From the NCBI GenBank assembly GCA_963804575.1, contig CAWDQY010000004.1, positions 332 to 64,331 of the forward strand: a stretch of 64,000 nucleotides of DNA, in the 5' to 3' direction. Under the pieces are notes generated by a model. The model was given only the letters and a program-made list of their open reading frames with translations, did no database searches and had not been told where the DNA came from. This document shows, piece after piece, positions 1 to 64,000 of the stretch. The stretch is from an uncultured Chloroflexia bacterium (lineage in GTDB: Bacteria; Chloroflexota; Limnocylindria; Limnocylindrales; CSP1-4). Position 1 is the first letter of the stretch. The number at the start of each line of letters is the position of its first letter. The position numbers and the translations under genes were made by a program.

Positions 1-1007
1 CGACGCCCGCGCAGCTCGAGGCTTGGTATGGCCCGAGGCTTGGCATCGGCCTCGTCTGCGGCGCCATCTCGGGTGGTCTCGAGATGCTCGAGTTCGAGGG
101 CCGTGCGGTGGCCGAGGGCCTGCTCGAGTCCTTCATCGACGCCGCCATCGCCGCTGGCCTCGGACCCCTCGTCGAGCGCATCCGCGCCGGCTACGAGGAG
201 TGGACGCCGTCCGGTGGCGTCCACTGGCTGCTGCACGTGCCCAGCTCCCGGGCCAACACCGTGCTCGCGGCGCGGCCCGCGACGCCCGAGGAGACCGCCG
301 CGAAACCGGCTGACCGGGTCAAGGTGCTCATCGAGACCCGGGGCGAAGGCGGCTACACCATCGTCGCGCCCTCCGCGGGTGCCATCCACCCGTCCGGGCG
401 GCCCTGGCTCCTCGCGTCGGGTGGCCTCGACCGCATCGCCACGATCACCGAGGCGGAGCGCGAGGCGCTCCACGAGCTGGCGCGCCTGTTCGACGCGATG
501 CCGCCAGTCACGCCCCGCGTACCGAGCACGAGCCGCGCGCCCGTGGGTGATCGGCCCGGCGATCGCTACGACGCGCTGCCCGACCCGGAGGGCCGCATCG
601 AGGACCTGCTCGTGCGACGCGGCTGGACCGTCGTCTCGCGACGCGGTGGCACGACCTACCTGCGCCGGCCGGGCAAGGAGCAGGGCATCAGCGCCACGCT
701 CGGCCACCATCCGTGCCTGCTCATCGTGTTCAGCACGAGCACGCCCTTCGAGGCGACCTCGGCAGCCGCGCCCCGCGGCTATGGTCCCTTCGCGGTCTAC
801 ACGATCCTCGAGCACGGTGGCGATTGGAGCGCCGCCGCGGCGGCCCTCCGGCGTGGGCAGGGCGCCCCGCCGCCACCGGGCACGATCGTGATCGGTGGCC
901 CGGGCGGGGGAGCGAGCCCACGAGAACCTGGGCGACGATGGCGGGGCAGGACCGGAGGAGCAAGGCCCCGAGCCCGACGACGCCGGGCCAGCGGACGAGG
1001 GCCCTGA
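1..1007 (+). CDS. Bifunctional DNA primase/polymerase (Prim-Pol) domain protein, 5'-truncated by the window edge; the true 3' end is uncertain (about 890-1007)
   Basis: Frame 3 is open from nt 3 (TPAQLEAWYGPRLGIGLVCGAISGGLEMLEFEG...). It continues with VKVLIETRGEGGYTIVAPS and GGDWSAAAAAL, which are typical Prim-Pol N-terminal domain motifs. Confidence 0.8.
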   Translation, partial: TPAQLEAWYGPRLGIGLVCGAISGGLEMLEFEGRAVAEGLLESFIDAAIAAGLGPLVERIRAGYEEWTPSGGVHWLLHVPSSRANTVLAARPATPEETAAKPADRVKVLIETRGEGGYTIVAPSAGAIHPSGRPWLLASGGLDRIATITEAEREALHELARLFDAMPPVTPRVPSTSRAPVGDRPGDRYDALPDPEGRIEDLLVRRGWTVVSRRGGTTYLRRPGKEQGISATLGHHPCLLIVFSTSTPFEATSAAAPRGYGPFAVYTILEHGGDWSAAAAALRRGQGAPPPPGTIVIGGPGGGASPREPGRRWRGRTGGARPRARRRRASGRGP

Positions 1008-1959
1008 CGAGGAGGAGGATGGCGAGGCCGAGGAGGGCCCGCCTCCGGTCTTCGCACGCCTCGGGGCGCGGTGGTTGCGCGACGTCCCCCATGCCCCGCC
1101 ACCCGAGCTGCTGCTCGACCGGCTCGATGCCGAGGAGGACACCGTGCTCTTCGGTGCCGGGGACACCGGCAAGGGCGTCCTCGCCTGTGCCTGGATCGTG
1201 GGCCTTACCGCTGATGGCCACCGCGTGCTCGTGCTCGACTACGAGAACCATCCCGCCGAATGGTCGCGCCGCATCCGCGCCCTCGGCGGCATCGAGGCCA
1301 CCAATCGGGTCATCCACGTCAGCCCCACGGGTCCCGCCTGGCGGGGGCCACGGGGGGCCATCTGGCAGCAGCAGGGCGAGCTGCGCGAGCTCGCCGATGC
1401 CACCGGCGCCACGTTCATCGTGGTCGACAGCGCCGCGGTCGCCTGCGGTGGCGCGGACTCGCTCAAGCCCGAGGCGCCCGGGCAGTACTTCCCCGCGCTG
1501 CGCTACCTCGGTCGACCCTCGCTGACGCTCGCCCACGTGACCAAGGGTGATGACCTGCGATATCCCTTCGGCTCGGTCTTCTGGCACAACCTCGCGCGGG
1601 TCACCTGGAGTGCCGAGAAGATCGGCGCCGGGGGCCACCAGGTCATCCTCAGCCACCGCAAGGGCAACAACCACGAGCACCAGGGCAAGCAGCTCGTGAC
1701 CATCACCTGGTGGGAGGGGCTGCCCGCGGAGGTGCGCGAGGAGACCTTCAACGTGAAGCTCGCGCTGCTCATCAAGGCGGTCCTGCGGACGGAGGGTCCC
1801 TTGCCGGTGGCCAAGATCGTGGCCGCTCTCAACGCGGACCTCGACGAGGGCGACCCCCGCTTCAAGCCCGACAGCGTGCGTGCGGCCCTGCGGCGGGGCC
1901 TGCGCACCATCCCCAAGGTGTTCACCGTCAAGGACGAGGTCTGGTCGGATGTGGCTTGA
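895..1959 (+). CDS. RepA/DnaB-like AAA_25 ATPase (replicative helicase-like) with an acidic N-terminal linker and a C-terminal winged-helix-like tail
   Basis: Walker A GAGDTGKG, a Walker B-like FIVVDS, and a RecA-fold-like core. It is adjacent to the Prim-Pol gene and may originally have been fused to it. Confidence 0.7.
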   Translation: MARAGERAHENLGDDGGAGPEEQGPEPDDAGPADEGPDEEEDGEAEEGPPPVFARLGARWLRDVPHAPPPELLLDRLDAEEDTVLFGAGDTGKGVLACAWIVGLTADGHRVLVLDYENHPAEWSRRIRALGGIEATNRVIHVSPTGPAWRGPRGAIWQQQGELRELADATGATFIVVDSAAVACGGADSLKPEAPGQYFPALRYLGRPSLTLAHVTKGDDLRYPFGSVFWHNLARVTWSAEKIGAGGHQVILSHRKGNNHEHQGKQLVTITWWEGLPAEVREETFNVKLALLIKAVLRTEGPLPVAKIVAALNADLDEGDPRFKPDSVRAALRRGLRTIPKVFTVKDEVWSDVA

Positions 1960-1960
1960 G

Positions 1961-2144
1961 CTGTCGCGTGGCCTGTCGCGTCGACCCTCCGAGGTCCCTG
2001 GCCTACCTGTCGCGCATCCCGTCGCGTCCCTGTCGCGGCCACGCTCGGGGTCGTCGCGCTATCGGTCGCGAGGCTGTCGCGACGCGAAGGACCCGCGCGA
2101 CACGACAGTCCCGCCCCCCTATGTAGGGGGGCTGTCGTGTCGCG
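1961..2144. repeat. Iteron-like array: (T)GTCGCG repeated 9 times direct plus 1 inverted, ending in a 20-bp-stem palindrome
   Basis: TGTCGCG or GTCGCG starts at 1962, 1974, 2008, 2021, 2031, 2053, 2065, 2075 and 2138, with an inverted copy at 2096. The palindrome pairs 2096-2108 and 2114-2120 with 2125-2144, around loop ATGT. Confidence 0.75.
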
Positions 2145-2166
2145 TCATCGCCAGGAGGGACCGTTC

Positions 2167-2538
2167 ATGACCTACCCCTTCGTCCCTCAAGACCTCGCGG
2201 CCGAGGTCGCGCTCGTCATCCTCGAACCGCTCGACACCTACCCCTGGCTCCGCGAGCACGGCTGGACCGCGGACGGTCCGAGCGGCGCTCCCGCCCGCAT
2301 CCCCGGGTACCACGTCGTCGCCTTCGCCACCGTCGCGCGTCGCCCCGCCGGTGGTCCCTATGCCCGTCGCGTCTGGTTCGTCAAGGCCGGCGATCGCGCC
2401 GCCTATGGCGTTCACGACTGGCCCGTGGAGGCGGTCGACTCGGTGAGCGTCGCGCCACGGCGGGCCTCGCGCTCGATGGGCATCCCGCCATGGCGTGCGG
2501 AGCGCGTGGACGTAGGACCAGAGGAGGCGAGGCCATGA
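2167..2538 (+). CDS. Hypothetical protein (element-borne)
   Basis: ATG at 2167 lies 6 nt after AGGAGGGA (2153-2160). High-GC codon bias. The stop overlaps the next start (ATGA at 2535-2538). Confidence 0.5.
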   Translation: MTYPFVPQDLAAEVALVILEPLDTYPWLREHGWTADGPSGAPARIPGYHVVAFATVARRPAGGPYARRVWFVKAGDRAAYGVHDWPVEAVDSVSVAPRRASRSMGIPPWRAERVDVGPEEARP

Positions 2539-2864
2539 CGATGCCACCGGTCGACGGTCAGGCCGAGCTCGTGGTCGTCGGCGAGGTCGCCTATCTCCTG
2601 CCCGCCATCCGGCCCGACATGCCGCCACGCCTGCGGCGTCTGCTCGCGCTCCGCCGCACCGCCACGATCGCTGGTCGTTGCCCGCGCTGTGCGGCGAGTG
2701 CGACCGGGGGTGCCCCGCTGGCGCCACGGCTCGGTGAGCTCGCCATGGAGCACGAGGTCTGGTGTCCGGTCGCCGACCGGACGGTCGGGCCTCTGCTCGC
2801 CCGCTACTGGCAGGCCCACGCCCGCCGGTCAGCCACCGATGGCGGCGGAGCGACGCGCCAGTGA
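2535..2864 (+). CDS. Hypothetical Cys-containing small protein (CPRC ... C)
   Basis: ATG at 2535 is preceded by GAGGAGG (2521-2527) and shares an ATGA overlap with the upstream ORF. Confidence 0.45.
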   Translation: MTMPPVDGQAELVVVGEVAYLLPAIRPDMPPRLRRLLALRRTATIAGRCPRCAASATGGAPLAPRLGELAMEHEVWCPVADRTVGPLLARYWQAHARRSATDGGGATRQ

Positions 2865-2891
2865 GCGTCCAGCGCCGAGGCGGCCCGGCTG

Positions 2892-3061
2892 ATGGCACGC
2901 ACCCGACTGCGCCTCATCGCCACCGAGCGCGACCGTTGCGACCCCGCGCCACCACCGGCCATGAACCCCGTCGTCCTCGCGCTCGTGGCCGCACTCCGGG
3001 ACGTCGAACGTCGGCGGGGTCGAGGTACAGTCCCCTGCCCCTCGGACAGGAGGACCGCCGC

Positions 3062-3065
<4 letters not shown>
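2892..3065 (+). CDS. Possible 57-aa ORF translationally coupled to the recombinase start
   Basis: Hand translation gives MARTRLRLIATERDRCDPAPPPAMNPVVLALVAALRDVERRRGRGTVPCPSDRRTAA. Its TGA (3063-3065) overlaps the recombinase ATG (3062). It is below the ORF-track length cut-off. Confidence 0.25.
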
Positions 3066-4629
<1,564 letters not shown>

Positions 4630-4671
4630 ACAGGGATGAACGACGCGACTCGCGGGTCGCGCGGAAGCGAG

Positions 4672-4677
4672 ATTATA
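4672..4677 (-). promoter_or_regulatory. Candidate -10 box (TATAAT on the minus strand) for tRNA-Pro(CGG)
   Basis: A perfect TATAAT lies about 43 nt upstream of the tRNA 5' end in an otherwise GC-rich region. No convincing -35 was seen. Confidence 0.35.
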
Positions 4678-4975
4678 GGCCACCCGGCGCGAGCCTTCCC
4701 GCAGCCCTCCGCTCGTGACGGCCGCGACAACCGGCCGGCGACAGGGCCGACATCACACGTCCATCGGGCGGACCGTCGCCTGTCACCCCTCACGCGAGGT
4801 GATGACGGTTGGCGTCACGCCGCAGTCCACTCGGCTCGTGACGAGGCAAGGGCGTGGCCCGACGATTCGGTTACGCCTTCGGGACGTGCCGCGGCTCCTC
4901 CCGCCACGGAATCCCGCCTGACGATGCCGGGCTTATCCGCGATCAACCGCGCCCCGGCCACCTGGGAGGAAACTG

Positions 4976-6151
4976 TTGCACGCCCTGCGGAACCTCGGCC
5001 GGCGCAAGGTGCGCACGACGCTCACCATCCTCGGCATCACCATCGGCATCTGGGCCCTCGTGGTGTTCGGCTCGATGGCCAACAAGATCGGCGCTCTCGT
5101 GGAGGGCGGCAGCAACTACTACACCGACAAGATCATCCTGAGTGACGCCTCGGGCTCCCTGGGCGGCTTCGCCAGCGTCCCCATGGCGCTCAGCACCGCC
5201 GATCTCGTGCGGGCCATCGACGGCGTCGACGCCGTGGCTCCCGGGGTCATGCTACTCATGGACGACCAGGGGGGCGGGATGACTATGGGCGTGCCCGCGA
5301 TGATCAGCGGCAACGTGGCGGGGGCTGATGAAGGACGCGACGACTTCCAGTACGACTACTCGCAGGGCCGCGCCCTGACCGCGGCCGACGAGGGCACCGA
5401 TGTGACCGTGCTTGGCTCAGACATCGCGCGCAAGCACGACATGGCGGTGGGTGACACGATGAACCTCAGGGGTGAGCCCTTCACGGTCGTGGGCATCCTT
5501 GAGCCGACGCTCACCGCCCCAGACCAGGCAGCGACGATCCCCATGGCCGCCGCCCAGCGGTTGCTCATCGAGACCCTGCCCCCGATGTTCCGCTCGCGGC
5601 TCGATGCCGCCGAGGCGGCCACGAGCATGACCGTCTACCCCACGCCTGGCGTCGACATCGAGGCGCTGGCCGACCGGATCGAGGCGGAGGTGCCCGACGT
5701 GGCCACCATGACGGGTGCCGACTTCGACCGCCAGGTCGGCTCGGCCACCTCGATCCTGAACTCGATCCTCATCGGGGTCGCGCTCATCAGCCTCATCGTC
5801 GGTGGTCTCTCGGTCATCAACACGATGGCCATGTCGATCGCCGAGCGGACACGAGAGATCGGCGTGAAACGAGCCATCGGTGGTGGTCGTGCCCGCATCG
5901 TGCGCGAACTCGTCTTCGAGTCGGCGCTCATCGGCTTCATCGGCGGCGTCGTGGGCCTGGTCCTCGGGGCCATCGTCGTCACGTTCGCCAACGAGGCCGG
6001 CCGAGCGTCGGGCACGGTGCTGTTCGAGCTCACCACCGGCACCGCCATCACCGCCATCGCCTTCGGCACCATCCTCGGTGCCCTGGCCGGCTTCGTGCCC
6101 GCGCTCCACGCGGCCCGACTCGATCCCGTCACCGCCCTGCGCTACGAATGA
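4976..6151 (+). CDS. ABC transporter permease, FtsX/MacB family
   Basis: N-terminal TM helix (LRNLGRRKVRTTLTILGITIGIWALV), a large periplasmic loop, and a C-terminal FtsX-like 3-TM block ending LDPVTALRYE. TTG start. Confidence 0.85.
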   Translation: MHALRNLGRRKVRTTLTILGITIGIWALVVFGSMANKIGALVEGGSNYYTDKIILSDASGSLGGFASVPMALSTADLVRAIDGVDAVAPGVMLLMDDQGGGMTMGVPAMISGNVAGADEGRDDFQYDYSQGRALTAADEGTDVTVLGSDIARKHDMAVGDTMNLRGEPFTVVGILEPTLTAPDQAATIPMAAAQRLLIETLPPMFRSRLDAAEAATSMTVYPTPGVDIEALADRIEAEVPDVATMTGADFDRQVGSATSILNSILIGVALISLIVGGLSVINTMAMSIAERTREIGVKRAIGGGRARIVRELVFESALIGFIGGVVGLVLGAIVVTFANEAGRASGTVLFELTTGTAITAIAFGTILGALAGFVPALHAARLDPVTALRYE

Positions 6152-6885
6152 GCGCCTCACCAGCAGGAGCCCCGGCCATGCCACTCCTCGAAGGCCACGA
6201 CCTTCGCAAGACCTATCGACTCAGCAAGCGCAACCACGTGGCGGCGCTGCGCGGGGTCGACGTCACCATCGACTCCGGTGAGATGGTCGCCATCATGGGC
6301 CCGTCCGGGTCGGGCAAGTCCACGCTCATGCACATCCTCGGCCTGCTCCATGCGCCCGACCTGAACGACGGGCCGCGGCCGCGGCTCTCGTTCGGAGGAC
6401 GGGACATGGTCGAGCTGGGCGACTCGGAGCGGACTCGCATCAGGGCGCGCGAGATGGGCTTCGTCTTCCAGGAGTTCAACCTCATCCCGACCCTCACCGC
6501 GCTCGAGAACACCGTGCTCGCCGGTGACTACGCCGGGGTCGGTGGGAGGCAGGCGCGCCAGGCATCGCTCGAGGCTCTCGACCTGGTGGGCTTGGCCGAT
6601 CGAGCCGAGCACCGTCCCTCGGAGCTCTCGGGCGGCGAGCAGCAGCGGGTCGCCATCGCCCGGGCGCTGGTCAACCGGCCCTCACTCATCCTTGCGGACG
6701 AGCCGACCGGCAACCTCGACTCGGAGCGCTCGGAGGAGGTCCTGCGCATCCTGCGCCAGTCCAACCAGGAGCGAGGGCAGACCTTCATCCTCGTGACGCA
6801 CGACCCCGACGTGGGCGCGGCCTGCGACCGCATCGTTCGCATGCGCGACGGCAAGATCCGGGACGATCGACCGGTCAGCGCATAA
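6148..6885 (+). CDS. ABC transporter ATP-binding protein (MacB/LolD-like)
   Basis: Walker A GPSGSGKST, signature LSGGEQQRVAIARAL, Walker B LILADEPTGNLD. ATGA overlap with the permease gene; an alternative start is at 6178. Confidence 0.9.
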   Translation: MSASPAGAPAMPLLEGHDLRKTYRLSKRNHVAALRGVDVTIDSGEMVAIMGPSGSGKSTLMHILGLLHAPDLNDGPRPRLSFGGRDMVELGDSERTRIRAREMGFVFQEFNLIPTLTALENTVLAGDYAGVGGRQARQASLEALDLVGLADRAEHRPSELSGGEQQRVAIARALVNRPSLILADEPTGNLDSERSEEVLRILRQSNQERGQTFILVTHDPDVGAACDRIVRMRDGKIRDDRPVSA

Positions 6886-6912
6886 GGCCGGCGCCATGAC
6901 CGCCGTTGGTGC

Positions 6913-8062
6913 CTAGCGCGGCGCCTGGAATCTCGGGTTGGTCTCGGCCGCCGGTACACGCGGTACCAGGGCCGCCACCACCACCGAGGCGGCGACGAAC
7001 AGCCAGAAGGCCCCGCCGATGCCGATGAGGTCCGAGGTCGTGCCGATGATGGCCGGGCCGGCCATGAAGGTCAGCGTCAGGGAGGTGAAGACGGCCGACA
7101 GCGACGGGCCGCCGGGCGGGATCCGTCCGGCCGCACCGAAGATCTGGGGCACGGTGTTGGCGATGCCGACGCCCGCGATGACCATCCCCACCAGCCCGAC
7201 CCATGCGATCTGGCACGAGCAGGAAGGCCGCGATGGAGCCTGCCGCCAGCAGCATGCCCCACTGGGTCAGCCGGATGGAGCCGATGCGGTCCTTGGTCCA
7301 GTCACCGCCGATGCGACCCGCGAACAGCCCGACCGAGAAGGCGGCGAACGCCAGCGCGGCGATGGACTCATCGGCGCCGACGCCCTGGTCCATGTAGATA
7401 CCGCCCCAATCGGTCAGACCGCCCTCCACGAAGGCGATCAGGATGATGAGGCCGGCCAGGGGCAGCACGGCGCGCGTGGGCAGGTGCAGGCCCTTGGCGC
7501 TCTCGGTCCTGGTCGTGCCGGTGCCCAGGAAGCGACTGGCGGCCAGGGCCAGGAGCCATAGCAGGATGCCAGCCAGGAAGGCCTCCGCCACGGGCTCGAT
7601 GGCGCGCGAGAGCGCGATCGCCACGCCCACCGACCCGATGACAGCGCCAAGGGACCAGCCCGCATGCAGGCCAGACATGATCGACTTGCCGCCGCTGCCC
7701 TCCAACCCCACGCCGTGCGCGTTCATGGTGACGTCCATCGTCGTACTGGCGTAGCCGAAGATGAACAGCGCCAGGATGAGCAGGGGGATCGATGGCGCCG
7801 CGATGGGCAGCACGACCAGCAAGGGATAGGCCAGCGCGGACACCACCAGCAGGCGCTGGCTGGAGACTCGCACCAGCAGCTGCCCGGTGATCTGCTGGGC
7901 GACGAGCGCACCCATCGGCGCGAAGAGCAAGGCCAGGCCGAACTCCCCGTCGGACACCCCGAGATCCCGCTTGATGGCCGGGATGGACGCGACCCAGGTG
8001 CCGATGACCGCACCGTTGACGACGAACATGAGGAACGTCGCCAGGCGGGGGCTCATCGTCAT
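6913..8062 (-). pseudogene. MFS transporter, one frameshift near 7210
   Basis: The 12-TM-like hydrophobic profile is split between ORF 6875..8062 and ORF 6913..7191. The reading ...IAAFLLVP continues as IAWVGLVGMVIAGVGIANTVPQIF after a 1-nt shift. Confidence 0.75.
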
Positions 8063-8136
8063 GGCGAGGGAGTGCTCAGGCGGGGGGCGGCGTGAACGGA
8101 CCGAACCTGCGGGTCACTCGCCGGCCTTGACGATGG

Positions 8137-8604
8137 TCACTTGCCGGCCTTGAAGGGATAGATGACCCAGTCGTCGGTCTCGACGATGTAGTGGTCCGGC
8201 ACGATGTCCACGCGCGAGCGGCCCGGCTTGTAGTGCAGCACGGCGGTCACCGGCTCTCCACCGGCGGCGCGGATGCGGGCGGACACGGCAGCGATGGTGG
8301 TGCCGGAGTCCCAGACCTCGTCGACGATGAGCACGCGCTTGCCGCGCAGCAGGTCGTCGGACGGGAACTGCAGGAACTCGGCGGCACCACGGAAGCCCTG
8401 CTCGTCGTCGTACACCACGACGGCCGCGAGCAGCATGTCGCGCCAGCCCATGCGATAGCCGAGCATGCCCGCGGGCACCAGCCCCCCGCGCGAGATGGCC
8501 AGCACCACGTCCGGCTCCGGACCCGCACGGAGACGCTCGGCCAGCTGCGCGACGAGGTCGTCGAGGTCTTGCCAGGAGACGTTGATCTTCACGGGATCGG
8601 GCAT
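8137..8604 (-). CDS. Phosphoribosyltransferase (purine PRT, Gpt/Hpt-like)
   Basis: PRPP-binding motif VLIVDEVWDSGTT. About 155 aa, typical of type I PRTases. Confidence 0.8.
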   Translation of the reverse strand: MPDPVKINVSWQDLDDLVAQLAERLRAGPEPDVVLAISRGGLVPAGMLGYRMGWRDMLLAAVVVYDDEQGFRGAAEFLQFPSDDLLRGKRVLIVDEVWDSGTTIAAVSARIRAAGGEPVTAVLHYKPGRSRVDIVPDHYIVETDDWVIYPFKAGK

Positions 8605-8847
8605 GTCAGCAGCCTACACGACCGGCACGGCGGTGAGGGAACAGGCGGTCGGTCACTGGCGGGCGGGCGCGGGCAGGGCGGGGCGCGCAGAGGGCACGGG
8701 CCGGGGCACGGCCGCGCCGGCTGCTGCCGCCCGCAGTGGAGTGGCCGGCCCTACCGTAGACTGACAGCCGCGCATCGCGTGGTGCGCCCGACCGGTGGCG
8801 AGAACGCCAGGCCAAGGGTCCACCGGCCCCCAACCAGGAGCATCAGC

Positions 8848-9381
8848 ATGGCTTTCGGACCGATCCAGCTCTTCACCTTCGGCTTCCCCTCCACGGACGG
8901 CTTCGAGGGTCACATCGCCGAGGAGTTGGTCAAGCTCAGCGACGCCGGCATCATCCGCATCATCGACGCGCTCGCCGTCATCGCCGATGGCGATGAGGTC
9001 GACATCCTGCGCGTCTCCGACCTCGACGACGAGCAGCGCGAAGACCTGGGCATGCAGGTGGGCGCCCTGCTGGGCCTGGGCATGGCCGGCCTGGAGGGCT
9101 TCATCGAGGGCGCCGAGGCGGGCGCCGAGATCGGCCGGGAAGGCGGCTTCGGGCTCGTCGAGGCCATCGGTGAGGACCTCATCGAGGAGCTGCCCGACGG
9201 CGCGGCCGCACTCGTGCTCATCGTCGAGCACGCCTGGGCGGTGCCGTTCCGCGACGCGGTGGTGGACGCCGGAGGCATCCTGCTCGCCAACCAGTGGCTG
9301 GGCGCACAGGACCTCGTCGAACTGGGCGTGGCGCTCGGTGTCGTGGCCAGCCTGGAAGACCACACCGGGCACGACCACTAG
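8848..9381 (+). CDS. DUF6325/DUF1269-like protein
   Basis: ATG at 8848 follows AGGAG (8836-8840). The N-terminus MAFGPIQLFTFGFPSTDGFEGHIAEELVKLSDAGIIRIIDALAV matches my recollection of this family. Confidence 0.6.
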   Translation: MAFGPIQLFTFGFPSTDGFEGHIAEELVKLSDAGIIRIIDALAVIADGDEVDILRVSDLDDEQREDLGMQVGALLGLGMAGLEGFIEGAEAGAEIGREGGFGLVEAIGEDLIEELPDGAAALVLIVEHAWAVPFRDAVVDAGGILLANQWLGAQDLVELGVALGVVASLEDHTGHDH

Positions 9382-9384
9382 CGG

Positions 9385-9412
9385 ATGACGCCGGGCGTGA
9401 ACGCCCGGTCAT
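9385..9412 (+). terminator. Stem-loop downstream of the DUF6325-like gene (no U-tract)
   Basis: ATGACGCCGGGCG TGAA CGCCCGGTCAT, starting 4 nt after the stop codon. Confidence 0.45.
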
Positions 9413-9502
9413 GACCGAGTCGGGTCGGGCGCGCCTGGCATGGCCGCCCGGCCCGTCCTGCCCACGGCGGTCGCACCGGTACACTGCGGGCGGGAGGTGA
9501 CC

Positions 9503-10348
9503 ATGACGTTGACGTGGGATGGGCGAGAATGCTGGGCGGTGGTGCTCGGCGCCAGCAGCGGCTTCGGGGCTGCGGCAGCCAAGGCCTGGGCGCGAGCCGG
9601 CTTCGGCATCATCGGGGTGCACCTGGACCTGCGCGGCACCCTCGCGACCGCCGAGGCGGTGCGCGAGGAGATCGCGGCCACCGGCATGCCGGTCGTCTTC
9701 CACAACGTCAATGCCGCCGATGACGCCAAGCGCGAGCACGTCATCGAGTCGATCGGCGAGCTCTTCGAGCAACGGCGCGCCGAGGGTGCACGGCCCATGG
9801 TCGGTGCCCTGCTGCATTCGCTCGCCTTCGGCACCACGCTTCACTACATCACCGACGATGCCGCTCGCAAGGAGCTGTCGCGCCGGCAGCTGGAGATGAC
9901 CGCCGATGTCATGGCGCACTCGCTGCTCTACTGGACACGCGACCTGTACCACGCCGGGTTGCTTCAGCGCGGCAGCCGCATCTATGCCATGTCCAGCGAA
10001 GGCGCCACCCTGGCCGTCCCCACCTACGGCGCCGTCAGTGCCGCCAAGGCGGCCCTCGAAGCCCACGTGCGACAGCTGGCGCTGGAGCTGGCCCACGCAG
10101 GGATCACCGTCAATGCCATCCGCGCCGGCGTCACCGACACCCCGGCCCTGCGGCGCATCCCCGGCTGGCCGCAACTGGTGGAAGCGGCCAGCAGCCGCAA
10201 TCCGCACGATCGCCTGACCACGCCCCAGGACGTTGCCGATGCCCTGACGGTGCTGGCCACGCCGCAGACGCACTGGATGACCGGCAACATCATCGGCGTC
10301 GACGGTGGCGAGGCCATGGGCAGCAGGGAATTGGCCGAGATCGCCTAG
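9503..10348 (+). CDS. SDR-family oxidoreductase (enoyl-ACP reductase-like)
   Basis: GASSGFG nucleotide-binding motif and YGAVSAAK (YxxxK catalytic pair). ATG at 9503 follows GGGAGG. Confidence 0.75.
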   Translation: MTLTWDGRECWAVVLGASSGFGAAAAKAWARAGFGIIGVHLDLRGTLATAEAVREEIAATGMPVVFHNVNAADDAKREHVIESIGELFEQRRAEGARPMVGALLHSLAFGTTLHYITDDAARKELSRRQLEMTADVMAHSLLYWTRDLYHAGLLQRGSRIYAMSSEGATLAVPTYGAVSAAKAALEAHVRQLALELAHAGITVNAIRAGVTDTPALRRIPGWPQLVEAASSRNPHDRLTTPQDVADALTVLATPQTHWMTGNIIGVDGGEAMGSRELAEIA

Positions 10349-10350
10349 CG

Positions 10351-13167
10351 GTGTCCGACCAGCCGACCTCCCAGCGTCCCCCGGGGATCGAACGCGCCAA
10401 TCCGGCCGTCCAGGCCGAGCCGGCCGGCATCGGCTCATCGAGCGCGCCCGACGCCCTGTCGCGTGAGATCAAGCTGCTTGGCTCGTTGCTGGGCCAGGTC
10501 ATCGCCGAGCAGGCAGGCGAGGAGATCCTGGCCCTGGTCGAGCGCGTGCGCAGGCTCACCATCGACATCCGCCGGAACCCCAGTCCCACGCGCCAGCTGG
10601 GATTGCGAGCCATCCTCGAGGGGCTCTCCGCCGAGCAGGTGGAGGCGCTCATCAAGGCCTTCAGCCTCTACTTCCACCTGACCAACCTGGCCGAGGAGAA
10701 GCATCGCGTTCGGCGCGTGCGCAAGCGTGCCCGCACCGCCCACGGCGGCCAGGAGGGCTCCATCGAGGCGGCCATCCGGCAACTGCTGGCGACCGACGCG
10801 CCCGACCAGCTGCAGGCCCTGTTGGAGGGATTGTCGATCGGCCTGGTGCTGACCGCGCACCCGACCGAGGCGCGACGTCGCACCGTCCTGGTCGCGCTGC
10901 GCCGCACCTTCGCCCTCATCGATCGGCTCGACGACCCGCGCCTCACGCCCAACGAGGACGCCGAGATCCGACGTCACCTGCGCGAGGAGATCTCGCTGCT
11001 GTGGCGCACCTCCGCGCTGCGCACCGAGCGCCCCTCCCCCCTCGACGAGGTGCGCACCGCGCTGCTGTTCTTCGACGAGACGCTGTTCCGGGTCACGCCC
11101 TACCTGTATCGCACGGTCGACCGCGTGCTCGACCTGGCCCCCTGGGTCAGCGCCGCGGAGGGCGAGGCCGATCGAGCCGGGCCGGCCAGCGACAGCGGCC
11201 ACACCGGCACGAGGCCCCCGGCCATCCACGCCTACCTGCGCTGGGGTTCCTGGGTGGGAGCCGATCGCGACGGACACCCGCGCGTCACCGCCGACACCAC
11301 CCGGGCCGCCGCGGCCATCGGCGCCGACCACGTCCTGCGTGGCCTTGAGCACGTGGCCACGCGGCTGATGCACACGGTCACGCCGACGCACATCAGCGAC
11401 GAGGTCCCAGCCAGCCTGCTGGCCCGCCTCGAACTCGACCGGGACGAGCTGGGCAACGCCTTCGATGAGCTGGCGCGCCACTTCCCCGACGAACCCTACC
11501 GGCAGCGCTTCGGCTGCATCGCCGAGCGTTTGCGCCAGACGCGTCATCGGCTGGTGTTGGGACGAGGCCTCGGCAGCGGCTACGCCACCCCGCACGACCT
11601 GCTGGAGGAGATCGACGAGCTGCAGGCCGCGCTGGTGGAAGACGGCATGGCGCGCGTCGCCTACGGCGAGGTGCAGGCGATGCGCTGGCAGCTGGAGACG
11701 TTCGGCTTCCACGCCCTCTCACTGGAGGTACGCCAGCACAGCGATGTGCACGCCGCGGCCCTGGCGGCCATCACCGACGGCACCGTGCTGGGTGAGCAGA
11801 CCGTGACCAACGGCGTCACCGCGGCCGAGGTGCTGGAGACGTTCCGCGCCATCGCCGACATCCAGCGACGCTTCGGGCCGGCGGCCTGCGAGCGCTACAT
11901 CATCAGCTTCACGCGCGAGGCTGGCGACGTTCACAACGTGCTGGAGCTGGCCGACTACGCCGGGCTGGCCCGCGATGCCATCGACGTCGTGCCGCTCTTC
12001 GAGACGGCCGATGCGCTGGAGCACGCCGATGAGCTGCTCGACGACATCCTGGGAGACGAGGCCTATCGGGCGCACGTCCGCGCCCGTGGCGACCACCAGG
12101 AGGTGATGCTGGGCTACTCCGATTCGACCAAGGAATCGGGCGCCATGGCAGCGGCCTGGCTCCTCCACGGCGCCGAAACGAAGCTGTCCCAGGCCGCCAT
12201 GCGGCACGGCATCCGGCTGACGCTGTTCCACGGCCGCGGCGGCGCCATCGGTCGCGGTGGCGGTCCCATGAGCCGGGCCATCCTCGCCAGTGCCCCGCAC
12301 TCGCTCGACGGCACGCTCAAGATCACCGAGCAGGGCGAGGTCGTGGCTGACCGTTACGCCAACTTCGATATCGCCATGCGTCACCTGGCGCAGCTGACGA
12401 ACGCCGTGCTGGTGGCTTCCTCGCCGGGTCACCAGCAGCAGGCCAAGGAGGCCCAGGTTCGCGGCCAGGCGGTGCTGGAGGAGCTGGCCGAACGCTCGGC
12501 GCGCGCCTACCAGTCCCTGGTCTGGGACGATCCTGCCTTCGAGGCCTTCTTCGTGGCCGCCACACCCATCGGCGAGCTGTCCGGCCTGGCCATGGGCTCG
12601 CGCCCGGCGGCGCGCGGCGGCGGCAGCGTCGCGCTGGACAAGCTGCGCGCCATCCCGTGGGTCTTCTCCTGGTCGCAGGCGCGGCTGTTCCTGCCGGCCT
12701 GGTATGGCATGGGCACCGCCATCGATGAGTTCGAGGCGGCGCACGGCCCGGGGGCGATCGAGTCGCTGCAGGCCCTGTACCGCGAATCGGCCTTCCTGAT
12801 GGGCGTCATCGACGTCATGGAGATGGCCCTGGCCAAGGTCGACCTGGCCGTGGCGCAGCGATACGCGAGCCTTGCGCCGGGACCGGACGCCGAGCGTATC
12901 TGGGAGCTCATCCGGGCCGAGTACGAGCGCACCGTCGCGGCCGTCCTGCGCGTCGATGGCCACCAGCGGCTGCTGGATGCCGTACCGGCCCTGCAGCGTT
13001 CCATCGCGCTGCGCAACCCCTACGTCGACTCGCTCTCCGAGCTGCAGGTGATGCTGCTGGGTCGCCTGCGCGCGCTGCCCTCGGACGACCCCGAGCGGGA
13101 GCACCTGCGCCGCCTCGTGCAGCTCACCGTCAGCGGCGTGGCCGCCGGGCTGCAGAACACCGGCTGA
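10351..13167 (+). CDS. ppc: Phosphoenolpyruvate carboxylase
   Basis: 938 aa with hallmark motifs VLTAHPTE, GYSDSTKESG, FHGRGGAIGRGGGP and the C-terminal QNTG. Confidence 0.95.
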   Translation: MSDQPTSQRPPGIERANPAVQAEPAGIGSSSAPDALSREIKLLGSLLGQVIAEQAGEEILALVERVRRLTIDIRRNPSPTRQLGLRAILEGLSAEQVEALIKAFSLYFHLTNLAEEKHRVRRVRKRARTAHGGQEGSIEAAIRQLLATDAPDQLQALLEGLSIGLVLTAHPTEARRRTVLVALRRTFALIDRLDDPRLTPNEDAEIRRHLREEISLLWRTSALRTERPSPLDEVRTALLFFDETLFRVTPYLYRTVDRVLDLAPWVSAAEGEADRAGPASDSGHTGTRPPAIHAYLRWGSWVGADRDGHPRVTADTTRAAAAIGADHVLRGLEHVATRLMHTVTPTHISDEVPASLLARLELDRDELGNAFDELARHFPDEPYRQRFGCIAERLRQTRHRLVLGRGLGSGYATPHDLLEEIDELQAALVEDGMARVAYGEVQAMRWQLETFGFHALSLEVRQHSDVHAAALAAITDGTVLGEQTVTNGVTAAEVLETFRAIADIQRRFGPAACERYIISFTREAGDVHNVLELADYAGLARDAIDVVPLFETADALEHADELLDDILGDEAYRAHVRARGDHQEVMLGYSDSTKESGAMAAAWLLHGAETKLSQAAMRHGIRLTLFHGRGGAIGRGGGPMSRAILASAPHSLDGTLKITEQGEVVADRYANFDIAMRHLAQLTNAVLVASSPGHQQQAKEAQVRGQAVLEELAERSARAYQSLVWDDPAFEAFFVAATPIGELSGLAMGSRPAARGGGSVALDKLRAIPWVFSWSQARLFLPAWYGMGTAIDEFEAAHGPGAIESLQALYRESAFLMGVIDVMEMALAKVDLAVAQRYASLAPGPDAERIWELIRAEYERTVAAVLRVDGHQRLLDAVPALQRSIALRNPYVDSLSELQVMLLGRLRALPSDDPEREHLRRLVQLTVSGVAAGLQNTG

Positions 13168-13231
13168 ACGACCACCGTCCCGCTCGGGTGCGCCGGCGTG
13201 AGCGCAGCGCACGGGTGGTACCCTATATGGC

Positions 13232-13459
13232 ATGAAGAAGACGACGGTCTATCTTGAGCCTGAGCTCGACCGCGCCATCGGGCGTCTGGCCAGCCATCGC
13301 GGCCTGTCCAAGGCTGAGACGATCCGGGAGGCCCTGCGTGCCGCCACGGCCGGGGCGGATCGACCCCGCATCACTGCCATCGGGATCGTCCACGGTCCCG
13401 GGGACGTGGCTGACGACGTCGACCGACACCTCGTCGAGACCGGCTTCGCATCGGAGTGA
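13232..13459 (+). CDS. Ribbon-helix-helix (CopG/VapB-like) antitoxin
   Basis: MKKTTVYLEPELDRAIGRLASHRGLSKAETIREAL is a typical RHH fold. Its stop overlaps the PIN gene start by 4 nt. Confidence 0.8.
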   Translation: MKKTTVYLEPELDRAIGRLASHRGLSKAETIREALRAATAGADRPRITAIGIVHGPGDVADDVDRHLVETGFASE

Positions 13460-13881
13460 TCGTCCTCGACACCTCGGTCATCTACGCCCTGCTGGATGCC
13501 GCGGACGCGCGACATCGCCAAGCGGTCAGGTGGTACTCCGACCTCGCCGAGGACTTGGTCACCACGCCACTCGTGCTGGCTGAAGCCGATCACCTCGCTG
13601 TCACCAGGGGCGGGCCGGTGGCGTCGCGGGCACTTCGCGCCGACATCCGAGCGGGTGCGTACCTCGTCGATTGGTGGCCCTCCGCAGCGCGCGAGGCGGC
13701 CCAGCTAGCCGAGCGCTATGCCGACCTGGGCATCGGCTTGACCGACGCGTCGCTGGTCGTGCTGGCCGACCGCGTCGGCAGCACCGACATCGCGACCTTC
13801 GACGAACGGCACTTCCGTGCGATCGTCCCGCTGCAGGGTGCGCCGGCGTTCCGCCTACTCCCGCTCGATCACCCCGGCTGA
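13456..13881 (+). CDS. PIN-domain toxin (VapC family)
   Basis: MIVLDTSVIYALL, a conserved acidic residue in LAEADHL, and LTDASLVVLA...IATFDERHF. Confidence 0.85.
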   Translation: MIVLDTSVIYALLDAADARHRQAVRWYSDLAEDLVTTPLVLAEADHLAVTRGGPVASRALRADIRAGAYLVDWWPSAAREAAQLAERYADLGIGLTDASLVVLADRVGSTDIATFDERHFRAIVPLQGAPAFRLLPLDHPG

Positions 13882-15295
13882 CCCGCCACGGGGCTCCGCC
13901 AGCGGCTGCAGCTGGTCGGGTGGCAGCGACGGTATGCCGCCGTCCACGACCGGGCGGACCGGGATGCCGGCGGCGTCCAGCAAGCTGGCGGCGATGGCGG
14001 CGCGCACCCCGGTACGACAGGCCACCAACCACTCACGCTCGCGATCGAGGCTGCCGAGCTGCTGGGGCAGGTCCGCCACGAAGATGAGCCGGCTGCCGGG
14101 GATGGCGCCCTCGGCCCATTCGTGGGGCTGGCGAACATCGAGGATGGGCGTTTCCGCAGTCCCGCCCTGCGCCGCCACGGCGGCCAGCTCGCGCCAGGTG
14201 GATGTGGCGTAGGTGCTGGTCTCGCCCCCGGCCGCGACCCAGGCGTCGATGCCGCCCTCGAGGTGGCCGATGACATGGTCGAAGCCGATACGCGCAAGCT
14301 CCGTGGCCACCGCCACCTCCTGCGCCGCATCGTCCACCACCAGGCAGATGGGCGCGTCGAAGGGCAGCAGCCAGCCAAGGTAGGCCGAGAGCGAGTCGCC
14401 CAGCTCGACGTTCCACGAGCCGGCGATATGGCCGGCCGCGAAGGCCGAACGGTCGCGCACGTCGACCAGCTGCACACCGGCCGCGCGCGCCTCGGCCACC
14501 GCGGCGACCGAGCACGGGCGTGCGACCGCGGGACCGCCGAGCAGGCGCGGCCCGCGACGGTTGAGCGCCGCCATGCGCCGGTAGTAGGTGGGATAGCGCG
14601 TGCGACCCGCGGCCAGCTCCCGGACGAAGGTGGCCTCGTCCGTGGCGGCGAACGCCGCGTTCGACGTTCGCAGCGCGCCGATGGTCGATGCCCCGGACGC
14701 ATCCCCGCCACCGGCGACGCAGAAGGAGCCGGCCCCGTGCGTGGGGTAGACCACGACATCATCGGGCAGCTCGGCGAGTCGACGCATGCTGTGGAATTGC
14801 GCGCTGCTGAGCTCGTCGAGTCGCGACGCGCCGAGCAGGTCGGTGCGGCCGACACCGCCGCTGAGCAGCGACCCGCCGGAGAACACGGCGCGGGGCCGGC
14901 CCGAGCCGTCCTGCAGCTCCCAGCTGAGATGCTCGGGCGTGTGCCCCGGGGTGGCGCGGGCCACGAGGCCGCCGTGGGCGAGATCGAGACGGAAGCCGTC
15001 GACCGCACCGTGGTGCGCGAAGCGGTAGCGACCCTCGGTCGGCGCCACGATGCGCGTGCGCGTGGCGTCGCCGAAGCTCGCGCGCGCCAGAGAGGTAGTC
15101 GTTGTGCAGGTGCGTCTCGAGGGCGTGCGTGATGCGCCAGCCGCGCGCCTCGGCGACCTGGGCGATGCGCCAGGCGTCCCGGGGCACATCGATGGCGACG
15201 GCTTCACTCCCCAGGCCCACCAGGTAGGTGTGATTGCCCAGGTCGGCGGTGGGGATGGCCACGACCTCCGGGGGCCGGGGACCGGCACTGCTCAT
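13855..15295 (-). pseudogene. MBL-fold hydrolase fused to two rhodanese domains (persulfide dioxygenase/sulfurtransferase-like), frameshift near 15078
   Basis: The N-terminus with HLHNDY (HxHxDH-like) is in ORF 14759..15295. The remainder (TPGHTPEH, YPTHGAGS, two rhodanese segments with CRTGVRAA) is in ORF 13855..15288. Confidence 0.75.
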
Positions 15296-15453
15296 GCGCG
15301 GAGGCTACCGTACCGGCCACCGGCAGGACGTGGGCGGTCGACGCTCATCTGATGGTCGCTGGCTTGCTATCATGCACACAACGCAAGCAATCGAAAGCAC
15401 TCGCAATCCCCAGCGCGTGCTCCAATCGGCAACGACATCCCCGAGGAGAGCGC

Positions 15454-16668
15454 ATGAGCAGCCCTGCAGCGACACGGCCACGGCTGGCCTTCAACACCCA
15501 CCTCCACGTGCCGCCCAACTTCTCCGCCTTCAGCACCGTCGAAGATGCCGTCGCCACGGCTGCCAGCGAGGGTGTCAAGGTCGTCGGCACGTCCAACTTC
15601 CACGACTTCGGCGTCTACGACCGCTTCGCGGCCGCCGCCACGCAGCAGGGCCTGGTCGCGCTCTTCGGCCTCGAGTTCATCTCGCTGCTCGAGGACGAGC
15701 AGCGCGAGGGCGTCAAGATCAACGATCCCGCCAATCCCGGCCGCGCCTACGTCTGCGGCAAGGGCATCCCCGCCCCGACGACGCTGTCGGCCGAATCGAG
15801 AGCCTTCATGGACGTGGCCAAGGCCTCCAACGAGGCTCGCACGACCGAGATGGTGCAGCGCATCGGCGCCCTCTTCTCCTCGGCCGGCCTGGCCGTGGAC
15901 GTGAGCTATGAGTCGATCGTCCAGGTCATCGCCGAGCGTGCCGAGGTCCCCGCCGCGTGGGTGGTGCTGCAGGAACGCCATGTCGCCCTCGGCTTCCAGG
16001 TCGCCCTCTTCGATGCCGTCCCTGTCGAGGGTCGAAACGCGATCCTGGCGAAGGTCTACGGCGCGGCCCCCACGGCCCCGCCCGATGATGCCGTCGCCAT
16101 CCAGGGGGAGCTGCGCTCGCGCCTGATGAAGGCCGGCTGCCCTGCCTTCGTGGAAGAGGCACCGGTGCCGTTCAGCGACGCGCTCGCCTACATCCGCGGC
16201 CTCGGGGCCATCGCCGTCTATCCCACGCTGGCCGACGGTGTCGTGCCCATCTGCGGCTACGAGGACCCGGTGGAAGACCTCATCGAGCGCATGGCGGGCC
16301 ACGACATCTACGGCGCCGAGCTGATCCCGGTGCGCAACACGCCCGAAGTCGTGGAGCGCTACGTCAAGGCCTGGCGCGACGCGGGCATCTTCGTCATGGT
16401 CGGTACCGAGCACAACACCCAGGAGCGCATCCCGGTCGCCCCGACCTGCCTCCATGGCGTACCTCTGTCCGATGCGGTCCTGGACATCACCTGGGAAGGC
16501 ACCTGCATCGTGACCGCCCACCAGCATCGCAAGCAGCAGGGGGAGCGCGGCTACGTCGATGAGGCCGGCAAGCTGGATCCCACCTTCCCCGATGCCGACA
16601 CGCGCATCCGCTATTACGCCGAGATGGGCGAGGAGCTCATCTTCGCCGCCACGAGGACCGACCGATGA
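15454..16668 (+). CDS. PHP-domain (polymerase/histidinol-phosphatase-like) metal-dependent phosphoesterase family protein
   Basis: N-terminal AFNTHLHVPPNFSAF...GVKVVGTSNFHDF. ATG follows GAGGAGAG. The stop overlaps the next gene (ATGA). Confidence 0.6.
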   Translation: MSSPAATRPRLAFNTHLHVPPNFSAFSTVEDAVATAASEGVKVVGTSNFHDFGVYDRFAAAATQQGLVALFGLEFISLLEDEQREGVKINDPANPGRAYVCGKGIPAPTTLSAESRAFMDVAKASNEARTTEMVQRIGALFSSAGLAVDVSYESIVQVIAERAEVPAAWVVLQERHVALGFQVALFDAVPVEGRNAILAKVYGAAPTAPPDDAVAIQGELRSRLMKAGCPAFVEEAPVPFSDALAYIRGLGAIAVYPTLADGVVPICGYEDPVEDLIERMAGHDIYGAELIPVRNTPEVVERYVKAWRDAGIFVMVGTEHNTQERIPVAPTCLHGVPLSDAVLDITWEGTCIVTAHQHRKQQGERGYVDEAGKLDPTFPDADTRIRYYAEMGEELIFAATRTDR

Positions 16669-18743
16669 CCGACCTCCAGCAGCTCCGGCTGCTCTCGCTC
16701 GATGACGCGCTGATCCGCGATGCCATCGAGATGTCCCACCGCTTCGGCCGTGATCCCGAGTACACGCGGGGCGGTGGCGGCAACTCGTCGGTCAAGGCCG
16801 GCGGCATCGTCTACATCAAGCCCAGCGGTGTCTCGCTCGCTGCCATCGAGGCGGAAGACCTGGTGCCGCTCGCGACCGAGCCACTCCTCGACCTGCTGCT
16901 CAACGGCGGTGCCGAGGACGAGGAAGCGCGCATCGCCGGCGCACCCGACCCGGTGATGCGTGCCGCAGCCAGGGTACGCATGGCCGAGGCCAGGGGTCGG
17001 CGCCCCTCGGTCGAGCTGATGTTCCACTCGCTGCTGCCGGAGCGCTTCGTGCTGCACACCCACGCCATCGTGCCCAACGCCATCGCCTGCAACCAGGACG
17101 GCGAGGCGCTCATGGGCGACCTGTTCGGCGACGAGGCCTTGTGGGTGCCCTACACGGACCCGGGCCTGCCGCTGGCACGCAAGATCCACCAGCTGCGCGT
17201 GGCACACGAAGTCCCGCACCGGCCAGCCGGCTCCCCGGATCACCTTCATGGGTGACCACGGCATCATCGTCTCGGCCGAGACCACGGCCGGCATCGCCGA
17301 GCTCAACGAGCACGTCATGGGCACCGTCCGTGCCGCCATCGAGAAGAGCGGCATCATCGTCGGAGGGTCCGGTCGGGCCGCCGCCCGCATCGCCGCCGAC
17401 GAGGCTCACGCCAACGCCATGGTCAAGGTCATCGGGCCGACGCTGCGCTCCCTGCTCTCGACCGCTGGCGGCCCGCTGAAGATGGTGACCTACGACCGTG
17501 CGCCGGGCGCGGCCGACTACCTCGAGTCCCAGGATGGCGCCGCTGCCGTCACGGGCGGACCCATGACGCCCGACCAGATCGTCTACTCGGGCTCCTTCCC
17601 GCTGCTGTTCGATCCACCCCGCGACGTCGCCATCGAGGACGTCCCGTCCCTGCTCGGGGCGGCCCTCGCGGCCAACATCGCGGCCCACGGCGTGGCGCCC
17701 ATCGTGACCGTCGTCCCTGGCCTGGGCATCTTCGCCGCCGGTGACACCTGGAAGGAGGTCGACACGGCGCGTCACATCTACCTCGACTGCCTGCGCGTGT
17801 ACGAGTCGGCCAATTCGCTGGGGCGCGTCCGGGCGCTCTCCGATGAGGAGCGCGGCTTCATCGAGCACTGGGAGGTGGAAGCCTATCGACGCGGCGCCGC
17901 CGCCTTCGGGCGAGCCCCGGGACGCTTCGCCGGCAAGGTGGCGCTCGTGACCGGTGCCGCCCAGGGCTTCGGACTCGGCATCGCCCGCGGACTTGCCCGC
18001 GAGGGTGGCCATGTCGTCCTCGCCGACGTCAGGGCCGAGCAGGCCGCGATCGAGGCCGCCGCCATCGAGGCCGAGCACGGCCCCGGCCGCGCCTGGTCGG
18101 TGGCGCTGGATGTGACCGACGAGGAGTCGGTCAACGCCGCCGTGACGGCCACGTCGAGCGCTTCGGCGGCCTGGACCTGTTCGTCTCCAACGCCGGCGTG
18201 CTGCGCGCAGGCTCGGTGACCGGACAGCCGGTCGATGACTTCGACCTCGTCACGCAGGTCAACTATCGCGGCTACTTCCTGGGCGTCCGCGCCGTGGCAC
18301 CCATCCTCGCCGCGCAGCACGCGGCGCGACCGGACTACCTGGGCGACATCGTCGAGGTCAACTCCAAGTCGGGCCTCGTCGGCTCCAAGCGCAACTTCGC
18401 CTACGCCGGCTCCAAGTTCGGTGGCATCGGCCTGACCCAGTCGTTCGCCCTCGAGCTCATCGAGGATGGCATCAAGGTCAATGCCGTCTGTCCCGGCAAC
18501 TACCTCGAGGGCCCACTGTGGTCCGACCCGGACAACGGCCTGTTCGTGCAATACCTGCGCGAGGGCAAGGTCCCCGGCGCCACCTCCGTGGAGGAGGTAC
18601 GCGCCGCCTACGAGGCCAAGGTCCCCATGGGCCGCGGCTGCACCCCGGACGACGTGGTGGAGGCCATCCTCTACCTTGTCGCCCAGCAGTACGAGACCGG
18701 CCAGGCCGTGCCGGTGACCGGAGGCCAGGTGATGCTGTCATGA
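16665..18743 (+). pseudogene. Bifunctional class II aldolase (rhamnulose-1-phosphate aldolase-like) / short-chain dehydrogenase, two frameshifts (about 17208 and 18150)
   Basis: Aldolase part: GGGGNSSVK, SVELMFHSLLPERFVLHTH. SDR part: GKVALVTGAAQGFGLG and YAGSKFGG. The three ORFs 16665..17255, 17248..18219 and 18198..18743 join into one about 690-aa protein. Confidence 0.85.
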
Positions 18744-20493
18744 GCTCCATCCCAGCGACCCAGTACGCGGTCCAGATCGTCGCCGCCGACAGGACCGTCC
18801 TGAACAGGTCCAAGCCGGTGCCCCCGCTGGGCCCGACGCAGATCCTCTGCAGGTCGAGGCGATCGGCATCTGCTTCACCGACACCAAGCTGCTGCACGCC
18901 TTCGACGGCCCACCCGCGCAAGGGCGAGGTGCGGACCTTCCTGACTCCACAGGAGTTGTCCGGCATCCCCAGCTACGTGCCCGGGCGACAAGCCGACCGT
19001 GCCAGGACACGAAGTCTGTGCCCGCGTGGTCGCCGTGGGCTCGGCGGTGAAGCACCACCAGGTGGGTGACCGCGCCCTCGTCCAGACCGACTATCGCCAC
19101 ATGCTGACGGCATCGTCCAATGCGTCCTTCGGCTACAACTTCGAGGGCGCCTGCAGCAGTACGTGCTGATGGACGAGCGCGTCATCATCGAGCCCGAGAC
19201 CGGCGAGCGCTTCCTCATCCCCGTCAGCGAGGAGCCCAGTGCGTCGGCGGTGGGCCTGCTGGAGCCGTGGGCGTGCGTGGAACGTGCCTACGCGACCGAG
19301 GAGCGCGCCACGCTCAGGCCCGCTGGGCGCCTGCTGGTGGTGGTCGACGCCGGCCACACCATCGACGGGATCGACGCCCTGCTGGCGGCCGCGACCCCGG
19401 CCGAGCTGGTGGCGGTGGTGGCTGACCCCGCCAGCCGCGTGGTGCTCGACACCATCCTCGGCAGTGCCGGGCTGTCCACCAGCTACGCCACCGACATCGC
19501 GGGGCTGACGCCCGGTTCGTTCGACGACATCATCTACTTCGGTGCCGACGCGGAGCGTGTCGAGCAGCTGCAACGCCTGCTCGGCCTCAGGGGCGTCATC
19601 GATGTCGTGCTCGGCGGCGAGCGCCTCGGTCGGCCGGTCGAGGTCGACGTCGGCCGCGTCCACTACGACCTCATCCGCTGGGTCGGCAGCAGCGGCATCT
19701 CTGCCGCCGACGGCTACGGCTGGGTGCCCGCCAGCGGCGAGCTGCGCCCGGGCGAGAAGGTCGGCATCATCGGCGCCGCCGGCCCCATGGGCTTCATGCA
19801 CGTGGTACGTGCGCTCACCGCCGGCGTCGAGGGGGTGGCCGTCACGGCCATCGACATCGATGCGGCGCGCCTGGCGCACCTGGCGAGCGTGGCCGGACCG
19901 TTGGCCGCCGACCGCGGCCTCGCCTTCGAATCGCTCGACAGCCGGGAGGGGCAACCGGTCACGGCGCGTTCACGCGGGTGGGCTGCATGGTGCCGGTCCC
20001 GGCCGTGGCTGCGGGCACGGTGGAGCTGGCAGGGCAAGGCGCCATCATCGACTTCTTCGCCGGCTTCGCCATCGGCACCACGGTGCCGCTGGATCTCGAC
20101 GCCATGCTGGACCGTCACATCTACATCCTCGGCACCAGCGGCTCCATGATCAGCGACATGAAGGCTGTGCTGGGCCGCCTCGAGGCGGGCACCCTGGACA
20201 CCAACATCAGCGTCTACGCCGTCTCGGGCATGCAGGGCGTGGCGGATGCGCTGGAGGCCGTCAAGGCCCGCACCTCTGGCGGCAAGATCGTCATCTACCC
20301 GCAGCTGACGCAGCTGGGCATGATCACGCTCACCGAGATGGACAGCCGCTACCCGTCCGTCGCGGCCGCCATGCACGAAGGTCGCTGGACGCGCGCCGCC
20401 GAGGAGGCACTCATCGCCGCCGCCGGGGAGGACGCCGCCGAGGACGCCGCCGCCGGTGACGCTGGCGCCGAGGGCGGGGGCGCGGTGGCATGA
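18740..20493 (+). pseudogene. Atypical long (about 580 aa) MDR/zinc-type alcohol dehydrogenase-like protein with at least 5 frameshifts
   Basis: The GroES-like part GICFTDTKLLHAF...VPGHEVCARVVAVGSAVKHHQVGD and the Rossmann motif GIIGAAGPMGFMHV are spread over three frames. Shifts near 18852, 18912, 18985, 19150 and 19960, each at a short C or G run. Confidence 0.7.
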
Positions 20494-21293
20494 CCTCCAC
20501 GACGACCGAACCCGCAGGCGGCGCCTTCGCCGGGGAGCGGCAGCGGGAGATCGCCCGCATCGTCGACGAGCAGGGCCGCGCGCGGGTGACCGAGCTGGCT
20601 GAGCGCTTCGGCGTCTCCGCGGTCACCATCCGCAAGGACCTCGAGGCGCTCGCCGAGGCCGATCGCGTCATCCGCACGCACGGTGGCGCCATCGCCGCCC
20701 GCATGCGTCGCGGCGACATCGCCTTCGATGTGCGCGATCGCCTGCAGCGGGAGGAGAAGGCGGCCATCGGGGCACTCGCCGCGGCGCACGTCAGCAACGG
20801 CGAGTCGATCATCCTGGACGCCAGCACGACCGGCCTGTACCTGGCCCGTGAGCTGCTCAAGCGCGAGGCCTGGCATGGGCTCACCGTGGTGACCAACAGC
20901 ATCCATGTCGCCACCGCGCTGGCCGGTCGTCCAGACATCACGGTGCTGCTGATGGGTGGCCGGGTCCGCAGCTCGCTCTCCGTGGTGGGCCAGCTGGGAG
21001 ACGCCGTGCTCGACCGGGTCAACGTGCAGAAGGCGTTCCTGGGCTCGGCCGGCTTCTCGCTCGAGGAGGGCCTGACCGAAGCACGCGAAGAAGAAGCACA
21101 GATCAAGCGCGCGATGGTGGCCTCGGCCCGCGAGGTCTACGCCATCATCGACCACAGCAAATGGGGGCGCGTCGCCTCGGCCACGTTCTGCGAGGTCGGG
21201 GCCCTGACACAGGTCCTCACCGATGCGGCCGCGCCGGCCGCGATGGTGGACGCGCTCCGGGGGATGGGCATCGAGGTGACGCAGCATGGCTGA
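20490..21293 (+). CDS. DeoR/GlpR-family transcriptional regulator
   Basis: N-terminal HTH (RQREIARIVDEQGRARVTELAERFGVSAVTIRKDL) plus a DeoR C-terminal sugar-phosphate sensor domain. ATGA overlap with the upstream gene. Confidence 0.9.
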   Translation: MTSTTTEPAGGAFAGERQREIARIVDEQGRARVTELAERFGVSAVTIRKDLEALAEADRVIRTHGGAIAARMRRGDIAFDVRDRLQREEKAAIGALAAAHVSNGESIILDASTTGLYLARELLKREAWHGLTVVTNSIHVATALAGRPDITVLLMGGRVRSSLSVVGQLGDAVLDRVNVQKAFLGSAGFSLEEGLTEAREEEAQIKRAMVASAREVYAIIDHSKWGRVASATFCEVGALTQVLTDAAAPAAMVDALRGMGIEVTQHG

Positions 21294-22774
21294 TCGGGGA
21301 CTTCGGTACGTGGCACTGGACTACGGCGCCGAAAGCGGACGCACCATCGTCGGCCGCTTCGATGGCGACCAGCTCAGCATCGAGCCGGTGCATCGGTACG
21401 CCAACGTGCCTGTGCGCATGGGCGGCACGCTCTACTGGGACTTCGCCCGCCAGTTCAACGACATCCTCACCGGCCTGGGCAAGGCCGCCGAGGGTGGCCC
21501 GGTGCACTCGGTGTCGGTCGATACCTGGGGCGTGGACTACGGCTTCCTCGATGCGCGCGGCCGGCTCATCGGCAACCCCGTCCACTATCGCGATACGCGC
21601 CACGAGAGCATGCTCGAAGCCGCCTTCGAGACTCGTCCCGCGCGAGGAGATCTACCTCGCCACGGGGATCCAGTTCATGTCCATCAACACGCTCTTCCAG
21701 CTGCTGAGCGAGGTCCGCGCCAACGATCCCATCCTCGAGCAGGCGGACACGCTGCTGATGATGCCGGACATCTTCAACCACTTCCTCTGCGGCGCCGACG
21801 TGGCCGAGTACACCGAAGCCACCACCGGCCAGACGGTGGATCCCTGGACCCACGACTGGGCTCGGCCGCTCTTCGACCGCCTGGGCATCCCCACCCACTT
21901 CCTGCCGCAGATCGTGGAACCGGGCACGGTCCTGGGGCCGCTGCTCGACGAGGTCGCCGGTGCCAGCGGCTGTCGCGACACGCAGGTGGTCGCGGGGGCC
22001 TCGCATGACACCGCCTCGGCCGTGGCGGCCATCCCGCTGGCGGGGAGGTCGACCGCCTACATCTCGTCGGGCACCTGGTCACTGGTGGGACTGGAAGTCG
22101 ACGAGCCCGTCATCGACGAGGCCTCGCTGGCGGCCAACCTCACCAACGAGGGCGGCTATGCCGGCACCATCACGCTGCTGCGCAACGTCATGGGCCTGTG
22201 GCTGGTGCAGCAGAGCCGCAAGGCTCTCTGGCCCGCTGACGACGCCCCCTCGTACGCGGACATCTGCACGCTCGCAGAGGCAGGCACACCCGGCACCGCC
22301 TTCGTCGATCCCGACGATGCGCGCTTCCTGTGGCCCGGCGACATGCCCAGCCGCATCCGCGCCTTCTGCGAGGAAACCGGCCAGCCGGTACCGCTGGAGA
22401 TGCCCACGCTGTGGCGCGTCATCTTCGAGTCGCTGGCCCTGAAGTACGACTGGGTGGTCAACCGGCTGGGCGAGGTGACCGGTCGCGACATCGACCAGAT
22501 CCACATCGTCGGCGGTGGCTCGCAGAACGAGCTGCTGTGCCAGATCACGGCCGACATCAGCGGCCGCGAGGTGGTGGCCGGACCTGTCGAAGCCACGGCC
22601 ATCGGCAACATCGCCATCCAGGCCATCACCGCCGGCGAGCTGCGCGACCTGGCACAGGCACGCGAGCTCATCGCGCGCTCCTTCCCCATGCGGTCGTACC
22701 AGCCGTCGGGTGACTGGTCGGACGCGCGGGGACGGTTCGGCGAGCTGCTCGCGGCGCGTGCCGGCAAGCCCTAG
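21286..22774 (+). pseudogene. FGGY-family sugar kinase (rhamnulokinase-like), frameshift near 21635
   Basis: N-terminus YVALDYGAESGR...SVDTWGVDYGFLD in ORF 21286..22008. The remainder (SSGTWSLVGLE, IHIVGGGSQNELLCQ) is in ORF 21161..22774. Confidence 0.8.
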
Positions 22775-22831
22775 ACTCGGAAGGCAACGAAGCTCCACGT
22801 GGTGGAGCGTGGAGGGGAAGGAACGCACCAG

Positions 22832-23701
22832 ATGAACAAGTTCGGAGTCCATGCGCTCGTGTGGTCAGGCAGCTGGGGTGCCAAGGAGTGCGAGTACGCC
22901 ATCTCCAGCACCAAGGAAGCCGGCTACGACCTCATCGAGCTACCGGCGTTCTCGCCGGCTGAGATGGACATCGGGGCCATCCAGCGGGCGCTCGAGACGC
23001 ACGAAGTGGAGGTGACCTGCTCGCTGGGCCTCGGCTTCGACAACGACATCAACAGCGAGGACGCTGACTGCGTGGCGCGTGGGGAGCAGACGCTCAACGA
23101 GGCGCTCGCGATGGTCCGTGACATCGGCGGCAAGTACCTCGGCGGCGTCATCTTCAGCGCCCTCGGGCCCTACACGAGGATGCCCTCCCAGAAGGCCCGT
23201 GAGAACAGCCAGGCGGTGATCGGTCGGCTGGCCGACACGGCCAAGGCCTCCGGTATCAAGGTCGGGCTGGAGTTCGTGAACCGCTACGAGACCAACCTCT
23301 TGAACACCTCGGCGCAGACGGCCGAGTACATCAGGGAGATCGGCTCGGACAACCTGGTCGTCCACCTCGACTCGTACCACATGAACATCGAGGAGAACAA
23401 CTTCCGCGACCCGGTCTTCGATGCCGGTGACCTGCTGGGCTACGTGCATATCGGCGAGAACCATCGCGGCTACCTGGGCCAGGGACACGTGAACTTCCCC
23501 GAGCTGTTCGGGGCACTGGCGGATGCCGGGTACGACGGTGTCATCACCTTCGAGTCCTTCAGCTCCAAGGTGGTCGATGAGAACCTGACCACCATCCTGC
23601 GCATCTGGCGCAACATGTGGGACAACAGCATGGACCTGGCCGTCCAGGCACGCCGCTACATGGGCGAGGAGATGGCCAAGGCGATCGCCGCCAAGGGCTG
23701 A
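22832..23701 (+). CDS. Ketose 3-epimerase family protein (D-tagatose/D-psicose 3-epimerase-like, xylose-isomerase-like TIM barrel)
   Basis: GLEFVNRYETNLLNT ... VHLDSYHMNIEENNF ... HIGENHRGYLGQG closely parallels the DTE/DPE metal-binding motifs as I recall them (E, D, H, E ligands). Confidence 0.75.
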   Translation: MNKFGVHALVWSGSWGAKECEYAISSTKEAGYDLIELPAFSPAEMDIGAIQRALETHEVEVTCSLGLGFDNDINSEDADCVARGEQTLNEALAMVRDIGGKYLGGVIFSALGPYTRMPSQKARENSQAVIGRLADTAKASGIKVGLEFVNRYETNLLNTSAQTAEYIREIGSDNLVVHLDSYHMNIEENNFRDPVFDAGDLLGYVHIGENHRGYLGQGHVNFPELFGALADAGYDGVITFESFSSKVVDENLTTILRIWRNMWDNSMDLAVQARRYMGEEMAKAIAAKG

Positions 23702-23744
23702 CCGATCGACGCCGTCGGCAGCGCCGACAGCGTCGACGTACCTG

Positions 23745-23956
23745 GGGTTGGCCGCGAGTGCTTGGGTTGGCCGCGTGTGCTCGGGTTGGCCGCGTGTGCT
23801 TGGGTTGGCCGCGTGTGCTGGGTCGCGGCGTGTGCTTGGGTCGGCGGTGTGGGCGCGGGTTGGCAGGCGTGTGCTTGGGTCAGCGGTGCGGTCGCGTGTG
23901 CTTGGGTCAGGCGGTGCGCTGGACCACCCGGTGGTGCTTGGGTCACCCCGTGTGCC
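23745..23956 (+). repeat. Tandem array A: about 10 units of about 19 bp (consensus GGGTTGGCCGCGTGTGCTT), degenerating rightwards
   Basis: The CCGCG core recurs at 23752, 23771, 23790 and 23809, an exact 19-bp spacing. Later units are progressively diverged. Confidence 0.85.
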
Positions 23957-24076
23957 AACTCGACGTGTTCGCGTCGACAGTGGCCGCTTCGGCACACCCG
24001 GTGTTCCAGGCTGACACTTCGGCACGCGCTGCGTCCCAATTCGGCCCGAAGCGGCGACCGCTGGTCGAGTTGGCAC
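23952..24076. other. Nested inverted repeats forming the centre of the array A / array B structure
   Basis: GTGCCAACTCGAC (23952-23964) pairs with GTCGAGTTGGCAC (24064-24076). GCCGCTTCGG (23983-23992) pairs with CCGAAGCGGC (24046-24055). There are also direct repeats of CTTCGGCAC and GGTGTTCCA. Confidence 0.7.
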
Positions 24077-24121
24077 GGGTGGTGTTCCACGGTCAAGCCA
24101 ACGCAGGCGGACATCGCGGTT

Positions 24122-24254
24122 CGGGCCTGCGGCCAGGCCTGGGCAGCCGCGGCGGTCACGGGCACCGCGGCCAGTCCCGGGCACCGCGGCCAGGCCCTGG
24201 CACCGCGGCCAGGTCCAGGGCACCGCGGCCAGTCTGGGCACCGCGGCCAGACCC
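24122..24254 (-). repeat. Tandem array B: about 7 units of 18-20 bp (GGGCACCGCGGCCAGnnnn), the inverted counterpart of array A
   Basis: CCGCGG at 24147, 24165, 24184, 24203, 24223 and 24241. The reverse complement of the unit (GGGACTGGCCGCGGTGCCC) aligns with the array A unit GGGTTGGCCGCGTGTGCTT. Confidence 0.85.
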
Positions 24255-24312
24255 CGGCAGCACGACCTGGACCTGGACACTCGCCTTTGCCGCTGACTGC
24301 CGTGCTCGCGAA

Positions 24313-24342
24313 ACGGCGGGGTGCCTCGTGGCACCCCGCCGT
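24313..24342 (-). terminator. Perfect 13-bp stem / 4-nt loop hairpin downstream of the sugar-binding protein gene
   Basis: ACGGCGGGGTGCC TCGT GGCACCCCGCCGT. On the minus strand it is followed by TTTCG. Confidence 0.6.
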
Positions 24343-24385
24343 CGTTGGTCGCCGGGTAGATGCGGGGGAGCCCCCGCGGCGGTGA

Positions 24386-25504
24386 CTAGAAGTCGAAGTC
24401 GCCGATGTTCTCAGCGTTGAAGACGAACGGGGCGCCCAGCAGCACTTCGCTGCCGTTGACGACCTGCAGCTCACCGAGCCTGCCAGCCATGACGCTGGTG
24501 TCGCCGGGGCTGAACTCGCCGTCCACGATGGCCCGGGTCACGTACACCGCGGCATAGCCGAGGTCCACGGGGTTCCACAGCACGACGGACTGCACGCAGC
24601 CGTCCTCGACATACGGTCGCATCGCGTTCGGGGTCGCAAGACCGATGACGGCGACTTCGCCGCACAGGCCGGCCTGGGTGACGGCGTCGGCAGCCGCCGG
24701 GGTCGCCACGGAGGTCATGCCGAAGATGCCGTCGATGTCCTCACCGTACTTGTTGAGGAGCGTCTGGGCCTGGCTGAAGGACAGCGGGGTGTCTTCCTGG
24801 GCCTCGAGGGTCTCGAGCCAGGTCAGGTTCGGATAGCACTGCGCCGCGTAGGCGGACATCTCGGCGATCCAGCGCGCCTGGTTGGGCGTGGTGAAGGTCG
24901 AGGTGACGATGCCGAAGGAGGCGTCCTCGCCCTGCTCGGCGACGAGGCTGTCGATCATGGTCTTGCCGATGCCGTTGAACTCGGCCTGGTTGACGAACCA
25001 CTCGCGAGCCTCGGGCACGGAGTTGGCGTCGTAGCCCACGACGTGGATGCCGGCCTCGAGGGCCTTGGTCAGCACGGGGCCGATGGCGACGGGATCGTTG
25101 GCGGCGAACAGCACGCCGTCCACGCCCTGCGTGATGTAGTTGTCGATGAAGGTGATCTGCTCATCGATGTTGGCGGCCGTGGGGCCGTCGTTGATGACCT
25201 CGACGTTGCCGAGCTCAGCCGCTGCTTCCTGCGTGCCCTGCGCGGTGGCGTCGAAGTAGCCGATGCCGATGAGCTTGGGGATGTCGACGAGCGTGATGTC
25301 GGCGCCGGCCTCGGCGGTCGGGTTCACGGCGGTCCCGCCGTCATACTCGCCGGCATCGGCGGGAGGCGGAGCCTCGCCACCGGGGCAGGCCAGCGGGTTG
25401 GTCGGCAGCTCGTCGGCGCCGTCCCAGACGTCCTGAGCGGCGACCGCGCTGACCGACCCCAGGGTCAGGGCGAGCGTGGTCAGAAGAACGATTGGCTTTC
25501 GCAT
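24386..25504 (-). CDS. Sugar ABC transporter substrate-binding protein (RhaS/LsrB-like PBP1 family)
   Basis: Signal peptide MRKPIVLLTTLALTLGSVSAVAA and a periplasmic binding fold (VDGVLFAANDP, VVGYDAN). An alternative TTG start is at 25525. Confidence 0.85.
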   Translation of the reverse strand: MRKPIVLLTTLALTLGSVSAVAAQDVWDGADELPTNPLACPGGEAPPPADAGEYDGGTAVNPTAEAGADITLVDIPKLIGIGYFDATAQGTQEAAAELGNVEVINDGPTAANIDEQITFIDNYITQGVDGVLFAANDPVAIGPVLTKALEAGIHVVGYDANSVPEAREWFVNQAEFNGIGKTMIDSLVAEQGEDASFGIVTSTFTTPNQARWIAEMSAYAAQCYPNLTWLETLEAQEDTPLSFSQAQTLLNKYGEDIDGIFGMTSVATPAAADAVTQAGLCGEVAVIGLATPNAMRPYVEDGCVQSVVLWNPVDLGYAAVYVTRAIVDGEFSPGDTSVMAGRLGELQVVNGSEVLLGAPFVFNAENIGDFDF

Positions 25505-25618
25505 CTTGCGGTTGATCTCCTCCAAAGTGATCGAACTGGGTAACGATGGGCGACCCCTCGGGGCCGTCGCACGTCGGTCGTAGCTCGCGACACCTCCTCT
25601 CCTGTGAGTATCGTAGCT

Positions 25619-26647
25619 CTAGCCCTGTCCGGGTAGAAGCCTCTTGAGCCGCTCGGGCGGGTTGGCGATGAAGGTGTTGAGGAGCACGGCCCCGATGAGC
25701 ACGAGGCCCACCACGATGGTGGTGGAGTCACCCTTGGCCCCGGAGAGCGCCAGACCATTCTTCATCAGCTGGATGAGCATGAGGCCCAGGACGGTGCCGA
25801 TGATGGTGCCGCTGCCGCCGAAGATGCTGGTGCCACCGACGACGACGGCGGTGATGGCGGTCAGCTCGAAGCCATTGCCCATGTCGGAGCGAGTCGTGCT
25901 GACACGGGAGACGAAGACCCAGCCGGCCAAGCCGGACATGAAGCCCGAGAGCGTGTAGATGATGAACTTGTTGCGCGCCACGTTCAGGCCGCTGAACCGT
26001 GCGCCGGTCTCGTTGTTGCCGATGGCGTACAGGGACCTGCCGAAGGGCGTCCAGGCAAGGGCGGCGCCGATGCCGATGATGCCGATCACGACCAGGAAGA
26101 GCTGGTTCGGGAACACCGTGGCGGTGCCGAAGAAGCTGAAGTCCTTCTGGCCCAGGATGTAGAACCACTCGGGGTAGCCGCGCACGGAGCGCGCCTGCGC
26201 GATGCCCTCGGCCAGGCCGCGGAAGAGGGCCAGCGTGGCCAGCGTGGTGATCAGTGGCGGCAGGCCCACGCGGATGATGAAGAAGGCATTGAAGGCGCCG
26301 CAAGCGGTCGCGATGACCAGGGCGACGACGATGGCGACTTCCAGCGGCAGGCCCCAGTTGTGCCAGGCCACCCCCAGCATGATGGCCGTGAGCCCGACGA
26401 TGGAACCGACCGACAGGTCGATGCCGCCGGTGATGATGATCAGCGTCATGGGCAGCGCGATGAGCGCGATCTCGGTCGCCAGCCGGCCCTGGTTGAGCAG
26501 GTTCTCCGGCGTCAGGAACACGTTCGACTGGAACGACATCAGGATGACGCCAGCGATGAGGATGAAGAAGAGGATGGTCTCCTGGCGCAGCAGGATGGCC
26601 TGCAGTCGCGAACCGGAGCGGTCAGCCACCGACGTTGCGGTCGTCAT
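25619..26647 (-). CDS. Sugar ABC transporter permease (RbsC/LsrD-like)
   Basis: 342 aa, about 10 TM helices, with a branched-chain/ribose-type permease signature (GGIDLSVGSIVG). Confidence 0.9.
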   Translation of the reverse strand: MTTATSVADRSGSRLQAILLRQETILFFILIAGVILMSFQSNVFLTPENLLNQGRLATEIALIALPMTLIIITGGIDLSVGSIVGLTAIMLGVAWHNWGLPLEVAIVVALVIATACGAFNAFFIIRVGLPPLITTLATLALFRGLAEGIAQARSVRGYPEWFYILGQKDFSFFGTATVFPNQLFLVVIGIIGIGAALAWTPFGRSLYAIGNNETGARFSGLNVARNKFIIYTLSGFMSGLAGWVFVSRVSTTRSDMGNGFELTAITAVVVGGTSIFGGSGTIIGTVLGLMLIQLMKNGLALSGAKGDSTTIVVGLVLIGAVLLNTFIANPPERLKRLLPGQG

Positions 26648-26659
26648 GTCAGCCTCCCC

Positions 26660-27667
26660 CTACATCCGTTCCTGGCGACGTCGGCGAACGACATCGGCGA
26701 GCACCGTGACGAGGATGAGCACGCCCAGGATGGCCTTGAGCCAGAAGGGCGAGATGTCCACGAAGACGAGCGCGGCCCCGATGGTGCGAATGAGGATGGT
26801 CGCCAGCGTGGAGCCGATGACGGTCCCGATGCCACCGAGGATGGACACGCCACCGACCACCGCGGCGGTGATGACCTGCAGCTCGAGGCCCGGCGTGACG
26901 ACGGTCTGGAGCGTGTTGTACTGCGTCGCGAACATCACCGCCGCGATGCCGTAGAACAGCCCGGCGATGGTGAAGGTCACCATCAGCTGGCGGCGCGTGT
27001 CGATGCCGGAGAGCCGGGCAGCCTCGGCGTTGCCGCCGATGGCGTACTGCGAGCGCCCCGTGCGGCTCCAACGCATCCAGGCAAAGGCCACGATCGTCAG
27101 CGCGATCATGATCCAGACCGGCACCGGGAGGCCGAGGATGTCCTGCTGCGCGATGCTGTAGCCATCGGGCAGCGCGCTGATGGTACTGCCACCGGCGACG
27201 AGGATGAGCCCGCCCTTGAGGATGCTGAACGTTCCCAGCGTGACCACGATGGCGGGGATCTTCAGGTAGGCCACGAAGAAGCCGTTGATGGCGCTGATCA
27301 GCATGCCGCCGAAGAGCGGCGCGATCCAGGCCGCCGCGAGCACGATCGGCGTCGGCACGTCGGCGGCGCTCAGCTGCTCCGCGAGCGAGCCCGACAGTGC
27401 CACCAGCACGCCGATGGCGGCCCCGACGCTGATGTCGATGTTGCCGGTGATGATGATCATCGAGATGCCGATGGCCGCCACCGCGATGTAGGCATTGGCG
27501 TTGAAGACGTCGGTGAGGTTCTGCTCGCTGACGAAGCGCGGGTTGTAGAGCCCGACGCCGATGATGAGCAGCATCAACAGCAGCAGCAGGATGCCTTCCT
27601 GCGAACCGAACAGGCGCCTGGCGTTGGCCAGGTAGCGGTTTCCCTGCGTGCCGGTCGCGGCGGTCAC
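26660..27667 (-). CDS. Sugar ABC transporter permease (RbsC/LsrC-like)
   Basis: 335 aa, GNIDISVGAAIG motif, multi-TM. A 4-nt overlap with the ATPase gene. Confidence 0.9.
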   Translation of the reverse strand: MTAATGTQGNRYLANARRLFGSQEGILLLLLMLLIIGVGLYNPRFVSEQNLTDVFNANAYIAVAAIGISMIIITGNIDISVGAAIGVLVALSGSLAEQLSAADVPTPIVLAAAWIAPLFGGMLISAINGFFVAYLKIPAIVVTLGTFSILKGGLILVAGGSTISALPDGYSIAQQDILGLPVPVWIMIALTIVAFAWMRWSRTGRSQYAIGGNAEAARLSGIDTRRQLMVTFTIAGLFYGIAAVMFATQYNTLQTVVTPGLELQVITAAVVGGVSILGGIGTVIGSTLATILIRTIGAALVFVDISPFWLKAILGVLILVTVLADVVRRRRQERM

Positions 27668-29214
27668 GCCGGAACCCCCGATGCTGTCGAGCCGGGGTCA
27701 CCGGCGGCGGTGCTTTGCTGGTCGCTCATCATCGCCGCGCCGACGTTCTCCTGGGTGGCTTCGGCGCGGCTGAACTCGGCCACCAGGCGGCTGTTGCGCA
27801 TGACCAGGATGCGGTCACTCATGCCCAGCACCTCGGGCAACTCGCTGGAGATCATGAGGATGCCCAGGCCTTGTTGCGCCAGCTCGCTGAGCAGACGGTG
27901 GATCTCCGCCTTGGCTCCGACGTCCACGCCACGCGTGGGCTCGTCGACGATGAGCATCTTCGGCTTGCTGGCCAGCCACTTGCCCACCACGACCTTCTGC
28001 TGGTTGCCGCCGGAGAGCTTGTTGACGACCTGCTCACCGCTGGTGGCGATGATGTTGAGCTGCTCGATGAGCTGCTCGCCCGACTTGCGTTCGTTGCGCT
28101 TGATCACGATGCCGAAGCGGGTGAAGGTGTCGAGGACGGCCATCGAGAGGTTCTCGCGGATGCGCATCTCGCGCACCAACCCCTGCGTGCCGCGGTCCTC
28201 CGGCACGTAGGCGATGCCGAGCTTCATGGCCTGCGCCGGTGACTTGATGTTGACCTTCTGGCCCTCGACGAGGACGTCGCCCGAGTCCGGCTTGAGGATG
28301 CCGAAGATGACCTGCGCCGTCTCGCTGCGGCCGGAGCCGACCAGCCCGGCCATGCCCACGATCTCCCCGCTGCGCACGGTGAAGCTGACGTCCCTGGTCT
28401 GCGGATGGCGGTTGAGGCCTCTCGCCTCGAGCACCGGCTCGCCGACCTCGGTGGGCAGCTTGGGGAACAGGTCGGTGATGGTGCGGCCGACCATCATGCG
28501 GATGAGGTCGTTCTCGTCGGTCTCCGAGACGGGCTTGGAGTCCACCAGCCGGCCGTCGCGCAGCACGGTCACCTTGTCGGCCAACTGGAAGACCTCGACG
28601 AGGCGATGGCTGATGTAGATGATCGCGACACCGCGTTCCCTGAGCAGACGCACGATCCCGAAGAGCTTGGCCACGTCGGATTCGGTGAGGGCGGCGGTGG
28701 GCTCATCCATGATCAGCACCTTGGCGTCGAGCGAGAGCGCCTTGGCGATCTCGACACGCTGGCGGTTGCCCACGTTCAGCGACCCGACCTTGCGCCGAAC
28801 GTCCATGTCGTGGATGTTGAGCGACTCCAGGATCTCCGTCGCACGCCGGTTCATCTCACCCCAGTCGATGACCTGCGTGGGGCCGGCCTTCCGCATCGGC
28901 GCGTGACCCATGAAGATGTTCTCGGCCACGGTCAGCTCCGGGTAGAGGCTGAGCTCCTGGTACATCGTGGCGATGCCGTGGTCCTGCGCTTCGTGCGGGC
29001 TGCGGAACCGCACCAGCTCGCCAGCCATGTGGATGCTGCCGCTGTCGGCCGGATGCACACCGGAGATGACCTTGATGAGCGTCGATTTGCCGGCGCCGTT
29101 CTCCCCCACCAGGGCGTGGACCTCTCCGGCGTCGGTGCTGAAATCGACCTCCTCCAGTGCTTTCACACCGGGGAACGACTTGGAGATGTTGGTCAGCTCG
29201 AGCAGCGCGGCCAT
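27664..29214 (-). CDS. Sugar ABC transporter ATP-binding protein with duplicated ATPase domains (RbsA/LsrA/RhaT-like)
   Basis: Two nucleotide-binding domains: GENGAGKST with DEPTAAL, and LSGGNQQKVVVGKWL with DEPTRGVD. Confidence 0.92.
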   Translation of the reverse strand: MAALLELTNISKSFPGVKALEEVDFSTDAGEVHALVGENGAGKSTLIKVISGVHPADSGSIHMAGELVRFRSPHEAQDHGIATMYQELSLYPELTVAENIFMGHAPMRKAGPTQVIDWGEMNRRATEILESLNIHDMDVRRKVGSLNVGNRQRVEIAKALSLDAKVLIMDEPTAALTESDVAKLFGIVRLLRERGVAIIYISHRLVEVFQLADKVTVLRDGRLVDSKPVSETDENDLIRMMVGRTITDLFPKLPTEVGEPVLEARGLNRHPQTRDVSFTVRSGEIVGMAGLVGSGRSETAQVIFGILKPDSGDVLVEGQKVNIKSPAQAMKLGIAYVPEDRGTQGLVREMRIRENLSMAVLDTFTRFGIVIKRNERKSGEQLIEQLNIIATSGEQVVNKLSGGNQQKVVVGKWLASKPKMLIVDEPTRGVDVGAKAEIHRLLSELAQQGLGILMISSELPEVLGMSDRILVMRNSRLVAEFSRAEATQENVGAAMMSDQQSTAAGDPGSTASGVPA

Positions 29215-29416
29215 ACGTTTCTCGGTCCTACTCCTTGGTCAACAGCGCGTCGAGGCCCGACCGACGTTCCGAGGACGGCGGCGAAGGCTCCCGTGACCGC
29301 TAACCATACCCAATCTCCGCGGCCGAGGGCATTCGTTTGCACAGCGCCGTCAGCGGCCTGTCGCTGGCCGGCGTGTCGTGGGTCGAGCGCCTGGCGCTGC
29401 GGACAGGTGTCCGCGT

Positions 29417-29474
29417 CCGCGGTCGGGCGCCTGTTCCGCGGTCAGGCGCCTGTTACCGCGCTCAGGTGCTCCGG
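29417..29474 (+). repeat. Three tandem 19-20-bp units starting with CCGCGG (array C), preceded by a 16-bp palindrome GCGGACAGGTGTCCGC (29398-29413)
   Basis: Units CCGCGGTCGGGCGCCTGTT, CCGCGGTCAGGCGCCTGTTA and CCGCGCTCAGGTGCTCCGG. They lie upstream of the ABC operon and overlap the stop of the MFS gene. Confidence 0.7.
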
Positions 29475-30811
29475 ACAGCCGCCGGCGTGAGGCGCCAGTC
29501 GGCCCGGCGGATGGCGAGGATCGCGACTGACCCGACGACGGCCAGCGCGAGCGCCGCGATGAGCATGGACGAGCGCACCCCGAAGAGGTCGGCCAGCCAG
29601 CCCGAAAGCACGGCACCGAACAGGCTTGACCCCTGGAAGGTCATCACCCAGATGCCCATGACACGACCGCGCAGCACGTCGGGCGTGGCGGAGTGCACCG
29701 AGACGAGGGCGTTCTGCGCCAGCGAGATCTGCGCCGCCCCGAGCAGGAAGGCCAGCACGAAGACGACCTCGGTCGAACGCGCCAGGCCGATACCCGCGAC
29801 CAGCAGCGCCATGGCCATCACGCTGGCACCGAGCCAGGCGCGCCGGTCGCCGTGGGCGAAGGTGGTCACCAGCAAGGCCGCCGTCAGCGCCCCCGCGCCG
29901 GAGGCCCCCAGGAAGGCGCCGAAGCCGTCGGCACCAAGGCCCATCTCGTCCTGCACGTAGATGGGAGCGAGGGTGGTGAAGGTGGACATGCCCAGCATGG
30001 CGGCGGCCCAGATGAGCACCAGCGAGAGCCAGACCACCGGCTCGTGCAGCACGAAGGATGCGCCGGCTCGAAGGTCTGACAGGACCGAATGGGAGCTGTC
30101 GGCCCGCTGCCTGCCCGGCTCCCGATAGCGATCCATCCACAGGAAGGAGGCCGACACCACCAGCGAGGCCAGGGCGGCGAAGACGAAGGGACTGGCCGCC
30201 CCGATGGTGGCGACCATGACACCCGCCAACACCGGTCCCAGCAGGCGTGTCGAGTTCCAGGCCGTGGCGTGCAGCGAAGCCGCGCTCGAGATGTCCCGCA
30301 TCGGCACCATCTCGGTCATGAAGGCCTGCCGCACCGGCACCTCCACCGCGATCAGCAGGCCGAAGCCGAAGGACGCGGCAGCGAGCATGGGCAGTGTCTG
30401 CGATCCGCTGAGGATGAGCAGGAAGATGACGGCCGAAAGGGCGGACGCGAACAGCTGCGAAACGATCAGCACCTTCCGCCGTTCGACGCGATCGGCCAGC
30501 ACGCCGCCCAGCGGCCCCACGAAGAAGGTGGGCAGGAAGAAGAAGCCGGTGACGATGCCGACCTGCGCCGCCGTGGCGCCGAGCTCCACCGCCAGCCAGG
30601 GGATGGCCACCAGCGGCATCCACATGGCGAGGCCGCGGAAGATCATGCCGGCGAAGTAGATGCGGAAGCCGGGGTGGCGCAGGGCACGAAAGCCGCGCAG
30701 GCGGCCACGCTCGGCGCGACCGGCCGGCGGTTGGTCAGCCTGCGGCTGCTCCACTGACCCGGTCGCGTCCGTCAGCGCCGGTTCGGCTGGAGTGGCGGGC
30801 GGGTTCGTCAT
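29462..30811 (-). CDS. MFS transporter (MFS_3/EntS-like)
   Basis: 449 aa, 12 predicted TM helices, and a GVLADRVERRKVL loop motif between TM2 and TM3. Confidence 0.85.
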   Translation of the reverse strand: MTNPPATPAEPALTDATGSVEQPQADQPPAGRAERGRLRGFRALRHPGFRIYFAGMIFRGLAMWMPLVAIPWLAVELGATAAQVGIVTGFFFLPTFFVGPLGGVLADRVERRKVLIVSQLFASALSAVIFLLILSGSQTLPMLAAASFGFGLLIAVEVPVRQAFMTEMVPMRDISSAASLHATAWNSTRLLGPVLAGVMVATIGAASPFVFAALASLVVSASFLWMDRYREPGRQRADSSHSVLSDLRAGASFVLHEPVVWLSLVLIWAAAMLGMSTFTTLAPIYVQDEMGLGADGFGAFLGASGAGALTAALLVTTFAHGDRRAWLGASVMAMALLVAGIGLARSTEVVFVLAFLLGAAQISLAQNALVSVHSATPDVLRGRVMGIWVMTFQGSSLFGAVLSGWLADLFGVRSSMLIAALALAVVGSVAILAIRRADWRLTPAAVRST

Positions 30812-30920
30812 CTGTTCGCTCTACTCTACGACGCCCTCGCCTCCAGGGGCCTGGGCCGAGCCCGGCGGGCCGCCTCAGGGCCTGAGCCGAGCCGAACGGC
30901 CTCGCCTGTGCCTGACTGGT

Positions 30921-32031
30921 TCAGCCGGCCGCCTCGAGCTCCACGGTCACCTTGATGGCATCCTGCGCGCCGGCCAGGTGATGGCGGATGGCGGTCGCGT
31001 CCAGGCCAGCGATGCGGTGGGTGATGAGCCCACTGAGCCAGCCGCCCGTGTCCGCTCCGGCTTCCGCCTGGGCGATGGTGGCCACCGCCGCCGCATAGTC
31101 GTCCCAGGAGGCCGCGGCGCTGCCCACGATGACGCGGTTGTAGAGCACGACCGCCTGGTTCAGGCGCGCCATGTCCACGGAGAGTGGCGTGCTGCCCGGC
31201 GTGACGCTGAAGAGCGCCAGGGCCCCGTTGGGTGCCATCGCCGCCACGGCCGGCTCGATGAGCGCCGGCGCGCCCGAACCCTCGAAGACGATGTCGAAGC
31301 CGCCGTCACGCTCCACCAGCGCGTGCAGGTCGAGGTCGGCGGCACTGACGTAGCGGGCACCGATGCGTTCGAGCAGTCTCGCTGTTGCGGTAGGGCGCCT
31401 GGCGCCGTGCGTAGGTGGTCACGTCGATGCCACGCAGGCGCAGCGCCAGCGTGGCCAGCAGGCCGATGGTGCCAGCGCCGGTCACGAGCGCGCGGCGTGG
31501 CTCCCACAGTCCCAGGCGCGCCTGCACCGCGTCGACCTGGCGCAGCGACTTGGTGATGCACGAGAGCGGCTCGGTGAGGACGGCCACCTCCTCGAGCGCG
31601 TCGGGGACAGGCACCACGTAGGCAGCGTCGGTCACGACCTCCGCCGTCATGAAGCCGTGGGCCCGGCTGATGCCGGTCTCGATGAAGACGCGGTCCGTGG
31701 AGAGATCGGGCCGGCCGCTGCGGTCGTAGACGCTGGAGCCGGGACGACGGATGGTGACGACGACGAGCTGTCCCGCCATGACGTCGCTGACGGACGGGCC
31801 GACCTCGGTCACCCGACCCAGGGACTCGTGCCCCAGGATGAGGTAGTCGTCGCCCTCGGGTGCACGGCCGTACTCCCCGGCCAGCAGGTCGGCATCCGTG
31901 CCGCAGAGCCCGGCGCGGATCAGCCGCACCCGCACGCCGCGACCAGCGGGCACATCGTCGAGGCTGGGACGAGCGACGTCCCGGAGGTGCACCGAGTCGG
32001 GTATCCCCGGCCGGACGGCGATGGCGTGCAT
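30921..32031 (-). pseudogene. MDR-family glucose/threonine dehydrogenase-like zinc dehydrogenase, frameshift near 31378
   Basis: CGTDADLLAGEYG, GHESLGRV and GAGTIGLLATL are in ORF 31306..32031. The C-terminal part (ERDGGFDIVFEGSG...) is in ORF 30921..31316. Confidence 0.75.
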
Positions 32032-32175
32032 GGCTCAAGAGCGTAGCCGTTGGCCGTGGCTTCTGGCAGGCCGGGAATCGAAGACGGGCGGTGGACCACC
32101 CACCGCCCGTCTGCGATAGCTCACGGGGCGCCTCACAGCCCCGGGAGTGCGATTGCCAGGGAACGCCAGCGGTCG

Positions 32176-33558
32176 CTAGTAGGCCTCCAGGTAGCGATCC
32201 AGCTCCCACTGCGAGATGTGCATGTTGTACTCAGCCCAGGCCTCACGCTTGGCCTCGAGGTAGTGGCTGAAGACGTGGTTGCCGAGTGCCTCGGCGATGA
32301 CCTCGTCCTTCTCCAGCTCATCGATGGCCTCGCCGAGGTTGGCGGGCAGCTCCTTGATGCCCTTCTCGAGGACGCGGTCGGCGGTCATGTCGAAGAGGCT
32401 CTCCTCGACCGGCTCGGGCAGCTTCATGCCCTTCTCGACACCGTCGAGGCCGGCCGCCAGCATGGCCGCGAAGGCCAGGTAGGCGTTGGCCGTCGGATCG
32501 GGGCAGCGCACCTCGATGCGGGTGGCTTCGATGGAGCGCCCCGGGGAGACCTTGGGCACGCGGATCAGGGCGGAACGGTTGGTGCGGCCCCAGGTCAGGT
32601 AGGTCGGCGCCTCGTAGCCGGGAACGAGGCGCTTGTAGCTGTTGACCAGCGGCGCCAGGATGGCGCTCATGCCACGTGCGTGCGCCAGCACGCCGGCCAT
32701 GTAGGCCTGTGCCAGCTTGGACAAGCCGTACTTGCTGCGCGGCTCGGCGAAGGCGTTCCTCTGCTCCTCGATCGACCACAGGCTCTGATGGGTGTGCATA
32801 CCCGAGCCGTTGATGCCCTCGATGGGCTTGGGCATGAAGGTCGCATACAGGCCGTGCAGCTGGGCGATGGCCTTCAGGGTGAACTTGAAGGTGACGGCGT
32901 TGTCGGCGGTGGTGAGGCCGTCGCTGTACTGGAAGTCGATCTCGTGCTGGCCGTAGGCGACCTCGTGGTGCGCCGCCTCGACGCGGATACCGAAGGCCTC
33001 CAGTGCGTTGACCATGTCGCGGCGCACGGCCTGCGCAAGGTCGGTGCTGTAGTCGAAGTAGCCACCGGTGTCATGCGGCAGCGGCCGGATGCGGCCCTCG
33101 GTGTCCTTGCGGAAGAGGAAGAACTCCAGCTCGGGGCCGGCGTTCCAGATGTAGCCCATGTCCTCGGCGCGCTTCAGCTGCTTCTTGAGCACACCGCGCG
33201 GATCGCCCACGAAGGGATTGCCATCGGGCGTCATGACGTCGCAGATGACGCGGGCAGTGCCACGCGAGCCAAGCGGTCCGGCGCTGAGCTCGCCGCCCTG
33301 CCAGGGGATCTCGGCGAAGGTGCGCATGTCCGGGGCCAGCCACTGGTCGGACTCGGCGATGCGGGTGAAGCCTTCGATCGAGGAGCCGTCGAACCAGGTG
33401 CCGTGCTCCAGCGATTCCTCGAGACGGTATAGCGGGATGGTGATGCCCTTGACGATGCCGAGCAGGTCGGTGAACTGCAGCTCGACGAAGCGGATGTCTC
33501 GCGCCTTGGCGGCCTGGATCTTGTCGAGCGGATCGTTGGACGCGACTTCGATGACCAA
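32176..33558 (-). CDS. glnA: Glutamine synthetase, type I
   Basis: FVELQFTDLLG, GSSIEGF, MPKPIEGINGSGMHTHQSLW, NSYKRLVPGYEAP and RIEVRCPDP. The likely start is TTG at 33558, after GAGGAGAG; the ORF track extends to 33612. Confidence 0.93.
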   Translation of the reverse strand: MVIEVASNDPLDKIQAAKARDIRFVELQFTDLLGIVKGITIPLYRLEESLEHGTWFDGSSIEGFTRIAESDQWLAPDMRTFAEIPWQGGELSAGPLGSRGTARVICDVMTPDGNPFVGDPRGVLKKQLKRAEDMGYIWNAGPELEFFLFRKDTEGRIRPLPHDTGGYFDYSTDLAQAVRRDMVNALEAFGIRVEAAHHEVAYGQHEIDFQYSDGLTTADNAVTFKFTLKAIAQLHGLYATFMPKPIEGINGSGMHTHQSLWSIEEQRNAFAEPRSKYGLSKLAQAYMAGVLAHARGMSAILAPLVNSYKRLVPGYEAPTYLTWGRTNRSALIRVPKVSPGRSIEATRIEVRCPDPTANAYLAFAAMLAAGLDGVEKGMKLPEPVEESLFDMTADRVLEKGIKELPANLGEAIDELEKDEVIAEALGNHVFSHYLEAKREAWAEYNMHISQWELDRYLEAY

Positions 33559-33806
33559 TGGACTCTCCTCTTCATGCCATGCGCTGGGCCCCGGGTCTGG
33601 GTAGGGGCACACAGTGAGGCGGCACGGCCAATTCGGAGCATATGAGGTGGCGGGCCGCGATAGGTTGCTCCACGGTTACACCTCAGGGGCAGTCCCCGGA
33701 CGAATCGCCAATCGGGCCTGCGAGCACGTTCGGGGAGGCAGCAGGAACGCCAGGGGGCCTGTGCCGTGCGGCCGTCACGGCACGACGACAGGGGGCTCGC
33801 GTCGGC

Positions 33807-35231
33807 TCAGCTGGGCAGCTTGTCCGTTTCCGTCGCGATCCTCCCACCGCTGGCCAGCTGGACCGCCTCGACGAGCTGACCGAACTCGCCGTCGGCGTCG
33901 ACGTAGCGGTCGGCCACGAAGGCCAGCTCCACGCGGCCGGCACTGATGCGCGCCCAGGCTCGGCGGCGGGGGAAGTAGAAGGTGAGCACGAGGCCGGCGA
34001 TGAGCAGCCCGAAGGCGAGCCAGACGACGGGCTGGCCGGGGTCCTGCTTGATGACCATGCCGGTCCAGCTGCCCACGCCCTGCCAGCTGATGGAGTGACC
34101 GGCGGTGACCTCCGGATCGGTGGTCACGCCCAGCGGGATGGTGGCGAGGAAGAGCGTCTGGTTGACGCCGCTGGCTTCGTCGGCCGGGCCGACGCCCTGC
34201 ATCACCAGCTGGGGGCCAGCATCGCGGCCCTGGCTCAACACGGCCACCAGGCCGGCCTCCGCGCCGGGGATGGTCATGAAGCCCTGCGGCTGGCCCAGCA
34301 GCTCATCGTCCAGCAGCAGCGGGCCATCCCAGACGAGCTCTCCTTCGCCGTCACGGATGGTGAGATCGACCGCGGGGCCGAAGGTGTTCTGATGGAAGAC
34401 GAAGCCATCGAACAGCAGCGGGTCGTTCACCCGGATGGTCTTGCGGGCCACCTCCTGGCCGGCGCGATAGACCGACAGGTCGGTGCTGAAGTCGACGAAG
34501 GAGCCGTCGTCGCGTCGCGGTGCCAGGAAGGCGTTGTTCTTGACCAGCAGGTTGCCTGGCGTACCCACCGCTTGCACCGGCGCCGTGCCTCCCTCCCCCA
34601 CGAACACGACGGTCTCGAAGCCGGCCACCACCGTGAGCGCACCGCCGGCGAGAAAGAGCACCAGGCCGGCGTGCGTCAGCAACGTGGCCAGCTTCTGATA
34701 CTGGTTGCGATCGCCGTAGACGAAGGTGGCGTCATCGGCTTCGACGATCCGCTGGCGGCGGAAGCGGCGACGACGGAACGCGTCGCGCACCAGCTCGACG
34801 GCGTCATCTCCGACTCCCTCGATGACCACGCGGTGGTCGCGTCGTGCGTCGAAGAAGGCGGGCGGCTGCTGGACGCGAGTCCCGTTGACCGATCGCCACA
34901 GCCGCGGCGTGCGGTCGAGCGTGCAGCAGATGATGCTGACGACCAGCACGGTCATCAGCAGCAGGAACCAGGGCGTCGAGAAGACGCTGAAGAAGCCCAG
35001 CCGATCGAAGACATCGACGAGCAGCGAGCCCGCCGGGAGGTCGCTCCAGGCAGCGCGCACGGTGGCCAGCTCCACCGCGTAGCGAGCCGGGTCGTCGGCC
35101 GCCGTGACAGGGAACTGGCGCACGAGCATGCCCACCAGTCCCGCCACCGCCAGCAGCGTGATGAGCACGACCGCGAAGCGGACATCGGTGAGCAGGCGCC
35201 AGGCGGCCGCCCCCACGCGAGCCAGCAGCAT
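33807..35231 (-). CDS. resB: Cytochrome c biogenesis protein ResB/Ccs1
   Basis: N-terminal RLLTDVRFAVVLITLLAVAGLVG, STPWFLLLMTVLVVSIICCTLDR, a large extracytoplasmic domain and a C-terminal TM helix. Confidence 0.85.
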   Translation of the reverse strand: MLLARVGAAAWRLLTDVRFAVVLITLLAVAGLVGMLVRQFPVTAADDPARYAVELATVRAAWSDLPAGSLLVDVFDRLGFFSVFSTPWFLLLMTVLVVSIICCTLDRTPRLWRSVNGTRVQQPPAFFDARRDHRVVIEGVGDDAVELVRDAFRRRRFRRQRIVEADDATFVYGDRNQYQKLATLLTHAGLVLFLAGGALTVVAGFETVVFVGEGGTAPVQAVGTPGNLLVKNNAFLAPRRDDGSFVDFSTDLSVYRAGQEVARKTIRVNDPLLFDGFVFHQNTFGPAVDLTIRDGEGELVWDGPLLLDDELLGQPQGFMTIPGAEAGLVAVLSQGRDAGPQLVMQGVGPADEASGVNQTLFLATIPLGVTTDPEVTAGHSISWQGVGSWTGMVIKQDPGQPVVWLAFGLLIAGLVLTFYFPRRRAWARISAGRVELAFVADRYVDADGEFGQLVEAVQLASGGRIATETDKLPS

Positions 35232-35236
35232 CGGCG

Positions 35237-36460
35237 TCAGGCGCCCTGGCCGACCCTCGTGGCGGCCGCGAGGGCAGCGTCCACGTCGGCAAGCAGATCG
35301 GCGGCGTCCTCCAGGCCGGCAGAGATGCGAACCAGGCCGGGCGAGATGCCGGCGGCTCGCAGCTGCGCCTCGTCGAGCTGTCGGTGCGTGGCGCTGGGCG
35401 GATGGACCGCGTAGGTCGTGACGCTGCCGAGCGTGGCCGTCACCGGCGGGATGGAGAGCCCGTTGATGAAGGCTGCGGCGGCATCACGCGAGGCCAGCTC
35501 GAACGCCAGCATGCCGCCCCCGGAGCGCAGCTCGCGCGCGGCGATGTCCGCCTGCGGATGGCTGGCAAGGCCGGGGTAGGCGACCTGGCGCACGCCGGGT
35601 GCGCGCTCGAGGCAGGTCGCCAGGGCCAGGGCGGTCTGGCTGTGCCGATCCATGCGCACGTGCAGGGTCTGCATGCCGCGCAGGACGAGGAAGGCGGAGA
35701 AGGCCGCCGCGATGCCGCCGGTATCGATGGCCACGTCCCGCACGGCACGGATGCGCTCGGCCGTGCCAGCGACCACGCCGGCGATGACGTCGGAGTGGCC
35801 ACCCAGCCACTTGGTCGCCGACTCGACCACCATGTCGACGCCGAGCTCCAGGGGACGGCAGAGGTAGGGCGAGGCGAAGGTGTTGTCCACCACCACCACG
35901 GCGCCGTGCCGATGCCCCAGCTCCGCCAGGCGTGCCAGGTCGGCCACGACGATGGTCGGGTTGGAAATGGTCTCGGTGTAGAGCAGGCGCGTTGGCGCCG
36001 TAGCGAGCTCCCGTTCCACGGCACCCAGGTCGACCGGATCCACGAAGACGACCTCTACGCCGAGACGTGCCAGCACCCGCTCCATCAGCGCACGGGTGCT
36101 GCCATAGACGGCCCGAGTGCAAACGATGCGGTCGCCCGCCCGCAGCAGCGACACCAGCGCGGCATGGACCGCGCCCATGCCGGAGCCGAACGCGAAGCCT
36201 GCCTCGGCGCCGTGCATCTCGGCGAAGGCGGCTGCCAAGGCGTCGGCGGTGGGGTTCTCGATGCGGGCGTACGTGTAGCCCTGCCGCTCGAAGCCGATCA
36301 GCCCAGCGTAGTCATCGACGTCCCGAGCGTGGAAGGTGGCCGTCTGGTAGATGGGCACCGAGGCGGGAACCTGCTCGACGCGCGGCGGACGCGTGGCGGC
36401 CCTGATGGCGCGGGTGCCGAAGCCGTACTGCTCGTCAGCGGACATGGCCTGACTGTACAC
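35237..36460 (-). CDS. Cys/Met-metabolism PLP-dependent enzyme (cystathionine gamma-synthase / methionine gamma-lyase family)
   Basis: YTRIENPT, DNTFASPYLCRPLELGVDMVVESATKWLGGHSDV (PLP lysine motif) and ISAGLED. Confidence 0.88.
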   Translation of the reverse strand: MYSQAMSADEQYGFGTRAIRAATRPPRVEQVPASVPIYQTATFHARDVDDYAGLIGFERQGYTYARIENPTADALAAAFAEMHGAEAGFAFGSGMGAVHAALVSLLRAGDRIVCTRAVYGSTRALMERVLARLGVEVVFVDPVDLGAVERELATAPTRLLYTETISNPTIVVADLARLAELGHRHGAVVVVDNTFASPYLCRPLELGVDMVVESATKWLGGHSDVIAGVVAGTAERIRAVRDVAIDTGGIAAAFSAFLVLRGMQTLHVRMDRHSQTALALATCLERAPGVRQVAYPGLASHPQADIAARELRSGGGMLAFELASRDAAAAFINGLSIPPVTATLGSVTTYAVHPPSATHRQLDEAQLRAAGISPGLVRISAGLEDAADLLADVDAALAAATRVGQGA

Positions 36461-36888
36461 GCCAGGGCCGGCGAGGCCGATAGCGCGTGCGCCGGTCGCG
36501 GGGGCGTTGCGCCCACCGCGTCAGCGCAGCGGCCGCGGTGGCTGGTCGTCCGGCTCGATGGGAAGCGCGATCCAGGGCCGGTCGCCGCTGCTGCGAATCT
36601 CGTCACTGCGACTTCCGGGGCTGCTTCCGGGGCTGCTTCCGGGGCTGCTTCCGCTGCCACGCCCGAGGTCTGCGGCCGGGCGCTGCGGCGGAGCACCATC
36701 GGCGTGCGAGCCTCCGCTCGGCGGCCTCGTCGAAGATGGCTCGGTCCGCGTCAGCCAAGGCTGATCGGCTGCGCCCGCCGGGCTGGGGAGGTCGGGAGCA
36801 TCCACGGCGGTCCGCATCCGCGTGGGTGGTTCAGGTGGCTCACCGGTAGGTCGGGAGTCGGGACGGGAGCGAGGTTGTGAAGGCGGCG

Positions 36889-38385
36889 TCACCTCGCTCG
36901 ACCACGGAGCGGGACCCGGTTCGCCCGGCTCCACCGGGATGGTCGAGCGGTGGCGCGGCGGCGGCCCGGCGGCCGCGGCGGTGCCTCGTTGAGGGGGTGG
37001 TCGCCCGGGTCGCCATACGGCACGCGTGCACCATCGCCAGCCGCGGTATCGTCCCAGGGCACGGGATCACCGCCGGTGCGAACGTCTTCGGCCGGATCGA
37101 GCTGCACCAGGTCGTGGGTGGCGGAGTCGATGTCGGTCGCGATGCGCTCGGTGCGCGTCTGGTAGCCCACGATGCGGTTCTTGCCGCGACGCTTGGCCTC
37201 GTACATGGCCACGTCGGCCGCCGACACCAGCTGCTCGATGGTGCTGCCGTCATCGGGATAGACCACCAGCCCCACCGAGATGGAGGAGCGCACGTTGCGC
37301 GAGGCCGCGTGCAGCGTCAGCGCCTCGATATCGCGACGCAGCTTCTCCGCGACCACGTAGCCGCCAGCCGCATCCGTCTCCGGCAGCAGCACCACGAACT
37401 CGTCGCCGCCGTAGCGTGCGGCCGCATCGGTGAAGCGGACGGTACGGCGGACGACGTCGGCGATGGCCTTGAGCAGCCGATCGCCCCACTGGTGTCCGAA
37501 GGTGTCATTGACGGGCTTGAGGTCATCCAGGTCGAGCATGAGCATGGTGAAGCCGCGACCCATGCGGTCCGAGCGGCGGAGCTCCTGCTCCATGGTGGTG
37601 AAGAAGAAGGAGCGGTTGTACAGGCCGGTGAGGGCGTCGAAGCGGGAGGCGCGCAGGGCCTCGTCGCGCGCGTGGCGCTGTGACCGGGCGGCCGCGGTCG
37701 CGATGTCGGCGAGCAGGATGAGCGAGACCGCGTTGATGCCCACCCATGCCAGCGCCACTGGTTCGAGCGGACCCGCGACGATGGCGTCCAGCATGCCCAC
37801 GAGCGCGATGGTGAGGGCACCCACGAGCGCGACCGCGATCGGCGCGCGCCCTTCCGTGGAGAGAGCGGTCCCGGCCACCACCAGGTAGAAGCCGACCAGG
37901 AAGGGACTGCCGGCCCCACCGGTCAGCGCCATGAGCAGGCCCAGGAACGCGATGGCGCCGATGCCTTCGAGCGGGCGACGCCAGCGGCCCAGCGCCGCCG
38001 GCGGCACCATGTCCATGAACAGGACCACCAGCAGCGTGCCCGCCGCCAGCAGCGTGAAGATGGCCGGCTCGTTGTCCGGCCAGGCACCCGTGAGCGCCAC
38101 CACCACGCCCACGGAGGCAAGGAAGAGGAACGCCACCACGCGTGCGACCTGGCGGGTGCTGGTGGTGGTGATGAAGGCGAAGCTGCCGCGATACCCGGCT
38201 GCTGCAGGCGCGGCGTCCTGGGTGTCATCGTCATCGTGCTCTCGCCCTGCCGCGTGCGCGGGGTCAGCAGAGGGTCGGCGGCCCATGGGGCGCGTGGCGA
38301 ACGCCGTCGCGTAGGCCACCGTCACGGCCACGGCGGCGATGACGATGAGCCCGACGGCGAGCAGGATGATCTGGTCTGCGGACAC
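36889..38385 (-). CDS. Membrane-anchored diguanylate cyclase (GGDEF domain); the C-terminal end is uncertain
   Basis: About 6 N-terminal TM helices, then DALTGLYNRSFF, a RYGGDEFVVLL active-site motif and YEAKRRGKNR. A Pro-rich tail continues in another frame down to about 36521. Confidence 0.85.
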   Translation of the reverse strand: MSADQIILLAVGLIVIAAVAVTVAYATAFATRPMGRRPSADPAHAAGREHDDDDTQDAAPAAAGYRGSFAFITTTSTRQVARVVAFLFLASVGVVVALTGAWPDNEPAIFTLLAAGTLLVVLFMDMVPPAALGRWRRPLEGIGAIAFLGLLMALTGGAGSPFLVGFYLVVAGTALSTEGRAPIAVALVGALTIALVGMLDAIVAGPLEPVALAWVGINAVSLILLADIATAAARSQRHARDEALRASRFDALTGLYNRSFFFTTMEQELRRSDRMGRGFTMLMLDLDDLKPVNDTFGHQWGDRLLKAIADVVRRTVRFTDAAARYGGDEFVVLLPETDAAGGYVVAEKLRRDIEALTLHAASRNVRSSISVGLVVYPDDGSTIEQLVSAADVAMYEAKRRGKNRIVGYQTRTERIATDIDSATHDLVQLDPAEDVRTGGDPVPWDDTAAGDGARVPYGDPGDHPLNEAPPRPPGRRRATARPSRWSRANRVPLRGRAR

Positions 38386-38552
38386 GCACTACCCCAATAC
38401 CCGCGATCGCGGGTGCGTCAGTGGTGAAGCAGGCCGGGCCACCACAAGTACTCCCTTCACGCTGGGACGATGGTACTGCCCTCGCGTGCCTCACCGCCCC
38501 CCGCCGTGACTGCTAGTGTGGACCGCAGGCAACGTCATGCGATGAGGAAGAC

Positions 38553-38855
38553 ATGAGCGAACGAGCCCGATCCGAACAGGCCTGCCCCGTCTGCGGCCAG
38601 CACACGCTCGCCCTCGACCAGCCCCCCGAGATCGATGTCATGGGCGTGCAGGCCTATAGCGACATGCTCGGGATGGGAGACCTTGCCAACCAGGGCGCCG
38701 TCGGCATCGTCTGCCTGACCTGTGACACGCACTGGCGTGACAAGGCGGCCTTCGACCGGGGCGAGGTAGATCCTGGCGAGGAGATAGCTGCAAGCAGCGA
38801 AGACGTCGGTGCGCCCGACGAGGTCGAGCCCCTGGATGACGGCGACGGGGATTGA
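38553..38855 (+). CDS. Small zinc-ribbon-like protein (CPVC ... CLTC) with an acidic tail
   Basis: 100-aa ORF with two CxxC pairs. It overlaps the start of the downstream sulfotransferase-like gene. Confidence 0.5.
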   Translation: MSERARSEQACPVCGQHTLALDQPPEIDVMGVQAYSDMLGMGDLANQGAVGIVCLTCDTHWRDKAAFDRGEVDPGEEIAASSEDVGAPDEVEPLDDGDGD

Positions 38856-39606
38856 GCGCACGCGCTTCCTGACCGACGCAGGCGAGCCGTCCGCGTTCAT
38901 CATCGTCACCAGCGCGCGCTCGGGATCCAACCTGCTCGTCACCTACCTCCGCCAGGTCTCCCAGTTGGCCTGCTTCGGAGAGATCCTGCGCGAGCGGTTC
39001 CCCGAGACACCCGGCTGGGAGAAGCTCGTCCGCCGGCTGGATCTGCCGGCCGACGCGCGTCGGCTGCATGCGGAGGCGCCGACGGAGTTCTGGGAGCTCT
39101 TCCTTGCTCACGGGCTCCGACGACGGCGCTACCTTGGGGCCAAGGCCTTCTACTACCACCGCCGCGGCGACCAGCTGTGGGATCGCTTCGACGAGCCCGA
39201 CCATCGCGTGCTCCACCTCTGGCGCGATGCCACCTTCGACCAGTACGTCTCGCGCCTGCTGGCGCTCGCAAGCGGCGAGTGGAAAGCCGGCGATGGCGCC
39301 GATGAGCCACGCGTGACGTTCGCGCGCGAGGAGTACCTGAGCTACCGGGAAGCCATGCGGCGGGATGTCGAGTGGGCGCAGACCCGCTATGGCGGCACGG
39401 ACCGCTACCTCGAGCTGGAGTATCGGCAGCTGGCTGATCATGCCCTCGTGGAGGACTTGCTGCTGCGGCTGTTCGGGGAGCGCGTGGACGTTCGCGAAGG
39501 TCTGCGGCGTCAGCGCCCACGACCGAAGATCGAGTACCTGACCAACCCCGCGGACGCCGAACCCTTCGCGGCTGATTCCATCAGCGCTGGCTACGCACCT
39601 GGTTAG
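38836..39606 (+). CDS. Sulfotransferase-family protein (Stf0-like)
   Basis: FIIVTSARSGSNLL resembles the PAPS 5'-phosphosulfate-binding loop (RSGS). The size and a later HLWRD segment fit. Start uncertain: ATG at 38836, or 38809 per the ORF track. Confidence 0.55.
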   Translation: MTATGIERTRFLTDAGEPSAFIIVTSARSGSNLLVTYLRQVSQLACFGEILRERFPETPGWEKLVRRLDLPADARRLHAEAPTEFWELFLAHGLRRRRYLGAKAFYYHRRGDQLWDRFDEPDHRVLHLWRDATFDQYVSRLLALASGEWKAGDGADEPRVTFAREEYLSYREAMRRDVEWAQTRYGGTDRYLELEYRQLADHALVEDLLLRLFGERVDVREGLRRQRPRPKIEYLTNPADAEPFAADSISAGYAPG

Positions 39607-39612
39607 CCTTGC

Positions 39613-39967
39613 TCAGTATCCTCGCTGGTCCCACAGGAACATGAGTACCAGGCTGATGACGACGGCCATGCCGAACATGATCGCGACGACGAGTCCGCCG
39701 GTCAGGCCAAAGGCCAGCGCCGCGATGGCGAAGATCAGCAGCTCGAGCGCGAGGCGCGATGGGTCAGGCAACCGGCGTGACGCCCTGGGAGCCACGAACA
39801 GGCTCCACAACACCATCACGAGGGCCGGCACGCCCAGCCCGACGACGAGCTGGATCGACCAGGTCGTCTGACACCGATGTGCCCCACAGGAACAACGCCA
39901 CCAGCGCGAGCAGCTCCAGGATGAATCGGAAGGCCAGGTTCAGGCCCCGCATCGACCGCTCATCCAT
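39613..39967 (-). pseudogene. DUF2568 (YrdB-like) small membrane protein, frameshift near 39857
   Basis: N-terminus MRGLNLAFRFILELLALVALFLWG in ORF 39764..39967. The rest (IQLVVGLGVPALVMVLWSLFVAPRA...) is in ORF 39613..39831. Confidence 0.6.
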
Positions 39968-40463
39968 CGCGCTGCTCCCCCATCGCCGTGGCCTCCCTGC
40001 GGGCAGCCTCGTCGCGCTCCGCGCTCGAACGCACCTCGGCCTCGAGCCTCAGCAGGCGTAGCAGGGAGTCGAGGTCAGCCTGGAGCCATGCCTGCAGGCG
40101 GCGTCGGAAGACACGAGCGATCACGCCGTCGAGGCTCGCGTCGACGCTGACGTGGGAGCCCTCGGCCTGGGACACGATGCGGCACGCCTGCTGCAGGGTC
40201 ATCGTCCACGCGCGTCCCCGCCAGGCAAACTCGTGCGGTGCGTCGACCTGGGCGAGTCGACAGGAGACCGAGCCGAGCGCAGAGATGTAGCGAAACCGCG
40301 CCCCAGCCTCAAGCTCGGCGACGCTGAGGACCTGGCGCAAGGACGGGTTCCAGGTGGGCCAGGCGGCGACATCGGCGATGATCGCCCAGACGATGCGCTC
40401 CTCAGCGGCGACATCGATCGCCGCATGTGCGCTCACGGGTGCGTCTGACCGGGTCTGCTCCAC
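39960..40463 (-). CDS. SRPBCC (START/polyketide cyclase-like) family protein
   Basis: IVWAIIADVAAWPTWNP is a typical SRPBCC N-terminal motif. 167 aa. Confidence 0.65.
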   Translation of the reverse strand: MEQTRSDAPVSAHAAIDVAAEERIVWAIIADVAAWPTWNPSLRQVLSVAELEAGARFRYISALGSVSCRLAQVDAPHEFAWRGRAWTMTLQQACRIVSQAEGSHVSVDASLDGVIARVFRRRLQAWLQADLDSLLRLLRLEAEVRSSAERDEAARREATAMGEQRDG

Positions 40464-40499
40464 GACTCGATGCTACCGCGGTCGCCGCCAAGGATGAAG

Positions 40500-40574
40500 T
40501 GGTCGGGGTGGCGGGGATCGAACCCGCGACCTCATGCTCCCAAAGCATGTGCGCTACCGCTGCGCTACACCCCG
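40500..40574 (-). tRNA. tRNA-Pro (anticodon UGG), CCA encoded
   Basis: Manual fold: acceptor CGGGGTG/CACCCCG, anticodon stem CATGC/GCATG with loop TTTGGGA, T-arm GCGGG TTCGATC CCCGC, then A-CCA. Confidence 0.95.
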
Positions 40575-40709
40575 ACGAGTCCGTGCCTTGATAGGGTACA
40601 CAGCGAGACCGCAGGCGGTAGCGGAGGGTCTACAGCGCTCCCCGAGGATCAATTGGTGCCTGCACCTCGTCGGCAACTCACGAGCCCGGGCTGCACCGCC
40701 CTGCGGGTG

Positions 40710-41006
40710 CTATCTGCTGCGGAGCCAGCGCTCCAGATCAGCGCGATCCACGATTCCGAGCACCAGGACCACGCGGTCGCTGTCGATGACGTCATACATC
40801 ACACGGTGGTCGCCGACCCGCAGACGATGGAACGCATCGTGTGTCCCACGGATGGTCTTGACCGACTTGCCTGGTACGCGTCCGGGACGACCGACGTCGT
40901 GCGCGAGTCGAGCGAGGGTGTTCCGAAGGCGGTCCCGGTCTGCGTCATCGAGCTTCTGGAATTGCCGTGCGGCAGAACGGGAGAGCCGGACCTCGTAGGC
41001 GCTCAG
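40710..41006 (-). CDS. RelE/ParE-family toxin with no canonical start codon in frame (possible CTG at 41006)
   Basis: Hand translation: (L)SAYEVRLSRSAARQFQKLDDADRDRLRNTLARLAHDVGRPGRVPGKSVKTIRGTHDAFHRLRVGDHRVMYDVIDSDRVVLVLGIVDRADLERWLRSR. The RLRVGDHRVMY motif is typical of RelE/ParE. It overlaps the antitoxin stop by 4 nt and is absent from the ORF track. Confidence 0.6.
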   Translation of the reverse strand: MSAYEVRLSRSAARQFQKLDDADRDRLRNTLARLAHDVGRPGRVPGKSVKTIRGTHDAFHRLRVGDHRVMYDVIDSDRVVLVLGIVDRADLERWLRSR

Positions 41007-41239
41007 TCGAGATCCTCCAGACTGACCGTGCGCCCCTTGGCATAGTCGACGCGGGCAAGCCGACGCTGGCGGACATACTCATCGGCATTGGCCAACACGA
41101 GATCTTCGGCTTCGTCGACCGGCAGCAGGACCGCCGCGGGTCGGCCGCGCTTGGTGACGACATAGGCAGACCCACCCTCGACCTTGTCGATGACCGATGA
41201 GGCTGTCGCCTTCAGCTCCTTGATACCGATCTCCGCCAT
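41003..41239 (-). CDS. Phd/YefM-family antitoxin
   Basis: MAEIGIKELKATASSVIDKVEGGSAYVVTKRGRPAAVLLPVDE is classic Phd/YefM. The ORF track starts at 41251, but the ATG at 41239 has a better upstream AGGGA. Confidence 0.85.
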   Translation of the reverse strand: MAEIGIKELKATASSVIDKVEGGSAYVVTKRGRPAAVLLPVDEAEDLVLANADEYVRQRRLARVDYAKGRTVSLEDLD

Positions 41240-41254
41240 GCCATCCCTCATCTC

Positions 41255-41282
41255 GTCACTTGGTAGTCACGTAGGTGGTCAC
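41255..41282. promoter_or_regulatory. Three GTCAC direct repeats at 11-12-bp spacing upstream of the phd-relE module (candidate operator/promoter)
   Basis: GTCAC at 41255, 41266 and 41278, followed by a locally AT-richer stretch (TTTAGCACGTGTACTTACACATC). Confidence 0.45.
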
Positions 41283-41412
41283 TTTAGCACGTGTACTTAC
41301 ACATCGTGGGGATCGCGAGGTATGGCCTTGGCGTCGCCCGCCAGCAGGCCCAGACGCCAGTCATGCCTCTGAGTGGCTCAACCAGGCACACAAGGGCACG
41401 TGTCGCTTGCTG

Positions 41413-41694
41413 TCATCCCTGCTTTGCCCAGGACTCCTCAGCTTCGGACTCCATCCTCTTGAGGCGCGTGTAGTAATCCGGATACTCCTTGAGATGTGCG
41501 AGGGCAATCTTGCCCGTCACGATGGGATCACTTTCGCTCACATTGGTCTGCGGGTCGTGCGATCCGTGTTCCAGCTCGACATCGAGACCCTCCCGGAACT
41601 GATCCACCTCGAATGGGCTGGTGTCCCAGTCGATACCGATCTCAATCCCGATGCGTCGGGCCTCTTCGATGGTGAAGCGTTCGTTCGTCGTCAT
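41413..41694 (-). CDS. DUF5661-like small protein
   Basis: MTTNERFTIEEARRIGIEIGIDWD...DVELEHGSHDPQTNVSESDPIVTGKIALAHLKEYPDYYTRL. ATG at 41694 is preceded by GAGGAGG. The longer ORF-track start at 41829 is unlikely. Confidence 0.65.
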   Translation of the reverse strand: MTTNERFTIEEARRIGIEIGIDWDTSPFEVDQFREGLDVELEHGSHDPQTNVSESDPIVTGKIALAHLKEYPDYYTRLKRMESEAEESWAKQG

Positions 41695-41822
41695 GCGGTC
41701 CTCCTCAGCCGCCAGTGAGACAGGCGGCTCGCCAGAGAGCGTACTCCGGGTGGGACACCACCTCCGTCCGTGGAGCGCCTGTGCCGATCCAGATGGAGGT
41801 CGACGAGATGGCTTCAGACCGG

Positions 41823-41872
41823 CTCCCAAAGCATGTGCGCTACCGCTGCGCTACACCCCGACGAGTCCGTGC
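41823..41872 (-). repeat. 50-bp perfect duplicate of the 5' half of tRNA-Pro(UGG) plus 12 nt of its upstream flank (partner copy at 40537-40586)
   Basis: CTCCCAAAGCATGTGCGCTACCGCTGCGCTACACCCCGACGAGTCCGTGC is identical at both positions. Weaker similarity continues for about 18 more nt. The tRNA-derived part is 41823-41860, ending inside the anticodon loop. Confidence 0.9.
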
Positions 41873-41909
41873 GTGGATAGGTGCACAGCCCGCCTCGACG
41901 GCATCCGCG

Positions 41910-43691
41910 TCAGGACCCTACGGTGTACCGCAGGCGCGTCTGATCATCGGGACCGGTCAGCACCAGCAGCTGGCCATGCGCCTGGTTGTCGCGGAAGGCG
42001 AAGCGATCGACGTCGCCGAGCGCGGCGAGATACTCGGCCTCCGCGGTCATGGCCCCGCCCTCGCAGCTCCGACTCGTCGTCGCGAAGCCCGTGATGGTGA
42101 TGCGATTGCCAGTCGTCGTGTAGCTGCCCGAGTAGGTGTTGCAGCCCGAGAAACCGGCGACCCGGCCGTCATCGAACTCTGCGGTCACGGCGTCGGAGAT
42201 CTCCACCGGGGCGCCGCCACTGTCGCGGAAGTCGAGCACGACCCACGAGCTGCCGTCCAGGCGGGAGCCCGGGTCCGGCGTGGGGGTGGGCCTGGGCGTC
42301 GGCCTCGGTGTCGGTCTCGCCGTCGGCCGGGGAGTCGGCCGGGGAGTCGGTCTCGCCGTCGGCCGGGGAGTCGGCCGGGGAGTCGGTCTCGCCGTCGGTC
42401 TGGGCGTCGGGGTCGGGGTGGCCCTCGACCCGCGCGAGACGAAGATGTCGATGCGTGATCGCTCGTTGACTCGCTTGCCCGCCTCCGGGTCGCTGCGGAT
42501 GACACGGCCGTTCGCCACGTTGTCGTTGTAACGACGGTACCTGTCCCCGATGAGGAGTCCGCTGTCGTTCAACGACGCGATGGCGTCGGGCTCGGTCTGG
42601 CCACGCAGTTCGGGCACCCGCACTCGGACCGGAGTGGGCGCTGGCGTCGACGTGGGCGTTGGGGTCGGCGCGGGGCTTGCGGTAGCGGTCGGGCTCGGTT
42701 GCGGCGACGGATTGACGTCCGGATCGAGCGACTCGAGGATGAGTGTCGTCGAGCCCAGCGAGTCAGTGAGCAACAGCGCGGTATCGGTGAGCAGCACAGC
42801 CTGGGCTGAGGAGCCCAGGGCAGCCAGGAAGTCCTGCTCCTGTGCGGCAAGGGCGTCGGCGCAGGCTTCGAGCGTGGCGACGATGCGGCCTACGGCCAGG
42901 GCCTGGCCATCGACGACATAGTCGCCCGTATACGAGTTGCAGCCGGTCGAGCCCGTGACGCGGCCGTCGGCGTCGAACGTGACCGTCGGCGCTGCGTCGG
43001 TGATGGTCGGCACGGTGGCAAGGCTGGCATCCTGGTACGCGACGACCAGCCACGAGCCGAGGACTGGCGATGCCGGGAGCGGGTCGTAGACCAGGAGCGG
43101 ATCCCCGTTCACCCCGAAGAGGGTGAGGAGCTCGAGGCTGGGATCTTCCGGGTCGGGATCGACCGCCCACGAAGCCACCAGCGCGAGGCCGTCCAGGTAC
43201 GCTGCCTCCAGGGACCCGGCTGGCTCGGGGCAGGCTGCTCGAGTCGCCGCGATGGGCCCCAAGGTGACGGCATCGCCGTCGAGCTCGTACGTCGTGGTCC
43301 AGGCATTGCAGCCAGTCCAGCCGCCGGCCCGTCGGTCGTCTTCGATCGACAGCGTGGGCACGCCCAGCACCGGGGAGGTCGCGGCCACGGTGGCCTGCGT
43401 CGTTGCGGTGGGGTCGCCCGACGCCACGACCGACGTCGTCGCCTCCGGCGATGGGCTCGCTACAGCCGCTCCGACGTCGGTGACGTCCACGCGGACGCCG
43501 TCGGACACCAGTCTCAGCAGGCGCCAATCGAGCCGCTCTGCTTCGGTCTGTGTCGTGCTCTCCTGGGCAAGCGTGGACGCCACGCCAGCGACGCCGAGGG
43601 CGATGACCAGCAGCGCGGCGAGGAGTGCCGCGAGTGGACGACGATCGCGGGAAGGCTTGGATGGGTGCGACGGGCGGGGATGGAGTTGCAC
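41910..43691 (-). CDS. Secreted/anchored multidomain protein: META (HslJ-like) x2 - PASTA - Pro/Thr/Arg repeat linker - META
   Basis: N-terminal TM/signal segment. Three GCN-x-Y/W motifs (GWTGCNAWTTTY, GSTGCNSYTGDY, FSGCNTYSGSY). PASTA-like VRVPELRGQTEPDAIASLNDSGLLIGD...SRIDIFVSRG. (TPRPTPRPTARP)n is encoded by 36-bp DNA repeats at about 42290-42420. Confidence 0.75.
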   Translation of the reverse strand: MQLHPRPSHPSKPSRDRRPLAALLAALLVIALGVAGVASTLAQESTTQTEAERLDWRLLRLVSDGVRVDVTDVGAAVASPSPEATTSVVASGDPTATTQATVAATSPVLGVPTLSIEDDRRAGGWTGCNAWTTTYELDGDAVTLGPIAATRAACPEPAGSLEAAYLDGLALVASWAVDPDPEDPSLELLTLFGVNGDPLLVYDPLPASPVLGSWLVVAYQDASLATVPTITDAAPTVTFDADGRVTGSTGCNSYTGDYVVDGQALAVGRIVATLEACADALAAQEQDFLAALGSSAQAVLLTDTALLLTDSLGSTTLILESLDPDVNPSPQPSPTATASPAPTPTPTSTPAPTPVRVRVPELRGQTEPDAIASLNDSGLLIGDRYRRYNDNVANGRVIRSDPEAGKRVNERSRIDIFVSRGSRATPTPTPRPTARPTPRPTPRPTARPTPRPTPRPTARPTPRPTPRPTPTPDPGSRLDGSSWVVLDFRDSGGAPVEISDAVTAEFDDGRVAGFSGCNTYSGSYTTTGNRITITGFATTSRSCEGGAMTAEAEYLAALGDVDRFAFRDNQAHGQLLVLTGPDDQTRLRYTVGS

Positions 43692-43822
43692 GACGACAGG
43701 ATACTTGCCGTGACAGCGGTGGCAGGCATTGCCCCGGAGGATGCGCTGCGAGTATCGTGGGCCGCCACCTCGACCATCGCCCCGTGCGCGGCGGCCGACC
43801 GACCCGACGGAGGAGACGTCCC

Positions 43823-44968
43823 ATGAGTGAGCAGCTCGAGCAGATCCTGGCGGTGTTCGTCCTCGACAACGACGTCGCTGCGCGGCGGTTCCTGAAGGCG
43901 GTCGAGAAGATCGACGACGTGGACGACAACGTGAAGATCGTCGATGCCGCGTTCGCGGACCGCACCAAGCGAGGACGCGTCAAGATCCAGCAGACCAAGC
44001 GACACGGCCGTGGGCGCAGTACCGGGATCGGGATCGTGGTGGGGGCGATCCTCGCAGGCCCCGCGGGCGCGGTCGTGGGCGGTGCCGCGGGTGGCATCCT
44101 GGCCGGGATGCACAACCGGCTGGGCGAGATGGGCGTCACCGAGAAGTTCATGCGCGAAGTCACGGGGGAGGTCGAGAAGGGCAAGAGCGCCCTGTTCGTC
44201 CTGTACGAGGGCGACTGGTCCGCCTCGATCGGGCTGATCGGGAAGGAGGTGACCGCCGAACACGCCCTCCTCATCCAGAGCACGCTTCCGCTCGCGACGG
44301 CGACGGCCCTCCGACAGCTGGTCGAACCGGCGGTCGAGGAACTCGGCGGCGAAGAGATGGTGGCGGACTACGAGCTCGAGATGGGGATGGAGGGTGCCGA
44401 TGGCGCGTCTGCGCCCGTCGCGGTGACCGAGGCGCCCACCATGGGCGATGACCTCACCAACATCAGGGGCCTGGGCCCGAAGTCGGCGGCGGTGCTGGCG
44501 GGGGCCGGCGTGGACAGCTACGCCCAACTCGCAGCGACGAGTGAACCCGAGCTTCGCCGCATCCTCACGGAGGCACACGCCACGGTCCCCGGCAACGTCA
44601 ACACCTGGTCGATGCAGGCGTCCTTCGCCGCCAAGGGTGACTGGCGAGGCTTGGCCAAGTACGACCAGATGCAGTCACAGCAGAGCAAGCCGAAGGCCCC
44701 GGCTGAGGCGCCCTCCACCCCGGCCGCGACCGATGACCTGACCCAGTTGAGCGGCATCGGGCCCCGGATGGCGTCGATCCTGGCCGATGGCGGTGTCACC
44801 AGGTACGAACAGCTCCAGCACACCAGTGCCGAGGACCTGCGCCGGATCGTCAGCGCCGCCGGAGTACTGCCACCATCCAGCCTGGACACCTGGCCCATGC
44901 AGGCGTCCTACGCGGCCAATGGCGATTGGAGTGGCCTGGCGGAGTACAACAAGCGACACCAGCGCTGA
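43823..44968 (+). CDS. DUF1269-like N-terminal domain fused to two helix-hairpin-helix (H3TH, COG3743-like) repeats
   Basis: ATG at 43823 follows GGAGGAG. A Gly-rich membrane-like segment GIGIVVGAILAGPAGAVVGGAAGGILAG. Two about 75-aa repeats (DDLTNIRGLGPKSAAVLAGAGV...TWSMQASFAAKGDW and DDLTQLSGIGPRMASILADGGV...TWPMQASYAANGDW). Confidence 0.7.
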   Translation: MSEQLEQILAVFVLDNDVAARRFLKAVEKIDDVDDNVKIVDAAFADRTKRGRVKIQQTKRHGRGRSTGIGIVVGAILAGPAGAVVGGAAGGILAGMHNRLGEMGVTEKFMREVTGEVEKGKSALFVLYEGDWSASIGLIGKEVTAEHALLIQSTLPLATATALRQLVEPAVEELGGEEMVADYELEMGMEGADGASAPVAVTEAPTMGDDLTNIRGLGPKSAAVLAGAGVDSYAQLAATSEPELRRILTEAHATVPGNVNTWSMQASFAAKGDWRGLAKYDQMQSQQSKPKAPAEAPSTPAATDDLTQLSGIGPRMASILADGGVTRYEQLQHTSAEDLRRIVSAAGVLPPSSLDTWPMQASYAANGDWSGLAEYNKRHQR

Positions 44969-45032
44969 CACGCGGCCGCCGCGCCATCGAGTCTCGGCTG
45001 TCTCGCCCGTCAGCCGAAAGGACCTCCCCACC

Positions 45033-45473
45033 GTGCGCATCACGCGTGAGTTCGAGGCACCCGTGGCGAAGGTCTACCGAGCGCATGTCGATTCCGACCT
45101 CTATGCGCGCTGGATCGGTCCGCGCGAGCTCTCCACGACGATCTCCCACTGGGACTGCCGCACGGGGGGCTCGTGGCGCTTCGTGCAGGCGGACGGCGAA
45201 GGCAACAGGTACGAGTTCTACGGCTCGTTCCACGAGGTACGGCCCGACGAATCGATCGTCCAGACGTTCACCTTCGTTGGCTTCCCCGACAGCGTGTCAC
45301 TGGACCGCGTCTCGTTCGAGGACCTCGGCGACGGACGCTCAAGGCTCGTCGCAACCTCGCTGCTGGACAGCTTCGAGGCCCGCGACGCCATGGTCGAGGC
45401 CGGCATGGAACAGGGCATCACCGAGGGCTATGAGAAGCTCGACGACGTCCTCGTGACAACCGGGACACCGTAG
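45033..45473 (+). CDS. SRPBCC family protein (AHSA1/Aha1-like)
   Basis: VRITREFEAPVAKVYRAHVDSDLYARWIGP... is typical of the AHSA1 family. GTG start inferred. Confidence 0.7.
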   Translation: MRITREFEAPVAKVYRAHVDSDLYARWIGPRELSTTISHWDCRTGGSWRFVQADGEGNRYEFYGSFHEVRPDESIVQTFTFVGFPDSVSLDRVSFEDLGDGRSRLVATSLLDSFEARDAMVEAGMEQGITEGYEKLDDVLVTTGTP

Positions 45474-45568
45474 TGGTCGAGCCCTGGAGAGCGCGGGTGG
45501 GACCGGCGGGTCGAATCGGCCACCTGGTCCCGGCACCGCTCGATGGGACGGTGTGGGGCCGCGGAAGC

Positions 45569-45985
45569 TCACGCGGCGCGTCGGAATGGATCCTCCACGC
45601 GGATGCCCAGGTAGTCGGTCGCCTCGTCGAGGTCTTCGGACAGCACCACCGAGCACCCCAACGCGCGAGCCGCTTCGATGATGGCCGCGTCCCAGTAAGA
45701 GATCCCGAAGCGGATCCTCGTGGCCAGCGCCGCGCGCATCAGCTCGACGCTCGTGACCTGCACGGGAAACCGGGACCACGCCTCGACCAGGCCCGATGCC
45801 TGGTCGTGCGTGATGGCGTCCTCCCGACTGGCTCGAGTGGCCTGGACGTAGAACTCCTGGAGGACCTGGACCGAGAGAGCGATATCCCCTGCGTCAAGGA
45901 TCTCATTCGCGCGGGCGGACTTGCTCCGTTCTGCGGGGTCCCGCGAGATCGAATACAGCAGGACGTTGGTGTCAACGAACTGCAC
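45569..45985 (-). CDS. PIN-domain toxin (VapC family), second copy
   Basis: MQFVDTNVLLYS, VQVLQEFY, YWDAAIIEAA and VLSEDL. Confidence 0.85.
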   Translation of the reverse strand: MQFVDTNVLLYSISRDPAERSKSARANEILDAGDIALSVQVLQEFYVQATRASREDAITHDQASGLVEAWSRFPVQVTSVELMRAALATRIRFGISYWDAAIIEAARALGCSVVLSEDLDEATDYLGIRVEDPFRRAA

Positions 45986-46220
45986 GGTCGTGGACCTCGT
46001 CCCGTGTCAGTCGGTCGGCTGCCCTGAAGCGCTTGATCTGGGCCTGGATGCGATGCTGCTGCGCTTCCAGTCGCGCGAACTCGGCGTCAGCACCCGACAG
46101 AGAACGCAGGTATGTCGCGACCATGCCGCTTACCGATCGGCCCTGTTCCGCGGCGCGAATGCGAGCGGCGCGATAGACATCGTCAGGCACGGAGACCGTG
46201 ATGTTCTTCACCAGCATCAC
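45972..46220 (-). CDS. RHH/CopG-like antitoxin paired with the PIN toxin
   Basis: 82 aa (ITVSVPDDVYRAARIRAAEQGRSVSGMVATYL). It overlaps the toxin start by 14 nt. Confidence 0.75.
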   Translation of the reverse strand: MMLVKNITVSVPDDVYRAARIRAAEQGRSVSGMVATYLRSLSGADAEFARLEAQQHRIQAQIKRFRAADRLTRDEVHDRAVR

Positions 46221-46222
46221 GC

Positions 46223-46249
46223 TATCACAGTCTCACAGTAACTGTGATA
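46223..46249. promoter_or_regulatory. Palindromic candidate operator immediately upstream of the antitoxin start
   Basis: TATCACAG (46223-46230) and CTGTGATA (46242-46249) form a perfect 8-bp inverted repeat in a locally AT-richer stretch. Confidence 0.5.
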
Positions 46250-46438
46250 CACGGTCGAGGTGCGGGGGCTTCGTCCGAGTCGCTCTGCTTGACCTTCTGC
46301 CCCCGGGGAAAGGCCCATCGGCCCTCAACCGTTGGGACGAGATGCGGAGTATCTCTTCATGGGGCAGCCACCGCCCACGCGAAGCTCGCTACCAGCCCGG
46401 CGCCGCGGCGCCATCTCGGCGATGGAGGATCAACAACG

Positions 46439-47097
46439 ATGGACTTGGCGAAGCCGGCCACCGGCGCACGGGCCACGCGGCTGGCGAGTTCGCGGGTCGC
46501 GGGCGTCCTGCTATTCGTGCTTGCCGCCCAGTTCATGCTCGTGATCATGCTCGCGGCCTCGATCGCACCCGACTACGACTACGGCGCAGCTGCCATCAGC
46601 GACCTCGGCGTGATCACGCAGACGGCCCTGCTGTTCAACGTCTCACTGCTCGCGGTCGGCGTGCTAAACATCATCGGCGGCTATCTGCACTACCGATCCC
46701 ATCGGAAGGCGTGGGCCCTCGCGCTGTTCGTCCTCGCGGGACTGGGCGCCATCGGGGCGGGATCGTTTCCCTCGACAGCGCTGGCCCACACGGCCTGTTC
46801 GCGCTCCTGGCGTTCGTGGCGTTCAACCTGGAGGCTATCGCCATGGCGGCAGTGGTGTCGGGGCCGATGAGGGTCGTCGGGGTGCTCGCGGGCGTGGTCG
46901 GGTTGGTGTTCGTGGTGCTGATGGCGATCGGCGATTCGGGCAACACGGCGGCCTTCGGCTCCATCGGTCACGGCGGCACCGAGAGGATGATCGTCTACCC
47001 CGTGATGGTGTTCCTGCTTGCGCTAGGTGGCTACTTGATGGCATCCCAGGACGACACCGCGGGCTCGGATCGGGAGGGTGACGCGGGTCTCCCCTGA
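46439..47097 (+). pseudogene. DUF998-like integral membrane protein, frameshift near 46760
   Basis: The hydrophobic profile is split between ORF 46244..46870 (VAGVLLFVLAAQFMLVIMLAASIAPDYDY...ISDLG) and ORF 46198..47097 (HGLFALLAFVAFNLEAIAM...). The shift is at a GGGGCGGG run. Confidence 0.55.
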
Positions 47098-47205
47098 CCC
47101 ACCGAGCACCTGACCCCGCTGGCAGCGGGCGTCCGAGCGGCCGGCTGCCTGGCCCTGCAGGAGGTCTGCGGACCCCGCGCACGCTCGGTCGAGCCGTTCA
47201 GGCGG

Positions 47206-47856
47206 ATGCCCGTTGATATGCTTAGCGCGATGGTCGACTTTTTCACGTCATCCGTAGTGACCCTCTACGTGGTCGCGGACCCGCTCCTGTTGAGCGCTCT
47301 GTTCCTCGGCCTCACGCACGGCATGAGCGACCACGAACGGCGCGAGGTTGCGTGGCGGGCACCACTCATCGGGTTCGGGATCCTCGTGGCGGTGGGGCTC
47401 GGCGGGGCCACGTTGCTGGGATTACTGGGCATCTCGCTGTCGGCCTTCAGGATCGCGGGCGGCCTGCTGCTGCTGTGGACGAGCTGGGAGATGGTGTTCG
47501 ACCGCCTCGGGCCGCGGCTGCAGGCGACGGCTGACATGGCGGTCGGTATCGATCACGTCAAGAATGTCGCGGCATTCCCCCTGGCCATCCCGCTCATCGC
47601 AGGTCCCGGGGCCATCACGGCGATGATCCTGCTCGCGGGCAGGACCGAAGGCCGGGTCGACTACGGCGTCGTCCTCCTGGGCGTGGTGGGGTTCGTCATG
47701 CTCACCATCTACCTGAGCTTCCTGGGAGCGGAGCGCATCTCGACGTTCCTGGGTGTCACCGGCCGCGCGGTGAGCACCCGCATGCTCGGCATCGTCCTGG
47801 CGGCGCTTGCCGTGCAATTCATGATCGACGGTGTGGTCGAGGTGGCTGCGGGATAG
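47206..47856 (+). CDS. MarC-family (UPF0056) integral membrane protein
   Basis: 216 aa, 6 TM helices. VADPLLLSALF, FRIAGGLLLL and FPLAIPLIAGPGAIT are typical MarC motifs. Confidence 0.8.
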   Translation: MPVDMLSAMVDFFTSSVVTLYVVADPLLLSALFLGLTHGMSDHERREVAWRAPLIGFGILVAVGLGGATLLGLLGISLSAFRIAGGLLLLWTSWEMVFDRLGPRLQATADMAVGIDHVKNVAAFPLAIPLIAGPGAITAMILLAGRTEGRVDYGVVLLGVVGFVMLTIYLSFLGAERISTFLGVTGRAVSTRMLGIVLAALAVQFMIDGVVEVAAG

Positions 47857-47927
47857 CGCGGGCACGGGCGCGGCGTAGACTGCCAGCGTCAGCCTTGCGC
47901 CAGCCGGAGCCAGCCATCTCGCACCCT

Positions 47928-49720
47928 ATGGCCTCGTCTCGTCCGGGGATGGGCGCGCTGCCCTTCGACGGCGGCGTGACCTTCCGTGTCTGGGCGCCGC
48001 ACGCGGACGCCGTCGCGGTAAGCGGCACGTTCTGCGACTGGGACGCGGACGCCTGTCCGCTGGTCCGGGAGGACAACGGGACCTGGTCAGCCGACGTGAA
48101 GGGTGCCGGCCCTGGCGACGAGTATCGGTTTCTCGTGCACGCCGACGGCAAGGCGCTCTGGCGCATCGATCCCCGTGCGCGTCAGCTGACGAGCTCGGTC
48201 GGCAACGCCGTCGTCTACGACCCCTCCGCCTACGAGTGGTCCACGGAGCCAGTCGCGCCTCCGGCGTGGAATGACCTCGTCATCTACGAGATGCACGTGG
48301 GGACCTTCAGCGAGGGCATGCATGGTCGCCCGGGCACGCTGGACGGAGTGCGCCAGCGCCTGGGGTACCTTCGCGAACTGGGAGTCAGCGCCATCCAGCT
48401 GATGCCACCCTTCGAGTTCGCCGGGGACCGTTCGTGGGGCTACAACCCAGCGTACCCATTCGCCGTGGAGTCCGCGTACGGCCATCCCGACGACCTCAAG
48501 GCCCTGGTGGACGCGGCCCATGGGGCCGGCATCGCGGTGCTGCTCGACGTCGTCTACAACCACCTCGGCCCCTCCGATCTCGACCTCTGGCGCTTCGACG
48601 GCTGGTCGGAGAACGACAAGGGCGGCATCTACTTCTACCAGGACGGCCGTTCGGCCACCCCATGGGGAGAGACCCGGCCTGACTACGGACGGCACGAGGT
48701 GCGCACCTTCCTGCGCGACAACGCCATGACCTGGCTGGACGAGTTCCGCATCGACGGGCTGCGCTGGGACGCTACCGCCTACATCAGCTCGGTCAGCGGT
48801 GGTGGCCCGACGGCGGCCGATCGGATCGAGGAGGGCTGGGAGCTCATGGCGGCCATCAACGGCGAGGCCGCCGAGCGTTTCCCCGGCCGGCTGATGATCG
48901 CCGAGGACCTGCGCAGCGACGCGTCCGTGACGCGCTCGCCCGCCGAAGGAGGCGCGGGTTTCGGGGCCCAATGGGACCCAGGCTTCGTGCACCCCGTGAG
49001 AGCAGCGCTGATCGCGGCGAGCGATGAAGCGCGTGACCTCGACATGGTCGCGGATGCGCTGAGGGTCGATCCGGCGGACGCGTTCAAGCGTGTCATCTAC
49101 ACGGAATCCCACGATGCCGTCGCGAACGGCAGCTCGCGCGTGCCCGAGGAGATCTGGCCGGGTTATGCGGACAGCTGGCCGTCGCGCAAGCGTGCGGCGC
49201 TGGGAGCGGCACTCGTGCTCACCTCACCCGGCATCCCCATGCTGTTCCAGGGCCAGGAGCTCATCGAGGATCCTGGTTCAGCGACGAGGACCCCCTGGAC
49301 TGGAGCAAGCGCCATCGCCACGCCGGCTTGCTGGCGCTCCATCGTGACCTCATCGGACTGCGACGCAACGTCGATGACCGCACGCGAGGGCTGCGCGGGC
49401 CTCGCATCTCGCTCCATCACCGGAACCATGACGCCGGGGTCATCGCCTACCACCGCTGGGAGGCGGGCGGGCCGCGCGACGACGTGGTGGTCGTGGTGAA
49501 TCTGTCGGGCAAGTCCTTCGCCGGCTATCGCATCGGCGTGCCGCGAGAGGGTCGCTGGTCAGTGCGTTTCAACAGCGACTGGGCCGGCTACGACTCCGAG
49601 TTCGGTGGTCCCTCCTCCTTCGACACCGACGCCCTCGCTGACCCCCTCGACGGCATGGCTTCCAGCCTGGTGGTCGGATTGGGACCCTACGCCTGCGTGA
49701 TCATGTCGCAGGACGAGTAG
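47928..49720 (+). pseudogene. GH13 alpha-amylase-family enzyme (short GlgB/TreZ-like, N-terminal CBM48-like), frameshift near 49270
   Basis: VTFRVWAPHADAVAVSGTFCDW, VIYEMHVGTF, VLLDVVYNH, GLRWDA, AEDL and YTESHD are GH13 conserved regions. The C-terminus continues in ORF 49328..49720. Confidence 0.85.
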
Positions 49721-49886
49721 CCGGTGATGCTGGCGTAGCGCACTCCCTGCGAAGTCCTGTAACGAGCCTGTGATGGCGAGCACGGGAGCGCGGCTGCGGA
49801 TGCAAGCGGCGGCGCGGGATGGTGGCTCTCGGCGAGAGCGACGCATGCCGCCCAGCATCGCGCCCCGCCCTGACAGGAGGCAACGC

Positions 49887-49952
49887 ATGGGTCTCATCGG
49901 ACTGCTCGTCACGCTGATCCTGATCATCATCGTGCTCCGGCTCATCTTCTAG
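49887..49952 (+). CDS. Candidate 21-aa hydrophobic peptide (MGLIGLLVTLILIIIVLRLIF)
   Basis: ATG lies 6 nt after AGGAGG (49875-49880). It is a single predicted TM helix, 65 nt upstream of a membrane protein gene that has its own strong RBS. Confidence 0.4.
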   Translation: MGLIGLLVTLILIIIVLRLIF

Positions 49953-50017
49953 CGTCGGAAGCCAGGACGTTCGGATCTCGCCGTACCACGCCAGCACCGG
50001 TCATAGGAGGTACCCAG

Positions 50018-50686
50018 ATGGATTCGCCGCGACGCGACCCCGCCACGATCCCAACCGCAGATCCCGAGAGCAGGACCTACGTCGCCATCTCCGCGGACGA
50101 GGTGGACTCCGAGGAGCAGAAGGACGCCCACGATGTGACGATCGCCGATCTGCAGCAGCTCCGCTGGGGCCCCATCTTCGCCGGCCTCCTGACGGCCATC
50201 GGCATCTTCATCCTGCTGACCATGCTCGCCGTGGCGCTCGGGCTCCAGGCGGCCCCGGGCACCGAGGAACTCGAGGACATGGGTTTCGTCGCCATCCTGG
50301 TCACGAGCGTCATCGCCCTCGTGGCTTTCTTCATCGGCGGCTTCATCGCGACGTGGACATCTGGTGTCTCCGACCCCGGCCGGAGCCTCGTGAACGGGTT
50401 CCTCGTCTGGTCACTGTGGCTCGTATCCGTGGCGGTCCTGGGCGCCTTCGGCCTGGGCGCTATCGCCGGCGCCATGGGCGACCTCTTCGGCCAGGTGAGC
50501 GCACCATCCCCTGGCGTCGAGGTGGACGCGCTCATCGACTCCCTGCGCTCGGCCTCCTGGCAGTCGTTCCTGGCGCTGTGCCTGACCGCGCTAGCTGCCG
50601 CGCTGGGCGGAGTCATCGGGGCCCGCGAGGATCTCCGAGGGGCCTGGATGCGCCAGGCCCGCACCAGGGTGCTGGTCCGCAGCTAG
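50018..50686 (+). CDS. Hypothetical integral membrane protein (4 predicted TM helices)
   Basis: ATG follows TAGGAGG. Hydrophobic segments are separated by short loops. I recognise no family. Confidence 0.55.
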   Translation: MDSPRRDPATIPTADPESRTYVAISADEVDSEEQKDAHDVTIADLQQLRWGPIFAGLLTAIGIFILLTMLAVALGLQAAPGTEELEDMGFVAILVTSVIALVAFFIGGFIATWTSGVSDPGRSLVNGFLVWSLWLVSVAVLGAFGLGAIAGAMGDLFGQVSAPSPGVEVDALIDSLRSASWQSFLALCLTALAAALGGVIGAREDLRGAWMRQARTRVLVRS

Positions 50687-50861
50687 GCCCGCATTCAGGC
50701 AGTCGACATGAAGTCGAAATGTGGCCGCGCCGGCTTGAGTGGCTGTATCTGATGCGCTTGGCCCCAGTCTTGCCCGCACCGGGCGCGATGTCCGGTCCGT
50801 TGCCCCGCAGACGTGACCCAGGCAAACGGGCCACCAGCCGTAGACACAGAAGGAGAACCCG

Positions 50862-51365
50862 ATGTCGGAGGCCAAGTACGGTGAGGAGTTCATCAAGCAC
50901 GAGCTCGATGAGGCCATCGCCTTTCAGCAGACCATCGTCGATGCCGAACGTGAGCTGGCGGGCAAGCACCCCTTTCCTGCCGGACGCGAGAGCATCAAGG
51001 CTTGCCAGAAGGATGACCAGGCGTTCCTCAAGCGGCTGCAGCAGCTGGGTCGACCGTACGGCGCGAGCGGCGAGGTCGAAGAGGTCGTCGAGGCCATGAA
51101 GTCGCTCATGAGCGAGACGCTCGGCTCGGCTGCCGAGGCCGAGAGCGAGGCGTATGAGGCGCACGCCGTCCTCCTGACGCTCAAGCGCAAGCAGCAGGAC
51201 TCGGCCAGCGCGATGCTCAAGATCGCGCGCGCCATGAAGGAGACGGAGATGCGCGATGCTGCCAAGGAGTTCGAGCGCGCGCAGCGGGAGAGCAGCCGGG
51301 CGCTGGCGAAGTCACTGGCCGACTTCGCGGCCAAGATCGCGACCCAGGCACCAGCCTCAGTCTGA
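50862..51365 (+). CDS. Hypothetical all-helical protein (possibly ferritin-like/DUF892-like)
   Basis: ATG follows GAAGGAGA. 167 aa, rich in A/E/K with heptad-like helices. No catalytic motif recognised. Confidence 0.5.
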   Translation: MSEAKYGEEFIKHELDEAIAFQQTIVDAERELAGKHPFPAGRESIKACQKDDQAFLKRLQQLGRPYGASGEVEEVVEAMKSLMSETLGSAAEAESEAYEAHAVLLTLKRKQQDSASAMLKIARAMKETEMRDAAKEFERAQRESSRALAKSLADFAAKIATQAPASV

Positions 51366-51471
51366 CAAGCGAGCTACTTTCAGCCTGACGAGGGAGCTAC
51401 CTCGCACTCTCGCGCCCCGGCCAACCCGCGCGTGGGATGGCCGGGCGCTTCCGTTGGCGGCCGCTACCGGG

Positions 51472-52629
51472 TCACGCCGATGGGCGAGCCGGCTGCTCCG
51501 CGTTGGGCTGTTGCGGATCCACGGCGGGTCCCTCGGTCTCCCCGGCATCATCCTCGGACGAAGAGGAAGCTCCGCTCTCCAGCTTCACCATCGTCTGGCG
51601 GTCCTGGGCGTGCTCGAGGATGACGACCATCGCGGCCACGAGCGGGACCGCCAGGAGGGCGCCGATGAGACCTCCCGCCGCCGCTCCCACGACTAGGCTG
51701 GATACGACCAGGAAGGGGGGCACGCCGATGGTGCTCTTCATCACCATCGGCACGAGGACGTTCCCCTCCAGGACCTGGATCACGACGTAGACGCCCGCAA
51801 CAAGCAGGACGAGCTCGATCTCGCCCGTGACGGCCGCAACGAGCAGCGCGGGGATCGCGCCCAGGATCGGCCCGACGATGGGGATGATCTCGGCGATACC
51901 GGCGATGAGCCCAAGGAGTAGGGCATTGGGCAGGCCAAGCACGAAGTAGGCGGTGGTGGTCATCACGAAGATCGACGCCATGAGGATGCCCTGGCCACGC
52001 ACCCACAGGCCAAGCCGCTGCTCGACCTCGTTCCAGCCATGACGAACCCCGGCTCGATGCTCGCGGGGCAACAGGGCCAGGGTGAAGCGCTGGAGGCGCT
52101 GATGACCGATGAGCCAGAAGAAGACGAGCGTGAGGACGGTGATCACGGCGATGATCGTGTCCGCGACCACGAGCCCGACGCCCACCAACGCCTCGGGATC
52201 CGCTTCCGCCTCGGGGTCGCGCAGCGTCGCTGCCAGGGCGTCGATGGCATCCACCAGGCCGTCCCCCACCACGCTTGGACGAATGTCGACCGCGAAGGCC
52301 CGCAGGTCGGCGAGCAGGCCCGGGAGACGGTTCGAGAACTCGGTCAGCTGCGCCACCGCCGCGGGCACGATGAGGAACAGCAGCAGGCCGACCAGGACCA
52401 TGAAGCCCAGGTAGACGAGGATGATGTTCACCGTGCGGGCGAGGCCGGTCTTGCCCCGCAGCCACGCGACCGCCGGCTCCAGGCCGGCAGCCAGCAGGAT
52501 GGCGATGGCGACCTGAACGAGGACGTTGCTGGCACCCAACACCAGTGCTGCGATGGACGCCACGAAGATGACGCCGACGGTAGCGCCCATCCCTCGAGCC
52601 AGCCAGATCCAGGCCTCCGACCTCACCAT
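51472..52629 (-). CDS. AI-2E family transporter (PerM/UPF0118)
   Basis: 385 aa, about 8 TM helices, and a conserved GLIAGIAEIIPIVGPILGAIPALLVA segment. Confidence 0.85.
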   Translation of the reverse strand: MVRSEAWIWLARGMGATVGVIFVASIAALVLGASNVLVQVAIAILLAAGLEPAVAWLRGKTGLARTVNIILVYLGFMVLVGLLLFLIVPAAVAQLTEFSNRLPGLLADLRAFAVDIRPSVVGDGLVDAIDALAATLRDPEAEADPEALVGVGLVVADTIIAVITVLTLVFFWLIGHQRLQRFTLALLPREHRAGVRHGWNEVEQRLGLWVRGQGILMASIFVMTTTAYFVLGLPNALLLGLIAGIAEIIPIVGPILGAIPALLVAAVTGEIELVLLVAGVYVVIQVLEGNVLVPMVMKSTIGVPPFLVVSSLVVGAAAGGLIGALLAVPLVAAMVVILEHAQDRQTMVKLESGASSSSEDDAGETEGPAVDPQQPNAEQPARPSA

Positions 52630-52689
52630 CCTGGTGTCGCGGTCAGGGGGCCGTGGCGGGGTGGCCCGGGTGACCGCACCGGCCGGGCA

Positions 52690-52941
52690 TCATCCAGCAC
52701 GCGGGACGATGCCGAGGTCATCGCGAACCCGCGCCAGGACGGCACTATCAGCACCCTCAGCCCCTGGCAGCTCGGCAGCGGGGTCGAGACCGGTCCGCTC
52801 GGTGAGGAGCTGGTACAGGTCGCGCAGCTCCACCACGGCCAGCTGCGCCGTCTCATGGTCAGGCGACCCGACCTCGCTCTGCTCCAGCACGCGCTCAGCA
52901 TGGCGCCATGCCGCCAGCGTCTCGGCCACCAGTGTCCGCAT
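52690..52941 (-). CDS. Hypothetical 83-aa protein
   Basis: ATG at 52941 is preceded by GAGGAGA. The longer 279-aa ORF-track model upstream looks like GC-driven read-through. Confidence 0.35.
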   Translation of the reverse strand: MRTLVAETLAAWRHAERVLEQSEVGSPDHETAQLAVVELRDLYQLLTERTGLDPAAELPGAEGADSAVLARVRDDLGIVPRAG

Positions 52942-53206
52942 CGTCTGCTCTCCTCGTCGGGGCTCGACCGACCGCCCCAATCCCAATGTGCACTGCAGCC
53001 GTACACATTGTACATCGGCTAGACGAGAGGTCCGCGGATGCGGTTCGGAGGAGGCAGGGCGTTTGTGATGCTCTTGTGATGGTATCGCGGCGGGGTCGAA
53101 GCCTCGGTGAGCCACGAAGGCGGGCACGATGCGGGGTGACTGCAGCACAAGGCTCTGCAGCACGAGCGTCATGTCGTGAACGTGGCCCCTCATGGAGGAC
53201 AGCAGG

Positions 53207-53485
53207 ATGAGCATCATCGCGTGGCTCGTGCTTGGCGCGATCGCCGGGTACCTGGCCGGCTTCATCGTCAAGGGTGACGAAGGGCTCGGCATCATCGGAC
53301 ATATCGTGCTCGGGATCGTGGGTGCACTCGTCGGTGGGTTCCTCGCCGGCCTCATCTTCAACACCGATCCGATCGATGGGGCGCTGGACATCAGCTCTAT
53401 CGTGGTGGCCACCATCGGTGCCATCATCACGGTGCTCGTGGTGGGGTACTTCACCGGCAGCCGGCGCGGATCGGGCATCGCTTGA
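53207..53485 (+). CDS. GlsB/YeaQ/YmgE-family (transglycosylase-associated) stress membrane protein
   Basis: MSIIAWLVLGAIAGYLAGFIVKG...GIIGHIVLGIVGALVGGFL is the characteristic motif set. ATG follows GGAGGA. Confidence 0.85.
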   Translation: MSIIAWLVLGAIAGYLAGFIVKGDEGLGIIGHIVLGIVGALVGGFLAGLIFNTDPIDGALDISSIVVATIGAIITVLVVGYFTGSRRGSGIA

Positions 53486-53755
53486 CGTCCGCCTGAGCAC
53501 CCCGCGTCGCAGCTCGCCGCCATGGCCAAACCGTTGCCGTCTCAGAGGAGAAGACGATGGACGCTTCCGGGGAAGGCTGGCGGCACGCGACGAGTGCGGA
53601 TCAGGAGGTCCTGGGGCAGGCTGACGTCGCTGCCGGCTCGAACGGCGGCCCCACCGACCATCGAGCATGATCCATCTCGGCGCAGCCCGCCAGGCACCGG
53701 CTGAACCCTTGTCCCCAAGGACAGGCCAGCCGCGAGCGACGCTCGCGGCTGGCCC

Positions 53756-55369
53756 GTGGTGTCGGTGAGTCGGATGCCCCTGCGCACAGCTTCTCAGCGG
53801 GCGAGGTCCGAGCTGGCGCGGGTCCGCGATCAGCGGCTCTCGTTGCTCGGGGCGGTCGCGCTCGGCGCCGTTGTGGGCGCGGTGGCGATCCTGGCGAAGG
53901 GCTTCCTGCACGAGACCGTGGGGGATCCGGGCTACAGCGTGCTCGTGGCCGCCCTCGCGGTCGCGGCCTGGTTCGGTGGCGTGGCCGCCGGGCTGGTCGC
54001 GATGGCCGTGACCGCCGGGCTGAACACGCTGTTCTTCGTCGACCCGATCGGCCAGCTGGAGGTCATCGGCCGCGGCGAGATGACCAAGCTGGCTGTCTAC
54101 GTGGTCGTGTCCCTCGGCACGGTCGTGCTCATCGCCTCGCGGCGAGCGGCTCGCGATCGCCTGATCGACGCCCTCGCCGAATCGGCCGAGCTGGCCGAGG
54201 CCGTAGAGTCCCGGGACGAGCGACTCGAGCTCATCTTGAAGGCCTCGGGCACGGGCTTCTGGGAGTGGGACCTGGCCAGCGGCAGTCTGGTCTGGTCCGA
54301 AGCCATCTTCCGGCAACACGGGCTGGACCCGGTCGGCCCGGCTCCGGACTTCGAGGCTTACCTCGAGCTCATCCACCCGGATGACCGCGCGGTGTTCCGA
54401 TCGGAGCTGGAGTCGATGACCCTGGGCGGCCCGGATCTCGACCTGGAGTTCCGCATCATCTGGCCTGATGGCAGCATCCACTGGACGCACGGGGTGGGCC
54501 GCCTGTTCGGCGACATGTCGGGACAGCCGCAGCGCATGATCGGGACCGGCCAGGACATCACCGAGCGGCGGCGCGTCGAGGACGACCGTGACCACCTCCT
54601 CGCCAGGGAACGACGCGCCGGCGAGTACCGCGAGGCGTTCATCGACGTCATCAGTCACGAGTTGCGAACACCCATCACGACCATCCTCGGAATGGCGGAG
54701 ATGCTCTCCCGACCGGGCCGCGACGCCGATGCGCCGGTGAGGGCAACGCTGCTGGAGGACATCCGCGCCGAAGCGGAACGCCTGCATCGGCTGGTCGAGG
54801 ACCTCCTCGTCCTCAGCCGCGTCGAACGCGGAGGGCTGGCGATCGAGTCGGAGCCGATGCAGCTGGGCCGCTTGCTGGAGCAGATCGTCGCGGTCGAGAC
54901 GATCGAGCGGCCATCCATCGTCATCGAGCTGAACGTCGAACCGGACTTGCCCATCGTGGCCAGCGAGGCGACCTACGTGAGCCAGATCCTGCGGAACCTG
55001 CTGGGCAACGCCGCAAAGTACTCGCCGGCCGGCACGCGCGTGGTGGTGAGCGCACACAAGGAGCGTGGCGGCGTTGCCGTGCGAGTGAGTGACGAAGGCC
55101 CCGGCATCTCGGACGAGGTGGCGCAGCGAGCGTTCGAGCTCTTCTACCGCGACCCGGGCGTGGCCGGAGTTGTGGCCGGGTCGGGCATCGGGCTCTTCGT
55201 CTGCGCCAGCCTGGTGCAGGCCATGGGCGGCGAGATCTGGGCCCGACGCCGTCCCGAGGGGGGCTCCGAGTTCGGCTTCCTCCTGCGTATCCTGGAGCCC
55301 GATGACGACCTACTGGAGCCGCAGCCGCGTGCCGCCCGAGCAGCGGCGGTGATGCCGCACAGGCAGTGA
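53756..55369 (+). CDS. Sensor histidine kinase (DUF4118-like membrane module - PAS - HisKA - HATPase_c)
   Basis: H-box SHELRTPITTI, N-box LLGNAAKYS, G-boxes DEGPGI and GSGIGL. A PAS segment has WEWDLASGSLVWS. Confidence 0.9.
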   Translation: MVSVSRMPLRTASQRARSELARVRDQRLSLLGAVALGAVVGAVAILAKGFLHETVGDPGYSVLVAALAVAAWFGGVAAGLVAMAVTAGLNTLFFVDPIGQLEVIGRGEMTKLAVYVVVSLGTVVLIASRRAARDRLIDALAESAELAEAVESRDERLELILKASGTGFWEWDLASGSLVWSEAIFRQHGLDPVGPAPDFEAYLELIHPDDRAVFRSELESMTLGGPDLDLEFRIIWPDGSIHWTHGVGRLFGDMSGQPQRMIGTGQDITERRRVEDDRDHLLARERRAGEYREAFIDVISHELRTPITTILGMAEMLSRPGRDADAPVRATLLEDIRAEAERLHRLVEDLLVLSRVERGGLAIESEPMQLGRLLEQIVAVETIERPSIVIELNVEPDLPIVASEATYVSQILRNLLGNAAKYSPAGTRVVVSAHKERGGVAVRVSDEGPGISDEVAQRAFELFYRDPGVAGVVAGSGIGLFVCASLVQAMGGEIWARRRPEGGSEFGFLLRILEPDDDLLEPQPRAARAAAVMPHRQ

Positions 55370-55377
55370 AGTAGCCG

Positions 55378-56091
55378 ATGAGCCTGCAGCCCCTGGTCCT
55401 TGTCGCGGACGACGAGCCGCGGATCACCAAGCTCGTGGCGATCGCGCTCGGTGACGAGGGCTTCCGCGTGGTCACGGCTCGTGGCGGCGTCGAGGCCCTG
55501 CAGAAGGCGGAGCAGCTGCGGCCGGACATCGTCCTGCTCGACATCGTCATGCCCGACCTTGACGGTATCGAGGTCATGCGTCGGTTGCGCGAACGCCGCC
55601 CGGTGGCGGTCATCCTGCTGACCGCCAAGGTCTCCATCGCCGATCGGGCACAAGGCCTTGGACTGGGCGCCGACGACTACCTGGCCAAGCCCTTCCATCC
55701 CGATGAGCTGGCAGAGCGGGTGCGGGCCGTCCTTCGGCGGGCTTCCGGAGCCGGACCGGGCTCAGGGATCCTCCAGTTCGATGACGTGGAGATCGACCTC
55801 GAACGTCAGATCGTGCTGCGGGACGACGAGCTGGTGCAGCTATCGCGAACGGAGTGGCTGCTGCTACAACACTTGGCCATCCGTGCCGGCACGACCGTCC
55901 CGGAAGCGGAGCTGCTCACCGAGGTGTGGGGTCCGGAATACGGGGATGACCTGCAGTTCCTGCGCGTGTGGGTCAGCCGACTCCGTCGGAAGCTGGGTGC
56001 ACCAGAAGGTGAAGTCGGCCGCATCAGGTCCGTCCCGGGGCAGGGCTACCTGCTGGACGTCGAACCACCCTCCCCGGTCAGCGGCGACTGA
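55378..56091 (+). CDS. OmpR/KdpE-type response regulator
   Basis: The receiver domain (VLVADDE, phospho-acceptor in LLDIVMPDLDG, and LTAK) is followed by a winged-helix output domain (EWLLLQHL...RKLG...VPGQGY). Confidence 0.92.
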   Translation: MSLQPLVLVADDEPRITKLVAIALGDEGFRVVTARGGVEALQKAEQLRPDIVLLDIVMPDLDGIEVMRRLRERRPVAVILLTAKVSIADRAQGLGLGADDYLAKPFHPDELAERVRAVLRRASGAGPGSGILQFDDVEIDLERQIVLRDDELVQLSRTEWLLLQHLAIRAGTTVPEAELLTEVWGPEYGDDLQFLRVWVSRLRRKLGAPEGEVGRIRSVPGQGYLLDVEPPSPVSGD

Positions 56092-56113
56092 AGTCACCCC
56101 GACAAGGCCCCGG

Positions 56114-57965
56114 TCAGGACGCCTCCAGTCCCTGCCGCAGCGCCTCCAGCTGCGCGGCCAGCTCGGGCGGTAGGCGATCGCCGAAGCGCGCGTAGTGATC
56201 CTCGAATTGCGACATCTCGGCCAGGATGGCAGGGCCGTCCACGCGGAGCAGCTCTTCGAGGTCGCCCTCGCGCATCTCCAAGCCGGTGGTGTCGAGATCC
56301 TCGGGTGCTGGCAGCCAGCCGATGGGCGTCTCGCGCGCATCGACCTCCCCGTCGCAGCGCCGGAAGATCCACTCGATGACTCGACTGTTCTCCCCGAAGC
56401 CCGGCCACATGAAATGGCCGTCACCGCCGCGACGGAACCAGTTGACGTAGTAGATGCGGGGCAGCTTGTCGGGCGTCGTGGCGCGACCGACGTCGAGCCA
56501 GTGCGCCCAGTAGTCGGCCATGTTGTACCCGCAGAATGGCAGCATGCCGAAGGGGTCGAAGCGCAGCTTGCCGATCTCGCCGAACGCGGCGGCGGTCATC
56601 TCCGAGCTCATGATCGAGCCCATGAAGACCCCGTGCTCCCAGTCGAAGCCTTCACGCACGAGCGGCACGATGTTGGCGCGACGGCCACCGAACATGATGG
56701 CGTCGAGGGGCACGCCGGCCGGGTCCTCCCACTCCGGCGCGATGGAGGGTGCCTGGCTGGCGGCGACCGTGAAACGGGCGTTGGCGTGGGCGGCAGGGTG
56801 ATCTCTCCGCCGGTGTCCAGTCCTTGGCCGTCCAGTCGATGGCGTGGTCGGGCGGAGCGTCCGTCATGCCTTCCCACCAGACGTCGCCATCGTCCGTGAG
56901 CGCCACGTTGGTGTAGATGGCGTTGGCATGCAGCGTACGCATGGCGTTCAGGTTGGTCTTGTCGCTGGTGCCCGGCGCGACACCGAAGAAGCCGGCTTCC
57001 GGGTTGATGGCGTAGAGGCGGCCGTCGTCGCCGAACCGCATCCAGCAGATGTCGTCGCCCAGCGTCTCGACCTTCCAGCCCGGCAGGGTCGGGACCAGCA
57101 TCGCCAGGTTGGTCTTGCCGCAGGCCGAGGGGAAGGCGCCACCGAGGTACTTGACCCGCCCGTCGGGCGCGGTGACCTTGATGATGAGCATGTGCTCGGC
57201 CAGCCAGCCCTCGTCGCGAGCGATGACCGAGGCGATGCGCAGGGCGTAGCACTTCTTGCCCAGCAGCGCGTTGCCGCCGTAGCCGGAGCCGTACGACCAG
57301 ATCTCGCGGTCCTCCGGGAAGTGGACGATGTACTTCTGCTCCGCGTCGCAGGGCCAGGGCACGTCGACGTCGCCGATCTCGAGCGGCGCGCCGACCGAGT
57401 GCAGGCAGGGCACGAAGTCGCCGGTGGCACGGATGGCCTCCAGTGCCGGTGTGCCCATGCGGGTCATGATGCGCATGTTGGCCACGACGTAGGGCGAGTC
57501 GGTGATCTGCACGCCGAGGCGGCTGATGGCAGAACCGATGGGGCCCATGGAGAACGGGATGACGTACATGGTGCGGCCGCTCATCGAGCCGCGGAACAGC
57601 TCGATGAGCGTCGCCCGCATCGAATCGGGGTCGTGCCAGTTGTTGGTGGGACCGGCGTCCATGGGATCGCGCGAGCAGATGAAGGTGCGATCCTCGACGC
57701 GAGCGACGTCACTGGGGTCGGAGCGCGCCAGGAAGCTGTCGGGCCGCTTGGTGGGATCGAGGGGCGTGAACGTGCCTGCCGCGACGAGTTCACGGCACAG
57801 GGCCTCGTACTCCGACTGTGAGCCGTCGCACCAATGGACCCGCTCGGGCCTGGTGAGCGCGGCCACGTCGGTGACCCAGCGATGGAGGTCCGCCTCCGTT
57901 CGGCCGGTGCTCGCGGAACCCGAGTGCAGGAGATCTGCGCCCAACCCGATCGTGCTCATCATCAC
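56114..57965 (-). pseudogene. pckG: Phosphoenolpyruvate carboxykinase (GTP), frameshift near 56800
   Basis: [19 protein letters not shown], kinase-1a FPSACGKTN and WMRF are in ORF 56652..57965. AAHANARFT (third frame) and [13 protein letters not shown]...YVNWF are in ORF 56114..56713. Confidence 0.9.
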
Positions 57966-58054
57966 CTCTTGACCGATGCTTGCGCCACTTCGACGAGGAT
58001 AGTCCGTGGACCGTAGCGGCCCCGTCTACCGCGAAGCGCGGGCCGACCTGCCCC

Positions 58055-58472
58055 TCATGTGGGTGCCGTTGTGCTCTCGCGACCGGCCGGGAGGTGCAGC
58101 AGCGGGGCAAGGACGACGGCAGCGAGCACCAGCACGTTCGCGATCGTTCCGGCAGAAGCGTCATCCCACCAGACGATGATGGCGAGCTGCGAGGTAGCGA
58201 CGCCGATGAGCGCGAGCGGACGCCACCATGGCCGCCCCATGGAGCAGCGCGACCCCCGCCGCGAGCAGAAGCGTCAGCGGCAGCAGCCAGAGGATGGCCA
58301 GGACCTCGGCCTCGATGCCCGCCACCGCGATGCTGGGCTCACCGGTGAGCTGTTCGAGATCCGCCAGGCCCCAGATATCGGCCGGTCCCATGAGATGGAT
58401 GAGGGCGTGCCCGATGAGCAGGATGCCGACCAGCCAGCGGACGATGTCGCCGCCGCGCGATGCCTGCGTCAT
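58055..58472 (-). pseudogene. Hypothetical small membrane protein B, frameshift near 58240; its ATG originally overlapped the stop of upstream gene A
   Basis: MTQASRGGDIVRWLVGILLIGHALIHL... continues after a GGGG run as GRPWWRPLALIGVATSQLAIIVWW... in ORF 58055..58240. Confidence 0.5.
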
Positions 58473-58473
58473 G

Positions 58474-58637
58474 CGACCTGGTCCGGCGTCGCGCGGCTGC
58501 GGCGAAAAAGTAGGAGAGAGGAAAGAGAACCGAAGGAGAAAAACAAGCATGAGAAGACAGGGAGGAGGCGAGGGAAGCAAAGGAAGAAGAAGTTGAGACG
58601 ACCTGTAGCAATGAAAAACGACCTGGTCCGGCGTCGC
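58474..58637. other. 126-nt purine-rich, low-GC insert (58493-58618) bracketed by perfect 19-bp direct repeats CGACCTGGTCCGGCGTCGC (58474-58492 and 58619-58637)
   Basis: Direct reading of the sequence. My hand count for 58504-58613 gives about 47% G+C and about 84% purine on the plus strand, against an about 70% G+C background. Confidence 0.9.
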
Positions 58638-59454
58638 CCGGTGCCCTGGCCTGACTGCCACGAACGTCAGACTCACGGCGATGAGCGTGATGATGCCGAC
58701 CACGATGACCGGCACCAGCACGACCTCCTCGCCGTCCACGGCCGAGTATGCGAAGACACCCAGCACCGCCAGGCCGATGAGCACCAGGAACACCAGCGCG
58801 GGCAGCGCCGTGGCAGCGGCGCGGGAGTCGTCGCGCAGCAGCCGCACGCCGCCGTAGGCCACGACCGGCAGGGCGAAGGCGAGATCGAGCGCCCAGATCG
58901 GGTTGGTGGGCAGGCCTGCACGGGCGAGCGTCTCGGTGGGGCCGTCAGCCGTGACGGCGGCGGCGATCTCGCTCGCCCACAGCAGGCCGAACACGATCGG
59001 CACCGCGATGAGGAAGATGCCGCTGCCGCGGCGAGGGAGGCGCGAGGCGATCGCCCCCAGCGCCGCTGGGTCGCCGGTGCGCCCGATGCCCAGCACCAGC
59101 GCCCACGCAGACAGGCCCAGGATGGCGAGGTAGAGCGGCGTGGCCGGATTGGGTGCCACGGTGAAGGCGAAGATGGCGTAGCTGTAGGCCACGTACCCGA
59201 GAGCGCCGATCACCGCCAACCGCGCCGGTACCGAGCCGGCGCGGGCGCGCCGAGCCGAGCGCGATCGCCAGCAGCGGCACCGCGAACAGCAGCGTGATCA
59301 CGTCGGTAGCCCGCGCCTCGCGCGTCCAGGACTGGGTGTCTCGATAGAGGTCGGGCGCCAGGAGGCCAGCCAGCGAGGCGACCGTGGCCAGGACGAGTGC
59401 ACCCGCGGCGAACGCGGATGGCAGGCCGACGCGCGTGTGCCACGGTTGGCTCAT
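58620..59454 (-). pseudogene. Hypothetical multi-TM membrane protein A, frameshift near 59225; its stop was lost because of the downstream insert
   Basis: The N-terminus MSQPWHTRVGLPSAFAAGALVLATVASLAG is in one frame, and the remainder (AVIGALGYVAYSYAIFAF...) is in ORF 58161..59219. That ORF now reads through the insert into gene B. Confidence 0.5.
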
Positions 59455-59679
59455 CTGTGCGATCCGGTAGTACGGCGCATGACATCTCCTGGGGGCGTTG
59501 CTGACGGCTCGATGGTCGTGGCCAGGCAGGTCACGGGGACAGGGCCGGACGGACCCGGATGACGGCACATGCGGCACCGGACGTACCCACCTGAGGCACC
59601 GTGGCATCGGGACGGTCGGCCCTACCCGGGTTCCGGGGAGCCGGTAGTGTCGGGACTTCGAGCGAGCACAGGAGGCCCC

Positions 59680-60700
59680 ATGACGCTGACCGCGCGCGAA
59701 CGCGTGCTGCGAACGCTCCGGCACGAGCCGGTCGACCGACTGCCGACGCAGGTCAACTACACGACCACGATGGGGCAGCGCATGTCCGAGCACTTCGGCG
59801 TGAGCGCAGAGGTACTGCCGGCGCGACTGGGCAACCACCTGGTGCGCGTGGGCCTCACGTATGAACCACGCCTGAGCGCCGACGGCAAGGCTCGCTACGA
59901 CTGGTGGGGGGCGGGGCACGACACGCAGGAGGAGGGTTACTACATCCGCGAGGCACCACTGTCGGAACGGCGTGATCTCGATGCCTTCGACTGGCCCGAT
60001 CCACGCGCGCCGGGCCTGCTGCTGGACGCCGAGCGCGTGCGAGCCGCCACCGGCGACGAAGCCTTCGTCATCCCCGATCTGGGTTGGGCGCTCTTCGAGC
60101 GAGCCTGGTCGCTGCGCGGCTTCGAGAACACGCTCCTGGAGCTCGCCGCCGACCCCGCCTACCTGGGTGAGCTGATGGATCGCATCGTGGATATCCGGCT
60201 CGTGCTCATCGAGCGCTACATCGACCTCGGCGTCGATGGCGGCTACTTCGGCGATGACTACGGCGCCCAGGCGGGCCTGCTGTTCTCGCCGGCCACCTGG
60301 CGCAGCCTCATCAAGCCACGCCTGGCGCGCTTGTTCGGACCCTTCGTCGAGCGGGGCCTGCCGGTGCTGATGCATTCGGATGGCAAGATCGACGACATCG
60401 TCCCCGACCTGCTCGAGATCGGCCTCACGGCGCTCAATCCTGTCCAGCCGGAGGTCCTCGACCACGCCTGGCTGGGGGCCACGTTCGGCGGCCGGCTGGC
60501 CTTCTATGGCGGCATCTCCACCCAGACCGTGCTGCCGCGCGGGACGCCGGCCGAGGTGCGCGAAGCCGCGGCTGCCTGCCGCCGGGCCCTCGCGCCCGGG
60601 GGCACCGGCCTGCTACTGGCGCCATCGCATCGACTGATGACGGACATCCCGATGGACGAACGTGGAGGCCCTGCTGGAGGCCTTCGCCGAGGCAGTGCTG
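59680..60700 (+). pseudogene. Uroporphyrinogen decarboxylase (URO-D)-family protein (MtaA/CmuA-like), frameshift near 60656; the 3' end is uncertain
   Basis: ATG at 59680 follows AGGAGG. RERVLRTLRHEPVDRLP, GYFGDDYGAQ, MHSDGKI and LNPVQPE are typical URO-D family segments. The C-terminus NVEALLEAFAEAV is in another frame. Confidence 0.7.
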
Positions 60701-60704
60701 AGTC

Positions 60705-61916
60705 GTGGACATGCGCCGCCGCGAGGCCATCGAGCTGGAGTTCGTGAAGCTGTACGGCGGGCCTCCGACCGACTGGCTGCGTGCACCTGGTCGGGTGGAC
60801 CTGATGGGCAGCCACACCGACTACAACGATGGGCACGTGCTGACGATGACGGTCGACCGTGACACCTGGATCGCGGTGCGTCGTCGAGACGATCGCCGCG
60901 TGGCGATCGCCTCGCTGAACCTGCCCGGCACGGCCGACTTCAGCCTCGCTGCCATCGAACGCGACCCGGATGTGCCCTGGACCGATTACGTCCGCGGCGC
61001 GGCGCGGGTGCTGCAAGAGGACGGCACCGACCTCGCCGGCTTCGACGCGTTGCTGCACAGCAGCGTGCCGTTCGGCAGCGGCCTCTCATCGTCGGCCGCG
61101 ATCGAGATCGCCACGTTGCTCGCCTTCGATGCCGTCGGCGGCAGCCACCACGAGCCGCTGGAGCTGGCCATCCTCGGACAGCGCGTGGAGAACGAGTTCG
61201 TGGGTGTCAGCTGCGGCATCCTCGACCAGTACACCTCGGTGCTGGGGACCGCCGGCCATGCCCTGCTGCTCGACTGCCGGGCGCTGCGCAGCCGCCCCGT
61301 GGCCATCGCCGCCGACCTGGCGGTCGTCATCTGCGACACGCGCGCCCCGCGGCAGCTGGCCGGGTCCGAGTACGACGAGCGGCGGGCCCAGTGCGAGGCC
61401 GGCGCGGCCCACATCGCGGCATCGACCGCGGAGGCGGCGGCGACCAAGACCGCGGGGACGCCGGCCATCACGGCCCTGCGTGACGTCAGCCTGGAGCTGT
61501 TCGAGGCACACGAGGCGGAGCTGCCGGCGGTGGTGGCCCGGCGCTGCCGCTTCATCCTCGAGGAGGACCGCCGCGCGCTCGACCTGGCGGAGGTGCTCCC
61601 GAGCGGCGACCGGGCGGCCCTGGCACGGCTGTTCGAGGCCTCCTTCAGGGGTGCCATCGAGCTGTTCGAGATCGGGGCGCCTTCGATGCTCGCCATGCAC
61701 CAGGCGATGGACGATGCACCAGGGCTGGTGGCACGGCGACAGGCGGGCGCCGGCTTCGGCGGCTGCCTGGTGGCACTGGTGGAGCGTGAGGCCGTCGAAG
61801 CATTCAGCGCGTACGTGGGACGCGCCTATGCCAGCGCGACTGGGATCGAGCCCAGCGTCTTCGCGGTGGAGGCCGCAGCCGGTGCCGGTCCGCTGACCAG
61901 CCCTCGGGGTCGCTGA
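60705..61916 (+). CDS. galK: Galactokinase (GHMP kinase family)
   Basis: The galactokinase signature GRVDLMGSHTDYNDG, the GHMP ATP motif PFGSGLSSSAA, then ENEFVGVSCGILDQ and GAGFGGC. Confidence 0.88.
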   Translation: MDMRRREAIELEFVKLYGGPPTDWLRAPGRVDLMGSHTDYNDGHVLTMTVDRDTWIAVRRRDDRRVAIASLNLPGTADFSLAAIERDPDVPWTDYVRGAARVLQEDGTDLAGFDALLHSSVPFGSGLSSSAAIEIATLLAFDAVGGSHHEPLELAILGQRVENEFVGVSCGILDQYTSVLGTAGHALLLDCRALRSRPVAIAADLAVVICDTRAPRQLAGSEYDERRAQCEAGAAHIAASTAEAAATKTAGTPAITALRDVSLELFEAHEAELPAVVARRCRFILEEDRRALDLAEVLPSGDRAALARLFEASFRGAIELFEIGAPSMLAMHQAMDDAPGLVARRQAGAGFGGCLVALVEREAVEAFSAYVGRAYASATGIEPSVFAVEAAAGAGPLTSPRGR

Positions 61917-62357
61917 CGACGAGCGGTGAGCCCTTCCTCGTGCCAGTCCATGCCCGCGGGCCGTGCTCCGCTCTCGGCGCCCTAACCCAGGGGGACTAGA
62001 CGAGCCGCCGGGCCATGGGCACGGGTCCGCTGATGGCCATCTCATGCCCCGGGGGGACTGGCACGGACGATCCGGGGTCGATCTGAGTCTGCACCGACTA
62101 GGATGGCGTCCAGCCGGCCCACTGCGGTCTCGACAGAGGCCCGCGGGACCCTCGGGAGCGTCATCCGGTGGCCAATGTAGTCTCCGTGGGATAGCCACCC
62201 GCAGCGGCCCCCGATCCGGTTCACAGCGGCCCTCCAACCTGGCTCACGACCAGCCCCCAACCCGTTGACGCGGAGCAGCGGAGCAATACACTTACCGACC
62301 ACGGAGCCATCCGGCGCTGTTGCCGGGGGCGTGTGTTCTCGATGGAGGATGTGCGCG

Positions 62358-63540
62358 ATGGGAGCCACGACTCGAGCCCGTGGGCGGGCACCACTCATGT
62401 CGACCTGCGCCGCGCTGGCGCTGACGATCGCCGCCACGATCCCGGCGGCGGCCGCAGAGGAGTCACCCAGTCCAGGGCCTTCGATGGCGCCCGTAGCTGA
62501 CGCGTCGGCATGGGAGGCCAGTGAACTCGTCGATGCCCAGGCCATCACCAGCGGTCACGGTCGTTTCGTGGCGGTCGGCAGCGACGGCAGCTTCCCCTCA
62601 CAGGCGGCGGCTTGGACGTCGAGTGACGGCCTGACCTGGGAGCCGGCGACCGTCGTGTCCCCGGAAGCGGGCACGCTGATGACGACAGTCACAGCCGTCG
62701 AGGACGGCTTCGTCGCGTTCGGCAGCGCGTCGACCACGGGCGGGCCAGATCCCGACCAGGTCGCCGCGTGGCACTCGGCCGACGGAACCTCCTGGGAGCG
62801 CGCCGACATCACGCGCGACGCCAAGTCGGGCCTGGGCGCCGCGGCACGGGCGGTCTCCGATGGGCCCAACGGCCCGCTGGCGCTGGGGGTCTTCTTCGGC
62901 CAGGACGTGGATTCGCATCGACTGTGGCGTTCGGATGACGGCGTCAGCTGGGAACCGACCCCGCTGCCGAAGGGCGACTTCCTGTGGTCGACGATCATGG
63001 CCACCCCGGATGAGTACCTGCTCATCGGACAGAAGCCGGGCGGCAGATCGTCCAACTGGCGCTCGGTCGATGGCCTGACCTGGGAGCGGCTGGCCGATTC
63101 CCCGCGCATGGTCGATGCCGCCGCGGCGCCCGATGGGACGGTCGTCGGCGTTGGCCAGAACGACATCTGGCGGTCGACCGACCTGCAGGGCTGGGACTCG
63201 GTCTGGACCAACCCGGAGGCATGGGAGCTCGATGGTTCGGATGCCTTCCAGTGGGTCGACTGGGCGGGCGACCACTTCGCGGTGGTCGGACTCGACTTCA
63301 GCGGCTGCGCCCCCAACACCGATGAGTGCGCGACGAGCCCCCTGCTGCTCTCCTCCGACGGCCAGACATGGGTCGGAGGCGGCCGGACCCGACGGCTTGC
63401 CCGGACCGGATCCAGCGACCCTCCTCTCTGGCTCCGCTGCACTCGATGCGACGACCGTCGTCCTCGGTCAGGTCGGCGGCGGACCGCCGCTCGCCTGGCT
63501 GGTCGAGGGAGATCCCATGGCCGCCGGCCCAGCCGAGTAG
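62358..63540 (+). pseudogene. Secreted Asp-box (BNR-like) beta-propeller repeat protein, frameshift near 63375
   Basis: Signal peptide MGATTRARGRAPLMSTCAALALTIAATIPAAAA. Repeated SxDGxxW motifs (SSDGLTWE, SADGTSWE, SDDGVSWE, SVDGLTWE, STDLQGWD, SSDGQTWV). The C-terminus is in ORF 63115..63540. Confidence 0.7.
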
Positions 63541-63722
63541 GGCGGGCATCGCGGCGTCTGTTCGGCAGGCGGGGGCACGGTCGAGCAGTCGGGTCGGGTA
63601 GGGTCGGCGGCTGGGCGGCATCGGCGGTGCTGTGCCCCATGCGCTCATCGCCGCGACCGCCATCGAGCAAGCTGCACGCTCGTGACCCGAAACCGCGCCG
63701 ACTTCGCTGGCATCAAACAGCT

Positions 63723-63805
63723 CCGCGGCGCACGCCGGCGTCTCGTCCGCGGCGCCGGCGTGTCGTCCGCGGCATCGGCGGTGTTCCGCGGCGCCGGCGT
63801 GTCGT
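63723..63805 (+). repeat. Four tandem 19-24-bp units beginning with CCGCGG (array D)
   Basis: CCGCGG at 63723, 63747, 63767 and 63786. Units 2 and 4 are identical (CCGCGGCGCCGGCGTGTCGT). Confidence 0.8.
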
Positions 63806-64000
63806 CCCGCTTGTGGACTATCGTCGCTCCCGGCGACCGTAGTCCCACTCGTAGTCACCCTGGACGTCCGATCGCTGGCTCGAGCGGCCTTGACGGTCCG
63901 CGGTCTCACGCTCAGTGGCCGGGATCTCACGCACGGTGGAGCATGCCAAGAGGACGAGAGTCGCTACAGGTCCGCCAACGCAGGAGCGATGTGAGTCTAG

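Follow-up and report, generated by a model that had tools for sequence, protein, structure and literature searches.

A Candidate Double Minisatellite: Two Oppositely Oriented 19-bp Tandem Arrays between Convergent Operons of an Uncultured Chloroflexota Bacterium

Introduction

How does the gap between two convergent operons come to hold two tandem arrays of the same 19-bp period, facing each other across a palindrome, and do such arrays serve the genes beside them? These questions were raised by a locus within a 64-kb stretch of DNA that was analyzed as a whole and is referred to here as the window. An initial annotation described two oppositely oriented 19-bp arrays around a nested palindrome, and this description was borne out by TRF and by the list of inverted repeats. 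It also proposed that the locus acts as a protein-binding array, as a structured RNA or transcription barrier, or as a foldback mobile element; our findings lent support to none of these roles. We favored, at a probability of about 0.55, the reading of the locus as a "double minisatellite", non-coding, young and specific to its lineage, that grew in place by slippage and has no dedicated function.

The Gap and Its Terminator Hairpins

The position of the locus between convergent genes was confirmed, and the gap measured 684 bp (23702-24385) rather than the 685 bp first given. Its left flank was a gene for a xylose-isomerase-like TIM-barrel epimerase (+) and its right flank a gene for a Peripla_BP_4 binding protein (SBP, -); neighboring genes encode DeoR, an FGGY kinase, an epimerase and an ABC transporter (all by Pfam). 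G+C was 0.68-0.77 throughout the gap region, with no AT-rich segment, and array A contained almost no A (AT skew -0.6). The gap is non-coding. The lack of coding features noticed earlier in its ORFs was upheld by their flat codon-position G+C (0.67-0.75; the flanking genes gave about 0.6/0.4/0.9), and a search for homologues of the protein encoded by the ORF that spans the arrays (23762-24385) was negative, so that this ORF offered no route to further copies through mis-called genes. Rfam returned 0 families for the gap at the gathering threshold (best sub-threshold E 0.28-3.6, with scores far under the cut-offs) and only noise at a permissive threshold, and a consensus scan of the gap for promoters and terminators found no promoter-like site.

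An intrinsic terminator is a G+C-rich hairpin right after a stop codon, accompanied in the classical form by a U-tract. On the epimerase side, a terminator-like hairpin at 23706..23736 (+; inverted repeat I11, 14-bp stem, 3-nt loop, 93% complementary) began 5 bp past the stop codon, bounded the repeat patch on the left, and was paired in every fold computed (DNA, RNA + and RNA -). On the other side, the putative SBP-gene terminator hairpin at 24313..24342 (-; I12) had a 13-bp perfect stem, ACGGCGGGGTGCC/GGCACCCCGCCGT, and the consensus scan found no T-tract after either hairpin. The SBP terminator was the sole part of the gap kept in all relatives with this SBP gene, being found in L005, L006, L009, L016, L017, L020, L322, L324, L325 and L329. 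A small G+C hairpin (GCGGGG..CCCCGC, 24362..24377, -) lay between the SBP stop codon and the terminator, and occurred in relatives too. The arrays lie between the two terminator-like hairpins, one for each flanking gene, and because of this position the patch disturbs neither promoters nor reading frames. By the definition above, the arrays themselves do not count as intrinsic terminators.

Structure of the Arrays and the Core

Array A was reported by TRF at 23745-23880 (period 19, 7.2 copies, 82% matches, score 172), with the consensus GGGTTGGCCGCGTGTGCTT, identical to the unit given in the initial annotation. The ten units counted earlier were likewise recovered, as GGGT-anchored units of 19, 19, 19, 18, 18, 19, 20, 27, 36 and 27 bp. 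The claim that the CCGCG of array A recurs in exact 19-bp phase was overstated, holding at only four positions (23752, 23771, 23790 and 23809). The outer part of the array (23745..23819, +; TRF, family D2, unit list) comprised the four near-perfect units (19, 19, 19 and 18 bp), the only ones in array A, while the inner part (23820..23966, +; families D3 and D5) comprised six degenerate units of 18-36 bp grading into the core.

Array B (24129..24259, -; family D1) comprised about seven units, as first described, of GGCACCGCGGCCAGnnnn on the + strand, for which TRF gave period 19, 6.9 copies, 80% matches and a score of 160. Six good units at 24142-24255 (19, 19, 19, 20, 18 and 19 bp) had degenerate ones on either side, with CCGCGG at 24147, 24165, 24184, 24203, 24223 and 24241, and a GACCTG x2.5 micro-repeat (24264..24278; TRF and sequence) marked the outer edge. 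In reverse complement, the array B unit (TGGCCGCGGTGCCCGGGAC) resembled that of array A. A motif shared by both, TGGCCGCGKKKGC, occurred 17 times in the window with one mismatch allowed, against 3.4 expected; 9 of the 17 were inside arrays A and B, on opposite strands. A GCCGGCGTGTCGT / CCGCGG motif was shared too.

A CRISPR array consists of identical repeats parted by unique spacers of similar length. Here, units started 18-20 bp apart and abutted head to tail with no spacers between them, so the arrays are not CRISPR, as had been recognized from the start. As head-to-tail, non-coding units of 10-100 bp, they fall within the definition of minisatellites or VNTRs. Units of arrays A and B carried only 6-bp palindromes (CCGCGG, CCCGGG) and differed by compensating +1/-1 indels, yet held the 19-bp period, a possible sign of a constraint on length for which slippage alone would not account.

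Between the arrays stood a central core of about 170 bp (23925..24095; I2, I15, D4), a weakly palindromic spacer. Its perfect 13-bp inverted repeat (23952-23964 / 24064-24076), the perfect 10-bp repeat nested inside it (23983-23992 / 24046-24055) and its internal direct repeats, three of about 28 bp (D4), were all found as annotated.

Inverted Similarity and Predicted Folding

The initial annotation held that the reverse complement of the array B unit aligns with the array A unit. The alignment stood, with 15 matches and 2 gaps, but its significance was modest: the score was reached in 44 of 3000 composition shuffles and in 4 of 78 inverted comparisons of other array units, mostly ones belonging to unrelated loci. 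Array B is probably an inverted copy of the array A unit, on sequence similarity at p about 0.015-0.05. It could also have an independent origin, in which case the foldback would be partly a coincidence.

The foldback shape of the locus was upheld by folding. Against dinucleotide shuffles, the 684-nt gap gave z of -5.4 as DNA, -9.0 as + strand RNA and -6.8 as - strand RNA, values whose significance is overstated because this null destroys the arrays; fold energies were -429 kcal/mol (RNA +) and -374 kcal/mol (RNA -). By these predictions, the region, if single-stranded, would fold as one long imperfect hairpin. Alignment of arm to arm showed 19 T:C against 2 C:T differences, giving G:U pairs on the + strand. 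This strand bias was rejected as evidence for an RNA, and is not significant, because some three consensus differences, repeated as the arrays were amplified, are enough to yield the 19:2 ratio. Nor was conserved structure accepted for the core: its fold z was -3.0 in the window and +0.9 and -1.6 in the cores of relatives, which fold no better than shuffles, although RNAalifold draws a hairpin. Extrusion of a DNA cruciform was dismissed on general grounds, the longest perfect arms being 13 bp and 99 bp apart.

The Same Site in Relatives

The closest relative, L322, was 96.6% identical in nucleotides across 5 kb of the adjacent ABC operon. Its gap held the core with a 20-bp x2 repeat proximally and two to three units (CTGACCCAGGCCCGGCGCGC) distally; array B was absent, and the position of array A held only two to three degenerate A-like units. 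The inner units of array A aligned with these distal units (CTGACCCAGGC...), which shows inner array A to be homologous with ancestral units. In L325/L326 (SBP 93%), a 19-bp array of about seven units (GTGGCCGGGGCTGCGTTGA) was followed by the core and then by a 21-bp array of about six units, and the two arrays were not complementary to each other (fold z +0.5 and +1.45). In L329 (SBP 94%), a 29-bp (approximately) x4 array was followed by the core, which was recognized by inspection. Array units of L325 and L329 were unrelated to those of arrays A and B, and CCGCGG was absent from both. L324 and L004 (SBP 96%) had neither core nor arrays.

These four (L322, L325/L326 and L329) were the only core carriers among the relatives; L324, L004, L005, L006, L009 and L016-L020 had no such core-plus-array element. 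In more distant loci with the epimerase/SBP pairing, other filler was present and only the SBP terminator was conserved. For example, the orthologous gap in L005, L006 and L009 held a different, TIR-bounded element; arrays adjoined the SBP terminator also in L005 and L020. Identity of the core among relatives was about 70-75%, against 96.6% in the neighboring genes, and an alignment of the core from the window, L322 and L325 (A1) had 70% mean column identity, which suggests weak constraint; the 13-bp stem was perfect in the window only and not in the aligned relatives.

Comparison of sequences thus showed that the arrays were absent or replaced in close relatives, and because such relatives lack them or carry different repeats there, we read the arrays as young, lineage-specific expansions. 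Presence or copy number varied between close relatives (L322, L325 and L329), as expected of minisatellites. The initial annotation had stated beforehand that absence or variability among near-identical strains with no phenotype would weaken its interpretation; in near relatives (L322, L325/L326, L329, L324 and L004) the region was indeed missing or replaced, and the functional readings were weakened accordingly.

The array locus fell at a synteny junction, and arrays also occurred in relatives whose DeoR cluster is non-adjacent. An exact sequence look-up matched the permease and returned no record for the epimerase or for two start variants of the SBP. Short-read contigs of relatives ended 5-51 bp past the SBP gene, as would be seen if assembly broke at such repeats.

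Arrays in Other Genomes

No second copy of arrays A and B or of the core was found in the 64-kb window, species-representative genomes, viral contigs, plasmids or phages. The core pattern of array B, searched in genome contigs, returned only a Nonomuraea 19-bp x3 array, which is probably a chance match, and a coding 18-bp repeat; two core motifs had zero matches in species-representative genome contigs, and searches of plasmids, phages and viral contigs for the element gave no match. A metagenome scan at periods of 18-20 bp yielded, among the matches listed, mainly 18-bp coding repeats, and may have missed copies of the units. A literature search turned up no relevant account of intergenic 19-bp arrays from Actinobacteria or Chloroflexota.

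Arrays of this period with unrelated units were common, which speaks for a process of general occurrence. More than 119 genome loci in several high-GC phyla held 19-bp arrays; since the genome scan fixed the period at about 19, no 19-bp preference can be shown from it. Convergent pairs, which made up 20.6% of gene pairs, enclosed 27 of 52 classifiable 19-bp arrays, an enrichment (p = 6e-7). At L195, the last 19 bp of a gene, stop codon included, were repeated eight times, and at L091 two inverted arrays directly followed a stop codon. A hairpin with a 19-bp array was present as three dispersed copies in one Acidimicrobiales MAG (L113, L116 and L117). Array periods in the clade of the window clustered at 17-21 bp. 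When unselected arrays from 2.4 Mb of retrieved loci, a small and partly biased sample, were tallied by period, no clear 19-bp peak emerged.

Origin of the Locus and Alternative Explanations

The double minisatellite would have started from an older spacer of about 170 bp, weakly palindromic, just past the terminator of the ABC-transporter operon and already edged by a few direct repeats of about 20 bp. In this lineage, the distal repeats would have expanded in situ into array A, likely through slipped-strand or out-of-register realignment in replication or repair; in support of such an origin, the outer units were the most uniform and the inner ones aligned with the distal units of L322. A related inverted unit would then have arisen across the core and expanded into array B, most likely by template switching within one strand at the hairpin of the core; such switching would copy one flank onto the other and lengthen the palindrome. 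Template switching between imperfect inverted-repeat arms has been reported to homogenize and expand the arms (PMC13100816), and in that account, as in quasipalindrome mutagenesis, arm-to-arm copying perfects and lengthens a palindrome much as proposed here. The cases described concern short repeats, in promoters of yeast and in E. coli reporters, rather than arms made of tandem arrays, and we infer the mechanism for this locus, as we do slippage. The patch is probably neutral, and if read-through transcripts occur, they would by prediction form a long imperfect hairpin that at most reinforces termination. Among known repeats, the arrays resemble bacterial intergenic minisatellites, in which head-to-tail non-coding units vary between close relatives and are presumed to grow by slippage. 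Mycobacterial MIRUs are units of 40-100 bp that form a dispersed family with a common sequence, often inside operons; here, unlike MIRUs, locus-specific 19-bp units form two inverted arrays around a palindromic core.

Several alternatives had to be weighed against growth in place. In one, the arrays are the transposase-binding ends of a non-autonomous foldback or MITE-like element of about 520 bp that was inserted between the terminators. As in foldback transposons and MITEs, long inverted arms of short tandem subrepeats stand around a central segment, though the similarity of the units was only modestly above chance; the convergent gap is permissive, as the TIR-bounded element of L005, L006 and L009 illustrates; the locus coincides with a synteny junction; and the Acidimicrobiales MAG provides a three-copy precedent. 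ACCTGG, at 23740-23745 and 24265-24270, moreover forms a weak 6-bp direct repeat flanking 23746-24264, but at such loosely defined edges a 6-bp match is expected by chance fairly often, and it is not a convincing target-site duplication. The core was conserved and the flanks were variable, the reverse of a MITE family, whose ends are conserved; relatives kept the core with different flanks and offered no clean empty site; the searches above found no other copy; no transposase was present among the nearby genes tested with Pfam; and the collinearity of inner array A with the L322 units argues for growth in place and against insertion. We therefore consider such an element, which the initial annotation had suggested, quite unlikely. 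Enterobacterial REP/BIME repeats and the mycobacterial TRIT palindrome are dispersed in tens to hundreds of copies, with units that are 20-40-bp palindromes, and the REP/BIME family has an associated RAYT transposase. The arrays share with both a position at 3' ends and in convergent-gene gaps and, by prediction, hairpins in transcripts, but having only 6-bp palindromes and no dispersed copy found in the searches above, they do not belong with REP/BIME. In another alternative, read-through RNA folds into an imperfect duplex of about 200 bp that would either stop transcription or serve as an RNase III substrate, shielding the convergent operons from each other. The very stable predicted fold, stronger on the + strand (z -9.0) than on the - strand (z -6.8), the G:U pairs that the 19 T:C against 2 C:T differences give the + strand, the site between convergent genes, and the short palindromes in the units of many such arrays would suit this role. 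However, the transcription barrier proposed initially is redundant since a hairpin already stands beside the stop codon of each gene, with the arrays situated past the two of them; the 19:2 bias is not significant; relatives lacked complementary arrays and their cores were not significantly structured; and the gap had no Rfam family match or promoter-like site. An insulator of this kind is unlikely.

It is highly improbable that DeoR, or a CCGCGG-recognizing protein or methyltransferase, binds the 19-bp units cooperatively in the manner of an iteron or centromere, as the initial annotation had partly envisaged. The regular spacing of palindromic CCGCGG in array B, its presence in two further arrays of the window (C and D, below) and the 19-bp period kept despite indels would speak for binding. 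Iterons of the plasmids F and P1 are likewise 19-bp direct repeats in two clusters, a likeness in period and arrangement, but the locus had no rep or par gene among the Pfam-tested genes (20490-23701 and 24386-30811), no AT-rich unwinding element, no plasmid context and no match in plasmid collections. A binding array also does not fit because the units were lineage-specific, lacking CCGCGG in L325 and L329, and because arrays occurred where the DeoR cluster is non-adjacent; they were located at gene 3' ends and not at promoters, and CCGCGG had 83 sites in the window against about 110 expected. The last alternative, an active and possibly enzyme-driven process that generates repeats beside stable 3'-end hairpins and prefers units of about 19-21 bp, concerns how the arrays grew. 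In its favor, at least four related lineages acquired new arrays independently of one another, at the same two positions; arrays adjoin the same terminator in L005 and L020, periods in the clade cluster at 17-21 bp, and 19-bp arrays with unrelated units number in the hundreds and are enriched at convergent 3' ends. Borg repeats are similar intergenic units of about 20 nt, of local origin, with partial flanking units, fast evolving and missing from close relatives, and their non-coding unit lengths are mostly not multiples of three (PMC9879509). Degenerate flanking units are present here too; however, Borg repeats are perfect, A-rich and located on archaeal giant linear elements (PMC9879509), whereas the present arrays lie on a bacterial chromosome, are rich in G+C and match at 80-82%, and do not qualify as Borg-type. 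The scan at a fixed period of about 19 says nothing on a 19-bp preference, the unselected arrays in 2.4 Mb had no clear peak there, the L329 unit is about 29 bp and that of L322 at the array C position 13 bp, no candidate enzyme was identified, and ordinary slippage with relaxed selection in convergent gaps accounts for the same data. Such a process is unlikely here. As a tentative and still doubtful generalization, stable 3'-end hairpins of this Chloroflexota lineage, if not of high-GC bacteria at large, may host an undescribed mutational or enzymatic process that time and again makes arrays of about 19-21 bp from local sequence, possibly inverted across the hairpin; the window would then hold an extreme product, comparable to the Borg repeats, which likewise lack an explanation.

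For the regulation of the sugar genes the locus has no importance, since it lacks conservation and both operons come with a terminator-like hairpin of their own. What gives it value is the view that it offers of how intergenic DNA evolves in high-GC bacteria: around one and the same spacer, four related lineages each built different arrays of about 19-29 bp, and in one of them the arrays became a 500-bp near-palindrome. A specific mechanism behind this recurrence, if that and not relaxed selection is the cause, would account for 3'-end tandem arrays, a widespread class, and for some synteny breaks as well.

Further Arrays in the Window

CCGCGG recurred in arrays B, C and D of the window; arrays B and C resembled each other (z 3.4), and array D had an exact 13-mer in common with the flank of array C. 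This recurrence and likeness may reflect a sequence preference or a dispersed family, and CCGCGG was not over-represented in the window as a whole relative to its composition. Array C (29416-29466), a sign of like array growth at another site of this genome, repeated the end of the MFS gene, stop codon included, and at the same position L322 carried a 13-bp x2 repeat instead.

Organization of the intergenic region

The 684-bp gap lies between an epimerase-like gene encoding a xylose-isomerase-like TIM barrel (22799-23701, + strand) and a sugar-binding-protein (SBP) gene of the Peripla_BP_4 type (24386-25525, - strand). An inverted repeat able to form a hairpin was located directly 3' of each gene, at 23706-23736 and 24313-24342, respectively, and arrays A and B, with the weakly palindromic core that separates them (23925-24095), were placed between these two hairpins. 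The arrays and the core are positioned past the probable 3' ends of both flanking transcripts. Consensus scans of the gap found no sigma-70-like promoter and no T-tract terminator, and no Rfam family was matched by the gap. Codon-position G+C was flat in the ORFs spanning the gap, in contrast to the flanking genes, and these ORFs were therefore not coding-like, as the initial annotation had stated.

Two 19-bp arrays around a nested palindrome had been described, and both were recovered by Tandem Repeats Finder: array A at 23745-23880 (period 19, 7.2 copies, 82% matches, consensus GGGTTGGCCGCGTGTGCTT) and array B at 24129-24259 (period 19, 6.9 copies, 80% matches). The nested inverted repeats of 13 bp and 10 bp, both perfect, were found at the positions originally reported. 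The units and consensus of array A also held, but the exact phase claimed over about ten units was overstated; its ten units are anchored on GGGT, and near-perfect copies in exact 19-bp phase were confined to the four outermost, the inner six being degenerate at 18-36 bp each. Array B contained six good units, with CCGCGG at intervals of 18-20 bp. Folding of the gap, a check proposed with the original description, far exceeded that of dinucleotide shuffles on both strands; such fold z-scores overstate the inverted relationship of A and B, as shuffling destroys the arrays.

Alignment of one arm against the other gave 169 identities over 236 aligned positions. At the unit level, A and the reverse complement of B matched at 15/19 bases with one compensating indel pair, having TGGCCGCG, GTGC and GGG in common and in the same order. 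This match was equalled by 44 of 3000 composition shuffles and in 4 of 78 inverted comparisons of other array units, mostly from unrelated loci; common descent of arrays A and B is therefore likely but not proven. Differences between the arms were biased toward T:C (19, vs 2 for C:T), which yields G:U pairs on the + strand and accounts for the lower folding energy of that strand. We dropped this bias as evidence for RNA, as approximately three consensus-unit differences account for it.

Variation among relatives

The flanking proteins grouped with uncultured Chloroflexota MAGs labelled Limnocylindrales, Chloroflexia or Anaerolineae. In a comparison of synteny, a check also suggested in the initial annotation, the convergent epimerase/SBP pairing was common to seven species-level relatives, with gaps of 90-700 bp whose content was unrelated except for the terminator. 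The hairpin of the SBP gene was the sole part of the gap kept in all relatives having this gene. Small arrays adjoined the terminator in two relatives' loci, L005 (20-bp) and L020 (17-bp). An element of ~200 bp with inverted-repeat ends (CCCACATAGAGCGAAC / GTTCGCTCTATGTGGG) was present in the orthologous gap of L005 (5006-5209), L006 (~4910-5111) and L009 (5141-~5340), and a similar inverted-repeat pair (GGAATGGGCGAAC / GTTCGCCCATTCC) was found in L017. The bounded elements and the L017 pair are MITE-like, and neither occurs in the window.

A contig reached through exact look-up of the window's permease protein (L322) was 96.6% identical to the window across 5 kb of the ABC operon. Past its terminator was a homologue of the core (~75% identity), flanked proximally by two copies of a 20-bp repeat and distally by 2-3 units (CTGACCCAGGCCCGGCGCGC), and array B had no counterpart in this contig. 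The degenerate inner units of array A could be aligned with these distal units, indicating that array A grew in situ from earlier repeats. In L325 and L326 (SBP 93% identical), the core was shared and lay between a 19-bp array of ~7 copies and a 21-bp array of ~6 copies, with sequences unlike those of the window and not mutually complementary. In L329 (SBP 94%), a ~29-bp array of four copies preceded the core, and L324 and L004 (SBP 96%) were without core and without arrays. The core sequence was weakly conserved among relatives, its fold was significant in the window only (z = -3.0, vs +0.9 and -1.6 in relatives), and the perfect 13-bp stem was confined to the window among the cores compared.

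The gap was a synteny junction (window 22799-24385 compared with L322, L325 and L330-L336). Relatives on the SBP side showed 96-99% identity, with a GFO/MR_MLE gene on the far side of the junction in L322 and L325; the nearest relatives on the epimerase side showed 91-92% amino acid identity, followed by a URO-D gene. Short-read metagenome contigs from close relatives (L323, L327, L328 and L326) stopped 5, 13, 51 and 247 bp past the SBP stop codon, which fits assembly breaks at the repeat-rich gap.

Origin of the arrays

Arrays A and B look like young, lineage-specific repeats that grew in place on either side of an older spacer. DNA in the gap would tolerate insertions, as it lies beyond both terminators. 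The arrays may have expanded by slippage, the ordinary mechanism for such growth, and a distal unit could have been copied in inverted orientation onto the proximal side by intrastrand template switching across the imperfect palindrome. One report (PMC13100816) describes template switching as perfecting and lengthening inverted repeats. Borg elements offer the closest described parallel: their tandem repeats are locally born intergenic arrays of ~20 nt that differ between close relatives, and the origin of those repeats is likewise unexplained (PMC9879509). The feature is best classed as an intergenic minisatellite with a growing quasi-palindrome.

The initial annotation had considered functional roles for the locus and held that variability among near-identical strains would weaken them; such variability was observed among near relatives, and the functional readings are weakened by that standard. 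A dedicated RNA hairpin or insulator, acting as a transcription barrier between the genes, is doubtful, as each gene already has its own proximal hairpin, and in relatives the complementary arrays were missing and the structure was not conserved. We are similarly doubtful that an active process generates repeats at hairpins. That the locus is a mobile foldback element is unlikely. A 6-bp flanking repeat is the only point in its favor, and no further copy was found in the window, species-representative genomes, viral contigs, plasmids or phages; moreover, conservation was in the core and not at the ends, and inner array A was collinear with ancestral units. A protein-binding array is very improbable, given lineage-specific unit sequences, a site at 3' ends, and no partner genes among the neighboring genes tested.

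Similar repeats in the window and in other genomes

Array C (29416-29466; 19 bp, 2.6 copies, unit TCCGCGGTCAGGCGCCTGT), which resembles array B, is directly downstream of an MFS transporter gene (29462-30811, - strand) and beside a hairpin (29398-29415). It copies the end of that gene, its units being the final bases with the stop codon included; at this position, L322 has two copies of a 13-bp repeat (CGCCTSAGCGGGG) instead. Array D (63722-63807; 20 bp, 3.8 copies, unit CGCCGGCGTGTCGTCCGCGG) has CCGCGG in each unit, and one of its 13-mers, GCCGGCGTGTCGT, recurs exactly in the flank of array C (29367-29379). The surroundings of array D (61916-64000) comprise ~2 kb without clear coding signal, in which the four long ORFs tested had no Pfam match. 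Elsewhere, a 36-bp repeat (3.4 copies, 90% matches, 42289-42410) overlaps an open frame predicted on the - strand (41910-43979), and a perfect 12-bp repeat of 3.5 copies (CTTCCGGGGCTG, 36612-36653) lies between open frames 35237-36520 and 36889-38388. Two tRNA genes are on the - strand (4556-4629 and 40503-40574); the latter is followed by ~1.4 kb (40575-41909) that shows no clear coding signal and may represent an integration site.

When species-representative genomes were scanned for four GGCCGCG motifs in ~19-bp phase, at least 119 loci (L081-L199) were recovered. They were spread over Actinomycetota, Chloroflexota, Myxococcota, Pseudomonadota and further phyla, nearly all high-GC, and the units differed in nearly every one. 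The scan period was preset, and no clear 19-bp peak emerged among the unselected arrays of 2.4 Mb of fetched DNA; for both reasons, we make no claim that 19 bp is favored. Gene context, assigned by a simple gene caller using G+C at the third position, was classifiable for 52 arrays. Among the matches listed, 27/52 lay between convergent genes, 20/52 between tandem genes and 5/52 between divergent genes, a convergent share above the 20.6% found for all adjacent gene pairs at the same loci (p = 6e-7).

At one locus (L195, 6100-6262), a 19-bp unit consisting of the gene's last codons and TGA, ACGCGGCCCCGGCATCCTG, was repeated ~8.6 times downstream of the gene. In Pseudonocardia kongjuensis (L091, 3458-3695), a 19-bp array of seven copies directly past a stop codon was followed by 44 bp and an inverted, related 20-bp array of three copies; this is a second case of the window's foldback-of-arrays architecture, in a different phylum. 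One Acidimicrobiales MAG contained three dispersed copies (L113 5100-5304, L116 3910-4037, L117 7180-7313) of a hairpin with one arm tandemly amplified 3-7 times, in the form (TGGCCGCGTTTGGTGAACY)n, a ~30-nt loop, and a single inverted copy (CCAAGTTCACCGAACGCGGTCA). In Nonomuraea rhodomycinica (L200, ~4159-4215), an intergenic 19-bp array of three copies, GGGCACCGCGGCCAGGCAG, matched the array B unit at 15/19 bases, a likeness that in an unrelated actinomycete is probably chance or convergence.

Follow-up and report, generated by a model that had tools for sequence, protein, structure and literature searches.

A 145-nt insertion with a perfect 19-bp flanking duplication at a Limnocylindrales gene junction: probably an error of a noisy assembly

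At the junction of two minus-strand membrane-protein genes, here called A and B, the contig carries 145 nt that its relatives lack, and as a genuine biological feature this insertion most likely does not stand. The reading that we place first, with a probability of about 0.55, is that the 145 extra bases stem from a structural "expansion" error which a noisy consensus has kept and would be absent from the genome of the organism. The source is likely a low-coverage long-read metagenome assembly, and the poor consensus quality behind the small indels of this contig may also have made the large insertion. We prefer this reading because the contig carries many frame-breaking indels in conserved genes, because the insert falls where these lesions are most crowded, because it is unique to one contig and because its composition is non-coding and of low complexity. 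An assembly chimera had been one of several candidates in an earlier note on this DNA, and an artefact of assembly or sequencing is now the leading explanation. It is the frame-breaking indels across the contig, which the earlier note did not contain, that change the weighing of the insert. The window, as used below, is the whole stretch of 64 kb that was analysed.

The added length of 145 nt is made up of a 126-nt string and a second copy of the 19-mer, and its parts, with coordinates in plus-strand order, are as follows:

58474 to 58492: first copy of the direct repeat, CGACCTGGTCCGGCGTCGC; on the minus strand it is the native C-terminus of gene A (..ATPDQVA) and it adjoins the ATGA junction
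58493 to 58618: the 126-nt orphan insert, non-coding in the frame model and stop-free in all minus-strand frames
58493 to 58505: G+C-rich head of the insert, GCGGCTGCGGCGA
58506 to 58597: polypurine core, without periodicity, predicted structure or any match
58598 to 58605: ACGACCTG, a third, abortive copy of the repeat start
58619 to 58637: second copy of the direct repeat, through which the minus-strand reading of gene A continues into the insert

The flanking direct repeats are perfect over 19 bp, as was claimed at first sight. The two copies are exact, the identity ends sharply with no further matching base beyond either of them, and extending the repeat past 19 nt was not significant. The exact 19-mer occurs in the 64-kb window at 58474-58492 and 58619-58637 only, and it is thus not a common repeat there; a perfect pair of 19-mers at a spacing of 145 nt is far beyond chance. 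No microhomology was found at the exact junctions. The insert is also of low G+C content and polypurine, at 49.2% G+C and 81.7% purine on the plus strand (an earlier hand count had given 47% and 84%) with 44% A, compared to 69.3% G+C and 50.8% purine in the window. It is the most purine-rich 126-mer of the window, 6.7 SD over the mean of 0.508, the G+C minimum of the window falls inside it, and only 0.75% of the window has a 3-mer entropy as low. The plus strand of the insert terminates in GAAAAA (58613-58618) directly before the second repeat copy, with a run of five A's only.

Two weak local signals link the ends of the insert to sequence nearby. In the head, 58496-58505 is complementary at 9 of 10 positions to 58447-58456, which lies 37-46 nt upstream (empirical p ~0.02), and this is possibly a fold-back templated patch. 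In the tail, a third partial copy of the repeat core had been placed at 58599-58606; it is indeed present, but only the 7 nt CGACCTG match the repeat, and at the second copy the preceding A brings the match to 8 nt. When the insert was shuffled, a 7-mer in common with the repeat appeared in 0.9% of trials (p ~0.01). That the insert as a whole is garbled flanking DNA found no support, and there was no significant similarity to the flanks.

The genes on either side are conserved in five related contigs of 81-93% nucleotide identity, which have in common the order galK, URO-D, (a 70-aa ORF), A, B, PEPCK and a response regulator; the best protein matches are labelled Candidatus Limnocylindrales (Chloroflexota). 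In the window these genes, and the ORF that is formally produced from A and B, are:

56114 to 57965, minus strand: PEPCK (GTP; phosphoenolpyruvate carboxykinase), with a window-specific +1 at about 56806-56809
58055 to 58472, minus strand: gene B, a conserved small membrane protein, with a +1 at about 58242
58161 to 59219, minus strand: the formal fused ORF of 352 aa, consisting of A without its N-terminus, the linker and B without its C-terminus
58469 to 59454, minus strand: gene A, a conserved multi-pass membrane protein, interrupted at about 59253-59256 by a +4 and, close to the 3' end, by the 145-nt insertion
59674 to 60747, plus strand: URO-D (uroporphyrinogen decarboxylase), with a window-specific +1 at about 60657

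In a multiple alignment the insert was absent from all five related contigs, each of which has a single copy of the site, and the gap in the alignment with the closest relative is exactly 145 nt. The ATGA in which the TGA of A overlaps the ATG of B is also kept in 5/5. Since the relatives keep the gene order, a single site copy without insert, and the overlap, the comparison indicates that the segment is a derived insertion relative to the ancestral state, specific to the lineage or to the contig, in a translationally coupled gene pair. Deleting 145 nt from the window does restore the arrangement that the earlier note had described, namely gene A ending in ...ATPDQVA-TGA with this TGA overlapping the ATG of MTQASRGG (ATGA at plus-strand 58469-58472), and the A/B junctions of the relatives, none of which has the insert or the linker, bear out its proposal of an insertion event. 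Gene A of the relatives encodes 278-307 aa where complete and is 5'-truncated to 227 aa on one short contig (L005), and gene B encodes 136-139 aa; no family for A or B was found in Pfam or NCBIfam. A protein-seeded metagenome scan for closer relatives returned only five distant loci. The substitution density near the insert was uninformative, the C-terminus of A and the N-terminus of B being variable among the relatives as well.

No copy, donor or known element was found for the insert in the collections searched. A short-word BLAST within the 64-kb window gave only chance 9-12-mers. Exact-match queries, which were 22-24-mers taken from three parts of the insert, had no match in 185,579 species-representative genomes, 241 million metagenome records and 2.9 million viral contigs. 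BLAST of the insert against plasmid and phage collections, the latter of which should contain lambda and phiX controls, gave chance-level matches only, and against E. coli genomes it gave no match. The BLASTN search for further copies or a donor that had been proposed earlier was thus negative in the window and in the plasmid, phage and E. coli collections, and so was the proposed Rfam scan, in which no family was detected in the insert even at a permissive threshold. DNA folding of either insert strand and of the native junction was no better than that of shuffles. There was no inverted repeat linking the insert ends (58493-58618), and inverted matches were seen only between the head and native upstream sequence. 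Local alignment with a set of PacBio, ONT, Illumina, 454 and Ion adapter sequences was no better than that of shuffled inserts.

The evidence that weighs most comes from the rest of the contig. The codon-position G+C frame model revealed about 15 frame changes in the 64 kb that have neither a stop nor a start at the junction, at the following sites:

3239, 3512, 3688, 7213, 15090, 17201, 18144, 19960
21631, 46754, 49270, 56806, 58242, 59256, 60657

The genes that are split include PEPCK, an alpha-amylase-family enzyme, a rhamnulokinase-like FGGY kinase, an aldolase/SDR fusion and an MFS transporter, and many of the proteins annotated on the contig will be truncated. When the pieces are joined, one Pfam domain spans the junction at 21631 (FGGY_N), 17201 (Aldolase_II), 18144 (adh_short) and 7213 (MFS_1). 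The lesions are clustered at 15-22 kb, 46-50 kb and 56-61 kb, with none in the 25 kb between 21.6 and 46.7 kb, and the insert falls in the densest cluster, which has five lesions in 3.9 kb. Four further frame-breaking insertions, all window-specific, lie within 3.9 kb around the insert (PEPCK +1, B +1, A +4 and URO-D +1). PEPCK is intact at 615 aa in the relatives, the +4 in A (~59256) and the +1 in B (~58242) are absent from 3/3 relatives compared, and the +1 in URO-D shifts its C-terminus and makes the ORF overlap galK. Deleting the window-specific insertions makes PEPCK, A and B full length, and the dN/dS is 0.13-0.46 upstream and downstream of each lesion; in PEPCK it is 0.13 upstream and 0.18 downstream. 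Genes with such values on both sides of a lesion are under purifying selection, and the lesions must therefore be of extremely recent date, if they are real at all. That a free-living bacterium underwent some 15 independent and simultaneous inactivations within 64 kb in very recent time is not credible, whereas consensus error is.

The kind of lesion points in the same direction. In nature, frameshift mutations are found mainly in runs and short repeats, and the bias of bacterial genomes is toward deletion. At the lesions of this contig there was no enrichment of homopolymers (5/15 sites versus a background of 36%) and likewise none of tandem duplications, and net +1 events outnumber net -1 events by about 11 to 5. 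This excess of insertions away from homopolymers is the opposite of natural slippage and deletion bias. Long-read assemblies have insertion-rich raw errors, and frameshifts persist in them after polishing when coverage is low (10.1101/2021.08.23.457338), and the spectrum of lesions seen here matches such residual errors. At 60655-60658 in URO-D the window has GT, against a G in one relative and a T in another. A consensus in which two alleles of a polymorphic site had been merged into an insertion would give this picture, a hint that the assembled population was heterogeneous in strains.

A large extra segment in a contig of this kind has a defined counterpart, as expansions of at least 50 bp are a recognised class of long-read assembly error (Inspector, PMC8590762). 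The context of small-scale consensus errors that goes with an expansion error is present here, with five window-specific frame-breaking insertions and about 15 lesions. How the expansion arose is a matter of speculation. A read, or a join from read to read, might have passed through the 19-mer, after which junk base calls might have followed with one abortive restart (CGACCTG); the 19-mer would then have been read again and continued into the native sequence, and polishing would have failed to remove the extra sequence. In behaviour, the expansion and indel errors of long reads (Inspector; proovframe) are the closest likeness to what is seen here, namely extra sequence that is absent from relatives together with random 1-nt, insertion-biased, patchy indels that split genes. 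Unlike the expansions usually described, which are in repeats, this one is a non-repetitive purine-rich string with a perfect 19-nt duplication, and it is known from the contig sequence alone.

The perfect 19-nt duplication is not a textbook signature of an artefact, and it is the chief weakness of reading the insert as one. Taken by itself, it resembles the target duplications made in transposition or target-primed reverse transcription. We are aware of no artefact on record whose specific product is junk with a perfect flanking duplication of 19 nt. Both copies of the repeat are perfect, and elsewhere the contig has about one error per 4 kb; a consensus of that quality would normally vote out a junk insertion from a single read unless local coverage was very low. 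The insert is also without significant similarity to the adapter sequences compared. The weak templated snippets at its ends fit a stuttering read or join and template switching in vivo equally, and a noisy contig can still hold one real insertion.

The most serious alternative is that the insertion is real, a very recent and one-off event; we consider this possible though doubtful. A staggered break at the A/B junction, with nicks 19 nt apart, would have been filled in and joined to 126 bp of filler, through end joining or a series of template switches. The filler would be captured foreign DNA or a largely untemplated product of a polymerase, and it would be functionless and inactivate or decouple A and B. 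Repair of a staggered break in vivo explains the 19-nt duplication, perfect and sharp-edged, more naturally than an artefact does, and the insertion is derived, since it is absent from all relatives. The 9/10 complementarity of the insert head and the abortive 7-8-nt copy in the tail also suit this alternative, as templated insertions at repaired breaks (alternative end joining) typically carry such short snippets, and the absence of a donor fits untemplated synthesis or a donor that has not been sampled. In being a one-off orphan with a duplication that fill-in could explain and with short end snippets of weak likeness to nearby sequence, the insert is like the filler left by break repair (Ku/LigD; alternative end joining). 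It differs from bacterial end joining in that the additions of the latter are normally of a few nucleotides, and we know of no bacterial process that is documented to give 19-bp duplications together with about 100 nt of purine-rich filler. The filler insertion must moreover coincide with four independent inactivating insertions within 3.9 kb in genes under purifying selection, or else be the sole real lesion while its four neighbours are errors, and it is represented on a single contig only. A more specific form of this alternative, to which we give little credence, is an undescribed outcome of repair in which a 19-nt stagger is filled and some 100 nt of DNA, purine-biased and for the most part untemplated, closes the gap between short snippets copied from the vicinity. 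The polymerase in such a repair would be a template-independent or template-switching one at work on the chromosome, for example a LigD/PrimPol-type or an Abi-type enzyme.

It is very unlikely that the insert is a new kind of miniature non-autonomous mobile element which makes a 19-bp target-site duplication. What speaks for it is only that a direct repeat flanks a discrete cargo of foreign composition; in the repeat, the small size and the lack of an ORF the insert is like MITEs and other small non-autonomous insertion elements. Unlike these it has no terminal inverted repeats, and its 19-bp duplication is longer than the target duplications of known IS and MITE families, which are 2-14 bp. 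A predicted structure is lacking too, no second copy was found in the 64 kb or in the collections searched, and nothing above chance was obtained with plasmids, phages and E. coli. The two features noticed in the window that relate to recombinases or integration (the frameshifted serine-recombinase-like ORF at 3034-4092 and the islet at tRNA-Pro, 40.5 kb) are 17-55 kb away. The suggestion of a novel miniature insertion element, which had headed the earlier list of candidates, has thus lost its ground.

Insertion of a reverse-transcribed RNA fragment by target-primed reverse transcription is just as improbable. Target-primed reverse transcription of the LINE/SINE kind produces variable target duplications of 7-20 bp and an A-rich 3' end, and the 19-bp duplication is within that range and the GAAAAA is immediately 5' of the second repeat copy on the plus strand. 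In the length of the duplication and the short non-coding cargo the insert does resemble LINEs, SINEs and processed pseudogenes, and perhaps also in the A's that precede the downstream duplicate. These, however, are products of a eukaryotic mechanism, and here the A-run amounts to five A's in a segment that is 44% A, the insert is single copy, no reverse transcriptase came to notice in an unsystematic look at the window, Rfam gave no donor family and the donor sequence was not found in the collections searched. To our knowledge the mechanism does not occur in bacteria beyond group II introns, which leave no such duplications.

That the insert supplies a new linker or transmembrane segment which joins A and B into a functional fusion is a reading that codon statistics and the further frameshifts have effectively refuted, and we assign it next to no probability. 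The earlier note had described an in-frame fusion, and the uninterrupted ORF at 58161-59219 with its hydrophobic Leu/Pro/Phe-rich linker does exist, the linker string being as quoted there although it counts 49 residues and not 48. The frame is not meaningful, however. The pyrimidine-rich strand of the insert has no stops in any of the three frames, and for this reason an in-frame reading from A to B is a 1-in-3 outcome. The G+C at third codon positions (GC3) is 0.46 in the linker versus 0.92 in gene A, and the frame model scores 58459-58617 as non-coding. Because A and B are frameshifted elsewhere in the contig, the annotated product, which is a 350-aa singleton among about 15 billion proteins in a public collection, lacks the N-terminus of A and the C-terminus of B. 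No fused orthologue was found: the homologues of A are unfused in 28/28 cases (227-307 aa), and the relatives keep A and B as separate genes with the ATGA overlap. A linker without a coding signature, between genes that are broken elsewhere, is no candidate for the additional transmembrane helix that had been suggested; a fusion protein with such a helix is not credible on this sequence, and the apparent A-B fusion is a by-product of annotation.

A small ORF on the plus strand of the insert had also been pointed out. AAGGAG (58533-58538) and a 15-codon ORF of AGA/GGA codons starting with ATG at 58549 are both present, with a spacer of 10 nt and not 9. From the composition of the insert alone 0.55 occurrences of AAGGAG are expected, and we do not regard the motif and the ORF as a meaningful signal; both can be put down to chance in a string of 82% purine.

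If the insert is an artefact, as is most likely, the 350-aa "fusion" membrane protein annotated on this contig is fictitious, and about a dozen genes are annotated there in pieces. The practical lesson is that an oddity seen on one contig of a noisy metagenome-assembled genome calls for comparison with relatives and with the reads ahead of any interpretation. Were the insert real, it would be a rare natural case of a long filler-DNA insertion in a bacterium with an unusually long target duplication, of relevance to research on break repair, and it would still be a single event that is probably non-functional.

Some other features of the window were observed. The 3' part of a tRNA-Pro(tgg) gene (40500-40574, minus strand) is repeated 1.29 kb away with 97% identity (40536-40595 versus 41822-41881), and the repeats bracket DNA of lower G+C (window 40500-41881) with small minus-strand ORFs that resemble toxin-antitoxin pairs. 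By its sequence, 40500-41881 has the look of a small islet that integrated at a tRNA gene and is flanked by att-like direct repeats. A serine-recombinase-like ORF at 3034-4092, beside tRNA-Pro(cgg) (4553-4629), is in at least four pieces, with frame changes and an in-frame stop; it may be either a decayed integrase of a mobile element or another victim of consensus error. Within the minus-strand coding region 41958-43625, a 12/36-nt tandem repeat at 42276-42410 encodes a low-complexity stretch rich in Asp, Gly, Glu, Pro, Thr and Ser. Finally, two arrays of about seven 19-nt tandem repeats each, which are roughly reverse complements of each other (GGGTTGGCCGCGTGTGCTT at 23745-23880 and GCGGCCAGTCCCGGGCACC at 24129-24259), lie about 250 nt apart within a non-coding gap of 590 nt, and shorter arrays of period 19 and 20 occur at 29416-29466 and 63722-63807. 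That the tandem arrays and the repeat flanking the insert have the length of 19 in common is probably a coincidence.
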